Assembly: GCA_902628835.1 (NCBI GenBank)
Contig: CACOPD010000003.1
Span: 22,053-86,052 of the forward strand
DNA: 64,000 nt
Reading direction: 5' to 3'
Origin: an uncultured Alphaproteobacteria bacterium
GTDB taxonomy: Bacteria; Pseudomonadota; Alphaproteobacteria; HIMB59; GCA-002718135
In this document: piece after piece, positions 1-64,000 of the stretch
Layout of the letters: the number at the start of each line of letters is the position of its first letter
How positions within the stretch are numbered: the first letter of the stretch is position 1
Position numbers and translations under genes: made by a program
Notes under the pieces: generated by a model
What the model saw: the letters and a program-made list of their open reading frames with translations, nothing else
Database searches by the model: none
What the model was told of the DNA's origin: nothing

Positions 1-3000
1 ATTGCTATTAATATTAACATCTCTACCTGCATGAAGATTCAAATTTCCTGTTCCTGTAACTGTTATGGCAGAGTCAATAGTAATATCAGTATTTGCCTGA
101 AGGGTTACATCCACCCCATTATTTAGAAATTCCTCTAATTCAGTTTTATTAATGACCACGTCATCACTTGAAAAATCCGTGTACGAGGTAGCCCCTCTCA
201 TGATAGTGTCAGACCATAAATATACTGCTCCTGTATTTGTAGCACCATTACTAAGACCATCATCAAGTGTAGATCCTGCAGCCATTAAAGTTCCAGTATC
301 GTCTAATGCAATGTAATTTGGAAAAGTATCACCATCTTCAAATCCATGGTCACTAATATCTACTGAATTAGTTCCTGACTGGTCAAAACCAATAGTAAAT
401 TGCAGACTTGCTTCATTTAAGGAAGTATCTTCAAATCCAAATATTCGAATATCACCGTCATTAAAATCACCCGTTGCTAATCTATTTCCATCACCATCAA
501 TAGCTACCTGGGCAACTCCCCAATCAGAAATTCCTGATGTGTCATAATTTTTACCACCTGTGTAATTATTCCCTATTGATGCTTCATATTTTGGGTTAGT
601 AAAATCTGAGTCATCAAAAGTAAATAAATGCACCGCTCCTTTATTAGAAGTAGTTCCGTTCGCTCCATCATCATTTGTTGAACTAACAGCTAAAATCTTT
701 CCATCTTTTGTTAATGCAAGTGAGTTTGCAAACTGATCATTATTATCCAAAAGGTCGTTAGTTGCACCTGATCCTATGTCTAAACTCTTAGTGCCTGAGT
801 AACCTACTCCAATTGTTCCTACATGTGTAGGGTTGGAAAAATTAGTATCATCAAATGTAATTAAATAAACAGCTCCTGCATTTGAGCTATTATTATCAGA
901 TCCATCATCCTTTATTGCTCCAACAACAAGACGTGATCCATCATCAGTTAGAGCTACAGCAGTAAAATCATCACCTGATCCTAAGTTTGCGATTGATAAA
1001 TCATGAGTCCCTGAATAGCCTTTTCCAATAGTTCCAATATGAGTTGGATTTGTAAAGTTTGTATCATCAAATTTTATTGTAAAAACTGATCCTGAGTCAA
1101 CGCTACCTGCACCTGAATCAGTATCTTTTTGAGATAAAACTAATCTATCTGCATCCCCATCAAGAGCTACTCGCCAGACTTTATCTCCATCAACTAAACT
1201 ACTTAGATCTAAACTGTAAGTCCCTGAATACCCTTTTCCAATAGTCCCTTTAAGTGTTGGGTTGGAGAAATTTGTATCATCAAATGTAAATAAATGAACT
1301 GCGCCAGCATCTGAATTACTTCCTCCATTTCCATCATCTTGACTTGTTGCAACAGCCAATCTATCACCATCACTGTCTAATGATACAGCGCGACCAAAAT
1401 TATCATTATCATCAAGATTAGCATCAATATCTAATGAATTACCTCCTGCACTACCATAACCAGCTCCAATATTTGCATAAAGAGATCCACCTGAAAAATT
1501 GTCATCAGTAAACTTAATTAGCATGACCTCTCCACTGTTAGATTTTGCATTACTATTACCATCGGCATACATTCCTGAAACAACAAGACGACTACCCGTC
1601 TCATTTAAATCGACACCTTCTCCATAAATATCCTTTGCTTCAATGGAAGAACTGAGATTTACATCTTTAGATTTAGTGCTATAGCCATTTCCAATTGTTC
1701 CAACCAATGTTGCTGATGCAAGGTTACTTGTTAAAGTATACAAGTTTACTGCTCCCGGCTTTCTTTTAGAGCCTGAGTCTTGTGTTTGATCATAAAATCC
1801 TACAACCAAACGATCTGCGTCTTTATCAAATGCTACTGAGTTACCAAACTTATCACTTCTAGCCAGTGGAACTGAGTGTTCACTTGCATCACTTGTATCT
1901 AAATAGTCATAACCTTCTCCAATTGTTCCAACGTATGTTGGTGTTCCTGTTGATCCTGAAATAAGATCTCCATTACCATCAACAAATTTAAATAAATGGA
2001 CTGCTCCAGAATCTCTATTTGTACTTGCTACAAGAGAACTATCATTACCATCGTTAAGTTCATTACCTATAGCTAATAAAGAACCATCATGGTTTAAAGA
2101 TACTGATTTACCAAGTTTATCATCTACCCTTGGTGTCCAGCCTCCCAATCGTGTATTGTAATCATTTTCGAATGTTGCACATTTACCATTATCAACACAT
2201 CCTCCAACTTTATATCTATAACCATAACCAATACGTGAAACTACTTTTCCTCCAGTAAAATCAGAGTCATCAAAACTAATCATGTAAACTGAACCTGTAT
2301 TATCTAGTGTGTTAACAGAACCTTTTCCTCTTCTCTCCCAACCATTATCACCATATAATCCAACAGCTAAAACATCGGCATCACCATCAAGAGCTACACC
2401 CATACCAAATAGATCATAATCACTAATTACCGGTCCACCTTTCCTGCCATTAATATTGCCCTGTTTGGCTAAGTTAACGTCTTTATCCATTGAAGTATAT
2501 CTGTGACCAATTCTTCCTACTACTTGCCCATTTGAGTAAGAAGTATCATCAAAGGTGATAAGGTAAACTGCACCTGCATTGGTCAAATTATTGCTAACTG
2601 CTCCACTGTCTCCTGATGCTCCAACAGCTAATCGAGTACCATCGCTATTAAAAGATAATGAACGGCCAAATTTATCAGCTTTACCAAGAGTATTTACATT
2701 AATATTTTTACCTCCAGTATAACCTTTTCCTATTCGACCCATTAGTGTGGCATTCGTAAAATCACCATCATCAAATTTATACAAATATACTTCTCCAGAA
2801 TCTTGACTTGAATTTGAAGATCCATCACCGTGTCTTGCACCAACTGCCATTAAAGTAGCATCATCACTAATCGTAACATCTGATCCAAAATGATCATTTT
2901 TTTCCAAGTTTCCTTCACCAACATTATTTGTTGATGCCACTATATAATCATGTCCAATCAGACCTCGATAGATCCAATTTTGAGATGTTACACCTGTTCC

Positions 3001-4608
3001 AACAGTAATATTTTTTGGATCAAGTAATAATTGGCCACCTTCTGATATATTGACATTAGATAATCCCACATGACGTAAGGTATCTTTGGAAGAAATTTCG
3101 ACTGCGCCACCTATTGTTCCTGTTGCATCAATATTACCAAGCATTGTTGTTTCCTGATCACTCCAAATAATTACTGTACCTGCTTTCCCATTTAAAGATG
3201 ATATATCGATACTAGAACCATCAGAGACTAAAACTGTTTTTGCATTTGTGAGTGATCGTCTTTCATTCCATCTATCAACAAAAACCTCTTGCTGCTCTGA
3301 AGTTCTTGTTAAGTTATTATTGCCTTGAAATTCTCCACCAATACGAACTAAACCTCCTTGGGTATTACCTGCAACATCAATCTTAGAAGATAATAAACGA
3401 ATGAAGCCTTCTGATTCTATGTCAATGTATCCACCTTGTTGATTTCCTTTTGCGGAAACTGAGCCAGAAGACATAATATTTGGTGCGGATAAAAGAATAT
3501 CACCACCATTGGTATTTCCTGATGAATTAATATCACTGCCATAACTTTGAACAATTTTATACTGAGATTTAATATTTATATCACCACCATTATTGCTGGT
3601 AGAAGAAGCATTTAAAATTCCTCCCAAAGAAATTTCTCCAGTGCTATTTAAATTTATTGCACCTGCATTTGTTCCAGATACATCAACTTCTCCTCCAAAA
3701 GATAAAAAGTCTCCTTCAACATTAATGTTGCCACCCTCTTTTGCCGTTAAGTTTCCTGCAACAACAATATCACTTCCACTTCCAAGAGTAATGACACCGT
3801 TTTGTTGCGAAGCCGTAGTTGCAACAAGATTACCTGGAATATTAACAGCACGCTGAACAACATTTTTGGCAGCACCAACATCAATATCTATTATATTTGC
3901 CGTTGATGTTCCTGTATTATTGATAATGGTATTTAATTCTTCTGCATTTTGATCGAGCAAGGTTATAGCTTCAGTAAAAGGGATGCTTACTTGTAAAAAT
4001 TTATCACCGCTTAAGTCTAACGTAATTTCTTTTCCAGCCCCCATTCCAATTTTACCAAGATTAGCGTTAAGTGTACCGTCATTATCAACGGCACCGCCTA
4101 ATAAGGCAGTAAAACCTCCATCTAATGTTGTAATAGAACCTTTATGAATAATAGAAGAAAAAATATTATCTACATCATCTAATTTAAATAATAATTTATT
4201 GTTAAGAAAATCATCATTGGATAAAGCAAGCGTTGATGCAGCAAAAGAATGAGCAGAAATAGTTGAGGTTGGTGTAAAATACACACCATTTTCATTGACA
4301 ACAAAAACTTTACCATTTGCATTTAATGAACCAGCAAGTGTAGTTGGATTACCTGAGATAACGCGGTTTAAAGCACTGGCATTAATAGAGGGTTGATTAA
4401 AAGTTACACTATTTTCCGCACCAATATCAAAACTATTCCATTCAATTATAGACTGTTGGGAAGACTGAGTAATGGTCATAGCATTATCAGATGAACTAAT
4501 GGAAATATTACCCGCAACTACATTTTCTCCACTTGGAAGATCTGCCGCATATAAAAATTGATGTTCTAAAAAAAGAAAAGAAATAAAAAAACTAATAATA
4601 TTTTTCAT
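1..4608 (-). CDS. Giant secreted exoprotein, 5' part only (at least 1536 codons; C-terminus lies beyond nt 1). It has a TPS (two-partner-secretion / haemagglutination-activity) N-terminal domain, then G/N/S-rich beta-helix-like repeats, then FG-GAP-like repeats.
   Basis: Absent from the supplied ORF track because it runs off the window edge. The minus-strand ATG is at 4608..4606 and the frame stays open to nt 1. I translated it by eye along its length and re-verified 17 separate 60-nt blocks without finding a stop. The N-terminus reads MKNIISFFISFLFLEHQFLYAADLPSGENVVAGNISISSSDNAMTITQSSQQSIIEWNSFDIGAENSVTFNQPSINASALNRVISGNPTTLAGSLNANGKVFVVNENGVYF. That is a signal-like segment followed by TPS hallmarks (WxSFxIG, FxQP, LNRV, ANGxVxxxNxNG). 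The last visible residues (…VTLQANTDITIDSAITVTGTGNLNLHAGRDVNINSN) look like FhaB/autotransporter-type passenger repeats. Confidence 0.8.
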   Translation of the reverse strand, partial: MKNIISFFISFLFLEHQFLYAADLPSGENVVAGNISISSSDNAMTITQSSQQSIIEWNSFDIGAENSVTFNQPSINASALNRVISGNPTTLAGSLNANGKVFVVNENGVYFTPTSTISAHSFAASTLALSNDDFLNNKLLFKLDDVDNIFSSIIHKGSITTLDGGFTALLGGAVDNDGTLNANLGKIGMGAGKEITLDLSGDKFLQVSIPFTEAITLLDQNAEELNTIINNTGTSTANIIDIDVGAAKNVVQRAVNIPGNLVATTASQQNGVITLGSGSDIVVAGNLTAKEGGNINVEGDFLSFGGEVDVSGTNAGAINLNSTGEISLGGILNASSTSNNGGDINIKSQYKIVQSYGSDINSSGNTNGGDILLSAPNIMSSGSVSAKGNQQGGYIDIESEGFIRLLSSKIDVAGNTQGGLVRIGGEFQGNNNLTRTSEQQEVFVDRWNERRSLTNAKTVLVSDGSSIDISSLNGKAGTVIIWSDQETTMLGNIDATGTIGGAVEISSKDTLRHVGLSNVNISEGGQLLLDPKNITVGTGVTSQNWIYRGLIGHDYIVASTNNVGEGNLEKNDHFGSDVTISDDATLMAVGARHGDGSSNSSQDSGEVYLYKFDDGDFTNATLMGRIGKGYTGGKNINVNTLGKADKFGRSLSFNSDGTRLAVGASGDSGAVSNNLTNAGAVYLITFDDTSYSNGQVVGRIGHRYTSMDKDVNLAKQGNINGRKGGPVISDYDLFGMGVALDGDADVLAVGLYGDNGWERRGKGSVNTLDNTGSVYMISFDDSDFTGGKVVSRIGYGYRYKVGGCVDNGKCATFENDYNTRLGGWTPRVDDKLGKSVSLNHDGSLLAIGNELNDGNDSSLVASTNRDSGAVHLFKFVDGNGDLISGSTGTPTYVGTIGEGYDYLDTSDASEHSVPLARSDKFGNSVAFDKDADRLVVGFYDQTQDSGSKRKPGAVNLYTLTSNLASATLVGTIGNGYSTKSKDVNLSSSIEAKDIYGEGVDLNETGSRLVVSGMYADGNSNAKSNSGEVMLIKFTDDNFSGGSLYANIGAGYGSAGGNSLDIDANLDDNDNFGRAVSLDSDGDRLAVATSQDDGNGGSNSDAGAVHLFTFDDTNFSNPTLKGTIGKGYSGTYSLDLSSLVDGDKVWRVALDGDADRLVLSQKDTDSGAGSVDSGSVFTIKFDDTNFTNPTHIGTIGKGYSGTHDLSIANLGSGDDFTAVALTDDGSRLVVGAIKDDGSDNNSSNAGAVYLITFDDTNFSNPTHVGTIGVGYSGTKSLDIGSGATNDLLDNNDQFANSLALTKDGKILAVSSTNDDGANGTTSNKGAVHLFTFDDSDFTNPKYEASIGNNYTGGKNYDTSGISDWGVAQVAIDGDGNRLATGDFNDGDIRIFGFEDTSLNEASLQFTIGFDQSGTNSVDISDHGFEDGDTFPNYIALDDTGTLMAAGSTLDDGLSNGATNTGAVYLWSDTIMRGATSYTDFSSDDVVINKTELEEFLNNGVDVTLQANTDITIDSAITVTGTGNLNLHAGRDVNINSN
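200..2900 (-). repeat. About 12 tandem protein-level FG-GAP-like repeats of roughly 65-95 aa inside the giant ORF (beta-propeller blades).
   Basis: The recurring pattern in the translation is (K/N/H)FG(R/N/S)S(V/L)S(L/F)xxDGxRLAVGAxxDDGxx(6-12)GAV(Y/H)L(F/I)TFDDTNF(S/T)NPTxxGTIGxGYSG. Examples are KFGRSLSFNSDGTRLAVGASGDSG…AGAVYLITFDD, NFGRAVSLDSDGDRLAVATSQDDG…AGAVHLFTFDDTNFSNPTLKGTIGKGYSG and LALTKDGKILAVSSTNDDGANGTTSNKGAVHLFTFDDSDF. Boundaries are approximate. Confidence 0.7.
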
Positions 4609-4684
4609 GATCTTAGTATCTGATTTTAAATTAAAAAAATTTAGTAACTATATCGAGCAAAATAAAGATTTCAACAAATCAGAA

Positions 4685-4711
4685 TAAAAAAACCCCCGTA
4701 GTTTGGGGGTT
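4685..4711 (-). terminator. Rho-independent terminator, read on the minus strand.
   Basis: The minus strand reads AACCCCC-AAACTAC-GGGGGTT followed by a T7 run. On the plus strand this is A7 at 4686-4692, CCCCC at 4693-4697 and GGGGG at 4705-4709. It sits 76 nt upstream of the giant ORF's ATG and downstream of a roughly 200-nt region with no ORF. Confidence 0.7.
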
Positions 4712-5006
4712 TTATAAATTCGGCTCATCACCTAATGCGAGGCCTTTTAAAAAAAGGTCTGCTTAATTTGCAAAGTTGGCTTTGGTTGTGGACACCACCC
4801 TTAAAGTGTTGGCGGATTCATTTTTGTAACTCCTTTTTGTTAAAGAGCACGATAACAATTTTAATGTATGAGATTCTGCGGTTCTAATCAAACAGAATAT
4901 TGGTAAAATCTAATACTAAAGTGTTTGTCAAATCAATTAAAAAAAGTAAAATTCACTATCTTTATTTCCCATTTCTTATAAATACCCCATCATAATATTT
5001 TCAACA

Positions 5007-5486
5007 ATGCAGATAGGCAAATACAAATACGAATTTGATTTCTTTAGTTGGATTAAAAAAACTGAACTAGTTGAACTAGACAGTGTTAATCCAGAAGACG
5101 ACCCCGTTCGTCCAGAATTGGATAATGATTTTAGGACGGCTAAGGGAAGAAAAATTTTTGGTCTTAAATATAAAGACGATATTGAAGGTGTAGCTTGCTT
5201 TGCATTTACAAAAGAAATACCAGCAACCATAAAAGAAATGGATCTGATGAGTGTAGAAGAAGATGAAGCGTCAATTCCAATCGCCTACACATTATGGTCT
5301 TTCAAAAAAGGTGCTGGTAAAAAAATTATGAAAGAGCTTCAAAAATATATTAAATCAAAAAAACAATTTGAAAGCATTATAACTATCTCACCTTTAACTC
5401 CAGTAGCTACTCATTATCATATTAGGAATGGTGCAAGATTAATAAAAATTAATCCAACAACTCAAAATTTCGAATATAAAATTTAA
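5007..5486 (+). CDS. Hypothetical protein, possibly with a GNAT-like acetyltransferase fold.
   Basis: 159-aa ORF. The segment IAYTLWSFKKGAGKKIMKELQKYI resembles GNAT motif A (Q/RxxGxG/A followed by a helix). I recognise no other family features. Confidence 0.45.
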   Translation: MQIGKYKYEFDFFSWIKKTELVELDSVNPEDDPVRPELDNDFRTAKGRKIFGLKYKDDIEGVACFAFTKEIPATIKEMDLMSVEEDEASIPIAYTLWSFKKGAGKKIMKELQKYIKSKKQFESIITISPLTPVATHYHIRNGARLIKINPTTQNFEYKI

Positions 5487-5495
5487 GTTCAAGGG

Positions 5496-5517
5496 GTTCA
5501 AAAATTATTATTTGAAC
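5496..5517 (+). terminator. Weak AT-rich hairpin downstream of the 159-aa ORF; possible terminator.
   Basis: GTTCAAA (5496-5502), 8 nt, then TTTGAAC (5511-5517), followed by TATTTATCTT. The stem is short and the tail imperfect. Confidence 0.3.
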
Positions 5518-5554
5518 TATTTATCTTACAAATCAAAAATAAATATTGTTAGAA

Positions 5555-6661
5555 ATGACCTACCAAATAAATACTAATTATTACGTTACTTTTGATGATA
5601 TTCTGCTTTCACCAGCGTATTCTGAGATTAAACCTAAAGACGTTGATACATCTATTACACTAGGAAAGTTAAAATTACATATTCCCATACTCTCCTCTGC
5701 TATGGACACAGTGACAGAGAATAAAATGGCTATCAATCTAGCACTTAATGGTGGTCTTGGTGTTATTCACCGCAATATGCCTATTGATAAACAAGCAAGT
5801 GAAGTTAAAAAAGTTCATGACTTTAAAGTTAACATCAAAAAATTTCAGAATGCTGTAATTAATTCTAATAAACAGATTGCAGTTGGAGCTGCAATCGGTG
5901 TTGAAAATAATGCCTATTTAAGATTACTAGAATTGTTAAAAGTCGGTGTTGATATAGTCTTTATTGATGTTGCTCATGCACATACAAAAACAACTTTACA
6001 GTTTATTGAAAAAGCAAAAAAAGTTTTAAAGAAAACTCCTCTTATTGTTGGCAACATTGCAACAAAAAAAGCTGCATCAGATTTAATTAGCGCAGGTGTT
6101 GATGCGATTAAAGTAGGTATTGGGCCTGGATCAATTTGCACAACAAGGGTTGTAACAGGTGTTGGTATTCCTCAGCTTTCAGCTGTGATGGATACATTTC
6201 AAATAGCAAAAAAATTTAAAATTCCTGTGATTGCCGATGGTGGAATTAAAACCTCAGGTGATATTGCAAAAGCTATAGCAGGTGGTGCAAGTGCTTGCAT
6301 GATAGGTTCTTTATTTGCTGGAACAGAAGAATCACCAGGAAAATTATTAACGATCAAAGGTAAAAAATATAAATCATATAGAGGTATGGGTTCTGTAGGG
6401 GCAATGCAAAAAGGGTCTTTTGATCGATACTCTCAGGAAGAAACAAAGAATGCAAAAAAATTAGTGGCAGAAGGTGTTGAGGGGATGGTTCCTTATAAAG
6501 GTAAAATAGAAGATGTGGCTTATCAACTTGTTGGTGGTTTAAAATCTTCTATGGGTTACACAGGACATAAAACAATTAAAAAAATGCAGGGCAATTGTGA
6601 ATTTGTATTTATATCTAAAGCAGGAGCCCGCGAAAGTAATGTCCATGATGTCATTATGTAA
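5555..6661 (+). CDS. guaB: IMP dehydrogenase catalytic core lacking the CBS/Bateman subdomain.
   Basis: Contains FDDILL…[17 protein letters not shown], the catalytic loop [42 protein letters not shown] and an IMPDH-type flap [10 protein letters not shown]…[14 protein letters not shown]. Only about 25 aa ([26 protein letters not shown]) separate HRNM…EVKKVHD from the VGAA strand, where the CBS pair normally sits. The track starts at TTG 5546. ATG 5555 (MTYQ…) is the more likely start. Confidence 0.85.
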
Positions 6662-6697
6662 TGATTCATTTAAACATCCTGTAATTATTAAATTAAA

Positions 6698-7748
6698 TTA
6701 TACTGCTAATTCTACTATTTTTTTCATAACAGTTGGTAAACCAGATTTAGAGTAAGTAGATTTTTTAATCCAATTAGCATTTGATAAACGAGCCTTTTTT
6801 ATATTGCCATAAAAAATTTCTGTTTCTAAATCAAAGTGACTAAAGGAATATTCAAGCGACCCTTTAGATTTTAATTTAGTCTTTATATTTTGGATATCCT
6901 GATCGGCAATTAATAAGTTTTTATTTTTAACCCAGTTATCATTTGGTACTTCAAGCATTGACGCTAACATACCTTTATTAGGTCTATTCCTTACAAGTAT
7001 TTCATTTTTTTTCATTAACTATTACATATGCACGGGTATATTTTATTTGCTTAATTGTTTTCTTTTTAAATTTTACAGGGATGTTGAGTTGTAAGTTCTT
7101 TTTATATGATTGGCAAAATTTATTCATACCACAAATAGCACATCTGGGGTTTCTAGGAAGGCATATTGCTGATCCATAATCCATAAAAGACTGGATTAGG
7201 TTAGAAGAATATTTATCTGATATGAATTTATTTGCTAAATCTTTCAATTCATTTTTTACTTTAATAATTGGTTGATCAATGGCGTGCAACCTAACTAAAA
7301 TTCTTTCTATATTTGCATCAAGAGGCATTACTGATTTATTGAATCCTATTCCTAGTATTGCTTTTGCAGTATAATCTCCAATACCAGGAAGTTGGATAAG
7401 CTCATCATAAGTTCGTGGTATTTTATTTTTAAAACTTTTATTAATTATTTTTGCCGTCTTTAATAAGTTTCTCGCTCTAGAATAATATCCAAGGCCTGAC
7501 CAAAATTTTAAAATTTCAGGCTCTGTAATTCGGGCAAGTTTATTTACCGAAGGCCACTTAAGAATGAAATCACTAAATTTATTTTTAACTGTATTTACTG
7601 TTGTTTGTTGTAGCATATATTCACTAACAAATACAAAATATGGATTGGCTAATGTTTTATTAGCTTTTTTCCTCCACGGCAGAATTCTAGCATTTACAGA
7701 ATACCATTTTAGTAAAAATTTTTTTACTTGTGTTTCGTGTTTAAACAT
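6698..7748 (-). pseudogene. mutY: A/G-specific adenine DNA glycosylase MutY, split into two ORFs by a +1 frameshift in an A8 homopolymer.
   Basis: ORF 7002..7748 carries the HhH-GPD and FCL cluster domains: WY…LPWR, SEYMLQQTTV, GLGYYSRARNL, LPGIGDYTAKAI and CLPRNPRCAICGMNKFC (C-x6-C-x2-C-x5-C). ORF 6698..7015 is the NUDIX-like C-terminal domain (EILVRNRPNKGMLASMLEVP…FSHFDLE). They meet at the minus-strand sequence ATG-AAAAAAAA-TGA (plus-strand T8 at 7005-7012). Removing one A gives a continuous …VIVNEKNEILVRNRP… reading frame. Confidence 0.75.
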
Positions 7749-7787
7749 ATTGCTTTCATAATTAGGTATTATAAATTATTTATGTAT

Positions 7788-8303
7788 ATGGACAAAAAAA
7801 ATATAAAACAAAAAAGAACATTTGTTCCACAATCTATCGGCGATACTCTTAGAAAGGTTAATAGAAAATTTTCCTCTAAATATAATCGAACTGAATTTAT
7901 TATTCATTCAAAATGGCCGGAAATTGTAGGTAAATATTTTTTAGCCTACTCAGAGCCGTTAAATGTTTCAAGAGTGCGGGATTTTGAAAATGACTTAGGT
8001 GAAACAGTATATAAAAATTACTTAAATGTCAGTGTCGCTCCAGCTGCGGCAATAGAATTTCAGCACTTCAAAGATACTATAATCGAAAAAATTAATACAT
8101 ATTTTGGTTATAAAGCTATAATTGACTTGAGAATTCAGCAAAATTACATACCTAAATATAATATTATGAAAAAGACTAAATCTCAGAAAATCAATAATGT
8201 TGAAAAAGAGTTTATTGAAAAAAATATTGAAGAGTTTCAAAATAATGAATTAAAAAAATCACTATTAAATTTAGGTAATAAAATTACAACTGAGGACAAA
8301 TAA
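7788..8303 (+). CDS. DUF721 / DciA-like protein.
   Basis: The segment WPEIVGKYFLAYSEPLNVS…YLNVSVAPAAAIEFQHFKDTIIEKINTYFGYKAIIDLRI matches the DUF721 pattern (W..ivG…P, L.v.v…a.elq, il..iN..~G). It sits beside mutY as in many alphaproteobacteria. The track start at 7728 overlaps the mutY 5' end. ATGs at 7782 and 7788 are more plausible. Confidence 0.65.
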   Translation: MDKKNIKQKRTFVPQSIGDTLRKVNRKFSSKYNRTEFIIHSKWPEIVGKYFLAYSEPLNVSRVRDFENDLGETVYKNYLNVSVAPAAAIEFQHFKDTIIEKINTYFGYKAIIDLRIQQNYIPKYNIMKKTKSQKINNVEKEFIEKNIEEFQNNELKKSLLNLGNKITTEDK

Positions 8304-8914
8304 TGAAAATTAAAATCACCCTTATTTCTATAATATTTTCACTGCTTTTAGTTAATGCCAGAGCAGATGATAACTCGATACTAGATATCAAAGATAATGA
8401 TTTTTATATTGGAGAAGAAAATGCTCCAATAACAATTATCGAGTATGCTTCTATGTCTTGTAGTCACTGTGCAGATTTTCACAATGATACTCTTGAAGAG
8501 TTAAAAAACGAGTACATTGATACAGGTAAAGTAAAGTTTGTTTTCCGTGATTTTCCTTTCAACTATCCTGCCCTTGCTGGAAGTATGATTTTGAGATGTG
8601 TGCCAGAAGATGTGAGATACGATTACATGAATGGTCTTTACAAATTACAAAAAAGTTGGGTTAATAGAGATCATACTAAAACAAAATCTGAGTTATATAA
8701 AATTATGCAAAGTGGCGGTATGCAACAAGACGATTTTGATGCATGTATAAGCAATGTTGATTTAGAGAATCAATTACTTGAAGGTGTAATGGAAGCTCAG
8801 AGAGAATATAAAATAGGTTCAACTCCATCATTCATTATTAATGGAGTGCTATATTCAGGTAATAAAAATATAAAAGAGTTTAGACAAATCATCGAGAAAA
8901 TATTATCACAATAG
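8303..8914 (+). CDS. Periplasmic DsbA-family thiol:disulfide oxidoreductase.
   Basis: Has a signal peptide (MKIKITLISIIFSLLLVNARA) and a CSHC thioredoxin-fold active site. Its length and C-terminal GSTPSFIING motif are typical of DsbA-like proteins. Confidence 0.8.
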   Translation: MKIKITLISIIFSLLLVNARADDNSILDIKDNDFYIGEENAPITIIEYASMSCSHCADFHNDTLEELKNEYIDTGKVKFVFRDFPFNYPALAGSMILRCVPEDVRYDYMNGLYKLQKSWVNRDHTKTKSELYKIMQSGGMQQDDFDACISNVDLENQLLEGVMEAQREYKIGSTPSFIINGVLYSGNKNIKEFRQIIEKILSQ

Positions 8915-11563
8915 GTGATGATAAATTTTAGGACTCTTAAGGTCAAAGGCTTTAAGTCTTTTGTGGAGCCAACGGAAATTTTGATTGAAAATGGCTTAAC
9001 AGGGATTGTTGGACCAAATGGATGTGGCAAATCCAATCTTGTAGAAGCTTTTAGATTCGTAATGGGAGAACTTTCTCCAAAACAGATGAGAGGAAGTGAA
9101 TTAGATGATGTTATATTTAATGGAACAGATGATAGGCCAGCATGGGATATTGCTGAAGTTACGATAGATTTAGATAATAAAGCAAGGAAAGCGCCTAGTA
9201 TTTTTAATGAAAGTGATACTATTGAGGTAACAAGAAGAATTTGGCGGGGTGAAGGCTCCGAATATAGAGTAAATGGTAAAGAGGTGCGATTAAAGGATGT
9301 CCAATTATTATTTGCAGATGCTGCAACTGGTGCCAGGTCTACCTCAATGGTCAGTCAAGGCAGAGTTGGTGCTATTATTGCAGCCAAGCCTGAACAAAGA
9401 AGAACATTGCTCGAAGAAGCAGCAGGAATTACGGGTCTACATTCTAGGCGACATGAAGCTGAATTACGATTAAATGCCACTGAAAATAATTTAGAGCGAG
9501 TAAAGGATGTATTAAAAGCACAAGATGAACAACTTACAATTCTTAAAAAGCAATCAAAACAAGCTGAAAGATATAAATACATTCAAAAAGATATTACTAA
9601 AGCAAGAGCAAGGTTATTTTATAAAAAATGGATAGATGAAAAAGATAAGTTAAAAAATGCAAATGAAAAAATTCAATCTGAGACTAATGTTGTAAATAAT
9701 CAAACACAAGTTGTAGCTCAATTAAATGTGGAATATGAAAAAGTCCAAGAAAGTCTTCCAAATCTTCGCACAGAAGAAGGAAGAGTAGCAGCTGAACTTC
9801 AAAAATATTCAATAAGTTTAGAAAATCAAGAAAAAGAAATTGAGAGAGCAAATATTGCACTTGACGAAACAAAAGTAAGAATAGAGCAAATTAAGAATGA
9901 TATTAAAAGAGAAAAGTTTTTGTTTGAAGATGCAAAACAAAATTTAGAAAGAGTTAGAGAAGAAAAATCAATACTTTTAAAACAACAAGGTGATTTATTT
10001 ATTCAAGCAGATGATCAAACAAATGATGATGTTGCGCAAAACAAAAAAAATAATAATCCAATAATTGATTATATAGATTTTGAAGATGGTCTTGAGCAAG
10101 CAATAGCTGCAGTGTTTTCTGATGAATTAATTGCGTCTATTGATGACGAACAAAGCAGTTTCTGGAGAAAGTTAGATCCTGTAGATTCGAATTTTAGTTC
10201 AGAAATTACAAAATTTTCTTCTTTGATAAAAGCACCAGATAATTTGCAAAAAAAACTAGGATTTGTTGGATTGATTGAAAACAAAGAAAACATTTCAGAA
10301 ATTCAAAAAAATTTAAAACCAGGACAAATTATTGTAAGCAAAATGGGAGAAATTTGGCGATGGGACGGATATGTTTCTAAAGGTAAACAAAATAACTCAA
10401 CAAGGGCCATATTAGACCAATTAAAAAATAGAAGAATTAAACAACTAAGCGCAGAAGAAAAACAGTGGAATGATATTTCAATAAAAGCAAAACAAAGAAT
10501 AGATGAACTTAATTCTAGAGAAGGTTCACTTGCAAATGAATTATCAAACTTACAATCAGTTCCTCAAGATGTATCAAGTGAAAAAATAAAAATTCAAAAA
10601 TTAATAGATGAAAATAAAAACTCTTATGAAAAAATAGCTGATCAACTTCGTCAAACTGAACAAACTGCTAACGAGATAAACAAGAAATTAAAACTAGAAG
10701 AAATTAAATTAAATGAGTTAAGAGAAGAAAGAATTAGAACTGAAGGTCACATTAATACAATTAATGAAGCAATTAAATTACTATCTACTCAAGTAAAAGA
10801 AAGATTAAGTATAGAGCTTGAAGAACTTTATAATATTGGAGAAATAGACCCAAATAAAGTTTTGGGTGAGATAGATAATTTAGAAAAAAAATTAGAAAGA
10901 CTAATTTCTGAGCAAGAACGCTTAGGTGGGGTTAATCTTCTAGCAGAACAAGAGGCGAAAGATTTAGAGGAAAAAGTAAATACAATAAAAAAAGATCAAA
11001 GCGACCTTTTGAGTGCTATTACAAAACTAAGAGAAGCGATTGACTCACTCAATACAGAAGGAAGACAACGCCTACTTGCAGCTTATGGTATCGTTAATGA
11101 AAATTTTCAAAAATTATTTACAAGATTATTTGGTGGTGGGAAAGCTTATCTAAAGTTTACTGATGAATCAGATCCGCTTCAAGCTGGATTAGAAATATTT
11201 GCAAGTCCACCAGGTAAGAAATTGCAAAATCTCAATTTGCTATCTGGTGGCGAGCAAGCTCTTACAGCGTTATCATTGTTATTTGCTGTATTTTTATCTA
11301 ACCCAGCACCAATTTGTGTTCTTGATGAAGTTGATGCCCCGTTAGATGACACTAATGTTGATAGGTTTTGTTCATTAGTTGAGGAAATAGCAAAAAGTTC
11401 TTCAACAAAATTTTTAGTAATAACTCACCATAGAATGACAATGGCTAGAGTAAATAGATTATTTGGTGTTACTATGCCTGAGAAAGGTGTATCACAATTA
11501 GTCTCTGTTGATCTTGAAAAAGCAATCGAGATAAAAGAGCAGGATGCAACAAATGAATTATAA
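8915..11563 (+). CDS. smc: SMC chromosome condensation/segregation ATPase, unusually short form.
   Basis: The N-terminus has FKSF…GIVGPNGCGKSN (Walker A). Long E/K/Q-rich coiled-coil stretches follow. The C-terminus has LSGGEQALTALSLLFAV (signature motif), VLDEVDAPLD (Walker B) and ITHH. The start is GTG 8915 or ATG 8918, directly after the dsbA stop. Confidence 0.85.
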   Translation: MMINFRTLKVKGFKSFVEPTEILIENGLTGIVGPNGCGKSNLVEAFRFVMGELSPKQMRGSELDDVIFNGTDDRPAWDIAEVTIDLDNKARKAPSIFNESDTIEVTRRIWRGEGSEYRVNGKEVRLKDVQLLFADAATGARSTSMVSQGRVGAIIAAKPEQRRTLLEEAAGITGLHSRRHEAELRLNATENNLERVKDVLKAQDEQLTILKKQSKQAERYKYIQKDITKARARLFYKKWIDEKDKLKNANEKIQSETNVVNNQTQVVAQLNVEYEKVQESLPNLRTEEGRVAAELQKYSISLENQEKEIERANIALDETKVRIEQIKNDIKREKFLFEDAKQNLERVREEKSILLKQQGDLFIQADDQTNDDVAQNKKNNNPIIDYIDFEDGLEQAIAAVFSDELIASIDDEQSSFWRKLDPVDSNFSSEITKFSSLIKAPDNLQKKLGFVGLIENKENISEIQKNLKPGQIIVSKMGEIWRWDGYVSKGKQNNSTRAILDQLKNRRIKQLSAEEKQWNDISIKAKQRIDELNSREGSLANELSNLQSVPQDVSSEKIKIQKLIDENKNSYEKIADQLRQTEQTANEINKKLKLEEIKLNELREERIRTEGHINTINEAIKLLSTQVKERLSIELEELYNIGEIDPNKVLGEIDNLEKKLERLISEQERLGGVNLLAEQEAKDLEEKVNTIKKDQSDLLSAITKLREAIDSLNTEGRQRLLAAYGIVNENFQKLFTRLFGGGKAYLKFTDESDPLQAGLEIFASPPGKKLQNLNLLSGGEQALTALSLLFAVFLSNPAPICVLDEVDAPLDDTNVDRFCSLVEEIAKSSSTKFLVITHHRMTMARVNRLFGVTMPEKGVSQLVSVDLEKAIEIKEQDATNEL

Positions 11564-11840
11564 AAATAAGAATTTAGAAGAATTAGGAAAAAAAATTGAT
11601 AATCTAGATAATCAAAATAAAGAACCAAATATAAAAAAAAAAGAGAGTGGTGCTGGATTTGGTTTTAAAATTAGTACTGAGATAATCGCTGCATTAGTTG
11701 TTGGAGTGGGAATTGGGCTTATTGTGGATAATTATTTTAATACTAAACCAATAGGATTAATTATTTTCTTCATATTTGGGGCATTAGCTGGATTTTTGAA
11801 CGTTTATCGTGTAATGCGTCGCATTGAAAAACAAAAGTAA
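11544..11840 (+). CDS. atpI: ATP synthase protein I (AtpI-like small membrane protein).
   Basis: Two hydrophobic helices (TEIIAALVVGVGIGLIVD and IGLIIFFIFGALAGFLNVY), positioned immediately upstream of atpB. Confidence 0.65.
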   Translation: MQQMNYKNKNLEELGKKIDNLDNQNKEPNIKKKESGAGFGFKISTEIIAALVVGVGIGLIVDNYFNTKPIGLIIFFIFGALAGFLNVYRVMRRIEKQK

Positions 11841-11861
11841 TTTTATTAATCGATAAATATT

Positions 11862-12596
11862 ATGGCCGCAAAAGATAGTCCACTTAAACAATTTGAAATA
11901 GATCCAATATCTAACATAGAACTTGGTGGATATAATATTTCATTTACAAATTCATCATTTGCAATGCTGATTACCGTTTTAGTGATTACTATATTTTTAA
12001 CTGTAACTGTAAATACAAGATCAATTATACCTTCAAGAATGCAACTTATTTCAGAATTGATGTATAATTTTATTGCCCAACTACTCTCAGATACAGTTGG
12101 AGATAACGGAAAAAGATATTTTCCATTCGTCTTCTCTCTATTTATGTTTGTTTTAATTGGCAATATGGTTGGTATGATACCATACCAATTTACTTTTACG
12201 AGTCACATTATAGTTACATTTGCTCTAGCAGCAGTTGTATTCATAGGTGTAACTATTCTTGGATTTATTAATCATGGTATTAAATTTTTTACTTTCTTCT
12301 ATATACCAGGTGTGCCATTTTACATGCATCCACTTCTAATTCCAATTGAAGTAATTTCTTATTTATCAAGACCTATCAGTTTATCAGTAAGACTATTTGC
12401 AAACATGCTGGCGGGACACACACTACTAAAAGTATTTGCGGGGTTTGTTGTTTCAATGCCATTTTTTACGGGAGTTTTTCCTTTAGCTTTCATTGTAGCT
12501 TTAACAGGATTAGAAATTTTAATTGCTTTTTTGCAAGCATATGTGTTTGCAATACTGACGTGTTTATATATTAACGATGCTTATCATTTACATTAA
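11862..12596 (+). CDS. atpB: F0F1 ATP synthase subunit a.
   Basis: Contains SLSVRLFANMLAGH with the essential Arg, is multi-pass hydrophobic, and sits in operon context. Confidence 0.95.
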   Translation: MAAKDSPLKQFEIDPISNIELGGYNISFTNSSFAMLITVLVITIFLTVTVNTRSIIPSRMQLISELMYNFIAQLLSDTVGDNGKRYFPFVFSLFMFVLIGNMVGMIPYQFTFTSHIIVTFALAAVVFIGVTILGFINHGIKFFTFFYIPGVPFYMHPLLIPIEVISYLSRPISLSVRLFANMLAGHTLLKVFAGFVVSMPFFTGVFPLAFIVALTGLEILIAFLQAYVFAILTCLYINDAYHLH

Positions 12597-12614
12597 TTTA
12601 AAATAGGAGGACTT

Positions 12615-12839
12615 ATGGAAATTGAAGCAGCAAAAGTAATCGGAGCGGGTTTAGCCGTGATCGGTGTTATTGGATCAGGTATTGGAATTGGGAATATTTT
12701 CTCTTCTTTTATTCAAGCAGTTGGAAGAAATCCAGCGGCAAGAGGTGAAGTTTTCACAATGACAATGTTAGGTTTCGCATTAGTTGAAGCGATTGCGCTA
12801 TTCGCACTAGTTATTGCGTTGGTTATTTTGTTTGGATAG
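12615..12839 (+). CDS. atpE: F0F1 ATP synthase subunit c.
   Basis: 74-aa hairpin proteolipid with GRNPAA in the loop and LVEAIALF carrying the carboxylate Glu. AGGAGG lies upstream. Confidence 0.95.
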   Translation: MEIEAAKVIGAGLAVIGVIGSGIGIGNIFSSFIQAVGRNPAARGEVFTMTMLGFALVEAIALFALVIALVILFG

Positions 12840-12856
12840 AACTTAATTATTATTTA

Positions 12857-13348
12857 ATGCCTCAATTAAATCCTGAGTTTTTTGTTTCGCAGCTCTTTTG
12901 GTTAGCTGTATTCTTTACTTTTTTATTTGTATTTTTATGGAGAGTATCTCTTCCAAGAATAACTACAGTTTTAGAGAAAAGACAAAATAAGATAGATGAA
13001 AACTTATCTTCAGCAAAAGAGCTTCAAGAACAAGCAATGGAAATTGAAAAAAAAATAAATGATCAAATCAATAAGGCTAAACTAGAAACAGATGGTAAAA
13101 TAAAAGATACTATCAATGCTTTACAAGAAGGTGTTTCTTCTCAGCTTTCTTCACTTGATAAAGATTTAGAAAAAAAAGTTTCTGATGCAGAAAGAGAAAT
13201 TATAAAAAATAAAAATGATCAAATGAAAAATATTAATAATGAAATAGCTAATATTACAAAACTGACTGTCGGAAAAATTGCTAAAATAGAGTTATCAGAT
13301 AATGAGATCAATAAAGTTATTGAAACTCATAAAGGTAGTTATAACTAA
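12857..13348 (+). CDS. atpF2: F0F1 ATP synthase subunit b'.
   Basis: N-terminal TM helix followed by a long charged helix. It is the first of two b-type genes, as in alphaproteobacteria. Confidence 0.8.
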   Translation: MPQLNPEFFVSQLFWLAVFFTFLFVFLWRVSLPRITTVLEKRQNKIDENLSSAKELQEQAMEIEKKINDQINKAKLETDGKIKDTINALQEGVSSQLSSLDKDLEKKVSDAEREIIKNKNDQMKNINNEIANITKLTVGKIAKIELSDNEINKVIETHKGSYN

Positions 13349-13833
13349 TGTTTTCTGATCCTCAATTTTGGGTAGCAGTATCTTTTATTTTATTTATTGC
13401 TGCTATTTTTAATCCTGTACGGAAAATTCTAACCTCTAGTCTAGACGCTCAAATAAATGATATAAAAAATAAAATAGATGAAGTAGAAAATATAAAAAAT
13501 GAAGCTCAAAAAGCTTTGGATGAACTAAAAGATAGAGAAACTAAAGTAGAAAAAGAAATAGAAAATCTAAAGTTAGAATCTGAAAAAAGAATTTCAGACT
13601 TAAAAGATATCTCTACCTCAAAATTAGCAGACCAAATTGAAAAAAGAAAGGTATTAGCTGAAAATAAGATTGAGCAACTAGTGAGAGATACTAATAACTC
13701 CATAAAAAATTATATATCAAGTGTTGCAATAGAGTCTACGAGAAATATCCTTCTTCAAAATCTAAGTAAAAATAAAAAGTCTGATTTAATTGAAGAATCA
13801 ATTTCTGAATTTAACTCTGTTTTAAAGAATTAG
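13348..13833 (+). CDS. atpF: F0F1 ATP synthase subunit b.
   Basis: N-terminal TM helix plus a charged coiled helix. Its start overlaps the b' stop (TAATG). Confidence 0.8.
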   Translation: MFSDPQFWVAVSFILFIAAIFNPVRKILTSSLDAQINDIKNKIDEVENIKNEAQKALDELKDRETKVEKEIENLKLESEKRISDLKDISTSKLADQIEKRKVLAENKIEQLVRDTNNSIKNYISSVAIESTRNILLQNLSKNKKSDLIEESISEFNSVLKN

Positions 13834-13940
13834 AAGTTGTTCTAGTCATTCCAAATATTTGTCCAAAAATATTAAGAAATTAACATTAAAAGATTTTCAA
13901 AATCTATAGTATTACTAATAAATAAATATTAACAAATTAA

Positions 13941-14882
13941 ATGACAAAAAAACTTAATATCTATCTAGCAGGTCCGAGAGGATTTTGTGCAGGAGTAGAT
14001 AGAGCTATTGAAATGGTTAAGGGAGCTCTTAAAAAATACGGTTCACCTGTATATGTTCGTCATGAAATAGTTCATAATAAATTTGTTGTTGAAAATCTTA
14101 AATCGCAGGGGGCTATTTTTGTAGAAGAGCTAGATGAGATTAAAGATAAAAGTAGACCTGTCATCTTCTCTGCACATGGTGTACCAAAGGCAGTGCCAGA
14201 AGAGGCTTTAAATTTAAATTTGATATATTATGATGCAACTTGTCCTCTTGTTAGCAAAATACATAAAGAGGTTGAGAATTTTGATAAAAAAAATTTTCCA
14301 GTAATTTTAATTGGTCATAGAAATCATCCTGAAGTTATTGGTACTATGGGTCAGACTAATAATGAAGTCCATCTAGTAGAAAACGTTGAAGATGTTAAGA
14401 ATTTACCTTTTGATAAAGATGATAAGATTGCATATGTAACTCAAACAACTCTATCAGTAGATGATACAAAGGATATTATAAACGAAATAAAACAACACTT
14501 TAGTAATATTATAGAGCCAAAAAAAAATGATATTTGTTATGCCACAACAAATAGACAAGAAGCAGTAAAAAAGATAGCTGATCAATGCGATTATTTTTTA
14601 GTAATTGGTGCAAGTAATTCATCAAATTCCTTGAGATTAGTTGAAGTAGCAAAAAATTATGGTTCAAAAAAAGCTATTCTAGTTGAAGATGTTGATTCCT
14701 TAAATTTAAATATATTTCAGGAATCTGAAAATATCGGAATAACAGCTAGCGCATCATCACCGGAGATTCTTGTTAAAAGACTTCTTGATAATTTGAAAAA
14801 GAATTTTGAATTAAAAGTAAATGAGGCTCACTATCAAAAAGAGGATGTATTTTTTAAAGTTCCACAAAAACTAAATGTGTAA
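13941..14882 (+). CDS. ispH: 4-hydroxy-3-methylbut-2-enyl diphosphate reductase.
   Basis: Contains GFCAGVDRAI, HEIVHN, SAHGV, DATCPLV, GHxxHPEV, TQTT and NSSNSxRL, the canonical IspH/LytB motifs. Confidence 0.95.
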   Translation: MTKKLNIYLAGPRGFCAGVDRAIEMVKGALKKYGSPVYVRHEIVHNKFVVENLKSQGAIFVEELDEIKDKSRPVIFSAHGVPKAVPEEALNLNLIYYDATCPLVSKIHKEVENFDKKNFPVILIGHRNHPEVIGTMGQTNNEVHLVENVEDVKNLPFDKDDKIAYVTQTTLSVDDTKDIINEIKQHFSNIIEPKKNDICYATTNRQEAVKKIADQCDYFLVIGASNSSNSLRLVEVAKNYGSKKAILVEDVDSLNLNIFQESENIGITASASSPEILVKRLLDNLKKNFELKVNEAHYQKEDVFFKVPQKLNV

Positions 14883-14884
14883 AA

Positions 14885-15835
14885 ATGGCTGTTTTTACTA
14901 AATTACTAAAAGAAGATATTGAAAAATTTATTTCTGATTACTCAATAGGTGATTTGGATAATTTTGAAGAAATTGTTGATGGGATAGAAAATTCTAATTT
15001 CAAAATAATTTGCAATAATCAAACATATATTTTAACAATTTTTGAAAAAAGAGTTACTGAAGAAGAATTACCTTTTTTTATAAATTTAAAAAATTTTTTA
15101 AATAAAAATGATTTTAATTGTCCAAAAGCGATCTCAGATAAAAATGGAAAAATATTAAAAAAAATAAAAAATAAAACAGCTGTTATTATATCCTTTCTAG
15201 AAGGTAAAAGTGTTGAAAAACCAAATGTTAAAATGTGTGGAGAAGTTGGGAAAATGATTGCTAATTTACACAATCTAACGTCTAAATTTGAGGAGAAAAG
15301 ACCTAACAGTTTAGATTTAAAGCATTGGAAAGAAATTTACAAAAAATGCCTTAATAATGAGTCTGAAACATTTAACGAGACGATGCATTTGTTAAAAAAT
15401 GAAATAGATTATTTAGAAAATAATTGGCCAAATAATATTCCTCGTGGTGTAATACATGCTGATCTGTTTAGAGATAATATTTTTTTTAAAAATGAAAAAA
15501 TTTCTGGAGTAATAGATTTTTATTTTTCATGTTATTATTTTTATGTTTACGACATTGCTATTGTAATTAATGATTGGTGCTTTAGTGAAAATGGTGAAAT
15601 TTTTCACAAAAAAAACTTCTTAATAATTCTTGAGGAATATCAAAAACTAAGAAAATTAAGTGTTGTAGAAAAGAAATCTTTTAATATTTTACTAAGAGCT
15701 GCAGCAGTTAGAATACTATCTACAAGAGTACACGATTATATTTTTCATCCACCAAATGCAATGGTTGTAAAAAAAGATCCGTTTGAATATTTGAATATTT
15801 TAAAATGGCATCAACAAAATGAAATTTTTGAATAA
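14885..15835 (+). CDS. thrB: Homoserine kinase, type II (aminoglycoside-phosphotransferase fold).
   Basis: The MAVFT…E…L..Y.IG N-terminus, GIENSNF, the catalytic VIHADLFRDNIFF motif and GVIDFYF are typical of alphaproteobacterial ThrB. Confidence 0.8.
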   Translation: MAVFTKLLKEDIEKFISDYSIGDLDNFEEIVDGIENSNFKIICNNQTYILTIFEKRVTEEELPFFINLKNFLNKNDFNCPKAISDKNGKILKKIKNKTAVIISFLEGKSVEKPNVKMCGEVGKMIANLHNLTSKFEEKRPNSLDLKHWKEIYKKCLNNESETFNETMHLLKNEIDYLENNWPNNIPRGVIHADLFRDNIFFKNEKISGVIDFYFSCYYFYVYDIAIVINDWCFSENGEIFHKKNFLIILEEYQKLRKLSVVEKKSFNILLRAAAVRILSTRVHDYIFHPPNAMVVKKDPFEYLNILKWHQQNEIFE

Positions 15836-16260
15836 TGATTAATATTTATACTGATGGTGCATGTTCTGGAAACCCAGGTATTGGTGGATGGGGTGTGGTA
15901 ATATTAGATAATGGTGAAGAAATTCAGTTAAACGGAGGCAATCATAATACGACAAATAACAAAATGGAGCTTACTGCAGCTATTAAAGCTTTAGAGTATT
16001 TTGAACAAAAAAAGGATTTAATTATCTATACGGATAGTAAATACGTAAAAGATGGAATTGAGTCATGGATAATAAATTGGAAACAAAATGGATGGAAAAC
16101 TTCAACAAAAAAACCTGTAAAAAATAAAGAAATGTGGATAGCACTAGATGATTTAATAAGAAAACATAATATAAACTGGAAATGGGTAAAGGGTCATGCT
16201 GGGCATAAATATAATGAAAAAGCTGATTATTTGGCAAGGCGCTTTATTGAAGAAAATTAA
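15835..16260 (+). CDS. rnhA: Ribonuclease HI.
   Basis: Contains IYTDGACSGNPGIGGWG, TNNKMELTAAI, IYTDSKY and WKWVKGHAGHxxNExAD. Confidence 0.95.
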   Translation: MINIYTDGACSGNPGIGGWGVVILDNGEEIQLNGGNHNTTNNKMELTAAIKALEYFEQKKDLIIYTDSKYVKDGIESWIINWKQNGWKTSTKKPVKNKEMWIALDDLIRKHNINWKWVKGHAGHKYNEKADYLARRFIEEN

Positions 16261-16816
16261 ATTATTTTTTATAATTACAAGTTTATTAATTTTTTCAAAT
16301 ATTTCTTTAGCTTCAGAAAAATGGATTTTAGATAGATCTATTTCATCAATTGAATTTGAATTACCTGTTCTTTTTGCAAAAAATGTTAAAGGTAAATTTA
16401 ATACAATAGAAGGATTTGTTGAAATTGATTTAGATAAGAAAGAAAATAATAAAGCAATATTTTCAGTTGCAATAGCTGATATTGAAATAAATTATAAAAA
16501 ATATAAAAATTTACTATTAGGTGAAATTTTTTTTGATGAAAAAAAATTTCCAATAGCTTTAGTTGATACAAGAAAATTTTCATACTCTGATGAAAAAGAA
16601 ATTGTAATTGATGTTGAATTCACAATAAAAGGAAAAAGTCAAATTATTCCACTAACAATTAAAATTACTCAATTAGCAGAAGAAGTAGTACAAATACAAA
16701 GTGATTTACAATTTTCAAGAACTGACTTCAAAATTGGAATAGGTAATTGGAAAAATACATCAATTTTAAAAGATAAAGTTAAAATTAAAACTAATTTATT
16801 TTTATTTAAAGAATAA
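16214..16816 (+). CDS. YceI-like periplasmic protein.
   Basis: A signal peptide (…KIKLFFIITSLLIFSNISLA/SEKW) followed by W.LD…S.I.F…GkF…G.v… typical of the YceI family. The start is ambiguous. Candidates are ATG 16214 or TTG 16247, which gives MKKIKLFF…; the track uses 16196. All candidates overlap the rnhA 3' end. Confidence 0.7.
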   Translation: MKKLIIWQGALLKKIKLFFIITSLLIFSNISLASEKWILDRSISSIEFELPVLFAKNVKGKFNTIEGFVEIDLDKKENNKAIFSVAIADIEINYKKYKNLLLGEIFFDEKKFPIALVDTRKFSYSDEKEIVIDVEFTIKGKSQIIPLTIKITQLAEEVVQIQSDLQFSRTDFKIGIGNWKNTSILKDKVKIKTNLFLFKE

Positions 16817-16818
16817 AA

Positions 16819-18108
16819 TTAAACGATGCCAGAAGAACTTCCTTTTGAAGATTTTCTGACTTTAGATTTATTTTGTTTATAGTTTAACGAACGATAGATA
16901 GAAATTGGATCTATAGCATTTGAGTTTTCATACCTAGCCATTGACACAATTGGGTTTACGTCAGTATTAAAAGCTGTTTTTAGTAATTGCATTGCTCCAG
17001 TTGTGTCATTTGCATCCTGTAATTCATTTAAATGGTCGTAGTCAACTAACAATGATTTTGTAAAGCATAATGCAATCTCATTAGAACTTAGAATTAAACT
17101 TTCTATCGGATCTGTAACGTTATGAGATTGATCAATCATATAAGATATCTCTTTCAATTTACCATTCTTATTAGCCAATGTTAATTCATTAAAAATTAAA
17201 AACAATTCAAATGGGTTTATTGATCCAGCATCAAGATCATCATCTCCAAATTTACTATCATTAAAATGAAAGCCGCCAAGTTTATTTAAATCAATTAATC
17301 TAGAAACAATCATCTCAATATTCGTATTTGGTAAATGATGACCTAAATCAACTAAACACATTGCTTTTTCTCCAAGTTCTTTTGCACAAATATAGCTTGT
17401 CCCCCAATCACTAATAACAGTTGAATAAAACGCTGGTTCATAAGGTTTGTGCTCAAGATATACTTTCCAATCTTCAGGTAAATTACTGTAAATTTTCTTC
17501 ATTGATTCAATATATCTCTCTAAAGATTTTGAAAAACTAATTTGTCCTGGAAAATTTCCTCCATCTCCAACCCATACCGTTAAACCTTTGGATCCAAGAG
17601 TCATGCCTGCTTCTATAGCTTCTTTATTTACTTGAATTGCTTTTTCTCTAACAGATTGATCAGCATTAGTTAAACTTCCATACTTAAAACTTAAGTTGTC
17701 TTCACCTTGATCTTGGAAAGTATTTGAATTAACGACATCATAACCTATTCCAAAACTATCTGAAAATTCTTTGAGTTCTTTAAAATCACTTACATTATCC
17801 CATGGAAAATGCGGGGATACTTTTTGTGTTATTCCCACTAAATCATTTATGACTGCACAATCTTCAATTTTTTCATAGATATTTTGTGGTTCACCAATTC
17901 CTGGAAATCTGGCAAAACGCGTACCTCCTGTACCTACCCCCCATGTGGGAACTGCCACTTGAAAATTTTTAATTTTATTTTTAATATCATTTATATTTAC
18001 TTTGTTTCTTTCTAATTTTTTTCTAAGATGATCAAAATCACTATTAAGATCAGATATTAATTTTAAATTATGATTATTTATTATTTCTTTATCAACAGCT
18101 TTAAACAT
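16819..18108 (-). CDS. rhaI: L-rhamnose isomerase, RhaI type (xylose-isomerase-like TIM barrel, Pseudomonas stutzeri / Rhizobium class).
   Basis: Near-continuous similarity to the P. stutzeri enzyme as I recall it: VAVPTWGVGTGGTRFARFPG.GEP, YGSL, LTVWVGDG.NFPGQ, EHK.YEPAFYSTV..DWGT, CLVDLGHH.PNTNIEMIV.RLI, LGGFHFNDSK.GDDDLDAGSI.P, MIDQSHNVTDPIESL. Confidence 0.9.
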   Translation of the reverse strand: MFKAVDKEIINNHNLKLISDLNSDFDHLRKKLERNKVNINDIKNKIKNFQVAVPTWGVGTGGTRFARFPGIGEPQNIYEKIEDCAVINDLVGITQKVSPHFPWDNVSDFKELKEFSDSFGIGYDVVNSNTFQDQGEDNLSFKYGSLTNADQSVREKAIQVNKEAIEAGMTLGSKGLTVWVGDGGNFPGQISFSKSLERYIESMKKIYSNLPEDWKVYLEHKPYEPAFYSTVISDWGTSYICAKELGEKAMCLVDLGHHLPNTNIEMIVSRLIDLNKLGGFHFNDSKFGDDDLDAGSINPFELFLIFNELTLANKNGKLKEISYMIDQSHNVTDPIESLILSSNEIALCFTKSLLVDYDHLNELQDANDTTGAMQLLKTAFNTDVNPIVSMARYENSNAIDPISIYRSLNYKQNKSKVRKSSKGSSSGIV

Positions 18109-18493
18109 TTATTCCCCATCCTAAAGAAGTCATAAAAGAGTTATACTCAGATGATGTATCAAGTCTAGATAATTGAGCAACAACATTAATATCACTTTTT
18201 AAAACGATCGAATATGGCTTTTCTCTTAATAATTTACTTCCTTGCACTTCAATTTTATCTAAACGAAGATGTAAACTTCTTCTTGCATCAACTTTAGTTT
18301 CATAATTTTCAATTGGTTCATCATTTTCATATAAAAAATCTATTTTAAGATTTGCAATTATTTGTGAGGTATTAACAATACACAAGGATTCATGTCCAAA
18401 TTGATCACCACTTTTAGAGGTTTTATATGGCTTGCCTTTAAGTGGAAGAAATGCGTCAGGAAATATCCATATTTTTTTTCCTAAGTCATTCAT
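18101..18493 (-). CDS. ASRT-family protein (homolog of the Anabaena sensory rhodopsin transducer and Thermotoga TM1070).
   Basis: GHESLCIVNTS, VDARRSLHLRLD and NVVAQLSRLDTS align with the ASRT motifs SHETVCILNAG, VPARRTKHVRFND and IVVQHTRLDSR (recalled from memory). At about 130 aa the length fits. The likely start is ATG 18493 (MNDLGKKIW…), giving an ATGAATGA overlap with the upstream permease stop. The track starts at 18517. Confidence 0.7.
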   Translation of the reverse strand: MNDLGKKIWIFPDAFLPLKGKPYKTSKSGDQFGHESLCIVNTSQIIANLKIDFLYENDEPIENYETKVDARRSLHLRLDKIEVQGSKLLREKPYSIVLKSDINVVAQLSRLDTSSEYNSFMTSLGWGINV

Positions 18494-19472
18494 TTTTGCT
18501 CCTAAAATATTTAACAAATGATGGAAAACCTATGCTCAATATTAATAAAAGTCCTGTAAAAATAATTATACCTACACCTGGTACATTGAGTAAACCAAGT
18601 CCAAAGGATAGCATGCCTAAAATAAAGATTGATATAACCACTCCTAGTATTGATCCAGATCCTCCATAAATATAAACACCACCTAAAACAACCATAGTGA
18701 TTATTTCAAGTTCCCATCCAAAAGCAATATTGGGTCTTACACTTGATAATCTACCTGAAAGAAATATAGCTGCAACTGCTGAAAAGAGTCCATTTAAAGT
18801 AAAAAGAATAAATGTATATCTATCAACATCTATTCCTGTGTATTGTGCAGAGTCTGGATTATTGCCAATAGAGTAAATTCTTTTTCCAATTATTGTTCTA
18901 TGTAAAATAAATGCAAATATTAATGACATTATTATAAAAGTTAAAAAGGCATAAGGGATGTAACCAAATAAATAATCACTACCCAGTGAAACTACGAATT
19001 TTGGAAATTTATTATAATATTGATCTTCAAGGAAAGAATAAGCTAAACCTCTAAACAGTGACATAGTTCCTATAGTGACAATTATTGATGGAATAGCAAA
19101 CCTGGTTATAATTAATCCATTAAATGCACCACATAATATTCCACTTAGTAATGTAAATGAAATTACTAGATAAGTATCAAAACCTACGCTTGTTGTATAT
19201 CCAAGTACACATGAGGACACGGCAATTATAGATGCAACAGATAAGTCAATTTGTCTTGCAATGATAACAAAGGTCATACTTAAAGCTATAATTGCTTTTT
19301 CGCTAAACAAAAAAGTACTATCAATCAAATTGTAAAGATCTAAAAAATAAGGTGAGATATTTGAATTAATTATAATTATAGAAAGAAAAACCATAAAAAG
19401 AATAAATTCTTTTTTGTAAAGAATATTAATTAATTTAAATGGTGGATTATCTGGAATTAAATTTTTCATCAT
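18486..19472 (-). CDS. rhaQ: Sugar ABC transporter permease (RhaQ-like, ribose/CUT2 type).
   Basis: Multi-pass membrane protein of the RbsC/branched type (IDLSVASI, GGxGSIxG). It sits after the first permease in a rha-type operon. Confidence 0.8.
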   Translation of the reverse strand: MMKNLIPDNPPFKLINILYKKEFILFMVFLSIIIINSNISPYFLDLYNLIDSTFLFSEKAIIALSMTFVIIARQIDLSVASIIAVSSCVLGYTTSVGFDTYLVISFTLLSGILCGAFNGLIITRFAIPSIIVTIGTMSLFRGLAYSFLEDQYYNKFPKFVVSLGSDYLFGYIPYAFLTFIIMSLIFAFILHRTIIGKRIYSIGNNPDSAQYTGIDVDRYTFILFTLNGLFSAVAAIFLSGRLSSVRPNIAFGWELEIITMVVLGGVYIYGGSGSILGVVISIFILGMLSFGLGLLNVPGVGIIIFTGLLLILSIGFPSFVKYFRSKNE

Positions 19473-20437
19473 TCTACCATAATTGTTTTTTCTTTTCTTT
19501 GTTCTGTCTTAGTATTGATGATTATAGCTATTAATATTATAGCTCCTGAAATAGCCAACTGCCAAAACTGAGATATATCTACAGCGGGTAATGCATTTCT
19601 AATAAATCCTATTAACAGAGCTCCAAGTGTACATCCAATTACTGTTCCCACACCACCCATGACACTTATCCCGCCAACAACACATGCAGAAATGACTGTT
19701 AATTCAAATCCTATTGCTATTTGAGTTGATGCAACTGAGTATCTTGCAACCCATAAATATCCACATAAGCCAGCAAAAAAACCTGATAAAGAATAAGCTA
19801 AAATAATATATTTGTTTTCGTTTATACCTATATATTTTGCTGCATCTGGGTTCCCACCAAGAGAATAAAGATTTCGTCCAAACCGGGTGTGATTTAATAA
19901 AATATACATCAATATAAATACTGCAACCGCTATCCAAAATAAAAAGGAAAGAGATAAAAATTTATAGTGAATTAAAGCAAGAAAATCTTCTGAGAATTCA
20001 GAGGAATATACTTGTTTACCATCACTTACAAAATAAATTAATCCCCTATAAATACTTAGTGTTCCAAGAGTTGTAACAATAAATGGAACCTTAAGAATAG
20101 CAATAGATACACCATTTAGAACTCCTAAAAAAGTTCCGATTGAACAAGAAAGTAAAATAAAAAAAATAACAGGTAATTCTGGATAAATTGTAGATAATAG
20201 AGATATTAGCATTCCTGATAAAGCTAAATTTGAAGCAACCGATAAATCGATTGCCCTTATTAAAATTACTAGCATTTGACTTAAAGCTAAAATAATTAAA
20301 ATTGAAGTATCAGTTAATACATCTGATAGACTAGATGGCTTTACAAAAAATGGGTTTGCTATGCCAACAACCACTACTCCAAAAACAATTATTGCAAATA
20401 AAATAAAATCTCTACTAGTTATAATTTTTTTGATCAT
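19469..20437 (-). CDS. rhaP: Sugar ABC transporter permease (RhaP-like, CUT2 type).
   Basis: Shows the same RbsC-like features (IDLSVASN, GGVGTVIG). It overlaps rhaQ by 4 nt and abuts the ATPase gene. Confidence 0.8.
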   Translation of the reverse strand: MIKKIITSRDFILFAIIVFGVVVVGIANPFFVKPSSLSDVLTDTSILIILALSQMLVILIRAIDLSVASNLALSGMLISLLSTIYPELPVIFFILLSCSIGTFLGVLNGVSIAILKVPFIVTTLGTLSIYRGLIYFVSDGKQVYSSEFSEDFLALIHYKFLSLSFLFWIAVAVFILMYILLNHTRFGRNLYSLGGNPDAAKYIGINENKYIILAYSLSGFFAGLCGYLWVARYSVASTQIAIGFELTVISACVVGGISVMGGVGTVIGCTLGALLIGFIRNALPAVDISQFWQLAISGAIILIAIIINTKTEQRKEKTIMVE

Positions 20438-21916
20438 TTATTCTCCACTTGCTAGCTTAACAATTTCTTCTGAAGTTGTATTTGATACATCTAATATATT
20501 TTTTACTAAACCTTTATACATAACAACTACACGATCACACATACCAAGAATTTCTGTTAATTCAGATGAAATCATTATGATAGACATTCCAGTGTCAACA
20601 AGTTCACCCATAAATTCATGAACTGCTGATTTAGATTTTACGTCTATACCTTTTGTAGGTTCATCTAAAATTAATATTTCAGGTTTAGTAGATAACCATT
20701 TTGCAATAACTGTCTTCTGCTGATTACCACCTGATAAACTTTGTGCTAATTGACTCCAATAAGAAACTTTTATATTTAATTTATCTTGCAGTTCCTCAGC
20801 GTTTCTTATTTCTTTTAATTGATTAATTATCAAATAATCAGAATTTTTATCCATAACTGCCATGTTAATATTATCTTTAACGGACATTAGACCTGTCATT
20901 CCTAAATTTTGTCTTTCTTCAGAAAGGTAAACTATTCCATTTTGAATAGCATCATTTGGCTTTCTTATTTTTAATTTTTTTCCTTTAAAAAAAACTTCTC
21001 CTTCATCATATTTATTTATTCCAAAAATAGTTTTCATTATTTCTGTTCTTCCAGATCCAACTAGTCCATAAAAACCAAGAATCTCTTTTTTTCTTAAATT
21101 AAAATTGATATTTTTAAATTGTGTTTTCTTATATAAATTTTTTACATTAAATATTTCTTGCTCAATTTTAACTTGTTTTTTTGGAAAGATTTGATCAATT
21201 TCTCTACCAACCATATATGTTACTAATTTATCTTTATTAGTATTTGTAATTAAATCAGTATTAATAAACTCTCCATCTCTTAACACTGTAAACTCATCAC
21301 AGACTTCCATAATTTCATCAAGTTTATGTGATATAAAAATAATTGACTTATTTTGTTTTTTTAAATTTCTTATTATTGAATACAATTCGTCAATTTCTTT
21401 TTGAGAAAGAGAAGCTGTTGGCTCATCCATAATCACAATATCAGCATCATGAATTAAAGATCTTGAAATTTGAACAATATGTCTTTGCGCAATACTAAGA
21501 TCTTTAATTTTCTCATTTGGCCTAATATCAGCTTCTAAATTTCCAAGAAGTTCTTTTGTTTTTCTTTCCATTTGTTGCCAATCAACTAGGTTATTTGGTT
21601 TTGTAATATGATTTCCAATAAAAATATTTTCCGTTACGCTCAATTCATCGAACATAACAGACTCTTGATGAATTGCAGATATGCCTAAGGATAATGATTC
21701 TAATGGATTAGTTATGTTATGCTCAATATTATTTAAAAAAATTTTACCTTCATCAGGTTGATAAACTCCACATAGTATTTTTACTAATGTTGACTTTCCA
21801 GCACCGTTTTCTCCAAGAAGAGCATGTATGCTATTGTCTTTAAGTTTAAAATCAACTTTTTGAAGAGCCTTTATTCCAGGAAAAAATTTAGATATTTTTT
21901 TTAACTCAAGTTTCAT
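20438..21916 (-). CDS. rhaT: Sugar ABC transporter ATP-binding protein with two fused nucleotide-binding domains.
   Basis: Walker A GENGAGKST with LSIAQRHIV…IMDEPTA, then a second half with GLVGSGRTE, LSGGNQQK and ILDEPTKGID. Confidence 0.9.
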   Translation of the reverse strand: MKLELKKISKFFPGIKALQKVDFKLKDNSIHALLGENGAGKSTLVKILCGVYQPDEGKIFLNNIEHNITNPLESLSLGISAIHQESVMFDELSVTENIFIGNHITKPNNLVDWQQMERKTKELLGNLEADIRPNEKIKDLSIAQRHIVQISRSLIHDADIVIMDEPTASLSQKEIDELYSIIRNLKKQNKSIIFISHKLDEIMEVCDEFTVLRDGEFINTDLITNTNKDKLVTYMVGREIDQIFPKKQVKIEQEIFNVKNLYKKTQFKNINFNLRKKEILGFYGLVGSGRTEIMKTIFGINKYDEGEVFFKGKKLKIRKPNDAIQNGIVYLSEERQNLGMTGLMSVKDNINMAVMDKNSDYLIINQLKEIRNAEELQDKLNIKVSYWSQLAQSLSGGNQQKTVIAKWLSTKPEILILDEPTKGIDVKSKSAVHEFMGELVDTGMSIIMISSELTEILGMCDRVVVMYKGLVKNILDVSNTTSEEIVKLASGE

Positions 21917-21921
21917 AATTT

Positions 21922-21953
21922 AACATATGACCATTTTAAAATGGTCATATGTT
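21922..21953 (-). promoter_or_regulatory. Perfect 32-nt palindrome (intercistronic RNA hairpin) between the binding-protein gene and the ATPase gene.
   Basis: AACATATGACCATTTT/AAAATGGTCATATGTT. It begins 11 nt after the rhaS stop and ends 5 nt before the rhaT ATG at 21916. Confidence 0.6.
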
Positions 21954-21964
21954 TTAAGATTTAT

Positions 21965-22951
21965 TTAGAATATTTCTGCAAATTTATCGATATTTGACGC
22001 ATCAAAAATAAATGGATCAGCCATAGCCGCAGAATTACCTGCCCCTATACAAATCTCACCCATTCTACCTGTAGGAATACATTCGCCTTCTTGACCTTTG
22101 AATGCACCGCTAGCTATTTGATGTGATAAGTAAACAGCTGAGTATCCTAAATCAATAGGATTCCAAATTCCAAATTGGATTGCAGCACCACTTTTTACAT
22201 GAGCTTTCATTTCACTAGGGAGTCCAAGACCTGTAACAAATACCTTGCCAACTAAGCCCTGATCTTCTACTGCCTTTGCAGCTGCAACAATACCTACTGA
22301 AGTTGGAGCTATAATACCTTTTAAGTTTGGATGTTTTTTAAATAGACCCAAAGCTTCTTGATAACTTTTATCAAATAAGTCATCACCATAAACAGTATCA
22401 ACCCATTTCATTTTTGAGTATTCAGGTTTAGCAAATTCTTTTTTCATTTCTTCAATCCAAGCATTTTGATTTGTTGCTTGACTTGTTGCACTTAGAATAG
22501 CAAATTCACCTTCATCACCCATAGAATTTTTCATCCACTTAATGTTAGATGATCCAATTAATGCAGTATTTGAAGGATCTAAATTCATCACTCTTCCATC
22601 TTCACCAATACCAGAATCCCAAGAAATTACTGTAATACCTCTTTGCATTGCTTTTTTCCCTATTGGAACAAGAGCATCTCTGTCATTTGCAGAAATTGCA
22701 ATTGCATCAACCTTTTGAGCAATTAAAGAATTTATTACTTCAATTTGAGCTTCAGCTGTAGTTGTAGCTGGGCCTGTGTAAATTACTTCTATACCTCCAA
22801 TTTCTTTTGCAGCTTCTTCGCCACCTTCAGCAGCAGCTTCAAAGAAACCAATACCAAGTCCTTTAACCACAAGTGCAATGCGCATATCATCTGCATATGT
22901 GTTAAAGGAAATTAAAAGAAATGAAGATAAAACTAATAGTATTTTTTTCAT
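21965..22951 (-). CDS. rhaS: Periplasmic rhamnose-type (RhaS/LsrB-like) sugar-binding protein.
   Basis: Signal peptide MKKILLVLSSFLLISFNTYA and a PBP type I fold (ALVVKGLGIGFF…A..GG.EAAKE.G…TGP). AGGAGGAATAAAATG precedes ATG 22951, so the track's longer start at 22996 is unlikely. Confidence 0.85.
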   Translation of the reverse strand: MKKILLVLSSFLLISFNTYADDMRIALVVKGLGIGFFEAAAEGGEEAAKEIGGIEVIYTGPATTTAEAQIEVINSLIAQKVDAIAISANDRDALVPIGKKAMQRGITVISWDSGIGEDGRVMNLDPSNTALIGSSNIKWMKNSMGDEGEFAILSATSQATNQNAWIEEMKKEFAKPEYSKMKWVDTVYGDDLFDKSYQEALGLFKKHPNLKGIIAPTSVGIVAAAKAVEDQGLVGKVFVTGLGLPSEMKAHVKSGAAIQFGIWNPIDLGYSAVYLSHQIASGAFKGQEGECIPTGRMGEICIGAGNSAAMADPFIFDASNIDKFAEIF

Positions 22952-23075
22952 TTTATTCCTCCTATAAATAATAATCATAATAGAAATGAATAACATTAAA
23001 TAATCAAGGAAAAAATATAATTAACTTTGATTTCTTAATCAATTAAATGTAAATCATTGCATAAGAGCATAATTT

Positions 23076-25163
23076 ATGAAAAATAGATATCAAATACCTG
23101 TTAAAAATAATTGGAATAAAAATTTTAATAAACTTAGTAAACTTCAACAATTAATTATCAGATCAAATTTATTAGGTAGAGATTTGAAAATAACTAATTT
23201 TGGAGGTGGAAATACCTCTTCTAAAATTAATCTTAAAGATCCCTTAGATAAAGTAAGTCAAAATATTCTCTATGTTAAGGGTTCGGGTGGAGATCTTGGG
23301 TCAATTAAAGAAGATGGATTTGCAAGTCTCTATATGGATAAGCTAAATAATTTAAAAAATATTTACAAAGGATTTAACTTTGAAGATGAAATGGTTGGTT
23401 ATTATCCTATGTGTACTTTTAACAATAATCCAAGAGCAGCCAGCATAGATACTCCTCTTCATGCTTATGTTCCATATCCAGAAGTTGATCACACGCATCC
23501 TGATTCAATAATAGCATTGGCAACAATGAAGAATGGAAGAGATATTGTAAATAAAGTTTATGAAAATAAATTAGGATGGTTAAATTGGCAACGTCCAGGT
23601 TTTGACCTTGGTCTTAAAATGGAAAAACTAATAAAAAGTAATAAAAATATTATAGGAATTGTTTTAGGGCACCATGGTTTATTTACTTGGGCTAATACAA
23701 GTGAGCAATGTTATAAAAATTCAATTGACATAATTAAAAAAGCTCAGATTTATCTCAATGACTCAATAAAAAAATATTCGTTTGGCAAATCTATTTATAA
23801 AATAAAATCTAATAGTGAATTCGAAAATAAATTAATTTCAACTTTGAGAGGACAATTATCTAAAGAAAATTTTAAAATATTACATATAGATAAATCTAAG
23901 GTAACATTAGAATTTGTAAATTCACAAAATATGAAAAAAGTATCGGCAATAGGTACATCATGTCCTGATCATTTTTTGAGGACAAAAAGATTGCCTTTAG
24001 TTCTTCCTTCATTAAGTGATTTAATGAAAAAAGAAAATGAATTGAAAAAAAATATAGAAAAATATCTTAAAAAATACAAAGATGAATATGGCAAATATTA
24101 TAAAAGAAATAAAAATAAAAATTCTCCAAATTTAAGAGACCCTTATCCTGTAATTGTTCTAATACCTGAATATGGAATGATGTCATTTGCTAAAAATAAA
24201 TCTACTGCTAGAATTTCTAGTGAATTTTTCTGTAATGCAATAAATGTTATGAAGGGTGCAGAAGGTGTAAGTAAATATACAGGTTTAACAGAAAAGGAAG
24301 CCTTTAGAATAGAATACTGGGAACTTGAAGAGGCAAAATTAAGAAGAATGCCTCCTGAAAAAGAATTAGCGGGAAAAGTTGCGTTAATTACAGGTGCCGC
24401 TGGTGGAATAGGTTCTGCAACTGCAAATAAGTTTTTAAAAGAGGGATGTTGTGTAATCTTAACTGATATTGACAGTAAAGCGCTTCAACAAACTAAAAAG
24501 AGTTTTCAAAATAAATTTGGTACTGATGTTGTTAAGTCTATTGTAATGGATGTAACTAAAGAAAATGATGTAAAAAAAGCAGTTGATGAGAGTGTTAATA
24601 AATTTGGTGGAATTGATATTTTAGTCGCGAATGCTGGTTTTGCTTCAGCCGCGCCATTTGACAAAACTTCATCTAAATTGTGGGATAAAAATATGGCTGT
24701 ACTTTCCAAAGGTTGTTTCCTTATTAGTCGGGAAGTATATTCACAAATGATGAGACAGAATATTGGTGGCTCTATAATATTTATTTCTAGCAAAAATAGC
24801 TTAAGTGCCTCCAAGGGAGCATCTGCGTATAGTGTCGCAAAAAGCTCTTTACTTCATCTATCTAGATCAATAGCCTTGGAAGGTGCAGAACATAAAATTA
24901 GATCAAATATTATAAATCCTGATGCCGTAATACAAAACTCAAGAATTTGGAGTGGGGATTGGAAAAAACAACGTGCAGCAGGTAATAATATTCCAATAAA
25001 TAAAGTTGAAGAATTTTATAAGAATAGAAGTCTGTTAAAAGTTAGTGTTTTGCCAGAGGACATAGCTGAAGGTATTTATTTTTTTGCAAGTTCCAAATCT
25101 AAAAAGTCTACTGGTAATATAATTAATATTGATGGAGGGAACATAACATCTTTCACTAGATGA
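23076..25163 (+). CDS. rhaD: Bifunctional rhamnulose-1-phosphate aldolase / short-chain dehydrogenase (rhizobial RhaD / Bacillus YuxG type).
   Basis: 695 aa. The N-terminal class II aldolase/adducin-like domain has NFGGGNTS…KGSGGDLG and HT.HPD. The C-terminal SDR domain has ALITGAAGGIGSA, NAG and YSVAKSS (YxxxK). Confidence 0.9.
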   Translation: MKNRYQIPVKNNWNKNFNKLSKLQQLIIRSNLLGRDLKITNFGGGNTSSKINLKDPLDKVSQNILYVKGSGGDLGSIKEDGFASLYMDKLNNLKNIYKGFNFEDEMVGYYPMCTFNNNPRAASIDTPLHAYVPYPEVDHTHPDSIIALATMKNGRDIVNKVYENKLGWLNWQRPGFDLGLKMEKLIKSNKNIIGIVLGHHGLFTWANTSEQCYKNSIDIIKKAQIYLNDSIKKYSFGKSIYKIKSNSEFENKLISTLRGQLSKENFKILHIDKSKVTLEFVNSQNMKKVSAIGTSCPDHFLRTKRLPLVLPSLSDLMKKENELKKNIEKYLKKYKDEYGKYYKRNKNKNSPNLRDPYPVIVLIPEYGMMSFAKNKSTARISSEFFCNAINVMKGAEGVSKYTGLTEKEAFRIEYWELEEAKLRRMPPEKELAGKVALITGAAGGIGSATANKFLKEGCCVILTDIDSKALQQTKKSFQNKFGTDVVKSIVMDVTKENDVKKAVDESVNKFGGIDILVANAGFASAAPFDKTSSKLWDKNMAVLSKGCFLISREVYSQMMRQNIGGSIIFISSKNSLSASKGASAYSVAKSSLLHLSRSIALEGAEHKIRSNIINPDAVIQNSRIWSGDWKKQRAAGNNIPINKVEEFYKNRSLLKVSVLPEDIAEGIYFFASSKSKKSTGNIINIDGGNITSFTR

Positions 25164-26518
25164 TTAAAAAACAAACAAATATAATCTTAGATATTGGTAA
25201 AACAAATGTCAAACTTGTCTTAATAAGCCTACAGGGAAAAATAATAAAAGAAATTAGGACAAGACAAACATTAAAAAAATATAAAAATAAAATTATATAT
25301 TTAAATTCACAAAAAATTTTTGATTGGCTTATAGTAAATTTAAAAAGATTAACTGCAAATTATAAAATTTATAAGTTTGTTTGTGCAACACACGGTGCAA
25401 CAATTGCATTCATAGATAAAGATAATAAAGAAATTATTGCGAGTACTGATTATGAGTATTCTTATGATAAATTTATTAAAGAATTTAAAAAAATAGCACC
25501 AAGTTTCCATACCTCATTAACACCTCACTTAGAAGTAGGATTAAATACTGGACAACAAATATATTACTTAAATAGAATGTTTCCTGAAGTAATTAAAAGA
25601 ACTAAATTTATTTTATCCTATCCACAATACATCTCTTGGAAACTTTCAGGTAATTTCTCAAGTGAGATTTCTTACATTGGATGTCATAGTTTTCTATGGA
25701 ACTTTAATAAGAACACATACTCTTCACTTGTAAAAAAATTAAAAATTTATGATAAATTTCCTAAAATTCAAAGAGCGTGGAAAAGTATTGGTTATTTCAA
25801 AATTAATGATAGCAAAATAAGCATCTTAAATGGAATACATGATAGCAATGCTTCGTATTTGTATTTTAAAAATTCAAAACTCAAAAATTTCACTCTAGTT
25901 TCAACTGGAACTTGGTACATAATTTTTAATCAACAAACCAAATTGAAAAAATTAAATCCAAAATTAGATATGCTGTCGAACATTGATGTTTTTGGTAATC
26001 ATGTGCCAACAATGCGGTTTATGGGTGGAAGAGAATATGATGTTCTTTGTAAATCATTAAAAATAAAAAATAAAACATCAGCTAAAATAAGTGAAGAAGA
26101 TTTAATTAATAATCTAATTTATCCTAGTTTTGCAAGTGCTGGGCCTTTTAAACTTAATAAAACAATTAAAAAAATAAAACTATCTAACAATCAAAAATAT
26201 TCTTTAATTTGTATATATATGGCTTTTACATTAAATTTTTGTCTTGATTATATGGAATCATCAGCTGATATAATTTTAGATGGTCCAGTTACAAAAAATA
26301 ATTACATAATGAAAATTGTAGCAAATTTAAGAAATACTCAAAAAATCTTTAAAAATAAAAAAGAAGTAGGGACAAGCCTAGGTGCAAGTTTATTATTTAA
26401 TATAAATAAGAAAAGTAATATTGATTTAAGAAAAATTAATTCAATTAATGATCTAGATTATAAATATATATATTCAATTTGGTTGAAAAATTTAAAAAAG
26501 AAAAAATTAATTAATTAA
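25160..26518 (+). CDS. rhaK: Carbohydrate kinase (FGGY-related, RhaK-like rhamnulose/rhamnose kinase).
   Basis: N-terminal ILDIGKTNVKLVL (ASKHA phosphate-1 motif) and STGTW. It overlaps rhaD by 4 nt. The assignment rests mainly on context and size. Confidence 0.6.
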   Translation: MIKKQTNIILDIGKTNVKLVLISLQGKIIKEIRTRQTLKKYKNKIIYLNSQKIFDWLIVNLKRLTANYKIYKFVCATHGATIAFIDKDNKEIIASTDYEYSYDKFIKEFKKIAPSFHTSLTPHLEVGLNTGQQIYYLNRMFPEVIKRTKFILSYPQYISWKLSGNFSSEISYIGCHSFLWNFNKNTYSSLVKKLKIYDKFPKIQRAWKSIGYFKINDSKISILNGIHDSNASYLYFKNSKLKNFTLVSTGTWYIIFNQQTKLKKLNPKLDMLSNIDVFGNHVPTMRFMGGREYDVLCKSLKIKNKTSAKISEEDLINNLIYPSFASAGPFKLNKTIKKIKLSNNQKYSLICIYMAFTLNFCLDYMESSADIILDGPVTKNNYIMKIVANLRNTQKIFKNKKEVGTSLGASLLFNINKKSNIDLRKINSINDLDYKYIYSIWLKNLKKKKLIN

Positions 26519-28136
26519 TATTAGTTTCACTTAAAAAATCACCACATCTTAAACCTAGCATCATTGCTGGTGCAGATGTATTGCCTGAATTAATATTTGG
26601 CATTGCTGATAAATCACAAACTCTTAAATTTTCAATACCTCTTACTCTTAATTTAGAATCTAATACTGACATTTTATCATTATCAGCTCCCATTTTAGCC
26701 GTACCAGATGGATGATAATTTGTTCTTACAAATCGTCTACAATGTTTTTCTAGATTTTCATCATTTAAATTTTCAGTATTTGGAACAATTATTTTTTTTA
26801 CTTTTTTTGATAATGGTCCATTTGTAAGAGCCTGTAAAAAAAATCGTTGTCCCGCCATCATCATTCTTAAATCATCTTCATGTTTTAATAAATTTAATTC
26901 AATTTCTGGATTATCTTTAAAATTAGATGATTTTAGTTTTACATAACCTCTTGATTTTGGTTTTGTCATTACAGTTGTAATTGACATTCCGTAATCATCA
27001 TCAATAACACCAATAGTATCTGAATTCATATAAATACTTGGAACAAAAAAAGCTTGTATATATGCTAAATCATCACTGTTTATAGGATTAACAAATGCTC
27101 CAGCTTCAACTCCAGTCGAATTTACTCTGCCTGTTCCAAATAAGAGAAACTCAATGCCATTTTTTAACATTCTCCAACCTTCACCTTGTTTGTAATAACC
27201 ATATTTGCCATTAGCGGATGCAATTAAAGGACATTCAGGATGATCCATTAAGTTTTTACCAACTCCTGGAAGATTATTTTTGCATTTTATAGACAGTATT
27301 TCTAATTCTTCTTCATTTCCGATTCCAGATAACATTAATATTTTTGGCGTAATAAATGAACCAGCGGCTAATATTACTTCTTTATTAGCAAATACTTTTT
27401 CTTCTTCACCACTAGAGTTTTCAATAATCACTCCAATAGCTTTATTGTTTTCAATTATAATTTTTTTCACTTTTGTTTTTAGTAATAAATTGAGTAAAGG
27501 ATTATTGTTCTGCTTCTCTATAAAAGCGTATGCAGCTGATGATCTTTTTCCTTTACGATTCATAAATTGATATAGACCAACACCTTTTTGTTGCTGACCG
27601 TTAAAATCATCAGTTTTACTTACGCCAAGAGAAGCAACGGATTCGATAAAATCATATGACAATTGATCAACATGCGATGAATCGGAAACGTTTAAATTGC
27701 CTTTTTTACTATGATATTCATTTTCAAGACGAGAATTATTTTCCATTTCTTTAAAATATGGAAGTACTGTTTCCCAATCCCACTTAACATTATCATTGTT
27801 GACTCTGAGTATTTCATTCCATTCATTATAATCCTCTGCCCTACCTCTCATATAAACTTGAGCATTAATTGAAGTTCCTCCTCCTAAAACATTACCCTGA
27901 GGTATAATATTAACTCTATTGTTTAAATGTTTTTGAGGATTAGTTTTGTGATAAGTTGCATACTTAGAATCATTAACTAATTTAAAAAAACCTGCGGGTA
28001 CATCAAGTAAAAAATTATGATGAGAGTAGCCTGCCTCAATAAGTACAACTGACTTATTGGAGTTTAAAAGTTTATGTGTCAGAGCGCAGCCTGAAGCTCC
28101 ACCGCCTATCACTATATAATCAGAATATTTCTCCAT
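26511..28136 (-). CDS. GMC-family FAD oxidoreductase (choline/alcohol/sugar dehydrogenase-like), copy 1.
   Basis: Contains DYIVIGGGASGC, GGTSINAQVYMRG, HPSGTAKMG and RVCDLSAMPNINSGNTSAPAMMLG. Confidence 0.9.
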   Translation of the reverse strand: MEKYSDYIVIGGGASGCALTHKLLNSNKSVVLIEAGYSHHNFLLDVPAGFFKLVNDSKYATYHKTNPQKHLNNRVNIIPQGNVLGGGTSINAQVYMRGRAEDYNEWNEILRVNNDNVKWDWETVLPYFKEMENNSRLENEYHSKKGNLNVSDSSHVDQLSYDFIESVASLGVSKTDDFNGQQQKGVGLYQFMNRKGKRSSAAYAFIEKQNNNPLLNLLLKTKVKKIIIENNKAIGVIIENSSGEEEKVFANKEVILAAGSFITPKILMLSGIGNEEELEILSIKCKNNLPGVGKNLMDHPECPLIASANGKYGYYKQGEGWRMLKNGIEFLLFGTGRVNSTGVEAGAFVNPINSDDLAYIQAFFVPSIYMNSDTIGVIDDDYGMSITTVMTKPKSRGYVKLKSSNFKDNPEIELNLLKHEDDLRMMMAGQRFFLQALTNGPLSKKVKKIIVPNTENLNDENLEKHCRRFVRTNYHPSGTAKMGADNDKMSVLDSKLRVRGIENLRVCDLSAMPNINSGNTSAPAMMLGLRCGDFLSETNIN

Positions 28137-28139
28137 TAA

Positions 28140-28904
28140 TTATCTTGTGGTATAACCTCCATCTACAACTAACACTTCACCAGTCACATAGCTTGAGGCT
28201 GGGCTACATAAAAAAAGTGCTGCAGCTCCAATTTCTTCTGTTTCGGCCATTCTACCTAAAGGTGTCATCTTATCCCAAGTAGGATACCAGTGTTCATTTT
28301 CTTTTGGAAGAGAAGTCATTTCAGTTCTAAAATAACCAGGAGCTATAGCATTAACACGAATATTTTGATCTGCAAAATCACTGGCTAAACTTTTAGTAAT
28401 CATGTGAACTGCTGCTTTAGAAGCATTATAAGCAACTTGTGGTTGAGGAATGTTAGAAACAAGTCCTGAAATTGAACCAATATTTAATATAACTCCTTCA
28501 CCTTGTTTTTTCATAGGTGTAATTGCTGATCTACACATTCTAAAAAGAGCATCAACATTAATGTTCATTATTTTATCTAAGAGATCATCATTAAATTCTT
28601 CCATTTCACCATGTTGTGCTACACCTGCATTATTTACTAAAATATCAATCGACCCATGTTTGTCTAAAGTATAATCTACTATTTTTTGTGGAACTTGCTT
28701 ATCAGTTATGTCTGCTTCAAAAAAAGAGACGTTATAATTTGCTTTTTGTAAACTTTCTAAACCTCCAAATTTATCTGTCCTACTGGTTACAACAAGTTTT
28801 GCTCCAGCTTCTCCTAAAGCATGTGCTATTGATAAACCAATACCTCTAGTACCACCTGTGACAACTGCTATTTTATCTGTTACTTTGAATCGTTCTAATA
28901 TCAT
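28140..28904 (-). CDS. Short-chain dehydrogenase/reductase.
   Basis: Contains VVTGGTRGIG, NNAG and YNASKAA (YxxxK). The likely start is ATG 28904 (MILERFKV…), preceded by GGGGGAG. The track's start at 28964 adds an implausible 20-aa extension. Confidence 0.9.
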   Translation of the reverse strand: MILERFKVTDKIAVVTGGTRGIGLSIAHALGEAGAKLVVTSRTDKFGGLESLQKANYNVSFFEADITDKQVPQKIVDYTLDKHGSIDILVNNAGVAQHGEMEEFNDDLLDKIMNINVDALFRMCRSAITPMKKQGEGVILNIGSISGLVSNIPQPQVAYNASKAAVHMITKSLASDFADQNIRVNAIAPGYFRTEMTSLPKENEHWYPTWDKMTPLGRMAETEEIGAAALFLCSPASSYVTGEVLVVDGGYTTR

Positions 28905-29073
28905 CACTCCCCCATTTTTGATATTATAGTTATAATATCTCCAAAATTTAAGAAAAAACAACAACTTAATAGTTCAAAAAGTTTTAAAAAAAATAGTTGA
29001 TAAAAATCTTTATCTGCATAATGTAAAATTGTTTAAAACATTTGTTTTATAACTATTCATAATAGGAGGAAAT

Positions 29074-30498
29074 ATGAAAAAATTACTAATTACCCTTCTA
29101 GTTTCAACTTTTTCATTCTCAGCTATGGCTGACGGTCATGCTGAATGGTGGAAAAAAGCTGGTGCCCCTTATGCGGGAACTGTTCTTCAAGGTGTTGCTG
29201 AGAACACACCTCCAGGTCAATTTGCTGGAGAAGTTTTAGCAAAAGAATTTGAAGCATTAACTGGCATTAAAGTACAACTAGAAAATACTTCTTGGGATTC
29301 TATGTATGATAAAGCAATCAAAGATATGGAAGCTAATTCTGGTATCTATGATTTTGTATATATTGAACAAGATATAGTTTATGACTACTTAAATAGAGAT
29401 TTCTTGGTTAATATAACAGAAGGTCTTGCTAATAACCCTGATCTTCAAGCTCCTGGTGTAAGCCTTGATGACTTCACAACTTTCATTGATTATTTTAAAG
29501 ATGGATCTGGTGATGTTTTTGGTGTTCCTATGGAAGCTTTCATAAAAGTTTATCTATATAGAAAAGATCTATTTGAAGCTGCTGATGCAAAAGCTGCATT
29601 TAGAGCACAATATGGATATGGTTTATCTCCTGCAACATCATTTGATCAGTACAGAGATAACGCAGAATTCTTTACACATTACTGTGCTGATAATGGTATG
29701 GAATGTTGGGGAACAACTGTTCAGGGACATACTGGACATCCAGCTTCTACTTATGAGTTCCTAGAGTCCATTGGACCATCTTTTGGTTTATATAACTGGG
29801 GTGTTAATATGGATAGCTATCAGTCATGTGTAGAAAATGGTGGTCAATTAAATGGTGGAAGAGCAAAAGCTGCTCTAAACTTCTGGACACAACTTCTACC
29901 TTTTGCTCCACCTGAAGCACTTCAAAGTACTTGGAGTGAAGTTGGTGCATCTTTTGCTGCAGGACGAGCTGCACAAGGTTGGGTATATGGTGAAAACGCT
30001 GCATGGATTGCAACTGACTCTGAAAAATCAGCAGTTGTAGGAAATGTTGGTGTTATGTTACCTCCAACAGCACCTGGTGTTATGACTCAAGCTGCATCAG
30101 GAAATGGTTACATTGGCTATTTTGATGGTGGTGCTTATGGTATTCCACACTCATCAAAAAATATTGAAGCTACAATGCTTTGGCTTCAATTCATTGCTCA
30201 AAATGAAGTTCAAGCTGATTGGGCAATTGCTGGTGGACGTATTACTCATAAAGCAACATATGCTGATCCAAAAGTAATGGCTGTTGACGAACAAGCTGAC
30301 GGATACTTTACTTTAATGAGAGATACTGGCTTCTTATATGCTGGTGCGCCTCCATTCCCATTCCACGGAGCGGGAAGAGCTGCAATAGACCCTTTCATTT
30401 ATAAAGCTCTTGCAGGAGAAATGACTCCGGAAGAAGCTTTAGATGGAGCATGTCAAGCTCTTGATAAAGTAATGAGTGATCTTGGTTATCAAGGTTAA
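29074..30498 (+). CDS. Extracellular solute-binding protein (family 1, sugar/polyol ABC transporter).
   Basis: Signal peptide [19 protein letters not shown] and strong AGGAGGA 7 nt upstream. It is followed by MalF/MalG-type permease genes. Its composition (rich in A/G/W/Y, poor in K/N/I) differs from its neighbours. Confidence 0.85.
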
Positions 30499-30511
30499 TT
30501 AATCTTTAAAT

Positions 30512-30537
30512 GGGAGGCTCTATAGCCTCCCTTTTTT
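30512..30537 (+). terminator. Intrinsic terminator/attenuator between the binding-protein gene and the first permease gene.
   Basis: GGGAGGCT-CTAT-AGCCTCCC followed by T6. The permease ATG (30538) immediately follows the T-tract. Confidence 0.75.
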
Positions 30538-31419
30538 ATGTTTTCTAATAATCGAACAGGTTGGTTACTTTTATCACCAACAATTCTTATACTTTTTTTA
30601 GTTGGACTAGTTCCTTTCTTTTATGTTTTATATGTTGGTTTTTTTAAATGGAATCCTCTTGCTGTTGATCCTTCAATGCAATTTGAGGGCTTTGGATACA
30701 ATTACAGACAGCTGATATTTGATGAAGTTTTTTTGAGTTCAATTTGGCGTTCAATTAGATTTGCTGTTGTCACATTATTTTTTGAATTAAGTTTAGGATT
30801 TTTGTTAGCTTTATCTTTGCTTAGTTCTTTTCCTTTAAAATCTTTTTTCAGAGGTGTGCATACTTTGCCTCTAGTAATTGCACCGATTGTTGTTGGTTCA
30901 ATATTTAAGTTGTTTAGTGTTCAAGGATTAGGACCTTTACCTCATTTTTTAAAAGATTTTTTTGGATATACGTTAAATTATGGATTAAATGCTGATCAAG
31001 CTTTTTGGATGATTGTTATAATGGATATTTGGCATTGGACTCCGTTTGTTACTTTAACCTTACTTGCTGGGCTAAGTGCTCTCCCTCAAGATCCTTATGA
31101 GTCAGCCAAAATTGATGGAGCAAATAATTTCCAAATATTTATCTATATAACTATCCCTATGATGGTGCCAGTTTTGATAGTTGTTATTTTTATTAGATTA
31201 ATGGACTCACTTAAGATTGTTGATGAAGTATGGATGCTCACTGGAGGTGGACCAGGTTATGCAACGAGATTTACAGGCATTCATATATGGAAAGAAGTTT
31301 TTGAAAAAAGATTTTATGGTTTTGGATCAGCTATGTCGATTTTATATTTATATATAACAATTGTCATTTGTTGGCTGCTTTATAGTGTAATGGTCTCGAG
31401 GGGGAAAAGTGAAGATTAG
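30538..31419 (+). CDS. ABC transporter permease (MalF/UgpA type).
   Basis: Six-TM protein with an EAA-like loop ([22 protein letters not shown]). Confidence 0.9.
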
Positions 31420-32263
31420 AAAAGTTATTGGAAAAATTAGCACAACAATTCTTTGGACTATATTAACATTAATTACCTTATTCCCAATTTATTGGATGGT
31501 TTTAGTCTCAACAAGAACACCGGTTGAATTATTTGGTAAGCCAGATTTAAGCCCTACATTTTTTCAAAAAATACATTGGAAAAACTTTACTAAACCTTTT
31601 ATTGATGGCATTTATTCTGATTATCTTTTTAATTCAATTATAGTAGCTACTTCAAATGCTGCCTTAGTAACTGTATTAGCATTAATGGCTACTTATGCTC
31701 TATCTAGATTTAAGTTACCTGGATCAGAAAGTATATTTTTTTGGACTATGACAAATAGAATGGCTCCACCTGCTGCATTTATGTTGCCTTTGTTTTTATT
31801 GTTCTCTACTGTTTTTAAATTTGGCGATTCTACTCTATTTGATACAAAAATTGGATTAATATTATTATACTGTGTCTTTAATTTACCTTTTGCTATTTGG
31901 CTTTTAAAAGGAATTATTGATGGCATTCCAAAAGAATTGGATGAAGCCATGATAGTTGATGGTGCCAATTTATTTACAGTACTTTGGAAGTTAATAATAC
32001 CTCTTGCAGCTCCTGGAATTGCTGTAACATCACTACTCAGTTTTTTATTCGCATGGAATGAATATTTATTAGCTTCAACCTTAACAAGTGTTTATGCGAG
32101 AACGATCCCGACTGGTTTATCTGAGTTTGTAACCACAACAGGAACAAACTGGGGAACTATGGCAGCTGTAGCTTTAGTGTCAATGATACCAGCTTTAATC
32201 TTTTTATTTTTAGTACAGAGGTATATTGTTGCCGGATTAACTTTTGGAGCTGTTAAAGGATAA
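31409..32263 (+). CDS. ABC transporter permease (MalG/UgpE type).
   Basis: EAA loop [22 protein letters not shown]. It overlaps the upstream permease gene by 11 nt. Confidence 0.9.
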
Positions 32264-32264
32264 T

Positions 32265-32444
32265 ATGAAAAAGAAAGGTTTCATTCCTATTGATACAAAC
32301 TGGTTTGATAGACTATTTATTGGTGTAATTAGTTTCGTTGCTTTACAATTATTTTGGATGAGATTTTTAGAAAATATTTTATCAATTAATTTTGCTATTG
32401 GAATTGGTATAGCTTGGATAATATTTGTTATTTGGAAAGGATAG
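32265..32444 (+). CDS. Small two-TM integral membrane protein (DUF2160-like accessory of sugar ABC operons).
   Basis: MKKKGFIPIDTNWFDRLFIGVISFVALQLFWMRF…IGIGIAWIIFVIWKG. ATG 32265 lies 1 nt after the permease stop. The family assignment is recalled from memory and is tentative. Confidence 0.5.
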   Translation: MKKKGFIPIDTNWFDRLFIGVISFVALQLFWMRFLENILSINFAIGIGIAWIIFVIWKG

Positions 32445-32447
32445 AAA

Positions 32448-33491
32448 ATGAAAGCTTTAGTACTAGAAAAACAATTAGAATTAAACTTACGTGATATTGA
32501 TCTTCCTACAGAGGTAGGTCCAGATGATGTTAAAATCAAAATGCATACTGTTGGTATCTGTGGATCAGATATACATTATTATGAACATGGAAAAATTGGT
32601 CAATGGCACGTTAATGCTCCAATGGTTTTAGGTCATGAAGGATCTGGTACTGTAATAGCTGTTGGAAAAAATGAAAAAATTTTAAAAGAAGGAGATAGAG
32701 TTTGTATAGAGCCACAAGTAGTAAGTAAAAAATCTAAAGAATATAAACTTGGTATGTATAATTATGATCAACAAGTAAAATTTTGGGCAACACCTCCTGT
32801 GCATGGCTGTCTAGCACCTGAAGTAATTTTTCCTGGAGACATGGTATTTAGGATTCCTGATAATATGTCCTACGCAGAAGGTGCAATGGTTGAGCCGTTA
32901 GCTGTTGGAATGCAAGGAGTTACAAAAGCTAAAATAAAACCAGGGCAAATTGGACTTGTTATGGGATGTGGGCCTATTGGCTTAGTTACTGGATTAGCTG
33001 CATTAGCTGGTGGTTGTTCAAAAGTTTACATCGCAGATATTTTAGCAGAAAAACTAAAAATGTGTGATCATTATCCAGATTTAATACCTGTTGATTTATC
33101 TAAAGAAAATTTATCAGAAAGAATTATGGATAATACTGGAGGTTGGGGGGTTGATCGTTTTTTTGAGTGTAGCGGAGCAGTTAAAGCTTATGAAGCTATA
33201 TTTAGTTGTTGTTCTCCAGGTGCACATGTAGTCCTCATTGGTAATAATGCAGAACCAGTTCCAATGAATTGGGCAATTCTATTTGCTAAAGGTCTAGAAT
33301 ATCAAACTGTTCATAGATATTCACATCAATATGAACCATCAATAAGATTATTAGGAAGTGGAAAAATTAATGTAAAACCAATGATTACTCATACTTTTAA
33401 ATTTGAAGAAAGTGTTGCCGCTTTTGAAAGAGCTGCAGAACACAGACCTACAGATGTAAAACTTCAAATTAAAATAGATGAAGAAAAATGA
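32448..33491 (+). CDS. Zn-dependent medium-chain polyol dehydrogenase (sorbitol/xylitol/L-iditol 2-dehydrogenase-like).
   Basis: Contains [18 protein letters not shown] and GCGPIGL, the MDR sorbitol dehydrogenase signatures. Confidence 0.85.
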
Positions 33492-34899
33492 TCTAAAAAT
33501 ACCTTCTTTTAATAGAGAAGACTGTAAAATTGGATTTGTTCATTTAGGTACCGGTAATTTTCACAGAGCTCATCAAGCTTTCTATATAAACAATTATCTT
33601 AACCAAACAGATGATCTTAACTGGGGAATTTGTGCTATAAATTTAAGAAAGGAAGAGCGAGAAAATTTTGATTTTTTACAGGATAGAAACGGCAAATATG
33701 TATTAAAAACTATCTCTACATCGGGTGATAAAGAATATCATGAAATACACTCAATACTAAACTTAATTGATTGGAGTAAAGATAAAGAAGATGCTGAAAA
33801 TATCTTAAGTAATCCTGATATTGAATTAGTAACTATAACAGTTACAGAAAGTGGTTATTATATTAGTGAAAATAATAAACTAAACCTTAATTTAGAAATT
33901 GTAAAAAATAATATTGAAAAAAAAGAAAGCACAATCATCTTTTCATATCTTTTAAATGCATTAAAAAAAAGAATGAAGTCGATTGATAAAGAAATAACTC
34001 TTCTGTGTTGTGATAACATTAGAGAAAATGGAGTTATGCTTAAGAATGCTCTAAAAGATTATTTAAAAAATTCAAAGGAATTAGAACTTTTAGAATGGGT
34101 AAATAAAAAAGTAAGTTTTCCTTCATGTGTTGTTGATAGAATTACACCTAGACCTCCAAGTGATCTTAAAAAAGAAATAGCAGATAATTTCAATATAAAT
34201 GAAAATTGTAGTGTGATGGCGGAGACTTTTATTCAATGGGTAATTGAAGATAATTTTATTGGAAAAAGGCCAGAACTTGAAAAGGTTGGTGTGCAATTTG
34301 TACAGAATGTTTTTCCTTATGAAGAAGCTAAAATAAGAATTTTAAATGGTGCCCATGTGGCTCTAAGCTATTTCGGAGCCTTAAAAAAATATGTTACATA
34401 TGATGCTGCTATTTTAGATAAAGAATTGCAACAATATTTTTTTGAACTAGAAAGGAAGGAAATCATACCAGCATTAGGAAATGAAGCTCCCTTTGATCTT
34501 GAAGAATATATGATGATTATTTTTGATAGATTTAAAAATAAAAATATAGGTGATAAACTTGAAAGAATTGCTATGGATGGAGTAGGAAAATTTCCTATAT
34601 TTATTTTGCCAACAATAAACAAGTGTTTTCAAAAAAATATAATTCCAGAAAATTCAATAGACGCAATAGCAGGTTGGTACGTTTTTATGTGTAAAATATT
34701 ATCAAAAGATCTTATATTTAATTATTATGAACCAAGTTGGGATTGGATTAAAAATTATTTATCTGATGACAAAGTAGAGGATTTTGCATGTTGTAAAGAA
34801 TTATGGGGTGATACACCTAAAAAATATATTAAATTTTCTAACTTGTTGATTAAGAAAATTAAATTTCTACAAACTATTTACTCTAATGAAAATATTTGA
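33478..34899 (+). CDS. Long-chain mannitol dehydrogenase family oxidoreductase (mannitol/D-arabinitol/fructuronate reductase type).
   Basis: Contains VHLGTGNFHRAHQAFY, DRITP and LNGAH. At 473 aa the length fits. Confidence 0.85.
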   Translation: MKKNDLKIPSFNREDCKIGFVHLGTGNFHRAHQAFYINNYLNQTDDLNWGICAINLRKEERENFDFLQDRNGKYVLKTISTSGDKEYHEIHSILNLIDWSKDKEDAENILSNPDIELVTITVTESGYYISENNKLNLNLEIVKNNIEKKESTIIFSYLLNALKKRMKSIDKEITLLCCDNIRENGVMLKNALKDYLKNSKELELLEWVNKKVSFPSCVVDRITPRPPSDLKKEIADNFNINENCSVMAETFIQWVIEDNFIGKRPELEKVGVQFVQNVFPYEEAKIRILNGAHVALSYFGALKKYVTYDAAILDKELQQYFFELERKEIIPALGNEAPFDLEEYMMIIFDRFKNKNIGDKLERIAMDGVGKFPIFILPTINKCFQKNIIPENSIDAIAGWYVFMCKILSKDLIFNYYEPSWDWIKNYLSDDKVEDFACCKELWGDTPKKYIKFSNLLIKKIKFLQTIYSNENI

Positions 34900-36484
34900 T
34901 TTTATTATTGTTGGTGGGGGAACTTCAGGAACAGTAACTGCTGAAAAATTAATTAAAAACGGTCACACAGTTTTAATTCTTGAAGAAGGTAAAAAAAATA
35001 GCAATCCTTTTTTAAGTATGCCTGCTGGATGGATACCAATGCTTGAAGGTAGTCCTTATTTAAAATTTTATAAATCTTCTCCACAACCGCAGCTAGGTAA
35101 TAGACAACATGATATAGCTCAAGCTAAAGTATTTGGAGGAGGATCAAGTGTAAATGGAATGGTTTATATGAGAGGCAAACCGTCTGATTATGAAAATTGG
35201 GTTAGAGAAACAGGAGATGAAAGATGGGGATGGGATTCTTTAATTCAAAATTTTAAACAACTAGAAAATAATCAAAGACTAGGTGGAGAGTTTCATGGGA
35301 ATGAGGGGCCGATAAAAGTATCAGATCCGGGATACGTAGCTGAAGGATCAAATTTATATATTAAGTCAATGCAAAATTTAGGTTTACCATACAATAGAGA
35401 TTTTAATAATGGTAAACAATATGGTGTAGGTCTAATGCAGTACACTATAGGTGATGGAAAAAGATGTGACACTATTTCATCAATTATAAAACCAATTATA
35501 AAAAATAAGAAACTTAAAATAAAACTTAATACAACAGTAACAAAAGTAATTATAGAAAATAAAAAGGCAACTGGTGTAGAAACAATATCTAATGGTATCA
35601 ATGAAAAATTTTTTGGAAAAGAAATAATACTTACTGCTGGAGCTTTAATTACACCAAAAATATTGATGCATTCTGGTATTGGTGAGGAGACTCAATTAAG
35701 AAAATTTAACATTAATGTAAAAGAAGATTTACCCGGAGTTGGTAAAAACTTACAAGATCATCACGAGATTCCTTTTGTGACAAGGGCAAAACCAGGATAC
35801 GGTTATTTTAAGCAAAATAAAGGTTGGAGGATGATTAGAAATGGTATCCAATATTTATTATTTAAATCAGGACCAGTAACATCAAATGGCGTAGATTGTT
35901 GTTCATTTCTTAATCCAGAGGATCTGCAAGACAGCACTGATCCAAAGATTAAATTGTATTGTGTTCAAATAATGTACACCGATAGAGACACTAAAGGTAT
36001 TAAACCGGATCATGGCGTGACATTAACATCTTGCATTATGAATCCAAAATCAAGAGGTGATGTTACTTTAAATTCTTCGAACCCATTAGATCTTCCAAAT
36101 ATCAACCCTAATTTTTTGAGTAATCAAGATGATATTAAAACTTTGTTAGAAAGTGTAAAATTGGCTAGAAAAGTTATTAAAACTAAACCCTTATCAGATA
36201 TTATTTTAGATGAAATACTGCCAGGTGAAAAAATTATTGATGATGATTCTTTAATTAATTACTGTAAAAAAATGATTAAAACAAATTGGCATCCCGTTGG
36301 AACTTGTAAAATGGGTAATGATAATGATCGTTTAGCAGTTTTAAATTCAAAACTTCAAGTCAAAGGAATTGAAAATTTAAGAGTTTTTGATGTTTCAATG
36401 ATGCCAAATATTGTATCAGCAAACACAAACGCACCTGCAATGGCAATAGCAGATAACGCGACTAATATTATGTTAAAAGGCTAG
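34886..36484 (+). CDS. GMC-family FAD oxidoreductase, copy 2 (paralog of 26511..28136).
   Basis: Contains DFIIVGGGTSGT, GGGSSVNGMVYMRG, HPVGTCKMG and RVFDVSMMPNIVSANTNAPAMAIA. Confidence 0.9.
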   Translation: MKIFDFIIVGGGTSGTVTAEKLIKNGHTVLILEEGKKNSNPFLSMPAGWIPMLEGSPYLKFYKSSPQPQLGNRQHDIAQAKVFGGGSSVNGMVYMRGKPSDYENWVRETGDERWGWDSLIQNFKQLENNQRLGGEFHGNEGPIKVSDPGYVAEGSNLYIKSMQNLGLPYNRDFNNGKQYGVGLMQYTIGDGKRCDTISSIIKPIIKNKKLKIKLNTTVTKVIIENKKATGVETISNGINEKFFGKEIILTAGALITPKILMHSGIGEETQLRKFNINVKEDLPGVGKNLQDHHEIPFVTRAKPGYGYFKQNKGWRMIRNGIQYLLFKSGPVTSNGVDCCSFLNPEDLQDSTDPKIKLYCVQIMYTDRDTKGIKPDHGVTLTSCIMNPKSRGDVTLNSSNPLDLPNINPNFLSNQDDIKTLLESVKLARKVIKTKPLSDIILDEILPGEKIIDDDSLINYCKKMIKTNWHPVGTCKMGNDNDRLAVLNSKLQVKGIENLRVFDVSMMPNIVSANTNAPAMAIADNATNIMLKG

Positions 36485-37952
36485 GTGCTATATCCTTATT
36501 TGAAGAGTATAAATCTTTCCAGATAGAATATCGTTTTAAAAGTAGATCAATTTTATTGTCTATAGGATTAAAAGTTTCACTAATTTTTATTTCTTTTATT
36601 ATACTAACATCACTATTAATATTTTTATCGACATGCATTGCTAATCTAGCAACTCCAAGAGCAGCTCCAAATTCACTTTGATTACAAACACTGAGATTTC
36701 TATTTAGAAGTGAGGCTATTAATTCAATCCAAAATTTACTTTTTGAACCTCCTCCAACCATAAAGATTTTTTCAAAGTTTTTATTTACTTTAAGTATAGA
36801 GTTTACACCGTCAAGAATTCCAAAACTTACACCTTCTACAACAGCATATTGTAAATTAGTTGAACTTGTAGTTGTTTTCATTGAGTGAAAAGAACCGCGA
36901 ATATATGGATCATTGTGAGGTGTTCTTTCTCCAGATAAATATGGTAAAAAAAATGGAGAATTTATAAGATTGTTTGTATTAGAAAAATATTTTTCTATAT
37001 TAGTTAAAGTTTCTGTAATAGATGAATTAGTTATTGAACATATCCAATCTAGACAATTACTAGCACTCAACATTACGGACATTAAGTGCCATTTATTTGG
37101 TAAACAATGACAAAATGAATGTACAGCATCTCCAGTATTACTCAAAAAATTGTCTGTTGGAGTGAAAAAGACTCCAGATGTTCCAAGAGATATAAATGAT
37201 TGATTTTCATTTGTTATGCCCATCCCAGTAGCAGCAGCCGCATTATCTCCAGCACCACCAACAACTTTTACATTATTATTAAAATTAAATTTATCTTTTA
37301 ATTCATTTTTTAGAATTCCTGTTTCCTCATTTCCTTCTACAAGATTTGGCATTTGCTTCTCTTGTAGAAACGAACATGATAACAATTCGTCAGACCATTT
37401 TCTTTGTTTTATGTCTAACCATAATGTTCCTGAAGCATCTGACATTTCAGAAAAAAATTCACCAGTAAGAACAAATCGTAAGAAATCTTTAGGAAGTAAA
37501 ACTTTGAAAATTTTTTTAAAATTATCTATTTCGTTATTTTTTATCCAATTTATTTTTGGTGCTGTAAAACCAGGCATGGTAATATTTCCTGAAATTGATC
37601 GTACATCAAAATTTTGTTTTTCAAATTCTTCACATTCTTGATGAGATCTTGTATCATTCCAAAGAATACATGGTCTAATGACCTTTCCATCCTTATCTAT
37701 TAAAGTAGCTCCGTGCATATGACCGGATATGCCAATAGAAATAGTTTGTGAAAATTCTTTTGGTTTTTTTAGCTTTAAAATTTCAAAGCATTCCATTGTT
37801 GAGTCAATCCATTCTTGTGGATTTTGCTCACTAAAGCCATCTTTTGGAGTTTGTACTGTGAGACTTGAATTAGCCGTAGCAAGAATGTTTTGACTTTGAT
37901 CAATTAAAATCATTTTGATTGATGAAGTTCCAAGATCAATACCAATAAACAT
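36468..37952 (-). CDS. xylB: Xylulokinase (FGGY family).
   Basis: Contains MFIGIDLGTSSIKMILID, GISGHMHG, GGAGDNAAAATG, PYLSGERTPH and GGGSKS. Confidence 0.85.
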   Translation of the reverse strand: MFIGIDLGTSSIKMILIDQSQNILATANSSLTVQTPKDGFSEQNPQEWIDSTMECFEILKLKKPKEFSQTISIGISGHMHGATLIDKDGKVIRPCILWNDTRSHQECEEFEKQNFDVRSISGNITMPGFTAPKINWIKNNEIDNFKKIFKVLLPKDFLRFVLTGEFFSEMSDASGTLWLDIKQRKWSDELLSCSFLQEKQMPNLVEGNEETGILKNELKDKFNFNNNVKVVGGAGDNAAAATGMGITNENQSFISLGTSGVFFTPTDNFLSNTGDAVHSFCHCLPNKWHLMSVMLSASNCLDWICSITNSSITETLTNIEKYFSNTNNLINSPFFLPYLSGERTPHNDPYIRGSFHSMKTTTSSTNLQYAVVEGVSFGILDGVNSILKVNKNFEKIFMVGGGSKSKFWIELIASLLNRNLSVCNQSEFGAALGVARLAMHVDKNINSDVSIIKEIKISETFNPIDNKIDLLLKRYSIWKDLYSSNKDIAPSLLT

Positions 37953-38001
37953 AGCATAAATTTATAACATTAATATTTTAATTGATACAAAGAAATTAAA
38001 G

Positions 38002-38856
38002 TTACTTATAAGAATACCGAAATATAAATATTCCTGATGAAACAATAATAATTGCTCCAATAATTGTAAATATATCTGGAATCTCTTTATAAACGACTAA
38101 TCCAAAAAATATTCCCCAAAGTATAATAGTATATTGGTATGGAGCTAAAATACTTGCTGGAGTAATACTTAAGGCCTTTATCTGTAAATATAAGCCTGTA
38201 CAAAAAAATATACCCAAAAAAATAAAAAAAATAAAAGAAAATGAATGCAAAGGTTGCCAGAAAAAAAGTGATAGTACAAATGTAATAATAGCGCCTATAA
38301 GACCATTGTAGAACAACATAGTTTCATTATCATCATACTTAGCATTCAATCTTGTTGCAATTTGAAATAGTGAATAGAAAAATGCAGCACATAATGGAAT
38401 AATTAAATAAGGATTAAATATAGTCATTCCAGGTCGCATAATTAGAATAACTCCAAAAAAACTTAAACTGATAGCTAACCAAGTAGCAAAGTTAACTTTT
38501 TCTTTTAATATGAAATAAGAAAAAACTAAGACAAGAACGGGTGCTAAAGATCCTATCGTATGAGCATCCGCTAGAGCTAAATGTCTAAAAGATAGTACAA
38601 AAAAACACGACTCACAAACAGATAGAACACATCTAGTTATTTGTATCCTATAATTATTTGAAAAGTAAAATTTCTTAACTTTATTTTTTTTCGCAATAAA
38701 AAAAGAAAAAATAAAACAAAAACTAAACTTAACAAATAATAATACAAAAACTGAATGATATTGAACTGCTGTTTTTTGAATAGTATCTAAGATACCAAAA
38801 GATAAATAAGTTAAAAGGGTTAAAATTATTCCATAGGTATATGGATTTGATTTCAT
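38002..38856 (-). CDS. EamA/DMT-family transporter.
   Basis: Ten predicted hydrophobic segments in the duplicated EamA pattern; 284 aa. Confidence 0.75.
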   Translation of the reverse strand: MKSNPYTYGIILTLLTYLSFGILDTIQKTAVQYHSVFVLLFVKFSFCFIFSFFIAKKNKVKKFYFSNNYRIQITRCVLSVCESCFFVLSFRHLALADAHTIGSLAPVLVLVFSYFILKEKVNFATWLAISLSFFGVILIMRPGMTIFNPYLIIPLCAAFFYSLFQIATRLNAKYDDNETMLFYNGLIGAIITFVLSLFFWQPLHSFSFIFFIFLGIFFCTGLYLQIKALSITPASILAPYQYTIILWGIFFGLVVYKEIPDIFTIIGAIIIVSSGIFIFRYSYK

Positions 38857-38861
38857 ATTTG

Positions 38862-40052
38862 TTAGATATTTTTAAAAATATTATTATAAAAATCTTTTTT
38901 GATATTTTTATCTGCATCTAAAATTTGCATCATTAAAACTGCAGATAAATCATTAATTGGATCAACCAAAAAATATGTGGCTGCGTAACCTGACCAACCA
39001 AATTCACCAATAACACCATATTTGTTTTGTTGTGTATTATTCATCAATACTCTAAATCCTAAGCCCCATCCATAACCATCTAAATCATTTTCATAATTTT
39101 CATCTTTAATTGTATTTGTTGATGTTATTTCGATAGGCAATAAGCTTGTGTCTAATGAATTACAGCGTATAGATTGAAGGGTTTCCTTATTTACTAAAGG
39201 TTTAGAATTTTTATCTTCACCATTAATAAGCATTGTAGCAAATTTTATATAATCTGCAGCAGTTGAAAATAAACCGTGTCCACCCCTAGAGTAATTTTCA
39301 TTATTTAAGGGATATCCATACAAAATTAGTTTTCTTGTACCTAAAGTTAAGTCGGTTAACTTTGATTTAACAATATTATATTCAAAAGTTTCAACTAAAT
39401 TTTTATCTTTATCTTTACTAATAAAAAAATTTGTTTCATTCATTTCTAATGGATAAAAAATATTTTCTTTTAAAATATTTAATAGCTTATCTTTTGTTAC
39501 AACTTCTAAAATTCTAGCTAAAATATCTATAGAAATAGAATAATGCCATTCTGATCCTGGCTCGTAAAGTAGTGGCAAACTCGAAATACTTTCAATTTCC
39601 TCTTCTAAACTTCTAGAAGATGAATGAAACAACTTCTTTTCTTCATAAGCTTCAGCCAAAAAATTATTGCTACTATTGTAAGTAAAGCCTGCTGTATGTT
39701 GCAAAAGTTGTCTTACTGTAGGAGTATTATCTACTTTAATAGTATCGTCTAGTTTACTTGTTAAAGATTTTAGTTTTTTTAGATTTCTAAAATTTGGTAA
39801 ATATTTATCTATAGTATCATCAAGAGATAAAAAGTTTTTTTCTATTAGTTGCATCGCCGCAAAACCAACAATTGGTTTAGTCATGGACCAAATTCTATAA
39901 TAGGAATTTTTATTAAGTTTATTATTTTTTACTAGATCATTATATCCAATTACCTCATGATAAATATTATTTTTATGATTTATTATCCATTCAGCGCCAT
40001 TACATCTTCCTGCATCAATATGTTTTTGAAAATCTAATCTAATATTATCCAT
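38862..40052 (-). CDS. Serine hydrolase of the beta-lactamase (class C / esterase EstB / D-aminopeptidase) family.
   Basis: SxxK motif in RIWSMTKPIVG, with a later YSN-like motif and GHGLFSTAADY typical of the family. Confidence 0.8.
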   Translation of the reverse strand: MDNIRLDFQKHIDAGRCNGAEWIINHKNNIYHEVIGYNDLVKNNKLNKNSYYRIWSMTKPIVGFAAMQLIEKNFLSLDDTIDKYLPNFRNLKKLKSLTSKLDDTIKVDNTPTVRQLLQHTAGFTYNSSNNFLAEAYEEKKLFHSSSRSLEEEIESISSLPLLYEPGSEWHYSISIDILARILEVVTKDKLLNILKENIFYPLEMNETNFFISKDKDKNLVETFEYNIVKSKLTDLTLGTRKLILYGYPLNNENYSRGGHGLFSTAADYIKFATMLINGEDKNSKPLVNKETLQSIRCNSLDTSLLPIEITSTNTIKDENYENDLDGYGWGLGFRVLMNNTQQNKYGVIGEFGWSGYAATYFLVDPINDLSAVLMMQILDADKNIKKDFYNNIFKNI

Positions 40053-40059
40053 AAATGGA

Positions 40060-41058
40060 TTAGATTAAACTCTTTATTTTTTCTATTAGCTCTGTATTGA
40101 TATGTCTCGGACCTTTATCTTCTCTATTAGTATGTCTTCTTTGACCAGGTAACCGCACTCCGTCTAAGGATGTCATTTGTTCAAAAAATTTTTCAGCATG
40201 TTCATTCCAATTTTTTCCTGCAATAAGCTCAGGGGATAAAGCCATAATAAACTCACCTCCCCGTGCTGGACCTCCATCGTTATTATCCTCTACTTTTGCT
40301 TCAAAACTAAAAAGATCTCCAACTAGACCAGCAGCTAGTAATTCAATCATCATAGCTATAGCAGAACCTTTATAATCACCAAATGTCAAAAGCACTCCAC
40401 CATTTGCTATTTGATTTGGATCATCAGTTTTTTCACCATCTTTATTTAGTCCTGTTCCAAATGGTACTTTGTGACCATCTCTAGCTGCAACCTGAACTTC
40501 ACCCATTGCCATCGTAGAAGTTGCCATGTCATAAACAACAGGAGTATTATTTTTTCTAGGCCATGCAAATGAAATTGGATTGGTTCCAAATAATGGTTTT
40601 TTTGCACCAGCCGGAGCTACACTTGGCTTATATGCTGTACAAGCGATACCGATTAAATTATTTTCAGCAAGAGCTTCAGTCTCATGCCACAAAGCAGCAA
40701 AGTGGTGAGTATTAGCAATTGTTAATACGCCAACTCCATGTTTATTTGAAGTTTTAATTAATTCAGGTAAACCAACTTTTATTCCTACTGGAGCAAAGCC
40801 ATAATCTCCATCAACACGAATAGTATTTTGTGTGAGATAATTACTAGTAGGCCGAGAAACAGCATTTACTTTTTTACTCTTTAAAGAAGCTACATATCCT
40901 GGAATTCTAAATAAACCATGAGAAACACTTCCATCTCTCTCAGCGTGAGTTACAGTTGTTGCAACACAATCAGCATTTAGATGATCACAACCATTTTTTG
41001 TAAGTGCTTCAAAAGCTAATTCATATATTTTTTCTAATTCTAAAGGAGTTGTATTCAT
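40060..41058 (-). CDS. Ldh2-family (type 2 malate/L-lactate dehydrogenase) NAD(P)H oxidoreductase.
   Basis: Contains HAERDGSVSHGLFR, NTHHF, PLFGTNPISFAWP, DMATS and GDYKGSAIAMMIELLAG. The family includes ureidoglycolate dehydrogenase and Pyr2C/Pip2C reductase. Confidence 0.85.
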   Translation of the reverse strand: MNTTPLELEKIYELAFEALTKNGCDHLNADCVATTVTHAERDGSVSHGLFRIPGYVASLKSKKVNAVSRPTSNYLTQNTIRVDGDYGFAPVGIKVGLPELIKTSNKHGVGVLTIANTHHFAALWHETEALAENNLIGIACTAYKPSVAPAGAKKPLFGTNPISFAWPRKNNTPVVYDMATSTMAMGEVQVAARDGHKVPFGTGLNKDGEKTDDPNQIANGGVLLTFGDYKGSAIAMMIELLAAGLVGDLFSFEAKVEDNNDGGPARGGEFIMALSPELIAGKNWNEHAEKFFEQMTSLDGVRLPGQRRHTNREDKGPRHINTELIEKIKSLI

Positions 41059-41091
41059 TTACTTTTCTTAAATATTTAATATTATTAGTGA

Positions 41092-42462
41092 ATGGATAGA
41101 GGATTATTAGACAATTTGAAAGACCTTTTACAAGAAAGAATTTCATTTTCAGAAAGTGTTCGAAATAATCACGCCAAAGGTGAAGATGCCTATGATCCTA
41201 TATTACCGAGAGCTGTTTTATTTCCAAAAAATAATGAGGAGCTCTCAAAAATACTAAAAATTTGTAACGAATTCAAGGTACCTGTAACTGCTTATGGAAC
41301 TGGGACATCACTGGAAGGTCATGTAGTTGGCAACGAAGAAGGTTTTACAATTTCAATGGAAAATTTTAATAAAATAATTTCAATCAATGAACAAGATTTT
41401 GACTGTCGGGTTCAAGCTAATGTATCACGTGAACAACTTAATGAAGTACTTAAAGATAAAGGGGTATTCTTTCCTATTGATCCTGGTGCAAATGCATCTT
41501 TAGGTGGTATGACTGCTTGTTCTGCATCAGGAACAATGGCTGTAAGATACGGAACAATGAGAACAACTGTTTTAGGTCTAACTGTAGTTTTAGCGAATGG
41601 TAATATAATAAAAACTGGCACAAGAGCAAAAAAAACTTCTGCAGGATATAATTTGACCAATCTTTTTGTTGGTTCTGAAGGTACACTTGGAATAATCACT
41701 GAGATTCATCTTAGATTATCACCAATACCAGAAAGTATAATGAGCGCTGTATGTCAATTTCCAGATCTTGACTCAGCTGTATTAACTGCACAAGAAATTA
41801 TCCAATATGGCGTACCAATTGCAAGAGTGGAATTGTTAAATAAAGATCAGATGGATATCAGTATAAAGTATTCAAAACTAGAGAATTTAGACAGTTTACC
41901 GACACTTTTTTATGAATTTCATGGAAGTGAAATTGCAAATAAAGAATCAATTGAAATAGTTGAGGAGATCTCTAAAAACAACCATGGCAGTGAATTTAAA
42001 TGGGCAGTAAACACAGAGGAAAGAAATAAAATTTGGAAAGCAAGACACAATGTTTATTATTCAGTTAAAGCAGAAGGAGATAATGTAAGGGTTTACGCTA
42101 CTGATGTTTGTGTACCTATTTCAAATATTGTTGAGTGTATTAAATTTGCGGAAAATGAACTTCAGGGCACTGGGCTAAAAGCACCTATGGTTGGCCACGT
42201 AGGTGATGGAAATTTTCATGTAACTATTGTCTATGATCCTAACAAAGATAATGAATATCAATATATAAGAGAGTTTAGCGATAAATTAATTGATAAAGCA
42301 CTTAAAATGGACGGGACAATAACAGGAGAACATGGAATTGGTCTTCAGAAAAAGGAGTATTTATTAAGACAACACCCAGATAATATTCCTTTAATGAAAT
42401 TAATTAAGAAAAGTTTTGATCCAAATAATATTTTAAACCCAGGTAAAATATTTGATATTTGA
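41092..42462 (+). CDS. FAD-linked oxidase (D-lactate dehydrogenase / glycolate oxidase GlcD-like).
   Basis: FAD_binding_4-type N-terminal half (PVTAYGTGTSLEGH, GVFFPIDPG, GGM…SG, FVGSEGTLGIITE). The C-terminal half has GDGNFH and GTITGEHGIG. Confidence 0.85.
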   Translation: MDRGLLDNLKDLLQERISFSESVRNNHAKGEDAYDPILPRAVLFPKNNEELSKILKICNEFKVPVTAYGTGTSLEGHVVGNEEGFTISMENFNKIISINEQDFDCRVQANVSREQLNEVLKDKGVFFPIDPGANASLGGMTACSASGTMAVRYGTMRTTVLGLTVVLANGNIIKTGTRAKKTSAGYNLTNLFVGSEGTLGIITEIHLRLSPIPESIMSAVCQFPDLDSAVLTAQEIIQYGVPIARVELLNKDQMDISIKYSKLENLDSLPTLFYEFHGSEIANKESIEIVEEISKNNHGSEFKWAVNTEERNKIWKARHNVYYSVKAEGDNVRVYATDVCVPISNIVECIKFAENELQGTGLKAPMVGHVGDGNFHVTIVYDPNKDNEYQYIREFSDKLIDKALKMDGTITGEHGIGLQKKEYLLRQHPDNIPLMKLIKKSFDPNNILNPGKIFDI

Positions 42463-42503
42463 AGTTTAAAAATCAGTCTATATTTATGTAAATCATAATA
42501 TAA

Positions 42504-43547
42504 TTATTTTAAGTTTTTTATATCTTCATTATATGCAAATACAGCTGGACTTCCTCCAGTATAAACAAAAATTACGTTATCTCCTTTTTTAATAATACCC
42601 TTTTGAACATAATCTATTAGAGCTGCAAAACCCTTAGAAGTGTATACAGGATCAAGAATTATAGATTCCTTTTTTGCTAAAAGCTTCATAGCATCAATTC
42701 CTTCTTTTGTAGTAGCTCCATATTTTTCACCTACATAAGTATTGTCATGATTAATCATTTCATGACTAAATTTCATATTTATATCAAGTAGCTTAGCTCC
42801 TTCATTACAAATGCGAGCAATATCCTTTTTGATATCCATTTCCCAATAAACAGGAGAGATACCTTGGATCCGAGTTGGCCAATTTAATATTTTTGCCCCT
42901 AACTCACAGCCAGCTTGTGTCATATTAGCAGCCGTAACAAATAAGTGATCTGCCATAAAATTTTGTTCTCTCATTTGTAAATCAATTTCAGCCATAGCAT
43001 TTGTATAACTAATTCCAGCAAGAGTTGTATCCTCTTTTCCAAATCCACCGTATATAAGTAGAGGTTTTCGACCCTGTTTTATTAGTTCTTTATATTTTCT
43101 ATCTAGATGCTTTGGTATTTCTTCTAAATTCTCTCCATCAACTACATCAACGTTAGCTCCTAAAATATTATATAATAAAAAATTGCCTTGCATTAACTTA
43201 CCTTTTATTCCGTGCATTAATACTAAGTAACTATCTAAATTTAATTTATTTGCTGCTGCTACAGCTTGACGACAAAAATTTGATTGAGAAGAAGCTCCAG
43301 TTAAAATACAATCATACTCTCCAGATAGAGTTTTAGCCATTATAAATTCTAGATGTCTTGTTTTGTTCCCTCCAAAAGCAAGGGCTGTGCAATCATCTCT
43401 TTTTATATATAGATTTATATTTAGCTCTTTAGAAATATTAGGGGCATATTCAAGAACAGTTGGTAGTTGAGCTAATTGAATTCTTGGAATTTTATTTATT
43501 CTTGAAACTAATTCTTTAGCTGATAACGGATTAAAATTAATATTCAT
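42504..43547 (-). CDS. PLP-dependent enzyme of the ACC deaminase / D-cysteine desulfhydrase family.
   Basis: Contains KRDDCTALAFGGNKTRHLEF (the GGNKxRKLE-type Lys motif) and a YTGG C-terminal motif. The tryptophan-synthase-beta-like fold is inferred. Confidence 0.8.
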   Translation of the reverse strand: MNINFNPLSAKELVSRINKIPRIQLAQLPTVLEYAPNISKELNINLYIKRDDCTALAFGGNKTRHLEFIMAKTLSGEYDCILTGASSQSNFCRQAVAAANKLNLDSYLVLMHGIKGKLMQGNFLLYNILGANVDVVDGENLEEIPKHLDRKYKELIKQGRKPLLIYGGFGKEDTTLAGISYTNAMAEIDLQMREQNFMADHLFVTAANMTQAGCELGAKILNWPTRIQGISPVYWEMDIKKDIARICNEGAKLLDINMKFSHEMINHDNTYVGEKYGATTKEGIDAMKLLAKKESIILDPVYTSKGFAALIDYVQKGIIKKGDNVIFVYTGGSPAVFAYNEDIKNLK

Positions 43548-43577
43548 TTTTACAACTACACTCTCTAATTTTTAAAA

Positions 43578-45311
43578 TTAATGACTATGTCTTTTAACTT
43601 CTGATCCTCTTTTACCAATTAGAAAGTCTAAATCTGCACCTTTATCAGCTTGCATTACGTGATCAACATACATTTTTTGATAACCCCCAGTAATTTCAGG
43701 TAAGACTGGAGAATAATTTTCTAAACGATTTTTAATAGTGTAATCGTCAACTTTAAGGTTCATCATACCTTGATTAACATCAATTTCAATTTGATCTCCA
43801 TTTTGAACAGCAGCTAAAGGCCCCTTTACCGCTGCTTCAGGTGCAGTATGTAGAATTACAGTACCATAAGCTGTACCACTCATCCTCGCATCTGAAATCC
43901 TAATCATATCTCTAACTCCTTTTTTTAGAATCTTTTGAGGCAGCCTCATGTTACCAACTTCTGCCATACCTGGATAACCTCTAGGACCACAATTTTTTAA
44001 AACTAAAATACAAGTCTCATCCACATCAAGTTTTGGATCATCTATTTTATCGTGAAATTCTTCAACACTTTCAAAAACCACTGCTCTTCCCGTATGCTTC
44101 ATTAATTCTGGTGATGCAGCAGAAGGTTTAATTATTGCACCATTAGGTGCAATATTTCCCCAAAGAATTTTTATTCCTCCATTTTCAGTTAAAGGTTTTT
44201 CAAATTCTTTAATAACTTCGTTATTCCAACATTTAGCATCTTTATTATTCTCTCCAATAGTTTTCCCATTTACTGTCATTTCATTTTCATCTAGTAATTT
44301 TTTTTCAAGCAATCTTTTGATAACTACTGGTACCCCTCCAGCGTAGTAAAAATCTTCCATTAAATATTTTCCAGATGGTTGTAAATTAACTAATGTAGGA
44401 ATACCTTCTCCACACTTATTCCAATCATCTAATTCTAGGTCAATTTCTAATCGTCCTGCAATAGCAGCTAAATGAATTACTGCATTGGTTGATCCTCCTA
44501 TAGCTCCATTGACTTTTATTGCATTTTCAAAAGATTTTTTTGTTACAATTTTTGACATTGTCATATTTTCTTTGACCATTTCAACAATTCTTTTTCCAGA
44601 CATATGAGATAAAGCATATCGTCTAGAGTCAACAGCAGGTATTGCTGCATTGCCTGGTAATGACATTCCAAGTGCTTCAACCATTGATCCCATTGTAGAT
44701 GCAGTGCCCATTGTCATACAATTACCTTTTGATCTGCTCATTGATATTTCAGCATTTATAAAATCTTCCTCTGTTATTATTCCTGCATTTAAATCAGCAT
44801 CAAGTTTCCAAACACCTGTGCCCGAACCAATAATTTCACCTTGATGATGACCATTTAACATTGGTCCTCCAGAAATACCTATAGTCGGCAAGTCTACACT
44901 AGCAGCGCCCATCATCAGTGAAGGAGTTGTTTTATCACATCCCATTAAAAGTACGACTCCATCTATTGGGTTTCCTCTTATAGCTTCTTCAACGTCCATA
45001 CTTGCTAAGTTTCTAAATAACATTGCGGTTGGTCTAAGATTTGATTCACTTGCAGAAAAAACAGGGAACTCTAAAGGAAAACCACCAGCTTCATACACGC
45101 CTTTTTTTACTGACTCTGCTATCTCTCTAAAATGTCCATTACAAGGAGTTAATTCAGACCAAGTATTACAAATTCCAATAACTGGACGACCATCAAATAA
45201 ATGGTTTGGGTGTCCTTGATTTCTCATCCACCCTCTATGTATGAAAGTATCTCTTCTATGTAATTTAGAGTTGTACCAATCCGATGATCTAAATTTGTTT
45301 TTTTTATTCAC
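43578..45311 (-). CDS. IlvD/Edd-family dehydratase of the pentonate (xylonate/arabinonate) dehydratase type.
   Basis: Contains RS.DWY…HRGWMRNQG, GRPVIGICNTWSELTPCNGH, MGCDKTTP, CMTMGTASTM and GGSTNAVIHL. The N-terminal pattern matches XylD/AraC-type enzymes rather than ILV IlvD. Confidence 0.85.
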   Translation of the reverse strand: MNKKNKFRSSDWYNSKLHRRDTFIHRGWMRNQGHPNHLFDGRPVIGICNTWSELTPCNGHFREIAESVKKGVYEAGGFPLEFPVFSASESNLRPTAMLFRNLASMDVEEAIRGNPIDGVVLLMGCDKTTPSLMMGAASVDLPTIGISGGPMLNGHHQGEIIGSGTGVWKLDADLNAGIITEEDFINAEISMSRSKGNCMTMGTASTMGSMVEALGMSLPGNAAIPAVDSRRYALSHMSGKRIVEMVKENMTMSKIVTKKSFENAIKVNGAIGGSTNAVIHLAAIAGRLEIDLELDDWNKCGEGIPTLVNLQPSGKYLMEDFYYAGGVPVVIKRLLEKKLLDENEMTVNGKTIGENNKDAKCWNNEVIKEFEKPLTENGGIKILWGNIAPNGAIIKPSAASPELMKHTGRAVVFESVEEFHDKIDDPKLDVDETCILVLKNCGPRGYPGMAEVGNMRLPQKILKKGVRDMIRISDARMSGTAYGTVILHTAPEAAVKGPLAAVQNGDQIEIDVNQGMMNLKVDDYTIKNRLENYSPVLPEITGGYQKMYVDHVMQADKGADLDFLIGKRGSEVKRHSH

Positions 45312-45343
45312 TAATAAAAGTTTTATCTAATTAAAGTAAAAAA

Positions 45344-46219
45344 TCAAATTTTAAATTTATTATCTTCTAAACCAGGAGTATTTAGATTTAATGCAAATAA
45401 ACCACCGTCATAGTTATGTTTACCTTCATTGAACGCAGTAGTTATATAGAGAGTTTTTAGATCACTTCCTCCAAATACGCAATTTGTAACATTTTCTACA
45501 GGCAATTCATAAATCTGATCAATATTCCCATTGGGATCAATTCTTACCACACATGACCCACCCCAACGACAGTTCCATATATATCCCTCACTATCAATCG
45601 TAGAGCCATCTGGTAATCCACGTTCAAAATCAAAAAAAACTTTTTTATCTGATAAAGAGCCATCATCTAAATTAAAATTATATTCAAGCAATGAACCGTC
45701 TGTTGTATCAGCGAAATAAAATTTTAAATTGTCAGGACTCCAAATAAATGTGTTAGGAATACCAAGGTTTTTTTCTACAATATTTAATTGATTATCTGAT
45801 AAGCAATATAAACTTCCAGATTTAGTATTTAAAGGTTTAGGACTGCCATCTGAATTGAAATTGTTTTGCATTGTACCAAACCACAATCTACCTTTAGCAT
45901 CAGAACCTCCATCGTTAGATCTATTTGTAGAAATATCATTTTCTACATTTATTAATCTTTCATATTTTTTTGTTTGAAGATTAAATTTGTTAACACCATT
46001 GTTTGACACTAAAGCAATTTCATTGTTTGAAATTATAGATGATGCTGTAACAAATTCTGGTAGATCATAAGTTTCTAATTTTTCAGTTTGTAGGTTTAAT
46101 CTGAATAATACCGATTTTGGTTTAATATCAACCCAAAATAGGCTTCCATCAAATGAAGACCAAGTTATTCCTTCTCCTAAACTATTTTTAACATCCAGGA
46201 ATAATTCAACATTACTCAT
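45344..46219 (-). CDS. SMP-30/gluconolactonase/LRE-family lactonase.
   Basis: Contains LGEGITW, LFWVDI, NDGGSDAKGRLWFGTM, PNTFIWSPD, PDGSTIDSEGYIWN and LYITTA, the six-blade propeller lactonase signatures. Confidence 0.85.
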   Translation of the reverse strand: MSNVELFLDVKNSLGEGITWSSFDGSLFWVDIKPKSVLFRLNLQTEKLETYDLPEFVTASSIISNNEIALVSNNGVNKFNLQTKKYERLINVENDISTNRSNDGGSDAKGRLWFGTMQNNFNSDGSPKPLNTKSGSLYCLSDNQLNIVEKNLGIPNTFIWSPDNLKFYFADTTDGSLLEYNFNLDDGSLSDKKVFFDFERGLPDGSTIDSEGYIWNCRWGGSCVVRIDPNGNIDQIYELPVENVTNCVFGGSDLKTLYITTAFNEGKHNYDGGLFALNLNTPGLEDNKFKI

Positions 46220-46263
46220 AGTTAACAGTAATATTATAAAATTAGAAATATATGAAGTTAAGA

Positions 46264-47268
46264 TTAAAGATAATGAGCTTTATCTTTAATACGAGCCATT
46301 ACTTCTTTTGTAGCTTCTTCTGAGCCATCATGAAAAGTTCCCATAAGTTTATCTAAAAAACTTGTGTTGCCGCCAGAGTAATTACATTCAAAATATTTGT
46401 GATGGATATAATGCATATAGTCTCCTGTTGGTATTGCTACACCATTTTTAAAAGTCATTTTTTCATATCCTGTATGTCCTGGTGTTGGAGCTAAACCTGC
46501 ATGAAAAACATGATACATTGCAACTAAAGGATGAGAGGGAATAATCCAATGAATAAGAATACCTGAGAAATAAAGTATATGTTCTATTGGATGCATAGAC
46601 ATACCCGACCAGGCTCCTGTGTTGGTATTACGATGATGAACTTTATGAGCTATTTTATAAAGAGGTCCCCAATGTAATAATCTATGTGTTAAATAAAAAT
46701 GTGCATCTCTGATAAAAGGAACAAGAAAAAACATGAAACAACAATATATTGGATAAATTTCCCAACTAACGTAGGGAATTAATTGATTTGCAAATGCCCA
46801 AAATGTAACTACTTCATAAGCGGTCCAAAATGGGATAGCGCTACAAAAAGTATAGAATAAATTATCTTTTGTTTGATCGTTAAATAAAAACTTTTTATGC
46901 TTTTCTAAGGGTCTGGGATTATATTTAAAAGAAGTTCCTTGGGTTTTTAATTTTAGGTGAAAAAAACCTGTCCATACAAGTATAATTGCTGCATTTCTGA
47001 AAAAAATATAAGATATCCAGCCAACTTCAAAAGTCTTCATAGTTTCCAATGAAGGTGTTAAAAATAAATAGGTTGCTACTGTTATTGCACCAAAAACAAA
47101 TGTCCATGGAAAGAAAATTCCTGGAAATTTAAAAAAATATTTAAACAATTTTATTGGATTATAAAAAATTTCTCTAGGTGGGTTTATGCTTATAGTACCG
47201 AAAGGTTTCCAATGCCCTCTCTTGTCTCTAGTACCATAATTTTCATCATTTAATTTATCTTTGCTCAC
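46264..47268 (-). CDS. Membrane fatty-acid-hydroxylase / sterol-desaturase superfamily di-iron oxygenase.
   Basis: Several TM helices plus His boxes HFYLTHRLLHW, HKVHHRN, HPIEH and HYIHHKY. Confidence 0.8.
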   Translation of the reverse strand: MSKDKLNDENYGTRDKRGHWKPFGTISINPPREIFYNPIKLFKYFFKFPGIFFPWTFVFGAITVATYLFLTPSLETMKTFEVGWISYIFFRNAAIILVWTGFFHLKLKTQGTSFKYNPRPLEKHKKFLFNDQTKDNLFYTFCSAIPFWTAYEVVTFWAFANQLIPYVSWEIYPIYCCFMFFLVPFIRDAHFYLTHRLLHWGPLYKIAHKVHHRNTNTGAWSGMSMHPIEHILYFSGILIHWIIPSHPLVAMYHVFHAGLAPTPGHTGYEKMTFKNGVAIPTGDYMHYIHHKYFECNYSGGNTSFLDKLMGTFHDGSEEATKEVMARIKDKAHYL

Positions 47269-47271
47269 AAC

Positions 47272-48105
47272 CTAGCCTCTTTTTTCTAAATTATTTAAAA
47301 ATATATCTAATTCATTTTCTTTAATCTCTACAATATTTTTTTTCTCAGGAAAAGTGCCAGAATGTACATCGTCATAAAACTCTTGGAAAGCTGTCTCTCT
47401 TTCTTTTTGAAGTCTAGCGAATTCTTGTTGAAAATCCCTATATTTTTTTGCATGACGCGGTATTTTACCTTTTGTGGTTCCTAATATGTCGCATCCGAAA
47501 ACATACTCTACATCACAACCAGGTCCACTTCCCATTGACATAACTGTTGGTTGTACTTTTTTTGAAATAACCTCTGCGATTTTGTAGGGCACACACTCCA
47601 TCTCTATAGCAACTCCTCCGGCATCTTGAATTTTTAAACACTGGTCATACACCCACATAGCTTCATCGGCAGTTTTACCAACTGCTACAAATCCACCAGT
47701 CCATGTTCTTTTTGGAGGAACTAAACCAACATGTCCCAGACAAGGGATACCCTCTCTATATAATTCTTTTATGAGATCAAAACGCGTATTACAATAAAGC
47801 ATATCAAAACCGTGTTCTAATATCTTAAAAGAAAATTTTTTTGCCTCATCAATTGTAGGGATAAAACTATCAGGGGCACCACAGTGCATAAATGCAGTTG
47901 GGGCGGCTTCTCTCATTTTTACTAATTGATCAAAATTTGGATGACCATCTTCATTTTTATACTTGCCTGCTAAACCAGTAGCAAGCATTTCAAAACCAAC
48001 TTTATCAGCTGCTAATGCCTCCTCTTCATTTTTAATTAATATACAAACTAATTTTTTTTTACTTTTAAAGTTTTGCAAATCTTTAACCGTTATTTTTTTT
48101 ATCAT
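47272..48105 (-). CDS. PanB-like (ketopantoate hydroxymethyltransferase family) protein, divergent, copy 1.
   Basis: Clear similarity to the PanB C-terminal half: GIPCLGHVGLVPPKRTWTGGFVAVGKT, AGGVAIEMECVP and SMGSGPGCDVEYVF…GKIPRHAKKY. The canonical N-terminal GDSLGM / ADLPF / KIEGG segments are replaced by ATGLAGK / MHCGAP / MLYCNT. Confidence 0.7.
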   Translation of the reverse strand: MIKKITVKDLQNFKSKKKLVCILIKNEEEALAADKVGFEMLATGLAGKYKNEDGHPNFDQLVKMREAAPTAFMHCGAPDSFIPTIDEAKKFSFKILEHGFDMLYCNTRFDLIKELYREGIPCLGHVGLVPPKRTWTGGFVAVGKTADEAMWVYDQCLKIQDAGGVAIEMECVPYKIAEVISKKVQPTVMSMGSGPGCDVEYVFGCDILGTTKGKIPRHAKKYRDFQQEFARLQKERETAFQEFYDDVHSGTFPEKKNIVEIKENELDIFLNNLEKRG

Positions 48106-48107
48106 AA

Positions 48108-49121
48108 TTAATTTGTACCTGGTACCTCAACATCCAAATAATAGTTTTTATCTTTTGCTTGTCTGAAAATAGCAGGAATAATTTCTTTATAAGCGTTTAT
48201 TACTCCTTTTTTTGGAAGTGGCATTTGTTCTTTTACTACTTGATGAAAAGCTTTGAGATTATGACAAGGGATTTTAGGAAAAATATGATGCTCAATATGA
48301 TATTCCATACTTGAATATAAAAAACTAAAAAAAGGATTCATAATTACTGTTCTTGTACTTTTCCTATGATCTTTAATATTATCTGCTAATCCAGCATGTT
48401 GGGTCATTCCACATATCATAAGAATTGTATTTCCATAAAATGGAGGAAGAATTAACATAATTATTGGCAGCCAAGTTTTAAAAAGGATTGAAGCAGCAAT
48501 TATAATTAACCAAAAACCAACATACAGCCTTGAACTATTTATGATTTTTATAATTTCTTTTTCAGGTACTGTGATTTTTACAACAGGTGTGATTATTCCT
48601 AATGAATGTTTTATTATTTCAAAATGTGTAAAATGTCTTATTTTTTGAATATTAATTAAAGGACCTAGTGGTAAAAAATTTAAAAGAAATCTTATAGGTT
48701 CAGTGGGTTTAGGACTATTGTTTTCATAATCATATACTTCCTCATGAGTAAAAATTGTGTAGGTGTGGTGATGAAAATGACTCCATTTCCATCTGACTGC
48801 TTCAAAACCTCCTAATAATGAAGTGATGTGGTAGAAAAATTTATTTAAACCTCTTGTCTTAAAATATGTTTCATGGTTAGTTTCATGCTGAATACTGATA
48901 ATTTTACAATAAAAAATGTTTCCATAAAGAAGAAGCGCAGGTATTGACCACAATGTTCCCCAAGTAAATATGCATAAATATCCACTTATTAATAACATAA
49001 TGATGAAAATGGATATATCTACGATACCTTTAAAGTCTGATCGTTTAGATAATTTTTTTAGAATTTTTTTATCTATATTTGGCTTATACCAAGTTTTTAA
49101 ATCAACCTCGCCTGCGTACAT
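48108..49121 (-). CDS. Membrane fatty-acid-desaturase-family di-iron oxygenase, copy 1.
   Basis: Has TM helices and the three His boxes HETNHE, HFHHHTYT and HIEHHIFP. It is a paralog of 51559..52545. Confidence 0.8.
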   Translation of the reverse strand: MYAGEVDLKTWYKPNIDKKILKKLSKRSDFKGIVDISIFIIMLLISGYLCIFTWGTLWSIPALLLYGNIFYCKIISIQHETNHETYFKTRGLNKFFYHITSLLGGFEAVRWKWSHFHHHTYTIFTHEEVYDYENNSPKPTEPIRFLLNFLPLGPLINIQKIRHFTHFEIIKHSLGIITPVVKITVPEKEIIKIINSSRLYVGFWLIIIAASILFKTWLPIIMLILPPFYGNTILMICGMTQHAGLADNIKDHRKSTRTVIMNPFFSFLYSSMEYHIEHHIFPKIPCHNLKAFHQVVKEQMPLPKKGVINAYKEIIPAIFRQAKDKNYYLDVEVPGTN

Positions 49122-49124
49122 TAA

Positions 49125-49952
49125 TTAAAAATTTTCTGAAAGCTTTAAAAATTTATCAAATTCACTTTGATCAATATTAACAGTAATTTTTGGATCATCA
49201 AATTTTTTATTTACTGTGTCGTCATGAAACTCTTTAAATGCATTTATTCTTTCAGATTGAAGTTTTTCAAATTCTTTTTTAAAATCTCTGTAAATACGAG
49301 CATGTCTTGGTATTTTCCCTTGTGTATATCCAAGCACATCATTTGCAAATAAATATTGTCCATCACATCCTGAACCACTACCCATTGAAAGGGTCATGAT
49401 ATCAACTTTTTTTGTTATTACTTCAGCAACTTTTGGAGGAACTACTTCAAGCTCAACACCGACTGCACCGGCTTCTTGTAATTTCAAAGTATGTTCTAAG
49501 ATTCTAATAGCTTTATCTGCTGTTTTACCTTGAGCGACAAAACCACCGATCCATGTTGCATTTCCAGGAACTAATCCGACATGACTATTAATTGGGACAT
49601 ATTCATCTCTTAATGCACGTATCCATTTATAACTCCAATTGCCTCCGTAAATAACATCTGCGCCAATATCTAAATATTTATGAGATAACTTCATTGCCTC
49701 GTATTCAGAAGCAACTCTTACAGCACCTCCTGACTGCATAAAGCAAGTTGGTGCAGCTTCACGAATTCTTTTTAATTCATCAAAAGAATTATAAATTCCA
49801 AATTGTGGAGCATCATGAGAAGTGCATATCATATCTATACCTGCTTCTTCTGCTGCAGCAGCTTCGTCTGCATTATGGACAAACATGACGCTTAGTTGTC
49901 TTTTACCTTTACATTGTAAATAGTCATAGACCGTTAGTTTTTTTCTACTCAT
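49125..49952 (-). CDS. PanB-like protein, divergent, copy 2.
   Basis: Contains NSHVGLVPGNATWIGGFVAQGKT, AGAVGVELEVVP and SMGSGSGCDGQYLF…GKIPRHARIY. CTSHDAP replaces GDSLGM. It is a paralog of 47272..48105. Confidence 0.7.
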   Translation of the reverse strand: MSRKKLTVYDYLQCKGKRQLSVMFVHNADEAAAAEEAGIDMICTSHDAPQFGIYNSFDELKRIREAAPTCFMQSGGAVRVASEYEAMKLSHKYLDIGADVIYGGNWSYKWIRALRDEYVPINSHVGLVPGNATWIGGFVAQGKTADKAIRILEHTLKLQEAGAVGVELEVVPPKVAEVITKKVDIMTLSMGSGSGCDGQYLFANDVLGYTQGKIPRHARIYRDFKKEFEKLQSERINAFKEFHDDTVNKKFDDPKITVNIDQSEFDKFLKLSENF

Positions 49953-49968
49953 AAAATCTCCAGTTTAC

Positions 49969-50286
49969 TTAATCTATCTTAATGAAAATTTTATCATTAT
50001 CAACTTTTACTGGATATGTCTTTAAATCCTCACAAGCAGGAGGGCTAAGAGCTTCTCCAGATTTAATGTTAAATACACCTTGATGCATTGGACATTCTAT
50101 TTCGTCATCCATCACTAAACCATCTTCAAGATGAACTACTTCATGAGTGCAGTAGCCATCAGTTGCATAAAATCCATCGGTTAATCTGTACACACAAAAT
50201 GTTTTATCACCATGATCAAATCTTATAAGGTCTTCTTCTTCTATACTGTCTATAGAGCCGACTTCTATCCAATTTTCTTCCGCCAT
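49969..50286 (-). CDS. Rieske-type [2Fe-2S] ferredoxin.
   Basis: 105 aa with CTHEVVH…(x15)…CPMHQGVF (CxH…CxxH). Its size is that of BphF/TodB-like soluble electron carriers. Confidence 0.85.
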   Translation of the reverse strand: MAEENWIEVGSIDSIEEEDLIRFDHGDKTFCVYRLTDGFYATDGYCTHEVVHLEDGLVMDDEIECPMHQGVFNIKSGEALSPPACEDLKTYPVKVDNDKIFIKID

Positions 50287-50324
50287 AATGATATATATAT
50301 TAGTAAAATTAGTAAAATAAATAG

Positions 50325-51554
50325 TTATTTAGATATAAGTTTATTAAGTTTTTGGCTTTCATCGCCTAAAATTCTTTTATCAACCATTACATTTTTTTCT
50401 GCTAATTTTGTAGTAATACGAATATCTCGTCCAACTTTTCCAGCGACACCTAAACCACATGCACCTTTGATCGATTTATTTTTGAGAAAAAAATAAATAA
50501 TTCCATTTTCAATATTTTTTCCTCTTTCAATAATTTCATCAAAGTTTTCACAAATACCAGTCAACTGAAGATTTAAATTAAATTGATCAGACCACATCCA
50601 TGGAATTGAGGTGTATTCTGTTTTAAGTCCAGATATATTTTTACCTGCACAAATACCATGGTTCTGAGCATGCTGATAAGACTCTAAGCGTATATACTGC
50701 TTATATAAAGGGTGATAAAAATTAGATACATCACCAGCAGCGTAAACATCTTTAATTGATGTTTCACAAAATTCATTTGTTACAATTCCGTTATCTAATT
50801 TCAAGTCTGTATTTTCAAATAATGAAACACTTGGCTTTGATCCTATGCCTGCGATAATAAAGTCTGCTTCTAGTTCGGAATTATCACTTAATAAAATCTT
50901 ATAGTTTTCATTAAATTTGGATATTTGTAAAATTTGTTTGTTTAAAATTATTTTGTTACCTGCAGCTTCATGCGTATGTTTAACCAAATCAGCAATTGGT
51001 TTAGGTATAATTCTGCCCATAAGCTGATTTCCTATCTCAATTAGAGTTACTTTTTTATTAAGCTGAGAAAGAGATGATGCTATTTCAAGTCCAATAAAAC
51101 CACCGCCAATAATTACAATATTATTTTTGTTTTCAATTTTCTTTTTAATTATCTTTGCTTCTTCTAAATTTCTAAGATAATGAATCTCATTTTCTAAATT
51201 ATTATCTAATTTAAGTTTATTATTTTCAGAACCTGTAGCAATCAACAAAATGTCATACCTATATTCTTTCTCATTATTAGAAACTAAAGTTTTTGTGTTA
51301 AAATCTACTTTTTCTATATTTGTATTTATATAAAAAATTTTTTTATCATCTAATATCTTTGAATTATTGAAGACTAAATCCTCTTCATTTTTTTTATTTA
51401 ACAAATAGTCTTTAGATAAAGGTGGTCTCTCATAAGGAAGTTGCTTTTCTTCACCTAAAATAGTAATTGATACTTTTTCATCATTTCTTCGTGTTTCTCT
51501 TGCTGCATATAAAGCGGATTGGCCTCCGCCTAAAATAAGTATTTTCTTTTTCAC
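50325..51554 (-). CDS. FAD-dependent NAD(P)H:ferredoxin reductase (pyridine nucleotide-disulfide oxidoreductase family).
   Basis: Contains ILILGGGQSALYAA (FAD), YERPPLSK, IVIIGGGFIGLEIAS (NAD) and YAAGDV. Its 409-aa length resembles BphG/TodA/putidaredoxin-reductase-type enzymes. Confidence 0.85.
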   Translation of the reverse strand: MKKKILILGGGQSALYAARETRRNDEKVSITILGEEKQLPYERPPLSKDYLLNKKNEEDLVFNNSKILDDKKIFYINTNIEKVDFNTKTLVSNNEKEYRYDILLIATGSENNKLKLDNNLENEIHYLRNLEEAKIIKKKIENKNNIVIIGGGFIGLEIASSLSQLNKKVTLIEIGNQLMGRIIPKPIADLVKHTHEAAGNKIILNKQILQISKFNENYKILLSDNSELEADFIIAGIGSKPSVSLFENTDLKLDNGIVTNEFCETSIKDVYAAGDVSNFYHPLYKQYIRLESYQHAQNHGICAGKNISGLKTEYTSIPWMWSDQFNLNLQLTGICENFDEIIERGKNIENGIIYFFLKNKSIKGACGLGVAGKVGRDIRITTKLAEKNVMVDKRILGDESQKLNKLISK

Positions 51555-51558
51555 AAGT

Positions 51559-52545
51559 TTAAATTTTACTTGGAATTAAAAGTTCAATTTTATAATCAGG
51601 ATTTTTTGATTGTTTATATAATGCCGGAATAATTTCTTTGTAAGCACCCCACAAACCCTTTCTTATTGGTGGCATTTGATCCTTAATCATATCATGTAAT
51701 TTTGGTAAGTTGTAGGAAGGAACCTGTGGAAACATATGGTGCTCAATATGATATTCCATTTGCCAATATAGAAAACTAAATATTGGATTTAAAAGAACGG
51801 TTCTAGTGCTATGTCTGTGATCTTTAACATCTTCCTTAAGACCAGCATGCTGAGTTGCTCCAAAAAGAGTTATCAATGTTTTTCCATAAAAATTTGGTAA
51901 AACGATAAATAATAAAGGAAGCCATGATTGGAAGTATATAGATGCTGCAAGTGTAGCTACCCATATAAAAACATGACTTCTTGCTGACCATCTGCATTTA
52001 TTTCTTTCCTTTTCAGGAATACAAACTTTCATAACATCTGTTGTTACACCACAAGCATGCTTAATTGTTTCCCAGTGAAGTGAATTATGTATGTAAAGGA
52101 AACTTGAGAAAGGTATAAATAGAGAAAAAAACCATATTAGGTCTGTTGGTTTTTTCACAAGTATTTCAAAATCATAAGGATCGTTGAATATTGTATAAGA
52201 GTGATGATGAAAATGGGAGTAGCGCCATCTTACTGGCTCAAAGTTATCCATGAAGCCAGCAATATAATAAAAAAAATCATTCCAAAACTTACTTTTAAAT
52301 GCAGTTCTGTGTCCAGTTTCATGCCACAGCGCGTCTGAACAACCCCAGATATTACCATATATAAAAAAGAAAAGTACACACCACCATGTGCCCCATGTTA
52401 AATAAGCGAGGTATCCAGAAATAAATAATGCTGAGAAATATATAATCATGTGTTTAAAACCTTGCCAGTCAGATTTTTTACACAGTTTTTTAAATTCTTT
52501 TTTATCTATATCAGCTCGATACCATTTACCTAAATCAACTTCCAT
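51559..52545 (-). CDS. Membrane fatty-acid-desaturase-family di-iron oxygenase, copy 2.
   Basis: His boxes HETGHR, HFHHHSYT and HIEHHMFP. It is collinear with copy 1, for example HRHSTRTVLLNPIFSFLYWQMEYHIEHHMFP versus HRKSTRTVIMNPFFSFLYSSMEYHIEHHIFP. Confidence 0.8.
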   Translation of the reverse strand: MEVDLGKWYRADIDKKEFKKLCKKSDWQGFKHMIIYFSALFISGYLAYLTWGTWWCVLFFFIYGNIWGCSDALWHETGHRTAFKSKFWNDFFYYIAGFMDNFEPVRWRYSHFHHHSYTIFNDPYDFEILVKKPTDLIWFFSLFIPFSSFLYIHNSLHWETIKHACGVTTDVMKVCIPEKERNKCRWSARSHVFIWVATLAASIYFQSWLPLLFIVLPNFYGKTLITLFGATQHAGLKEDVKDHRHSTRTVLLNPIFSFLYWQMEYHIEHHMFPQVPSYNLPKLHDMIKDQMPPIRKGLWGAYKEIIPALYKQSKNPDYKIELLIPSKI

Positions 52546-52723
52546 GACTTAAAATATCACTTTTTGGAAAAGGATTAAATATAAAATTAAAAATTTAATA
52601 TCAAATATGTCGCATTTTCTCTTATTTTGGCTCATGTTTAAATTTAAAATTTTAGTAAATAAATGTATTTGTATTATTCTTTTTTATACTTATAAATTAA
52701 AGCATAAATTATTTGGAGGAATT

Positions 52724-53704
52724 ATGAAAAAAATCTTTGCCGTCATTGCTCTATTTTTTGCTTTTGTATCTACTTCAGCAGTAGCAAAAAATGATTACAG
52801 CTGTGATAAGAAATTTATATTTTTCCCAGGTGGTCCTGAAGGTGGTCCATTTGGAACTATCGTTTACAATGGTGCAGTAGCTGCTGCTGAACACACTGGT
52901 TGCGATGTAGATTACTACTGGTCACAATGGAACTCAGAAATAATGATTAAGCAGTTTAAAGAAGCTGTTGCCTTACAACCTGATGGAATTGCAATCTATG
53001 GTTTTCCAGGTGATGCTGCTATGAGACCAATTATTCAAGAAGCTAGAGAAATGGGAATAGTAATTACTACTATGAACACACCTCTTCCTGATCTTGAAGC
53101 AGAATATAAAACTGAAGGTTTTGGTTATGCTGGAGCAGATCTATTTGATGCTGGATTTAATCTAGGTAAAAAAGCTGTTGAGGTTTGTGGTTTACAAGCT
53201 GGAGACAAAGCTTTTATCTGGGGTCTAGCAAGTATGCCAAATAGAGGAGAAAGAACAAAAGGTGCAATAGCTGGTGTTGAAGCAGCTGGTGTCGAAGTTG
53301 TTTATCAAGAAATTCCTGATAACGTAAACTCAGATGCATCTCAGGGAACTCCTATGTACGTTGCTACTTACAGTGCAAATCCTGATATAAAAATGGCTAT
53401 TACAGATCATGGAGGATTAACTGCAAGTTTACCAACATACATGAAAGCTGCAGGTCATGGTACTGAAGAAGTATGTGGTGCTGGATTTGATTTATCAGCT
53501 CCAATTGTTGACGGAATTAATTCTGGATACATTGATGTAGTAATTGATCAGCAACCATTTATCCAAGGATATATGCCAATTGTTCAGTTATTCCTGAGCA
53601 CTAAATACGGAATGGCTGGATTAGCAATGGATACTGGTGCTGCATTTGTTACAGCTGATAACGTAGGTGCTGTTGCTCCATTAGCTGCAGTACAAATCAG
53701 ATAA
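52724..53704 (+). CDS. Periplasmic sugar-binding protein (PBP type I, CUT2-type ABC transporter).
   Basis: GGAGGA 4 nt upstream of ATG 52724 and signal peptide MKKIFAVIALFFAFVSTSAVA. The track's start at 52607 adds a non-credible 39-aa extension. Composition is rich in A/G, like the other abundant binding proteins. Confidence 0.85.
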   Translation: MKKIFAVIALFFAFVSTSAVAKNDYSCDKKFIFFPGGPEGGPFGTIVYNGAVAAAEHTGCDVDYYWSQWNSEIMIKQFKEAVALQPDGIAIYGFPGDAAMRPIIQEAREMGIVITTMNTPLPDLEAEYKTEGFGYAGADLFDAGFNLGKKAVEVCGLQAGDKAFIWGLASMPNRGERTKGAIAGVEAAGVEVVYQEIPDNVNSDASQGTPMYVATYSANPDIKMAITDHGGLTASLPTYMKAAGHGTEEVCGAGFDLSAPIVDGINSGYIDVVIDQQPFIQGYMPIVQLFLSTKYGMAGLAMDTGAAFVTADNVGAVAPLAAVQIR

Positions 53705-53718
53705 ATAAAATTATATAA

Positions 53719-53748
53719 CCTGCCTTATTTTAAGGCAGGTTTTTTTTT
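53719..53748 (+). terminator. Intrinsic terminator/attenuator between the binding-protein gene and the ATPase gene.
   Basis: CCTGCCTTA-TTT-TAAGGCAGG followed by T9. The ATPase ATG (53749) directly follows the T-run. Confidence 0.75.
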
Positions 53749-54516
53749 ATGGCAGAAGAACTCTTAAAATTAGAAAATATTTATAAAAACTTTGGAAACG
53801 TAAAAGTTTTAAAAGATGTAAACATCAAAATAAATAAAGGTGAAGTGGTAGCTTTAATTGGTGATAACGGAGCTGGAAAATCAACACTTATAAAAGTCAT
53901 AACGGGAGTCCATACGCCAAACTCAGGAAAAGTTTTTTTCAAACAAGAAGAAGTTCAAATAAAATCAGTTGCTCAATCAAGAAAAATGGGGATTGAAGCC
54001 GTATATCAAGAAAGAGCATTATGTGATCAACAAGAATTATACAGAAATATTTTTGCTGGAAGAGAAATTACAAATTCATTTGGTTTTTTAGATATAAAAA
54101 AACAAAGAAAAGAAGCTGAAAAGATTTTACGTGACTATATAGGGTTTACTTCAAAAGCCATAACAGTTGACTCTCAAGTAATGGGACTTTCTGGTGGAGA
54201 AAAACAGGGTGTAGCTTTTGGTAGATCATTATATTTTAATTCTGATTTAATCGTATTAGATGAACCAACTATGGGTTTATCGATTCAAGAAACTGAAAAA
54301 GTTCTTAATTTTGTAAAAGGTTTAAAAAATGAAAATAAATCTGCAATTTTTATCGATCATAATATAATACACGTTTACGGAGCTGCAGATAGATTTATTA
54401 TCTTAGATAGAGGTGAAGTAGTTGGTGAATTTAATAAAGAAGATATTTCTAGAGAAGAACTTGTTCAAAAAATGATTCAACTCCATGAATCAGGAAAAAT
54501 AAAAGTGGAAGATTAA
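53749..54516 (+). CDS. ABC transporter ATP-binding protein with a single nucleotide-binding domain (FrcA-like).
   Basis: Contains GDNGAGKST, LSGGEKQGVA and VLDEPTMGL. At 255 aa it is half the size of typical CUT2 ATPases. Confidence 0.9.
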   Translation: MAEELLKLENIYKNFGNVKVLKDVNIKINKGEVVALIGDNGAGKSTLIKVITGVHTPNSGKVFFKQEEVQIKSVAQSRKMGIEAVYQERALCDQQELYRNIFAGREITNSFGFLDIKKQRKEAEKILRDYIGFTSKAITVDSQVMGLSGGEKQGVAFGRSLYFNSDLIVLDEPTMGLSIQETEKVLNFVKGLKNENKSAIFIDHNIIHVYGAADRFIILDRGEVVGEFNKEDISREELVQKMIQLHESGKIKVED

Positions 54517-55494
54517 ATGAATAATTTAATAAATAGTTATTTTGTAAAAACTCACAAACTTGAAATTAGTATTACAATAATTGCTTTAGTACTTTTCTTA
54601 ATTTACTTTTTGGGTGCACCACATGTATTTACAAGATTTCCTATTTATAGAGCTTTTATGCAATCAATGCCTTTTTTTGGAATTATTGCTATATCAGCAA
54701 CATTTGTTGTTACACTTGGTGAAATTGATTTATCATTTCCATCTATAGTTGGAATTACTTCTCTCATATTTGGAATCATAATGACATCAACTGATGGTAA
54801 TTTTTTTATAGCATTTATCTTAGCAACTTCACTTGGAATGTTTGCTGGATTAGTAAATGGATTACTTGTTACTAAAATTGGGATACCTTCAATAGTTGCC
54901 ACTATAGGTACATTGTTTTTTTGGCGTGGATTGGTTAATGTAATTTCTCAAGGTAGTGGTATTGCGATAGTTGATGTAGCAGATGGAACCTGGCATCATA
55001 TGATTTTTGTTGAAAAACTATTTGGAAAAATTCCAATGCAATTTATTTGGTTTATTGTATTAACTGGATTGATGCAATGGGTTTATCGATACCATAAATT
55101 TGGAAATCACATTCACTTTGTAGGTGATAACAAAGCAAGTGCTCAAATGATGGGAATTAATGTTGATAATGTAAAAATAATCGCTTTTGTTCAATTAGGC
55201 TTTTTCTCTGCTTTAGCAGGAATTTTTACAATGTATGAAATGTTATATTTCTGGCCTACACAAGGTGAAGGTTTAATGTTAACCACACTAGCAGCTGTCT
55301 TTGTTGGCGGTACTTCAGTCTTTGGTGGCAAGGGTACTATTTTTGGGACATTTATTGGAGTGTTAATAATTGGCTCTTTAGAATCAGGAATAGTTGCTCT
55401 AGGCTTATCGGGTTTTTATGTAAAATTTATTAATGGACTCATGATTACAGTTGCTGTTACAGTTTACGCTCTAATACAAAGAAGAAAAAATTAA
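54517..55494 (+). CDS. ABC transporter permease (RbsC/FrcC type).
   Basis: Multi-pass membrane protein with GEIDLSFPSIVG and GGKGTIFGT. Confidence 0.9.
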   Translation: MNNLINSYFVKTHKLEISITIIALVLFLIYFLGAPHVFTRFPIYRAFMQSMPFFGIIAISATFVVTLGEIDLSFPSIVGITSLIFGIIMTSTDGNFFIAFILATSLGMFAGLVNGLLVTKIGIPSIVATIGTLFFWRGLVNVISQGSGIAIVDVADGTWHHMIFVEKLFGKIPMQFIWFIVLTGLMQWVYRYHKFGNHIHFVGDNKASAQMMGINVDNVKIIAFVQLGFFSALAGIFTMYEMLYFWPTQGEGLMLTTLAAVFVGGTSVFGGKGTIFGTFIGVLIIGSLESGIVALGLSGFYVKFINGLMITVAVTVYALIQRRKN

Positions 55495-56228
55495 TAAGTA
55501 GCTCGACCTCCACTCAAATCAAAAGTTGATCCTGTCGTATAAGAATTTTCTTCAGAAGACATCCATGCAACTAAGGAAGCTAATTCTTCAACCAACACAA
55601 ATCTATTTCTAGGAATTTTTGATAACATATAATCAATATGTTCTTGAGTAATTTGATCGAAAATACGCGTCTTAGCAGGTGCAGGGGTAACACAATTCAC
55701 TGCAATGTTATTTTCAGCTAATTCTTTTCCTAATGATTTAGTAAGCGCAATAACTCCTGCTTTTGCTGCACTATAAGGCATTGCATTAGGATTGCCTTCC
55801 TTTCCTGCTATTGAGGAAATATTAACAATGCGTCCATAATTATGCTTCATAAAATGAGGGACAACAGTTTTACAACAAAAAAATACTCCACTAAGATCTA
55901 TGTCTATAACTTTTTGCCACTCCTCAAGAGGATAATCCCATGTCTTAAAGTTTGGTCCAGCTATTCCTGCATTATTTACTAGAATATCAATTTTATTTTC
56001 GTATGTAAGACTTTTGGCGAATGCATTCTTCACACTTTTATAGTTTGAAACATCAACTTCAATTTTTTGAGTATTTTTTAAATCAACCTTGTTCAGATAC
56101 TCTACATCTTTATCCCATATTAAAACTTTAGCACCTGAGTCTATAAATCTTTTCGTGATTGCTAAACCAAAACCTTGTGCTCCTCCAGTAACGATAGCTA
56201 CTCTATTTTCTAAATTAATTTTGTTCAT
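55491..56228 (-). CDS. Short-chain dehydrogenase/reductase (FabG-like).
   Basis: Contains IVTGGAQGFG, NNAG and YSAAKAG. Confidence 0.9.
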   Translation of the reverse strand: MNKINLENRVAIVTGGAQGFGLAITKRFIDSGAKVLIWDKDVEYLNKVDLKNTQKIEVDVSNYKSVKNAFAKSLTYENKIDILVNNAGIAGPNFKTWDYPLEEWQKVIDIDLSGVFFCCKTVVPHFMKHNYGRIVNISSIAGKEGNPNAMPYSAAKAGVIALTKSLGKELAENNIAVNCVTPAPAKTRIFDQITQEHIDYMLSKIPRNRFVLVEELASLVAWMSSEENSYTTGSTFDLSGGRATY

Positions 56229-56692
56229 TAAATTTGTTCTAAAATATATTCAGCTGAACTTACACGGTATTCACCATTATTTTCAACAAACTTATTAATA
56301 ATTGTATTATCATCAATTATCATAGCAAACCTTAGACACCTAAAACCCATATAGTTTTTAGTTTTATCAGATACTAAGTCAAAATACTTTGTGATCTCAG
56401 CATTTCCATCTGCAATTCCGTTAATCATTTCACCATCTGTATAGCTCACTAACCAAGATTTCATAACATGTTCATCGTTTACAGAAAGACAATAAATGTC
56501 ATCAATTTTTTTATTTATAAATGAATTGTATAATTTTATATAACCCGGAAGATGTTTCTCAGAACAAGTTGGTGTAAATGCTCCAGGAACACCAAAAAGG
56601 ATAATTTTTTTATTTTTAAATTCGTATTTTAAAGAAGATACTGATGATACACCTTTTTTAATAATAGGTACTTTAAAGTCATTAATAATCAT
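56228..56692 (-). CDS. Peroxiredoxin, Prx5-like (AhpC/TSA family).
   Basis: Contains GVPGAFTPTCS, the peroxidatic Cys motif. The likely start is ATG 56692 (MIINDFKVP…), 4 nt after the dsbD stop. Its TAA stop shares one base with the downstream SDR ATG. Confidence 0.85.
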   Translation of the reverse strand: MIINDFKVPIIKKGVSSVSSLKYEFKNKKIILFGVPGAFTPTCSEKHLPGYIKLYNSFINKKIDDIYCLSVNDEHVMKSWLVSYTDGEMINGIADGNAEITKYFDLVSDKTKNYMGFRCLRFAMIIDDNTIINKFVENNGEYRVSSAEYILEQI

Positions 56693-56696
56693 GTTT

Positions 56697-58754
56697 TTAT
56701 TTAACTTTATTATATGTTTCAAATATTTGTTTTTCAGTCAATATTTCATTCATTATTATACCTTCTGGAAACTTTGATGAGTAAAAAGCATTAAATGGTA
56801 TGCCAAATTTATTATATTTTTTTAAAAATTTAGTTATCTTTTCATTTGGTTTTGTCCAATCAGCTTTTATTAATGTCACTTCTTCTGTATTAAAAAATTT
56901 TGAAACAGTTTCTGAATTTAAAACATTAATTTTATTAAACTTACAGGTAATGCACCAATCGGCAGTTATGTCTAGGAAAACAACTTCATTATTTGCTATT
57001 ATTTCAGGAATACTTTTTGAATTAAAATCTAACCAGTTAATACTTTTATAATTTTCTTCATTGTTTTTTTGAAAAGAATTAAACATTGGTAATAAAAAGA
57101 AAACAATTATTAAAGGAGCAATTAAAGATATTTGATAAAATCTAAATTTTAAAATTGCTGATATTAAAACTAATAGAATAGTAAAAATAATTAAAAAATA
57201 ATAATTAAAATAGTTATTTAGGATACTCAAAAGCCATACTATTGTTATTAAAAGTAAAAGAGATAAAAAATATTTAATATAAATCATCCATTTTCCAGAT
57301 CGAGGTAAAAAGGAAATTAAACTAGGAAAAGAAGCTATAGCTAAATAAGGCAGACTCATTCCTATACCCATAAATAAGAATATTAAAAATAGATAAGTGG
57401 TTGATTGAGTAAATGCAGCTGTTACAGCTGTTCCCAAATAAGGTGCAGAGCAAGGTGTAGCAAGTAACGTAGCAAAAAAACCATTAAAGAAGTTTTTTGT
57501 ATAAAAATTATTTCCTGAATTTAAAATTTTTGATGAATATAAAAAATCTGGTAAATTTATTTGGAAGAGACCAAGTGTATTCAAAAAAAACATAGATATA
57601 ATTATTAAAATGAACATTAAAAAATAAGGTTCTTGAAATTGCATGCCCCAGGCTATTGAAATATTGATTTGTTTCAGGATAGCAAAAAATGCACCAAGTA
57701 TTAGAAAAGAAGTGATAATTCCGAATACAGTTATAAAAAAACTACTTTTTATCTTTTTATCTTCAGTATTAATTACAGATAATAATTTTAAGGATAATAC
57801 CGGAAAAACACATGGCATAAGATTTAAAATAAAACCACCTAATAGTGAAATTAAGAGTAAGTATATAAGACTAGTGTTTATAGAAATATTTTTATTTACA
57901 TTTTCAATTTCTACATTTTTTTCAACTTTGAAACTGTAGTTGTTATCATAAAAAAATATTTCTATTGGAAATTTTTTTTCATTAAATTGATCGGCACTAT
58001 AATATAAAGATGTGTTCAATTTTTGGAAATCAAGGGAATAATTATTTATTGGTTCTACAACTGGCAATCCAAATGGTGTGTGAATAAAAATTTTTGGATC
58101 ATCAAAAAAAGAGTTAGTTGATATTTCTATATCAAATATAACGTTATTACTATTTTCAATAGCCTCAATTGAGAAATTAGAAATGGGTGTGAAATCAATA
58201 TTATTGTTTAAAGTAGTAGATAAAACTTTTTCAATTTCAAAAAAATAATCTGTGTAAGCACCATCTCCAGATGGTAAGTTTAAAAATATATTCGCATTAC
58301 CTGGTATACAAACATCTCTACAAACCAAATAATTAATATTTAAATTTAAATTTGTTTGTTTTTGATTGTCTTCAATATCTACAATCAAAGGAAATATAAC
58401 TTTATCTTTATATCCAATTGATTTTAAGCCTAGTATTTCAAATTCTATTGGCTCTGGCCATAATATTTTAATATCTTTCACATTTGATGAATTATTCCAT
58501 ATAATTTTTTGAGGGAAACCACCTCCGCCTGGAGATTTCCAATATGTTTTCCATTCCTCTTCTAGTTCATATTCTAATGCTAAAATTAATTGATTATTAT
58601 TATTTGTTGTGGTCATTGGTGAAATTAATCTAACTTTTGATTTTTCACTAATTGCCCAATCTGAAGATAAGGAATAGCCAGCTGTGCTAAATAGTCCAAG
58701 AGCAAGTATTATTGCAATTTTTAACAAATTTACGATTTTTATTACCTTGTTCAT
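56697..58754 (-). CDS. dsbD: Thiol:disulfide interchange protein DsbD-like (periplasmic alpha domain, CcdA-like TM core, C-terminal thioredoxin domain).
   Basis: Has a signal peptide, a central TM core with LNLMPCVFPVLSLK and ATPCSAPYLG, and a C-terminal DITADWCITCKFN (CxxC). Confidence 0.85.
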   Translation of the reverse strand: MNKVIKIVNLLKIAIILALGLFSTAGYSLSSDWAISEKSKVRLISPMTTTNNNNQLILALEYELEEEWKTYWKSPGGGGFPQKIIWNNSSNVKDIKILWPEPIEFEILGLKSIGYKDKVIFPLIVDIEDNQKQTNLNLNINYLVCRDVCIPGNANIFLNLPSGDGAYTDYFFEIEKVLSTTLNNNIDFTPISNFSIEAIENSNNVIFDIEISTNSFFDDPKIFIHTPFGLPVVEPINNYSLDFQKLNTSLYYSADQFNEKKFPIEIFFYDNNYSFKVEKNVEIENVNKNISINTSLIYLLLISLLGGFILNLMPCVFPVLSLKLLSVINTEDKKIKSSFFITVFGIITSFLILGAFFAILKQINISIAWGMQFQEPYFLMFILIIISMFFLNTLGLFQINLPDFLYSSKILNSGNNFYTKNFFNGFFATLLATPCSAPYLGTAVTAAFTQSTTYLFLIFLFMGIGMSLPYLAIASFPSLISFLPRSGKWMIYIKYFLSLLLLITIVWLLSILNNYFNYYFLIIFTILLVLISAILKFRFYQISLIAPLIIVFFLLPMFNSFQKNNEENYKSINWLDFNSKSIPEIIANNEVVFLDITADWCITCKFNKINVLNSETVSKFFNTEEVTLIKADWTKPNEKITKFLKKYNKFGIPFNAFYSSKFPEGIIMNEILTEKQIFETYNKVK

Positions 58755-58809
58755 ATAAAATAAATCAATACAATATTGAAAAATATAAATTAACGCGAAT
58801 ATATACTAT

Positions 58810-59361
58810 ATGAATTTAACTGGTCAGTTTTTAATTTCAATGCCTTCATTAGAAGATGATAGATTTGAAAAAACGGTAATTTATATGTGTGCACACTCAA
58901 AAGATGGGGCAATGGGTATAATAATCAACAAAAAAATTGATTATGATCTCTACCCTGATTTGCTTGAACAACTGGGTATAGACAAGCCATTAGAAGGTAA
59001 AAAACTTTATATTCGCTATGGTGGACCTGTTGAAAGTGGAAGAGGATTTGTTTTACATTCTGATGAAGTTATTCAAAAAGAAACGCTAACAATAGATAAC
59101 GGCGTTGCATTAACTAGTACTTCAGAGTTTTTTGAAGACCTTTCTAAAGGAAATGGACCTAAAAATAGCATCCTAGCTCTTGGATACGCAGGATGGGGTC
59201 CAGGACAAATTGAAAAAGAATTAGCGTCAAATAGTTGGATGACACTTAAAGCAAACAGTGATTTTATTTTTGATGAAAAAGTTAACAATAAATGGAAAGA
59301 TGCATTTAACTTATTAGGAATTGATGCGAGCAAACTTTCATTGTTTTCTGGAAATTGTTAA
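58810..59361 (+). CDS. YqgE/AlgH-family protein (UPF0301).
   Basis: Contains LTGQFLISMPSLEDDRFEKTVIYMC.H…GAMGIIINK, GGPVE..RGFVLH and GYAGWGPGQIE.E. Confidence 0.85.
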   Translation: MNLTGQFLISMPSLEDDRFEKTVIYMCAHSKDGAMGIIINKKIDYDLYPDLLEQLGIDKPLEGKKLYIRYGGPVESGRGFVLHSDEVIQKETLTIDNGVALTSTSEFFEDLSKGNGPKNSILALGYAGWGPGQIEKELASNSWMTLKANSDFIFDEKVNNKWKDAFNLLGIDASKLSLFSGNC

Positions 59362-59565
59362 CTAAAGATTTATCTCAAAAATTCTTTCTTTGTCCTTCTC
59401 AATAATTTTTTTTATTTTGAACTTTGATGTCTTGCTAAGTTTTTCTCCTTTATTAGTCATGAATGATTTCATTTTAATCACCTCTTTTTCAGGCATTTTT
59501 CTTTCGTATTTTAAAATATTTTTTTTTCCAGAAATTACAAAAACAGTTTTCATTTTTTTCTCCAT
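59362..59565 (-). CDS. Small lysine-rich hypothetical protein; may not be a real gene.
   Basis: 67-aa ORF with no recognisable motifs. An equally long antisense ORF exists (59390..59575 +), which is expected for K-rich/F-rich mirror frames in AT-rich DNA. Confidence 0.25.
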   Translation of the reverse strand: MEKKMKTVFVISGKKNILKYERKMPEKEVIKMKSFMTNKGEKLSKTSKFKIKKIIEKDKERIFEINL

Positions 59566-59675
59566 TAAATTTTAGAATTACACTATTTTTATTACTTGTA
59601 GAAATTATTAAATCAATCAAAAAGGGAAATCCAATTTATTGTTTTTTTTTGAAATTTGTTTTTGATAATATTTAA

Positions 59676-59694
59676 GGGGGAGATAATCTCCCCC
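59676..59694 (-). terminator. GC-rich hairpin downstream of amt; probable terminator, possibly bidirectional.
   Basis: GGGGGAGAT-A-ATCTCCCCC lies 54 nt past the amt stop. On the minus strand it is followed by TTAAATATTAT, an imperfect U-tail. On the plus strand it is followed by A7. Confidence 0.5.
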
Positions 59695-59747
59695 AAAAAA
59701 ATAGCAGCTAACTATTGGAAGGTATTGTGTTAACTACTAAACCTAAT

Positions 59748-61034
59748 TTAATCACGAATAGAATAAGCGATTACACCGACTTCAGCTTTGTCAGTTCCTA
59801 GTTTTTCTGCCTCTTCACTAATGCGAAGACCCATTGTATTTTTAATTATATAAATAACTATGTATGATGTAATAAATACAAATAAACATATAGATACTAC
59901 GCCAAGTAATTGAGTAGCGTAAGAAGCATCAGGATTTGTAAATGGAACAACTAAAGTGCCCCATATACCTGCAAACATGTGAACAGGAATTGCTCCAACT
60001 ACATCATCAAGTTTTAGTGAATTTAAAAGCTGAGTTCCATAATACATAATTACTCCACCGATAGCTCCAATAAAAATTGCTAGAAGTGGTGACGGCATTA
60101 AAGGTTCTGCTGTAATAGAAACTAATCCTGCAAGAGCTCCATTGAGCATCATAACAATATCTGTTTTTCCACCAATTAATCTAGTTATTGCTGCACCTGC
60201 CATACATCCTCCACATGCGGCTAGCTGTGTGTTCATAAATATTTGTGACATGGCTGTTGCATCCTCATATGACCCTAATGCTAATTGTGATCCTCCATTA
60301 AAACCATACCAACCCATCCATAAAATGAATGTTCCAAGTGTTACGAGAGGTATCGAAGAAGGAGCAAATGGTGCCATGTTAGCAGGTTCACCTGACTCAG
60401 TAAATCTTCCAAGTCTAGGGCCTAATAATATAACACCGGCTAAAGCAGCAGATCCTCCACATGCGTGAACTAATGTAGATCCAGCAAAATCAGAAAAGCC
60501 AATAGCATCAAGCCAACCGCCTCCCCATTCCCATCCCATTTGTATAGGATAAATAAAACCTCCAAGTATTGCAGCAAAAACAAAAAATGGCCAAATTTTT
60601 ATCCTTTCAGCAACAGCACCGGAAACAATTGAAACAGTAGCACAAACGAATAATGCTTGAAAAAACCAATCAGAAGCATCTGAATATCCAGTTTCTATTG
60701 AAGTATTATCAGTCCATAAAGAAGGGAAGCCTAAATAACCTCCCTCTGGAACTCCGTATCCTAAATTGTAACCAAACAAATAAAACACTATGGAAACAAT
60801 TGCAAATTTGCCAATATTTTTTGCAGCAATTGTTGAAACACTTCTAGTTGTAACAAGACCAGATTCTAAAAATAAAAAACCAGCAGCCATCCACATTACT
60901 AAAAAACCGCAGACTAAAAATGAAAATGTATTTAAAATATATGCAACCTCTGCATCTACTTCTGCATTTGCATATGAACTAAAAAATAAAGTTGGAATTA
61001 TTATTCCTAATAAATAAAGAGATTTTCTAAACAT
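59748..61034 (-). CDS. amtB: Ammonium transporter (Amt family).
   Basis: Signal peptide MFRKSLYLLGIIIPTLFFSSYANA. Contains AAGFLFLESG, DFAGSTLVHACGG, HMFAGIWGT and 11 TM helices. GGAGG lies 4 nt upstream of ATG 61034. The track's GTG 61070 extension (MGWCCENYNGGL) is unlikely. Confidence 0.9.
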   Translation of the reverse strand: MFRKSLYLLGIIIPTLFFSSYANAEVDAEVAYILNTFSFLVCGFLVMWMAAGFLFLESGLVTTRSVSTIAAKNIGKFAIVSIVFYLFGYNLGYGVPEGGYLGFPSLWTDNTSIETGYSDASDWFFQALFVCATVSIVSGAVAERIKIWPFFVFAAILGGFIYPIQMGWEWGGGWLDAIGFSDFAGSTLVHACGGSAALAGVILLGPRLGRFTESGEPANMAPFAPSSIPLVTLGTFILWMGWYGFNGGSQLALGSYEDATAMSQIFMNTQLAACGGCMAGAAITRLIGGKTDIVMMLNGALAGLVSITAEPLMPSPLLAIFIGAIGGVIMYYGTQLLNSLKLDDVVGAIPVHMFAGIWGTLVVPFTNPDASYATQLLGVVSICLFVFITSYIVIYIIKNTMGLRISEEAEKLGTDKAEVGVIAYSIRD

Positions 61035-61121
61035 CAATCCTCCATTATAATTTTCACAACACCAGCCCACCTCGAGCGATGTTTAATTCATGCGTAGCTA
61101 TGGAAATTATAATATAAGATC

Positions 61122-61172
61122 CGCGTTCCTTCGGTTTAACCTACTTCCGATCTGCTTTCACAGATTGAACGA
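61122..61172 (-). promoter_or_regulatory. glnA-RNA-type glutamine riboswitch aptamer, 3' copy of a tandem pair.
   Basis: The minus strand reads UCGUUCA-AUCUG-UGAAAG-CAGAU-CGGAAGUAG-GGU-UAA-ACC-GAAGGAACGCG. The conserved cores CGUUC…GGAAGUAG…AAGGAACG are present and the stems are closed by base pairs different from the other copy. Confidence 0.8.
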
Positions 61173-61188
61173 TTTGATAACTTAGCAT

Positions 61189-61238
61189 GCGTTCCTTCGA
61201 CTTTCGTCTACTTCCGTCACTCAAAAGAGTGATGAACG
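61189..61238 (-). promoter_or_regulatory. glnA-RNA-type glutamine riboswitch aptamer, 5' copy of a tandem pair.
   Basis: The minus strand reads CGUUCA-UCACUC-UUUU-GAGUGA-CGGAAGUA-GAC-GAAA-GUC-GAAGGAACGC. It has the same conserved cores, with P1 formed by CGUUC/GAACG and a GAAA-capped short stem. Confidence 0.8.
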
Positions 61239-61325
61239 TAAAAAATCATATAGATTTTTATAATTTAATTTTTAAGCTTAAATTTGTAAATGTAAATATG
61301 CAAAAAATGCATATCAAAAAATATA

Positions 61326-62477
61326 TTACTTTATTGTTGATAAATCAGTCCACACAGAATTATTATTACTAGAATTTACACTGGCATTAATAAACTTCAT
61401 AATATGTAATCCATCATTTATGTTTGGAAGAATCTTTAACAATTCTTCTTTATTTTCTTTATTTTGAATAACATCTGCAGCATCTGAATAAATTTGTGCA
61501 AATGCTTCAAGATAACCTTCTGGATGACCAGCAGGGATTCGCACGTTAACTTCGGTTCCCTCAACTTTAATTAAACCACCTCTAGTTATTGTTTGACTGG
61601 GTTTTCCTACTTGACTAAAAGTTGCATAATTTGGATTTTCTTGACTCCATTTTAATGCTCCCTTGTCTCCATATATAGCTATAGTAAAATTATTTTCTTC
61701 ACCTGTTGCAACTTGAGAAATAGATAATGAACCCTTAGCTCCGTTATTTAATCTTATCATTATTGAAGCATCGTCATCTAATTTTCTTCCCTTAACAAAA
61801 GTTGTAAGATCTGCACTAACTGATTGTAATTTTAATTGAGTTATAAATTCTAACAAATGCATAGTATGACTGCCAATATCACCTACACTTCCTGCAGCTC
61901 CACTTCTTGAGGGATCAGTTCTCCATTCTGCTTGTTTATTTGATCCTGAGTCTTCTTCTTTTGAGCCAAGCCAACCTTGAAGATAAGATCCTTTAATAAT
62001 TCTTATTTCGCCTAATGCTCCATTTTCAATAAGTGATCTCATAACTCTAACAACTGGATAACCAGAATAATTATGAGTTAAGAAAAAATGAGCATTTGAT
62101 TTTGAAACCGCTTCAACTAAATTATGAGCATCTTTCATTGTAGAGGTCATAGGTTTGTCACAAATGACATGAATATTTTTATTAAGAAATTCTATTGCTG
62201 GTTCAGCATGCATATGATTTGGCGTAACAATGGATACTACGTCAATGCCATCATCTCTTTTTGATTCTTTCTCGGCCATAGTTTTAAAATCTGGGTAACT
62301 TCTTGAAGGATCAAGACCAATTTCTTCAGCAGATTTAGCTGCTTTTTCTGGGGTTGAAGATAAGCAACCAGCAACAAATTCATACTTATCATCCATCCTG
62401 GCACATAGACGATGTACAGCTCCTATAAATGCTCCTTGGCCACCACCTACCATTCCAAGTTTTAATCTTCTTCCCAT
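61326..62477 (-). CDS. Gfo/Idh/MocA-family NAD(P)-dependent oxidoreductase.
   Basis: N-terminal Rossmann fold LKLGMVGGGQGAFIG, then TPNHMH and CDKP (EKP-like motif). 383 aa. Confidence 0.9.
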   Translation of the reverse strand: MGRRLKLGMVGGGQGAFIGAVHRLCARMDDKYEFVAGCLSSTPEKAAKSAEEIGLDPSRSYPDFKTMAEKESKRDDGIDVVSIVTPNHMHAEPAIEFLNKNIHVICDKPMTSTMKDAHNLVEAVSKSNAHFFLTHNYSGYPVVRVMRSLIENGALGEIRIIKGSYLQGWLGSKEEDSGSNKQAEWRTDPSRSGAAGSVGDIGSHTMHLLEFITQLKLQSVSADLTTFVKGRKLDDDASIMIRLNNGAKGSLSISQVATGEENNFTIAIYGDKGALKWSQENPNYATFSQVGKPSQTITRGGLIKVEGTEVNVRIPAGHPEGYLEAFAQIYSDAADVIQNKENKEELLKILPNINDGLHIMKFINASVNSSNNNSVWTDLSTIK

Positions 62478-62486
62478 AATAACTCC

Positions 62487-63539
62487 TTATATACCTAAAA
62501 TCTTTTTATTAGCTTGCTCATCAGTTCCAGAGCTTGCAAAATCATCAAATGCTTTTTCTGTGACTTCAATAATGTGATTTTGAATAAATGGAGCTCCTTC
62601 AGCTGCACCTTGTTCAGGGCTTTTAATACAGCATTCCCATTCTAAAACTGCCCATCCATCAAAATTATAACCAGAGAGTTTTGAAAAAATTGATTTAAAA
62701 TCAACCTGACCATCACCAAGTGATCTGAATCTTCCTGCTCTGTTTATCCATGATTGATAACCTCCGTAAACTCCTTGTCTGCCAGACGGATTAAATTCTG
62801 CATCTTTAACATGAAACATTTTTATTCTTTCATGGTAAATATCAATGTGATCAAGATAGTTTAAACACTGGAGAACATAATGACTTGGATCATACAACAT
62901 ATTACAACGTTTATGATTATTTACCTTGTCTAAAAACATTTCGAAAGTTGAACCATCGTGTAAATCCTCACTAGGATGAATTTCGTAACATAGATCCACC
63001 CCACAATCATCAAATTTATCTAAAATTGGATGCCACCTTTTTGCTAATTCACCAAAAGCTTCATCTTCTAAACCTGCAGGTCTTTGAGGAAATGGATAAA
63101 GAAAGGGCCAACATAAAGCACCAGAAAATGTAGCTGCAGTTTTTAAATTTAAGTTTTTTGATGCTTGAGCGACATTCATCATCCTTTTTACAGCCCATTC
63201 TTGTCTAGCTTTTGGATTACCCTTTACCTCATCAGCAGCAAAACCATCAAAGAGTGTGTCATAGGCAGGATGGACTGCAACCAATTGACCGGTTAGATGA
63301 GATGCAATATCAGTTATTTCAAGATTAAAATTTTTTGCTATTCCCTTTATTTCATCACAGTAATCTTTACTCGAAGCTGCTTTGTCTAAATCAAAAACTG
63401 CTAAATTTTCTGCTGGTAATTGAATTCCTTTATATCCAAGATCAGATACCCATTTACAGATACTGGGTAGTGAATTAAATGGCTCTTTATCTCCTATAAA
63501 CTGTGCTAAAAATATAGCAGGTCCTTTAATTTTTTTCAT
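62487..63539 (-). CDS. Xylose-isomerase-like TIM-barrel protein (sugar phosphate isomerase/epimerase family).
   Basis: Alternating beta/alpha pattern with the conserved metal-ligand contexts EIHP, DPSH, HVKD and EWE. It is commonly paired with Gfo/Idh/MocA enzymes. Confidence 0.8.
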   Translation of the reverse strand: MKKIKGPAIFLAQFIGDKEPFNSLPSICKWVSDLGYKGIQLPAENLAVFDLDKAASSKDYCDEIKGIAKNFNLEITDIASHLTGQLVAVHPAYDTLFDGFAADEVKGNPKARQEWAVKRMMNVAQASKNLNLKTAATFSGALCWPFLYPFPQRPAGLEDEAFGELAKRWHPILDKFDDCGVDLCYEIHPSEDLHDGSTFEMFLDKVNNHKRCNMLYDPSHYVLQCLNYLDHIDIYHERIKMFHVKDAEFNPSGRQGVYGGYQSWINRAGRFRSLGDGQVDFKSIFSKLSGYNFDGWAVLEWECCIKSPEQGAAEGAPFIQNHIIEVTEKAFDDFASSGTDEQANKKILGI

Positions 63540-63572
63540 ACATTTTCTCCAAACTATTTAAACATGAAACTT

Positions 63573-64000
63573 TTAGGTAGTCATTAAATTTTTAAAATTT
63601 TCGTACAATATTTTAGTATTATTGTTCATTTCTTGAATATTAATTCTAAGCAATTTATCAAGTTCATCAATAGAGTTTTTTCCTAGATATTTTTCTAAAG
63701 CATTTTTTAATTCAGGGACTTTGGACCATTTATTAATTGTGTTTTCATCTACTTCCATATGAAATTGAATGCCATAAGCGTGATTTTTGTACTTAAAAAT
63801 TTGAAATTTTGTAATATCTGATGAACCTAAAATAGTAACATCAGAATTATTTAGTTCACTTACTTCATAACTATGCCATTGCAATGCTTTAATCTCATTA
63901 TCAAAATTATGAAAAAGTAGATCTTTTTTTTTATTATCTAAAATATCTATATTTAGAACTCCGATTTCTGGGGGATTAGATTTAATTACTTTACCGCCAA
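63573..64000 (-). CDS. Class I glutamine amidotransferase-like protein, 3' part only (N-terminus beyond the window).
   Basis: The frame stays open upstream of the track's TTG 63884 to the window edge (…GGKVIKSNPPEIGVLNIDILDNKKKDLLFHNFDNEIKALQWHSYEV…YGIQFHMEV). The H.d.V and QFHPE-like motifs are typical of GATase1. Confidence 0.65.
   Translation of the reverse strand, partial: GGKVIKSNPPEIGVLNIDILDNKKKDLLFHNFDNEIKALQWHSYEVSELNNSDVTILGSSDITKFQIFKYKNHAYGIQFHMEVDENTINKWSKVPELKNALEKYLGKNSIDELDKLLRINIQEMNNNTKILYENFKNLMTT

Follow-up and report, generated by a model that had tools for sequence, protein, structure and literature searches.

Two PanB-like proteins, A and B, are encoded on the minus strand of the window, the 64,000-nucleotide stretch of DNA analysed here, in a region extending from 52545 to about 43578. 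We regard this region, with a probability of about one half, as part of a SAR11 operon for the catabolism of methylated sugars, in which the PanB-like proteins would pass a one-carbon unit to tetrahydrofolate (THF). Judged from their sequences, A and B, together with the whole family to which they belong, are not PanB.

Remodelling of the PanB active site in A and B

Protein A (49952-49125, minus strand, 275 amino acids) is a PanB-fold TIM barrel that lacks the Mg2+/2-oxoacid site, and B (48105-47272, minus strand, 277 amino acids) is its SAR11-specific paralog, which is 46% identical to A and forms a sister clade to it in a neighbour-joining tree. Both were recognized by the Pfam model Pantoate_transf (PF02548), with 130 bits for A (E 1.6e-37) and 115 bits for B (E 4.3e-33) at a gathering score of 28.7. 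This was the only Pfam domain found, apart from a sub-threshold NanE match in B, and the GCV_T domain was absent from both proteins. Against the NCBIfam panB models, A and B scored 104.3 and 89.6 bits with TIGR00222 (cut-off 207.55), and 117.6 and 101.4 bits with NF001452, less than half of the equivalog cut-off of 272. A family member from S. fredii reached 105.7 and 125.4 bits, respectively.

The first-pass annotation had considered that the proteins might fall into a different subfamily of the ICL superfamily, but their nearest structures are still PanB. The AF2 model of A has a pLDDT of 90, and the best PDB matches found by Foldseek were PanB structures (TM about 0.7, 21-26% identity). All of the top 28 matches were PanB (TM 0.62-0.70); other ICL/PEPM subfamilies appeared only from rank 29, with E values of about 1e-9, TM about 0.5 and 10-16% identity. 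At the sequence level, PanB was the sole match in the PDB, and no PDB sequence matches to PrpB, ICL, PEP mutase or the petal death protein were found for A or B.

It had also been proposed that A and B are divergent paralogs of PanB in which the canonical residues for metal and substrate are absent, and every substitution listed was reproduced in two alignments, one of 391 sequences. GDSLGM is replaced by CTSHDAP in A and ATGLAGK in B, ADLPF by MQSGGA and MHCGAP, and KIEGG by VIYGGN and MLYCNT, respectively; the C-terminal PanB blocks GHVGLVP, ExExVP, GSGxGCD and IPRHAK are retained. The E. coli residues D45, S46, D84, K112, E114, H136, V179 and E181 correspond to the family pattern x-x-G-x-Y-H-E-E, which was present by a strict count in 346 of the 391 sequences, the others being mostly truncated or minor variants. 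The catalytic Asp/Lys/Glu set is thus not conserved, with Asp45, Asp84, Lys112 and Glu114 (E. coli numbering) lost throughout the family (about 350 sequences checked). In A, B and 346 of the 391 relatives, Asp84 is replaced by Gly, and the region of Lys112 and Glu114 by a Tyr together with a two-residue deletion. A shortened, variable loop takes the position of the GDS motif, the TAYD motif and Ser46 are lost, and the loop after strand 2 is deleted. We take Asp45, Asp84 and Glu114 to be the Mg2+ ligands of PanB, and Ser46 and Lys112 to be its substrate contacts (1M3U); to our knowledge, the THF site of the canonical enzyme has never been mapped structurally. Canonical KPHMT is strictly dependent on a divalent metal (PMC13488298).

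The remodelled catalytic face is itself conserved, and in this respect the family still looks like an enzyme. H136, E181, D209, D217, K231 and the glycine-rich loops are common to the family and true PanB; His124 and Glu169 of A, which correspond to the conserved PanB His136 and Glu181 (the proposed acid/base), are invariant in the family. Tyr102, Trp134, Glu167, Arg216 and His217 are new invariant residues without a PanB counterpart, and the family-invariant Y102, H124, E167, E169, D197, D205, R216 and H217 are gathered at the C-terminal ends of the strands of the barrel. The family comprises thousands of sequences, all of which carry the panB annotation.

The oxygenases, their electron chain and the adjoining sugar genes

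The minus-strand open reading frames of A, a desaturase, B and a hydroxylase were confirmed at the coordinates given by the first-pass annotation, in agreement with its description of A and B as each lying 2-3 nt upstream of a His-box oxygenase gene: the gaps are 3 nt from A to the desaturase gene, 2 nt from there to B, and 3 nt from B to the hydroxylase gene. Both enzymes are membrane di-iron oxygenases with intact His boxes. The one after A, oxygenase 2 (49121-48108, 337 amino acids), is a MocD-like member of the FA_desaturase family (PF00487, 107 bits) with the boxes HETNH, HFHHH and HIEHH, and the one after B, oxygenase 3 (47268-46264, 334 amino acids), belongs to the FA_hydroxylase/sterol-desaturase family (PF04116, 72 bits). 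Because these oxygenases belong to different families, the arrangement is not a duplicated enzyme pair, as had been supposed; the duplication concerns the PanB-like gene alone. The coupling of each pair is real, but the pair belongs to a larger unit, which also includes a third oxygenase, a Rieske ferredoxin and a reductase within an operon for sugar uptake and oxidation.

These three additional genes occupy 52545-49969, immediately upstream of A, on the same strand. The first gene of the operon encodes oxygenase 1 (52545-51559, 328 amino acids), a further MocD-like membrane di-iron enzyme of the FA_desaturase family (PF00487, 127 bits). It is followed by a MocF-like ferredoxin-NAD(P)+ reductase (51554-50325, 409 amino acids; PF07992 and PF14759, with HcaD and AndAa-like NCBIfam matches) and a Rieske [2Fe-2S] ferredoxin that probably belongs to the MocE family (50286-49969, 105 amino acids; TIGR02377, MocE_fam_FeS). 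The ferredoxin scored 136.0 bits with TIGR02377, just short of the cut-off of 136.15, and is 59% identical to the MocE-family ferredoxin of S. fredii, which scores 187.5 bits; the reductase is 32% identical to its S. fredii counterpart. Oxygenases 1 and 2 share 41% and 34% identity, respectively, with the MocD-like protein of S. fredii and 48% with each other. Oxygenase 3 is 46% identical to the FA_hydroxylase-type oxygenase of another locus (L007), which is paired with a PanB-like gene and clustered with Rieske and ferredoxin reductase genes. The SAR11 operon contains three oxygenases of two families with one common electron chain.

Downstream of oxygenase 3, the minus strand encodes an SMP-30/gluconolactonase-family lactonase (46219-45344, 291 amino acids; PF08450, 243 bits), which is conserved in the SAR11 cluster, and an IlvD/Edd-family sugar-acid dehydratase resembling L-arabinonate dehydratase (45311-43578, 577 amino acids; NF004784, 908 bits), which matched the Rhizobium L-arabinonate dehydratase structures 5J83 and 9EVV with an E value of 1e-247. 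The operon varies at its 3′ end, where the window has the gene for a CuyA-like PLP enzyme (43547-42504, minus strand, 347 amino acids), whose NF052482 score of 268 bits is under the cut-off of 450 and whose place in the pathway is uncertain. Three plus-strand genes (52725-55494), divergent from the operon, encode a CUT2-type sugar ABC transporter. They specify a sugar-binding protein (open reading frame from 52607, likely start at 52725; PF13407), whose best PDB matches are sugar-binding-protein structures, an ATPase (53749-54516) and a permease (54517-55494). A short-chain dehydrogenase on the minus strand (56228-55491, 245 amino acids; PF00106 and PF13561) is a candidate sugar 1-dehydrogenase and presumably a member of the operon.

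No folate gene was found in the operon, and panC, panD and panE were not present near A and B. By tblastn, the 64-kb window contains neither a third PanB-like gene nor a canonical panB, and no GFO_IDH_MocA, AP_endonuc_2 or regulator genes were found among the cluster and flanking genes scanned (32448-56228); both the rhizobial and the Marivivens loci do carry such genes.

Recurrence of the module and its genomic setting

The functional coupling to membrane di-iron oxygenases that the first-pass annotation had suggested held up, and it recurs in SAR11, Rhizobiaceae, Phyllobacteriaceae, Rhodobacterales and betaproteobacteria. The usual neighbours of the PanB-like gene are nearly always an oxygenase of the MocD or FA_hydroxylase type, a MocE-type Rieske protein and a ferredoxin reductase. 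Across 80 rhizobial-type GTDB loci, FA_desaturase was present in 75, Rieske in 73, ferredoxin reductase in 61 and LacI in 57. On pSymB of S. meliloti 1021, the PanB-like gene directly follows SM_b20818-20820, annotated as mocDEF, and the flanks of this unit consist of unrelated capsule genes. We found no description in the literature of a partnership between the PanB-like protein and the oxygenase module, and the mocDEF papers do not mention the PanB-like fourth gene.

A single PanB-like gene per module is the rule in most organisms. In SAR11, the dominant gene order is A, desaturase, B, hydroxylase, found in 32 of 39 metagenome contigs (B was likewise present in 32 of 39), and B keeps its place in other SAR11 contigs even at only 65% identity. 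Four SAR11 loci (L001-L004) share the same three ABC transporter genes with the same lengths; in other SAR11 contigs an SDR gene follows IlvD, and a DHDPS-family gene or an SDR gene is found at the position of the CuyA-like gene. Certain SAR11 genomes keep the FA_hydroxylase and lack B, and a B. cenocepacia plasmid carries a mocDEF-like module without a PanB-like gene. These cases indicate that the PanB-like protein is dispensable for oxygenase activity, and they argue against the physical complex suggested earlier, at least as an obligate 1:1 assembly.

The SAR11 operon shares a membrane FA_desaturase-family oxygenase and a ferredoxin reductase, together with a Rieske ferredoxin that is borderline for the MocE family, with MocDEF in the catabolism of rhizopine (3-O-methyl-scyllo-inosamine) by Sinorhizobium/Rhizobium, where we take the MocDEF step to be an O-demethylation. 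Rhizobial loci have MocA-, MocB- and MocC-type neighbours, whereas the SAR11 operon lacks mocA, mocC and mocR, and its product would enter a sugar-acid route through the lactonase and dehydratase rather than the inositol pathway of the rhizopine system. The action of MocDEF in rhizopine catabolism follows the model of Bahar et al. 1998, as it is cited in PMC10107442. The MocDEF-type system serves as a tool for rhizopine signalling and occurs in plant-associated bacteria.

The module is set in gene clusters for the catabolism of sugars or inositol. In SAR11, the sugar context is provided by the ABC transporter, the lactonase and the arabinonate-dehydratase-like gene, and in Marivivens iolG, iolC and iolD adjoin the module. 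AP_endonuc_2, Peripla_BP_4 and GFO_IDH_MocA genes are common neighbours as well. The gene for formyl-THF deformylase, purU, directly adjoins in 18 of the 80 loci (22%), which are phylogenetically related, and does so in both tandem and divergent arrangements. This purU is bona fide (TIGR00655, 327 bits versus 286), and at one locus (L054) it stands beside the PanB-like gene with no oxygenase nearby. Operons of folate-linked oxidative demethylases often carry purU or folD. The context, in particular the purU adjacency, favours oxidative demethylation coupled to the transfer of a one-carbon unit to folate over the 2-oxoacid chemistry that the first-pass annotation suggested assaying. Against the folate reading, a spontaneous reaction of formaldehyde with THF would predict the same adjacency, purU adjoins only the related minority of loci given above, the SAR11 operon itself has no folate gene, and oxygenase activity can dispense with the PanB-like protein.

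Proposed function and its alternatives

In the proposed pathway, electrons from NAD(P)H would pass through the ferredoxin reductase and the MocE-type Rieske protein to the three oxygenases (two MocD-type, one of the FA_hydroxylase family), which would convert methyl groups, probably O-methyl, to hemiacetals by hydroxylation. A and B, soluble TIM barrels that would have come from ketopantoate hydroxymethyltransferase by loss of the Mg2+/2-oxoacid half and retention of a putative one-carbon half, may then move the nascent hydroxymethyl group or formaldehyde onto THF, yielding 5,10-methylene-THF. Free formaldehyde would thus be avoided and the folate-linked one-carbon oxidation of SAR11 would be fed. 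The demethylated sugar would be oxidized to a lactone, which the SMP-30 lactonase would hydrolyse, followed by dehydration by the L-arabinonate-dehydratase-like IlvD enzyme. We infer one-carbon capture on THF from two things, the ancestry of the PanB-like proteins and the purU adjacency; the substrate class, the capture of formaldehyde and physical contact with the oxygenases are likewise putative. The family as a whole may be a dedicated THF-dependent formaldehyde- or hydroxymethyl-capturing enzyme ('THF-Fae') that arose from PanB by deletion of the 2-oxoacid/Mg2+ half-site and acts next to membrane di-iron O-demethylases, to which it may be docked; we make this proposal tentatively and at somewhat less than even odds.

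A and B share the (beta/alpha)8 fold of PanB (EC 2.1.2.11; 1M3U, 1OY0, 3VAV, 3EZ4, 1O66) and presumably its cofactor, 5,10-CH2-THF/THF, whereas PanB serves pantothenate biosynthesis and the context of the A/B family is catabolic and oxygenase-linked. Oxidative O-demethylation of methyl sugars in a marine heterotroph, as proposed here for SAR11, is reportedly also carried out, on algal sugars, by the P450-based 6-O-methyl-D-galactose demethylase of marine Bacteroidota (Reisky et al. are said to have described it in 2018), together with a ferredoxin and a ferredoxin reductase. That system, however, uses a soluble haem P450 instead of a membrane di-iron enzyme, releases free formaldehyde and has no PanB-like partner. 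The proposed logic, in which methyl-derived C1 goes to THF and not to free formaldehyde, is the same as that of the folate-binding GcvT-fold domains of sarcosine oxidase/dimethylglycine oxidase and of the THF-dependent demethylases DmdA and LigM. A and B are not homologous to these; in their case a free-standing PanB-fold protein would accept the one-carbon unit, and a membrane di-iron enzyme would perform the oxidation. The reaction proposed here is of the same type as that of the tetrahydromethanopterin-dependent formaldehyde-activating enzyme Fae, in which an enzyme condenses formaldehyde with a pterin C1 carrier; fold and cofactor differ, and we know of no described THF equivalent. A THF-accepting variant of Fae was raised only as a possibility by He et al. 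(PMC7073904).

Among the alternatives, a THF-independent enzyme survives best, although we consider it rather unlikely; it could be a sugar or cyclitol isomerase or epimerase, or a hemiacetal lyase that speeds the release of alcohol and formaldehyde. The new conserved residues on the remodelled face (Tyr102, Glu167, Trp134, Arg216, His217) make a new substrate plausible, the neighbours include sugar and inositol genes, and most loci lack purU. On the other hand, the S. meliloti 1021 operon consists of LacI, mocDEF and the PanB-like gene only, which ties the role of the protein to the demethylation step, and AP_endonuc_2 or XylA2-type barrels already account for isomerase functions in these clusters. 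A THF-independent function would also leave unexplained the purU adjacency and the oxygenase-less pair at L054.

The two successive rounds of chemistry envisaged in the first-pass annotation could take the form of a reversed PanB reaction, in which a C-methyl group would be hydroxylated and the hydroxymethyl branch removed by retro-aldol transfer to THF, twice. Hydroxymethyl transfer by canonical PanB is reversible, two PanB-like genes each precede an oxygenase, and the purU linkage is compatible with such a C-demethylation. It is nevertheless improbable, since a PanB-type retro-aldol needs a Mg2+-bound 2-oxoacid enolate, all of whose ligands are gone; moreover, the homologous rhizobial modules are moc-like, with MocDEF assigned to the O-methyl step, and in most organisms the module has a single PanB-like gene. 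We give similarly little credence to a non-catalytic subunit, that is, a pseudoenzyme that serves the membrane oxygenase as a scaffold or stabilizer, or the ferredoxin as a docking site. The 2-3 nt gene spacing suggests co-translation and the metal site used for catalysis by the ancestor has disappeared, as such a role would have it, but about 14 polar or glycine positions of the catalytic face are invariant across relatives that are 30-45% identical, which is atypical for a scaffold; in addition, oxygenase modules work without the PanB-like protein in some genomes, and one PanB-like protein serves two unrelated oxygenase families. That A and B are ordinary panB duplicates making ketopantoate for pantothenate, as their database name (3-methyl-2-oxobutanoate hydroxymethyltransferase) and PF02548 scores above the gathering cut-off would suggest, can be practically dismissed in view of the missing metal and substrate residues, the low equivalog scores and the catabolic operon with no panC, panD or panE nearby.

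Thousands of genes of SAR11, rhizobia and other bacteria carry the panB annotation and the GO term 'pantothenate biosynthesis', yet their products almost certainly form no ketopantoate. This can distort predictions of vitamin-B5 auxotrophy, and such predictions are under way for Pelagibacter (preprint 10.64898/2026.04.03.716430). The PanB-like protein is a conserved fourth component added to the MocDEF-type oxygenase system. If folate capture is true, the family would provide an enzyme condensing formaldehyde with THF that is directly useful for synthetic methylotrophy, the spontaneous reaction being too slow for growth (PMC7073904). The folate one-carbon pool would in that case be fed directly by the methyl groups of methylated sugars and cyclitols, and methyl sugars would be a previously unrecognised one-carbon energy source in SAR11. 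For the most abundant heterotroph of the ocean, the operon suggests that methylated sugars may serve as substrates and supply both one-carbon units and energy.

PanB-like genes and their operon in the window

The window, which has a G+C content of about 30%, carries on its minus strand four closely spaced genes encoding the PanB-like protein A (49952-49125; 275 aa), an FA_desaturase-family oxygenase (desaturase 2; 49121-48108, 3 nt after A), the PanB-like protein B (48105-47272; 277 aa, 2 nt after desaturase 2) and an FA_hydroxylase-family oxygenase (47268-46264, 3 nt after B). All four family assignments were confirmed by strong Pfam scores, and the histidine boxes of both oxygenases are intact; searches by sequence found no solved homologues of the two oxygenases. 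Near-identical relatives of A and B carry a Pelagibacteraceae annotation, which assigns the window to a SAR11 genome, and an exact-sequence look-up of B found no record. With A, B and E. coli PanB as queries, tblastn of the 64-kb window revealed neither a third PanB-like gene nor a canonical panB.

Upstream of A, the same operon encodes a second MocD-like oxygenase of the FA_desaturase family (52545-51559, minus strand), a ferredoxin reductase (51554-50325, minus strand) and a Rieske ferredoxin (50286-49969, minus strand) that scores at the MocE-family cut-off (136.0 vs 136.15 bits). Downstream of the PanB-like and oxygenase genes lie those for an SMP-30 lactonase and an IlvD-family dehydratase, the latter matching Rhizobium L-arabinonate dehydratase very closely (E 1e-247), and the genes of a CUT2 sugar ABC transporter run divergently from the operon. 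The mechanical ORF of the sugar-binding-protein gene (plus strand) starts at 52607; since GGAGG is followed by an ATG at 52725, from which the protein has a typical signal peptide (MKKIFAVIALFF...), the true start is probably 52725, with the gene then running to 53704 and a divergent intergenic region of about 180 nt. At the 3′ end of the operon in the window (40060-43547) we found genes for a CuyA-like PLP enzyme (268 bits, under the cut-off of 450), a GlcD-like FAD oxidase and an Ldh_2-family dehydrogenase; this end is variable, and in other SAR11 contigs (L001-L004 and L091-L094) the dehydratase gene is followed by one of the DHDPS family or by an SDR. Elsewhere in the window, tandem glutamine riboswitch aptamers (RF01739; 61120-61173 and 61186-61240, minus strand; 59.6 and 63.9 bits) are located upstream of an ammonium-transporter-like gene (59748-61070).

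A and B share 46% identity, and their clades are sisters within the family in a neighbor-joining tree, which points to an old duplication, internal to SAR11, of the PanB-like gene alone. The first-pass annotation had described a duplicated enzyme pair; the sister clades bear out the doubling of the PanB-like gene, whereas the two downstream oxygenases come from different Pfam families. This gene order (A, desaturase 2, B, hydroxylase) persists where B is only 65% identical, and was present in 32 of the 39 marine metagenome contigs of sufficient length for a judgement, while the hydroxylase was kept without B in 7 of the 39 and in four long SAR11 contigs. One SAR11 contig (L093) carries an HxlR-family regulator gene (5340-5708, minus strand) that separates the ferredoxin reductase gene from the Rieske gene. 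The formaldehyde sensor of B. subtilis is an HxlR regulator, and we regard the L093 gene as a weak hint of formaldehyde relevance.

Fold and remodeled residues of the PanB-like family

The AlphaFold2 model of A is a (beta/alpha)8 barrel (pLDDT 90) whose best structural neighbors in Foldseek were all PanB (TM ~0.7, 21-26% identity), and in PDB sequence searches only the C-terminal two-thirds of A and B aligned, to solved PanB structures. Other ICL/PEP-mutase subfamilies came far behind PanB in Foldseek (E ~1e-9, TM ~0.5), with which the PDB sequence searches agreed, and the alternative raised earlier, that A and B fall into another known subfamily of the ICL superfamily, was rejected. Both proteins passed the permissive Pfam threshold, but their NCBIfam panB scores of 104 bits (A) and 90 bits (B) were less than half of the cut-off of 207.55.

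The motif substitutions originally listed for A and B were all reproduced in an alignment (A1), and the accompanying claim that catalytic residues had been lost held when E. coli PanB was aligned to 391 full-length relatives, among which the canonical set was not conserved. The E. coli residues D45, S46, D84, K112, E114, H136, V179 and E181 correspond in the family to x-x-G-x-Y-H-E-E (346 of 391 sequences by strict count). Missing from the family are both direct Mg2+ ligands, Glu114 with its water-mediated contact, and Ser46 and Lys112, which contact the substrate (roles reportedly assigned in the 1M3U paper); a loop that follows strand 2 is absent as well. The family and true PanB have in common the glycine loops together with His136, Glu181, Asp209, Asp217 and Lys231, and the family has invariant residues of its own at the C-terminal strand ends (Tyr102, Trp134, Glu167, Tyr200, Phe202, Arg216 and His217 in A). 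Judged from the alignment, this pattern is that of a putatively functional, remodeled active site and not of a decaying pseudoenzyme. KPHMT (PanB) is a metal-dependent enzyme with Mg2+ in its active site (PMC13488298); in the PanB-like family, His124, Glu167, Glu169, Asp197 and His217 (A numbering) could possibly form a new metal site. Longer family members recovered in a fusion search were canonical PanB with extensions, or chimeras. The 542-aa protein P0122 resembles two PanB-like domains fused in tandem; as its halves are 99% identical, it is probably an artefact of assembly and not a natural fusion.

A recurrent oxygenase module across bacteria

At 90% identity the PanB-like family falls into more than 7,799 clusters (E < 1e-20), and it extends beyond SAR11. 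We surveyed the neighbors of the PanB-like gene in 80 species-representative genomes of Rhizobiaceae, Phyllobacteriaceae and some betaproteobacteria, found with a rhizobial-type alignment: a MocD-like gene was present at 75 of the 80 loci, a Rieske ferredoxin at 73, a ferredoxin reductase at 61 and a LacI regulator at 57, and AP_endonuc_2 (MocC/IolE-like) barrels, Peripla_BP_4 binding proteins and GFO/IDH/MocA dehydrogenases were also frequent. The unit consists of an oxygenase, a Rieske ferredoxin, a reductase and the PanB-like protein, and the functional coupling of PanB-like protein and oxygenase suggested by the first-pass annotation is well supported by this recurrent linkage across genomes. 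On pSymB of S. meliloti 1021, SM_b20818-20820 (annotated mocD, mocE and mocF) are directly followed by the PanB-like gene, the LacI, mocDEF and PanB-like genes forming an isolated unit between capsule genes, while the Marivivens module lies next to iolG, iolC and iolD. At one locus (L007) the partner oxygenase belongs to the FA_hydroxylase family and is 46% identical to the SAR11 hydroxylase; further permutations of the module were found at L008, L096 and L097.

The oxygenase part of the SAR11 operon is like MocDEF, but the operon is not a rhizopine locus. The mocDEF literature that we found describes three genes and no PanB-like partner, and full-text searches on mocDEF-type oxygenases and on KPHMT returned no paper linking a PanB-like protein to these oxygenases. 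In woody-host strains of Pseudomonas syringae, mocDEF lies directly upstream of the alternative xylose isomerase gene xylA2 (PMC5132102), and at L096 FA_desaturase, Rieske, PanB-like and XylA2-like genes stand in a row; the module may also be of importance in plant-associated pseudomonads.

A Caldilineaceae MAG (Chloroflexota; L095, 5601-13037) has its PanB-like gene among GFO_IDH_MocA, AP_endonuc_2 and PhyH genes, with no FA_desaturase. PhyH is an Fe/2-oxoglutarate dioxygenase family, and another oxygenase class may be the partner there. At L074 a PanB-like gene (7974-8807) without a nearby di-iron oxygenase adjoins a TetR gene and two FAD oxidoreductase-like genes. Conversely, a Burkholderia cenocepacia plasmid (NZ_CP091015.1; locus coordinates 8016-10638) bears a mocDEF-like trio beside iolG, a TIM-barrel gene and a xylose isomerase gene, with no PanB-like gene and no space for one, so the PanB-like partner is common but not obligatory for mocDEF-like modules. 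Given this locus and the SAR11 genomes that keep the hydroxylase without B, we down-weighted an obligate 1:1 complex of PanB-like protein and oxygenase.

Folate linkage and a proposed function

At 18 of the 80 loci, purU is directly adjacent to the PanB-like gene, its product clearing the PurU equivalog cut-off (327 vs 286 bits); the arrangement is tandem in rhizobia and Phyllobacterium and divergent in several betaproteobacterial MAGs, and at L054 (7042-8786) a PanB-like gene is paired divergently with purU only, with no nearby oxygenase. PurU recycles 10-formyl-THF, and finding it here implies folate as the carrier onto which the module loads one-carbon units. Within the module only the PanB-like protein has folate-enzyme ancestry, and since the minimal S. 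meliloti operon encodes only the putative demethylation step, the PanB-like protein must serve that step. On this basis we infer, with a probability of about 0.5, that the di-iron oxygenase would hydroxylate an O-methyl group and that the PanB-like barrel would hand on the hydroxymethyl group so formed, or formaldehyde, to THF, keeping the one-carbon/THF half-reaction of PanB and discarding its enolate half. A function of this kind would resemble that of the folate-capturing domains in sarcosine and dimethylglycine oxidases, and that of Fae with tetrahydromethanopterin, but neither is homologous to the PanB-like family.

Next in weight, though unlikely beside the purU linkage, is a THF-independent enzyme acting on a sugar or hemiacetal. 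We consider two further readings distinctly improbable, and equally so: C-demethylation by the PanB reaction in reverse, in a barrel that shares PanB's fold and has lost its substrate contacts, and a non-catalytic subunit, which would fit the missing canonical residues but not an active site that appears functional. That the PanB-like protein is a genuine PanB is very hard to credit, as A and B are PanB relatives by fold that fail PanB's defining residue and score tests.

Members of the family are systematically given the wrong name panB, along with the GO term of pantothenate biosynthesis, which matters for the inference of B5 auxotrophy in Pelagibacter. Formaldehyde's spontaneous condensation with THF is too slow for growth (PMC7073904); if transfer to THF by the PanB-like barrel is correct, the family would be a natural catalyst of this condensation, and methylated sugars would be tied to the one-carbon metabolism of SAR11.

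Follow-up and report, generated by a model that had tools for sequence, protein, structure and literature searches.

Two tandem glutamine-I aptamers in the leader of an ammonium transporter gene from a SAR11-like alphaproteobacterial lineage

The DNA considered here, referred to below as the window, is a stretch of 64,000 nucleotides from an uncultured alphaproteobacterium, with a G+C content of about 30%. Its minus strand carries amt, a gene for an ammonium transporter, downstream of a gene for a GFO/IDH/MocA oxidoreductase in the same orientation. As the oxidoreductase gene ends at 61326, the amt leader occupies a spacer of approximately 290 nt. When the full window was searched with cmscan against 4227 Rfam families, only two matches were returned, both on the minus strand of this leader and both to RF01739, the glutamine-I (glnA RNA) riboswitch family (Table 1). 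Each match spans the full length of the model, and scores of 63.9 and 59.6 bits, set against a gathering score of 35, exclude chance as the source of either aptamer. The layout CGUUCA-hairpin-CGGAAGUAG-hairpin-GAAGGAACGC occurs in two copies between 61240 and 61120.

Table 1. Coordinates of the amt gene, its leader RNA elements and the promoter-proximal palindrome in the window. Helices PL and H1 and the anti-RBS core are proposed structures.
Feature	Position	Strand	Details
Palindrome ATATGCA-TTTTT-TGCATAT	61314-61296	minus	abuts -35-like TTTACA at likely promoter
Aptamer 1, RF01739 match	61240-61186	minus	63.9 bits, E 7.9e-12, model positions 1-53
Aptamer 1 core, CGUUCA...GAAGGAACGC	61238-61189	minus	50 nt
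Aptamer 1 P1	61238-61234 with 61194-61190	minus	
Aptamer 1 P2	61232-61217	minus	
Aptamer 1 junction CGGAAGUAG	61216-61208	minus	
Aptamer 1 P3	61208-61199	minus	
Aptamer 1 "linchpin" C after P1	61189	minus	
Inter-aptamer linker CAUGCUAAGUUAUCAAAU	61189-61172	minus	spacer proper 17 nt, 61188-61172
PL, 5' strand CAUGCnnAGUUAU (CAUGC..AGUUAU)	61189-61177	minus	proposed; RNAfold
Aptamer 2, RF01739 match	61173-61120	minus	59.6 bits, E 1.2e-10, model positions 1-53
Aptamer 2 core	61171-61123	minus	49 nt
Aptamer 2 P1	61171-61167 with 61128-61124	minus	
Aptamer 2 C after P1	61123	minus	
H1, proposed hairpin GGAucUUA-loop-UAAuuUCC	61122-61102	minus	RNAalifold and RNAfold
B2, conserved block UAAUUUCCAUAGCUACGCAUG	61109-61089	minus	almost every position invariant in 84 leaders
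Anti-RBS core UAAUUUCCAUA	61109-61099	minus	complementary to RBS AUGGAGG
PL, 3' strand AUAGCUnnGCAUG	61101-61089	minus	proposed; RNAfold with aptamer helices enforced
Hairpin H2	61083-61058	minus	between B2 and RBS; 4/8 pairs changed on both sides among relatives
Ribosome binding region AAAAUUAUAAUGGAGGAUUGAUG	61054-61032	minus	GGAGG 61043-61039, start codon 61034-61032
amt, ammonium transporter	61034-59748	minus	428 aa; PF00909, E 7.7e-99

Both copies have the three helices that characterize RF01739, namely a P1 of 5 bp, a P2 hairpin and a P3 of 3 bp, and both carry the junctions CGGAAGUAG and GAAGG as well as a C immediately 3' of P1, as judged from sequence and covariance match together. 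The ATG of amt starts 88 nt 3' of aptamer 2 on the same strand, which places the pair in the leader of a nitrogen gene. No ORF lies between the aptamers and both are located 5' of one and the same ORF, the arrangement by which tandem copies are recognized in PMC9481103. The element thus consists of two complete glutamine-I aptamers in the leader of amt, and its putative role is to regulate amt in cis through glutamine binding. The earlier note, made from the nucleotide sequence by eye, had read this segment as two glnA-RNA-type aptamers in the leader of a minus-strand amt gene, and had named a covariance-model search as one way to check it; the two RF01739 matches and the PF00909 gene downstream bear that reading out. 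Some of its measurements need small adjustments. Its figure of two 50-nt elements set 16 nt apart is right for aptamer 1, the second aptamer being 49 nt long and the spacer 17 nt (61188-61172); its limits of 61122 and 61238 are accurate to within one base, the 3' end lying at 61123; and the distance from the 3' aptamer to the ATG, which it gave as 87 nt, is 88 nt (61122-61035). The GGAGG Shine-Dalgarno sequence that it placed before the ATG is present at 61043-61039, 4 nt 5' of the start codon at 61034, and both ATG and SD are kept in relatives. A GTG at 61070 was considered as an alternative start and rejected, as the region contains indels in relatives and it is GGAGG-N4-ATG that is conserved. 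A leader peptide was likewise rejected, the short ORFs that follow GCAUG varying among relatives (MN, MMQCITKG and MNSST, each ended by a stop codon).

Comparative data argue for the same structure. We aligned 84 distinct leaders that are orthologous or paralogous to the amt leader of the window (alignment A1). In aptamer 1, two pairs of P2 and two of P3 have changed on both sides, and in aptamer 2 two pairs of P2 and one of P3 have done so. P1 never varies, and the nucleotides of the junctions are nearly all invariant, G33 of the first CGGAAGUAG being near-invariant only. None of 500 column shuffles reached the covariation score of the whole structure; 98.1% of the alignment cells are paired, as opposed to 23-42% when the partners are slid, and the structure beats every one of the slid controls. 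The stems whose complementarity had been pointed out from the two copies alone (CACUC/GAGUG versus AUCUG/CAGAU, and GAC/GUC versus GGU/ACC) are the P2 and P3 of the model. The argument drawn from them, that such covariation is the mark of a real RNA structure, is therefore valid across orthologues too, since compensatory changes in P2 and P3 of both aptamers appear in the alignment of related amt leaders that had been suggested as a further check.

The Amt protein of the window is 100% identical to that of the single-cell genome "uncultured Alphaproteobacteria bacterium AH-324-C03", the leader DNA of which differs at a few positions, so that the window belongs to a close relative of that genome; the next relatives come from other marine single-cell genomes and from Pelagibacterales MAGs. 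Among 78 recovered loci with Amt orthologues, the doublet was found at the same place in every locus that included the leader and encoded an Amt at least 84% identical to that of the window. In about 35 of these loci a second amt paralog lies some 2 kb upstream, with a doublet of its own followed by the same downstream sequence. At the amt loci of Pelagibacteraceae and Pelagibacter, where Amt is at most 82% identical, no aptamer was detected by pattern search, nor by Rfam in the 17 loci so scanned; these aptamer-free loci include the hupA-amtB layout of cultured subclade Ia, that of SAR11_0817/0818 (PMC2704228).

A scan of metagenomes for the tandem pattern yielded at least 120 loci, which fall into three classes. 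Class A, among the matches listed, combines a GCAUGC linker of 13-18 nt with the downstream block of the window. It precedes Amt in at least 31 loci (50-98% identity over the aligned stretch, 62-98% for full-length matches) and, again among the matches listed, is also found before glutamine synthetase type I (glnA) and before a gene for a circularly permuted ATP-grasp protein (CP-ATP-grasp), which it reaches by way of an upstream ORF of 20 codons. That ORF, which overlaps the start, occurs only in the ATP-grasp leaders among the matches listed. The class B matches listed have a linker of 8-11 nt and are followed, 20-22 nt on, by basic ORFs of 50-54 codons in which no Pfam match was found. Those of class C have a 24-nt linker with a hairpin of its own and lie before a GSII-like gene. 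The doublet together with some 90 nt of downstream platform is a conserved module before amt in a SAR11-like alphaproteobacterial lineage.

Finding glutamine-I RNAs in such a position is not new in itself. Weinberg and coworkers described glnA RNAs before nitrogen genes, ammonium transporters included, and noted tandem copies (Weinberg 2010; PMC2864571). The site type here is the same, the 5' leader of a nitrogen-assimilation gene of a kind already listed in 2010, and so is the aptamer, with its P1 CGUUC/GAACG, variable P2, 3-bp P3, junctions CGGAAGUAG and GAAGG and the C after P1. The difference from the glutamine-I riboswitches of cyanobacteria lies in the host, here a SAR11-like alphaproteobacterium. 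Sherlock et al. (2022; PMC9481103) counted 157 glutamine doublets and 4 triplets, the doublets having, like the present one, two glutamine aptamers before one ORF with no intervening gene.

How the doublet might control amt depends on the sequence 3' of aptamer 2. There, GCGGAUCUUA is almost invariant in the leaders of A1 and is followed by the invariant block UAAUUUCCAUAGCUnnGCAUGA, the covarying hairpin H2 and then the RBS. Block B2 is kept before amt, glnA and ATP-grasp genes in metagenomes (among the matches listed), and within it UUUCCAUA is complementary to the UAUGGAG(G) of the RBS in a duplex computation; the ribosome binding region can pair either with 61121-61104 or with the B2 core. 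We found no terminator-like site between 59500 and 61500, in agreement with the earlier note, which had also seen no obvious anti-SD element in 61035-61121; on this second point a candidate does exist, namely UAAUUUCCAUA. The U-rich stretch behind H2 is scattered and contains no U-tract; H2 itself may act as a spacer or insulator.

Two further helices are predicted to converge on B2. PL would be a long-range helix of 5 + 6 bp that encloses aptamer 2, joining the linker to the 3' part of the block. Of the 85 distinct class-A leaders among the loci listed, 83 have a predicted PL-like pairing, as against 7 of 50 short-linker class-B leaders. H1, predicted to stack on the base of P1 of aptamer 2, would have the first half of the anti-RBS as its 3' strand. 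In folds constrained to contain the aptamer helices, the structure of lowest energy comprises PL, H1 and H2 in most relatives, and it does so in the window (-52.1 kcal/mol) once the sequence is extended by 33 nt into the coding region. As predicted, PL and H1 meet at a single invariant block, yet neither shows covariation in A1 (n=84), where both never vary: each of the 11 PL pairs is found in 82 or more of the 84 sequences, none being variable, and H1 is invariant. In more distant class-A leaders, among the matches listed, PL has changed on one side only and in ways compatible with wobble pairing (A-U to G-U, U-G to U-A). The sequence just after aptamer 2, B1, has natural variants (GGAAC, GGAUA and GGAAA, the matches listed included) that add pairs to H1.

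The complementarity between block and start region was also considered across leaders. In most of them the conserved core can base-pair with the RBS or with the start region. In leaders of the GS type, among the matches listed, the block reads UUUCAUAA, the exact complement of the start region UUAUGAAA and not of the SD, and in one leader, L111, no anti-RBS is obvious. Covariation between B2 and the RBS seemed apparent by eye in individual distant leaders (12 bp in L176, 14/15 in L103) and was rejected: B2 pairs with its own RBS at -8.16 kcal/mol and with the RBS of other leaders at -8.52 kcal/mol, so that a permutation test gives no signal (p 0.94). We attribute the apparent matches in distant leaders to AU-rich flanks. 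PL, H1 and the anti-RBS pairing are predicted structures not backed by compensatory changes.

That a block such as AUUUCCAUAGCUAAGCAUGA is conserved far past the needs of pairing, and that the proposed helices have no covariation support, could be accommodated if the leader controlled transcript elongation or stability, through Rho-dependent termination or RNase access, the block being a site for a protein or an sRNA. This reading is at odds with the capacity of the conserved core, in most leaders, to pair with the RBS or the start region, with the absence of an intrinsic terminator from the interval searched, and with the fact that shuffling the RBS abolishes the modelled effect described below; we regard it as improbable.

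To mimic the bound state, pairing was forbidden for the 3 nt after each P1, and accessibility of the RBS was taken as the mean unpaired probability from -13 to +3. With both aptamers "bound" in this way, unpaired probability fell from 0.51 to 0.31, and with aptamer 1 or aptamer 2 alone it fell to 0.40 or 0.44, respectively. Accessibility was lower in 101 of 119 leaders, a count taken over closely related, hence not independent, sequences; the mimic, moreover, weakens PL and H1 by construction, so that the result is partly circular. The window itself goes from 0.30 to 0.12, its fold flipping to a long helix that sequesters the SD. Shuffling the RBS reduced the drop to 0.046, as against 0.213 with the real RBS (39/45 leaders). 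A comparison of unconstrained RNAfold with runs in which only the aptamers were blocked gave values of about 0.49 and 0.47 in 85 leaders, which indicate no direction. As blocking the nucleotides adjacent to P1 lowers RBS accessibility in so many leaders, the modelling favors a glutamine-OFF translational switch, with a single RBS mask under the control of both aptamers, and we consider this to be somewhat more probable than not, at a confidence only moderately above even.

The OFF direction fits physiology as well: nitrogen limitation induces the AmtB of the hupA-amtB pair (PMC3870248), and this is the layout seen at the nearest Pelagibacter Ia loci. The opposite direction has a precedent in gifB of Synechocystis, a glutamine-ON translational switch and the sole glutamine-I riboswitch tested in vivo (Klahn 2018; PMC6212724). 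If the amt leader worked in the same manner, GGAUCUU and the spacer after aptamer 2 would pair with the SD (AGGAUU..), amt would be off by default and glutamine would melt the helix. The window's GGAUCUU:SD pairing indeed matches the gifB model. Folded alone, the platform of the window forms an SD-sequestering helix of 18 bp between GAUCUUaUAUUAUAAUUU and AAAUUAUAAUGgAGGAUU (-22 kcal/mol), which is the minimum-energy fold, regardless of PL, for a sequence that stops at the ATG. Moreover, in HTCC1062 the protein of the Amt paralog SAR11_1310 was detected under nitrogen-replete conditions only, while its mRNA did not change (PMC3870248). Several observations run counter to this scheme. With the 33 nt of coding sequence included, it is PL and H1 that make up the minimum-energy fold of the window. 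GGAUCUU also persists in the proximal amt paralog, where the RBS, AUGGAGUUAAUAAUG, is unable to pair with it, and the variants GGAAC and GGAUA would break the pairing while the RBS is unchanged; natural variation in B1 improves H1, and would disrupt direct pairing of B1 with the SD. Finally, blocking the nucleotides next to P1 raised predicted RBS accessibility in none of the 119 leaders. An ON switch is, in our judgment, unlikely, if less so than control of elongation or stability. The present element is predicted to repress a transporter, in contrast to the activation of gifB, and its predicted platform, an anti-RBS held by PL and H1, differs from that of gifB.

A possible mechanism for the glutamine-OFF switch can be envisioned on this basis. 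With no glutamine bound, a helix would start from the nucleotides that directly follow each P1 on its 3' side: the linker after aptamer 1 would pair with AUAGCUnnGCAUG to form PL, and the GGA..UUA after aptamer 2 would pair with UAA..UCC to form H1. Together, PL and H1 would bury UAAUUUCCAUAGCU, leaving the RBS open and allowing Amt to be made. In the solved aptamer, glutamine is reported to recruit a junction G to pair with the C after P1 and to create base triples at the bottom of that helix (PMC11477058), and Klahn et al. cite the structure paper for the statement that this "melt[s] a short helix attached to P1" (PMC6212724). In the amt leader, the C at 61189 is the first nucleotide of PL and that at 61123 lies one nucleotide 5' of H1. 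Recruitment of the C beside P1, with junction residues packed at the base of that helix, should therefore loosen PL and H1; the freed UUUCCAUA (together with GAUCUU..AAUUU in the window) would in turn base-pair with AUGGAGG, which would prevent initiation.

In such a device PL, under aptamer 1, and H1, under aptamer 2, would mask adjacent halves of one anti-RBS, and full repression would therefore require both sites to be occupied. Since each aptamer would guard part of a single mask, two ligands would be needed for the full effect and the response would be steeper. A steeper response from the tandem is plausible; the idea, put forward in the earlier note, agrees with the partial effect of each aptamer in the modelling and with the doublets of PMC2864571 and PMC9481103. 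Should the model hold, the likeness to the tandem glycine riboswitch would be evident, two like aptamers for one amino acid acting on a single platform with a sharpened response, although the aptamer fold is unrelated and the coupling would go through two mask helices in the model, not through docking of the aptamers. Glutamine-II RNAs (Downstream-peptide motif, RF01704), of which the Rfam scan found no match in the window, have the same ligand and a related binding core and also act at the RBS, which in their case lies inside the aptamer pseudoknot and here is about 80 nt downstream.

Doublets of this kind were filed in PMC9481103 as "pseudo-cooperative", that is, as independent complete riboswitches in series. 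Were this so here, each aptamer would have its own platform, perhaps transcriptional in one case and translational in the other, and it is true that either single-aptamer mimic has a partial effect in the model. For aptamer 1, however, no such platform was found: the 17-nt linker contains no hairpin, terminator-like site, U-tract or RBS, is predicted to pair 3' of aptamer 2 (in 83/85 class-A leaders among the loci listed), and leads to a target which, in the model, is one of two adjacent halves of the same invariant block. Two independent riboswitches in series therefore seem to us a poor candidate, with little probability attached.

Going one step further, the class-A (GCAUGC) tandem might be one integrated two-input device that also heads a small RNA-controlled nitrogen regulon, standing in for PII/NtrC. 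In this SAR11-like lineage the regulon would comprise one or two amt genes, glnA and the CP-ATP-grasp gene. We entertain this combined proposal tentatively and would sooner expect it to fail than to hold. Glutamine-sensing RNA may replace PII/NtrC in these organisms: cultured SAR11 were reported to be without PII/NtrBC (Smith et al. 2013; PMC3870248), and a tblastn search with GlnB of E. coli and the central domain of NtrC detected no PII or NtrC gene in the window (best E 2.6), as the earlier note had found by inspection. Two regulated SAR11 Amt paralogs show uncoupled mRNA and protein in the same study.

A second regulatory element sits at the other end of the leader, where a perfect palindrome abuts the -35-like hexamer of the likely promoter. 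It is the sole exact copy in the window, and the motif is not enriched there (7 matches with up to 2 mismatches, 5.3 expected). Relatives share the TATGCA-N5/6-TGCATA motif upstream of amt, as do Pelagibacter loci without a riboswitch, which makes the palindrome a candidate protein operator of the amt promoter, separate from the riboswitch. Being kept upstream of amt even where the riboswitch is lacking, it points to protein-level transcriptional control as well, and RNA sensing is thus probably layered on a protein-controlled promoter. To call RNA-based glutamine sensing the main nitrogen switch, as had been proposed, is in this light an overreach.

The element, its arrangement and its target gene are all known, and the annotation, correct as it is, brings no new kind of biology: glnA RNAs before ammonium transporters and in tandem were published in 2010 and 157 glutamine doublets in 2022. 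What is fresh is, on our modelling, a testable architecture in which two aptamers would share one RBS mask, together with its placement in a SAR11-like lineage and in a putative small regulon. Klahn et al. (2018; PMC6212724) called the taxonomic origin of metagenomic copies of glutamine riboswitches unknown; the present data tie such "marine metagenome" riboswitches to a concrete SAR11-like lineage, and doublet and platform are seen to travel as one conserved module before amt, glnA and an ATP-grasp gene. If the proposed architecture is true, glutamine doublets would shift from the independent-in-series category to the rare class of dual-aptamer, single-platform riboswitches, and a simple account would be at hand of how streamlined ocean bacteria without PII may shut down ammonium uptake when glutamine is plentiful.

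The tandem module of the amt leader is not restricted to ammonium transporter genes. Among the metagenome matches listed, eight loci (L088, L124, L128, L143, L152, L155, L188, L195) have the same module ahead of a gene for glutamine synthetase type I. The conserved block of these leaders, the proposed anti-RBS stretch 3' of aptamer 2, reads UUUCAUAACUAGAGCAUG; within the leaders, UUUCAUAA exactly complements the start region UUAUGAAA, not the Shine-Dalgarno (SD) sequence. At five further loci among the matches listed (L118, L164, L172, L187, L190), the module lies ahead of a gene for a circularly permuted ATP-grasp type 2 protein (PF14403, E 4e-153), with a 20-codon ORF in between; the stop of this upstream ORF overlaps the ATG. 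The family is not commonly associated with nitrogen regulation.

In the window, the SD can be engaged by an unusually long helix (see table), which the other relatives lack; it is created by substitutions that the window shares with L001. The predicted free state offers the SD an alternative partner, namely codons 4-7 of amt (AAAUCUCUUUAU, about 61022-61011). Besides the two aptamers, a comparison of window positions 1-64000 with Rfam at gathering thresholds gave no hit of any kind, be it tRNA, rRNA or another riboswitch. A second layer of control may exist upstream, where the palindrome ATATGCA-TTTTT-TGCATAT, present as a single exact copy in the whole window, adjoins a -35-like TTTACA; a nitrogen regulator of protein nature may bind it as its operator. 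The motif, as TATGCA-N5/6-TGCATA, is found again 5' of amt in relatives, and also in the riboswitch-free hupA-amtB spacers of Pelagibacter (L064-L068, L075, L078).

Features of the amt region in the window and in comparison locus L004
Feature	Sequence	Position	Strand	Remark
Predicted SD-sequestering helix, 18 bp	window	61036-61054 with 61104-61121		unusually long
Inverted repeat	window	61296-61314		perfect, 7-nt arms
Lysine-rich 67-aa ORF	window	59362-59565	minus	directly 3' of amt, same strand
Second amt region	L004	253-369 and 433-1749		paralog with own doublet
124-aa ORF	L004	1850-2224		between two riboswitch-controlled amt paralogs

Metagenomes also hold doublets of other types. A second class, with aptamers only 8-11 nt apart, comprises L081, L085, L095, L099, L101 and at least about 45 other metagenome loci; among the matches listed, these doublets are followed 20-22 nt further on by basic ORFs, 50-54 codons long, for which Pfam gave no match. 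Phage or picocyanobacteria may be the hosts. In a third type (L086, L149 and L169 among the matches listed), a 24-nt linker folds into its own hairpin, a 7-bp hairpin lies 3' of aptamer 2, and a GSII-like glutamine synthetase gene follows. These doublets do look like two separate platforms.

Many relatives (L004 and about 35 other loci) have an extra amt paralog ~2 kb upstream, which is preceded by a glutamine doublet of its own and by the same platform. The window carries a GFO/IDH/MocA oxidoreductase gene at this position and has only one amt copy in this region; the lysine-rich ORF that follows amt, for which Pfam gave no match, could be co-transcribed with it. The 124-aa ORF of L004 likewise has no Pfam match, and from its location it may take part in the uptake of nitrogen or in the control of that uptake.
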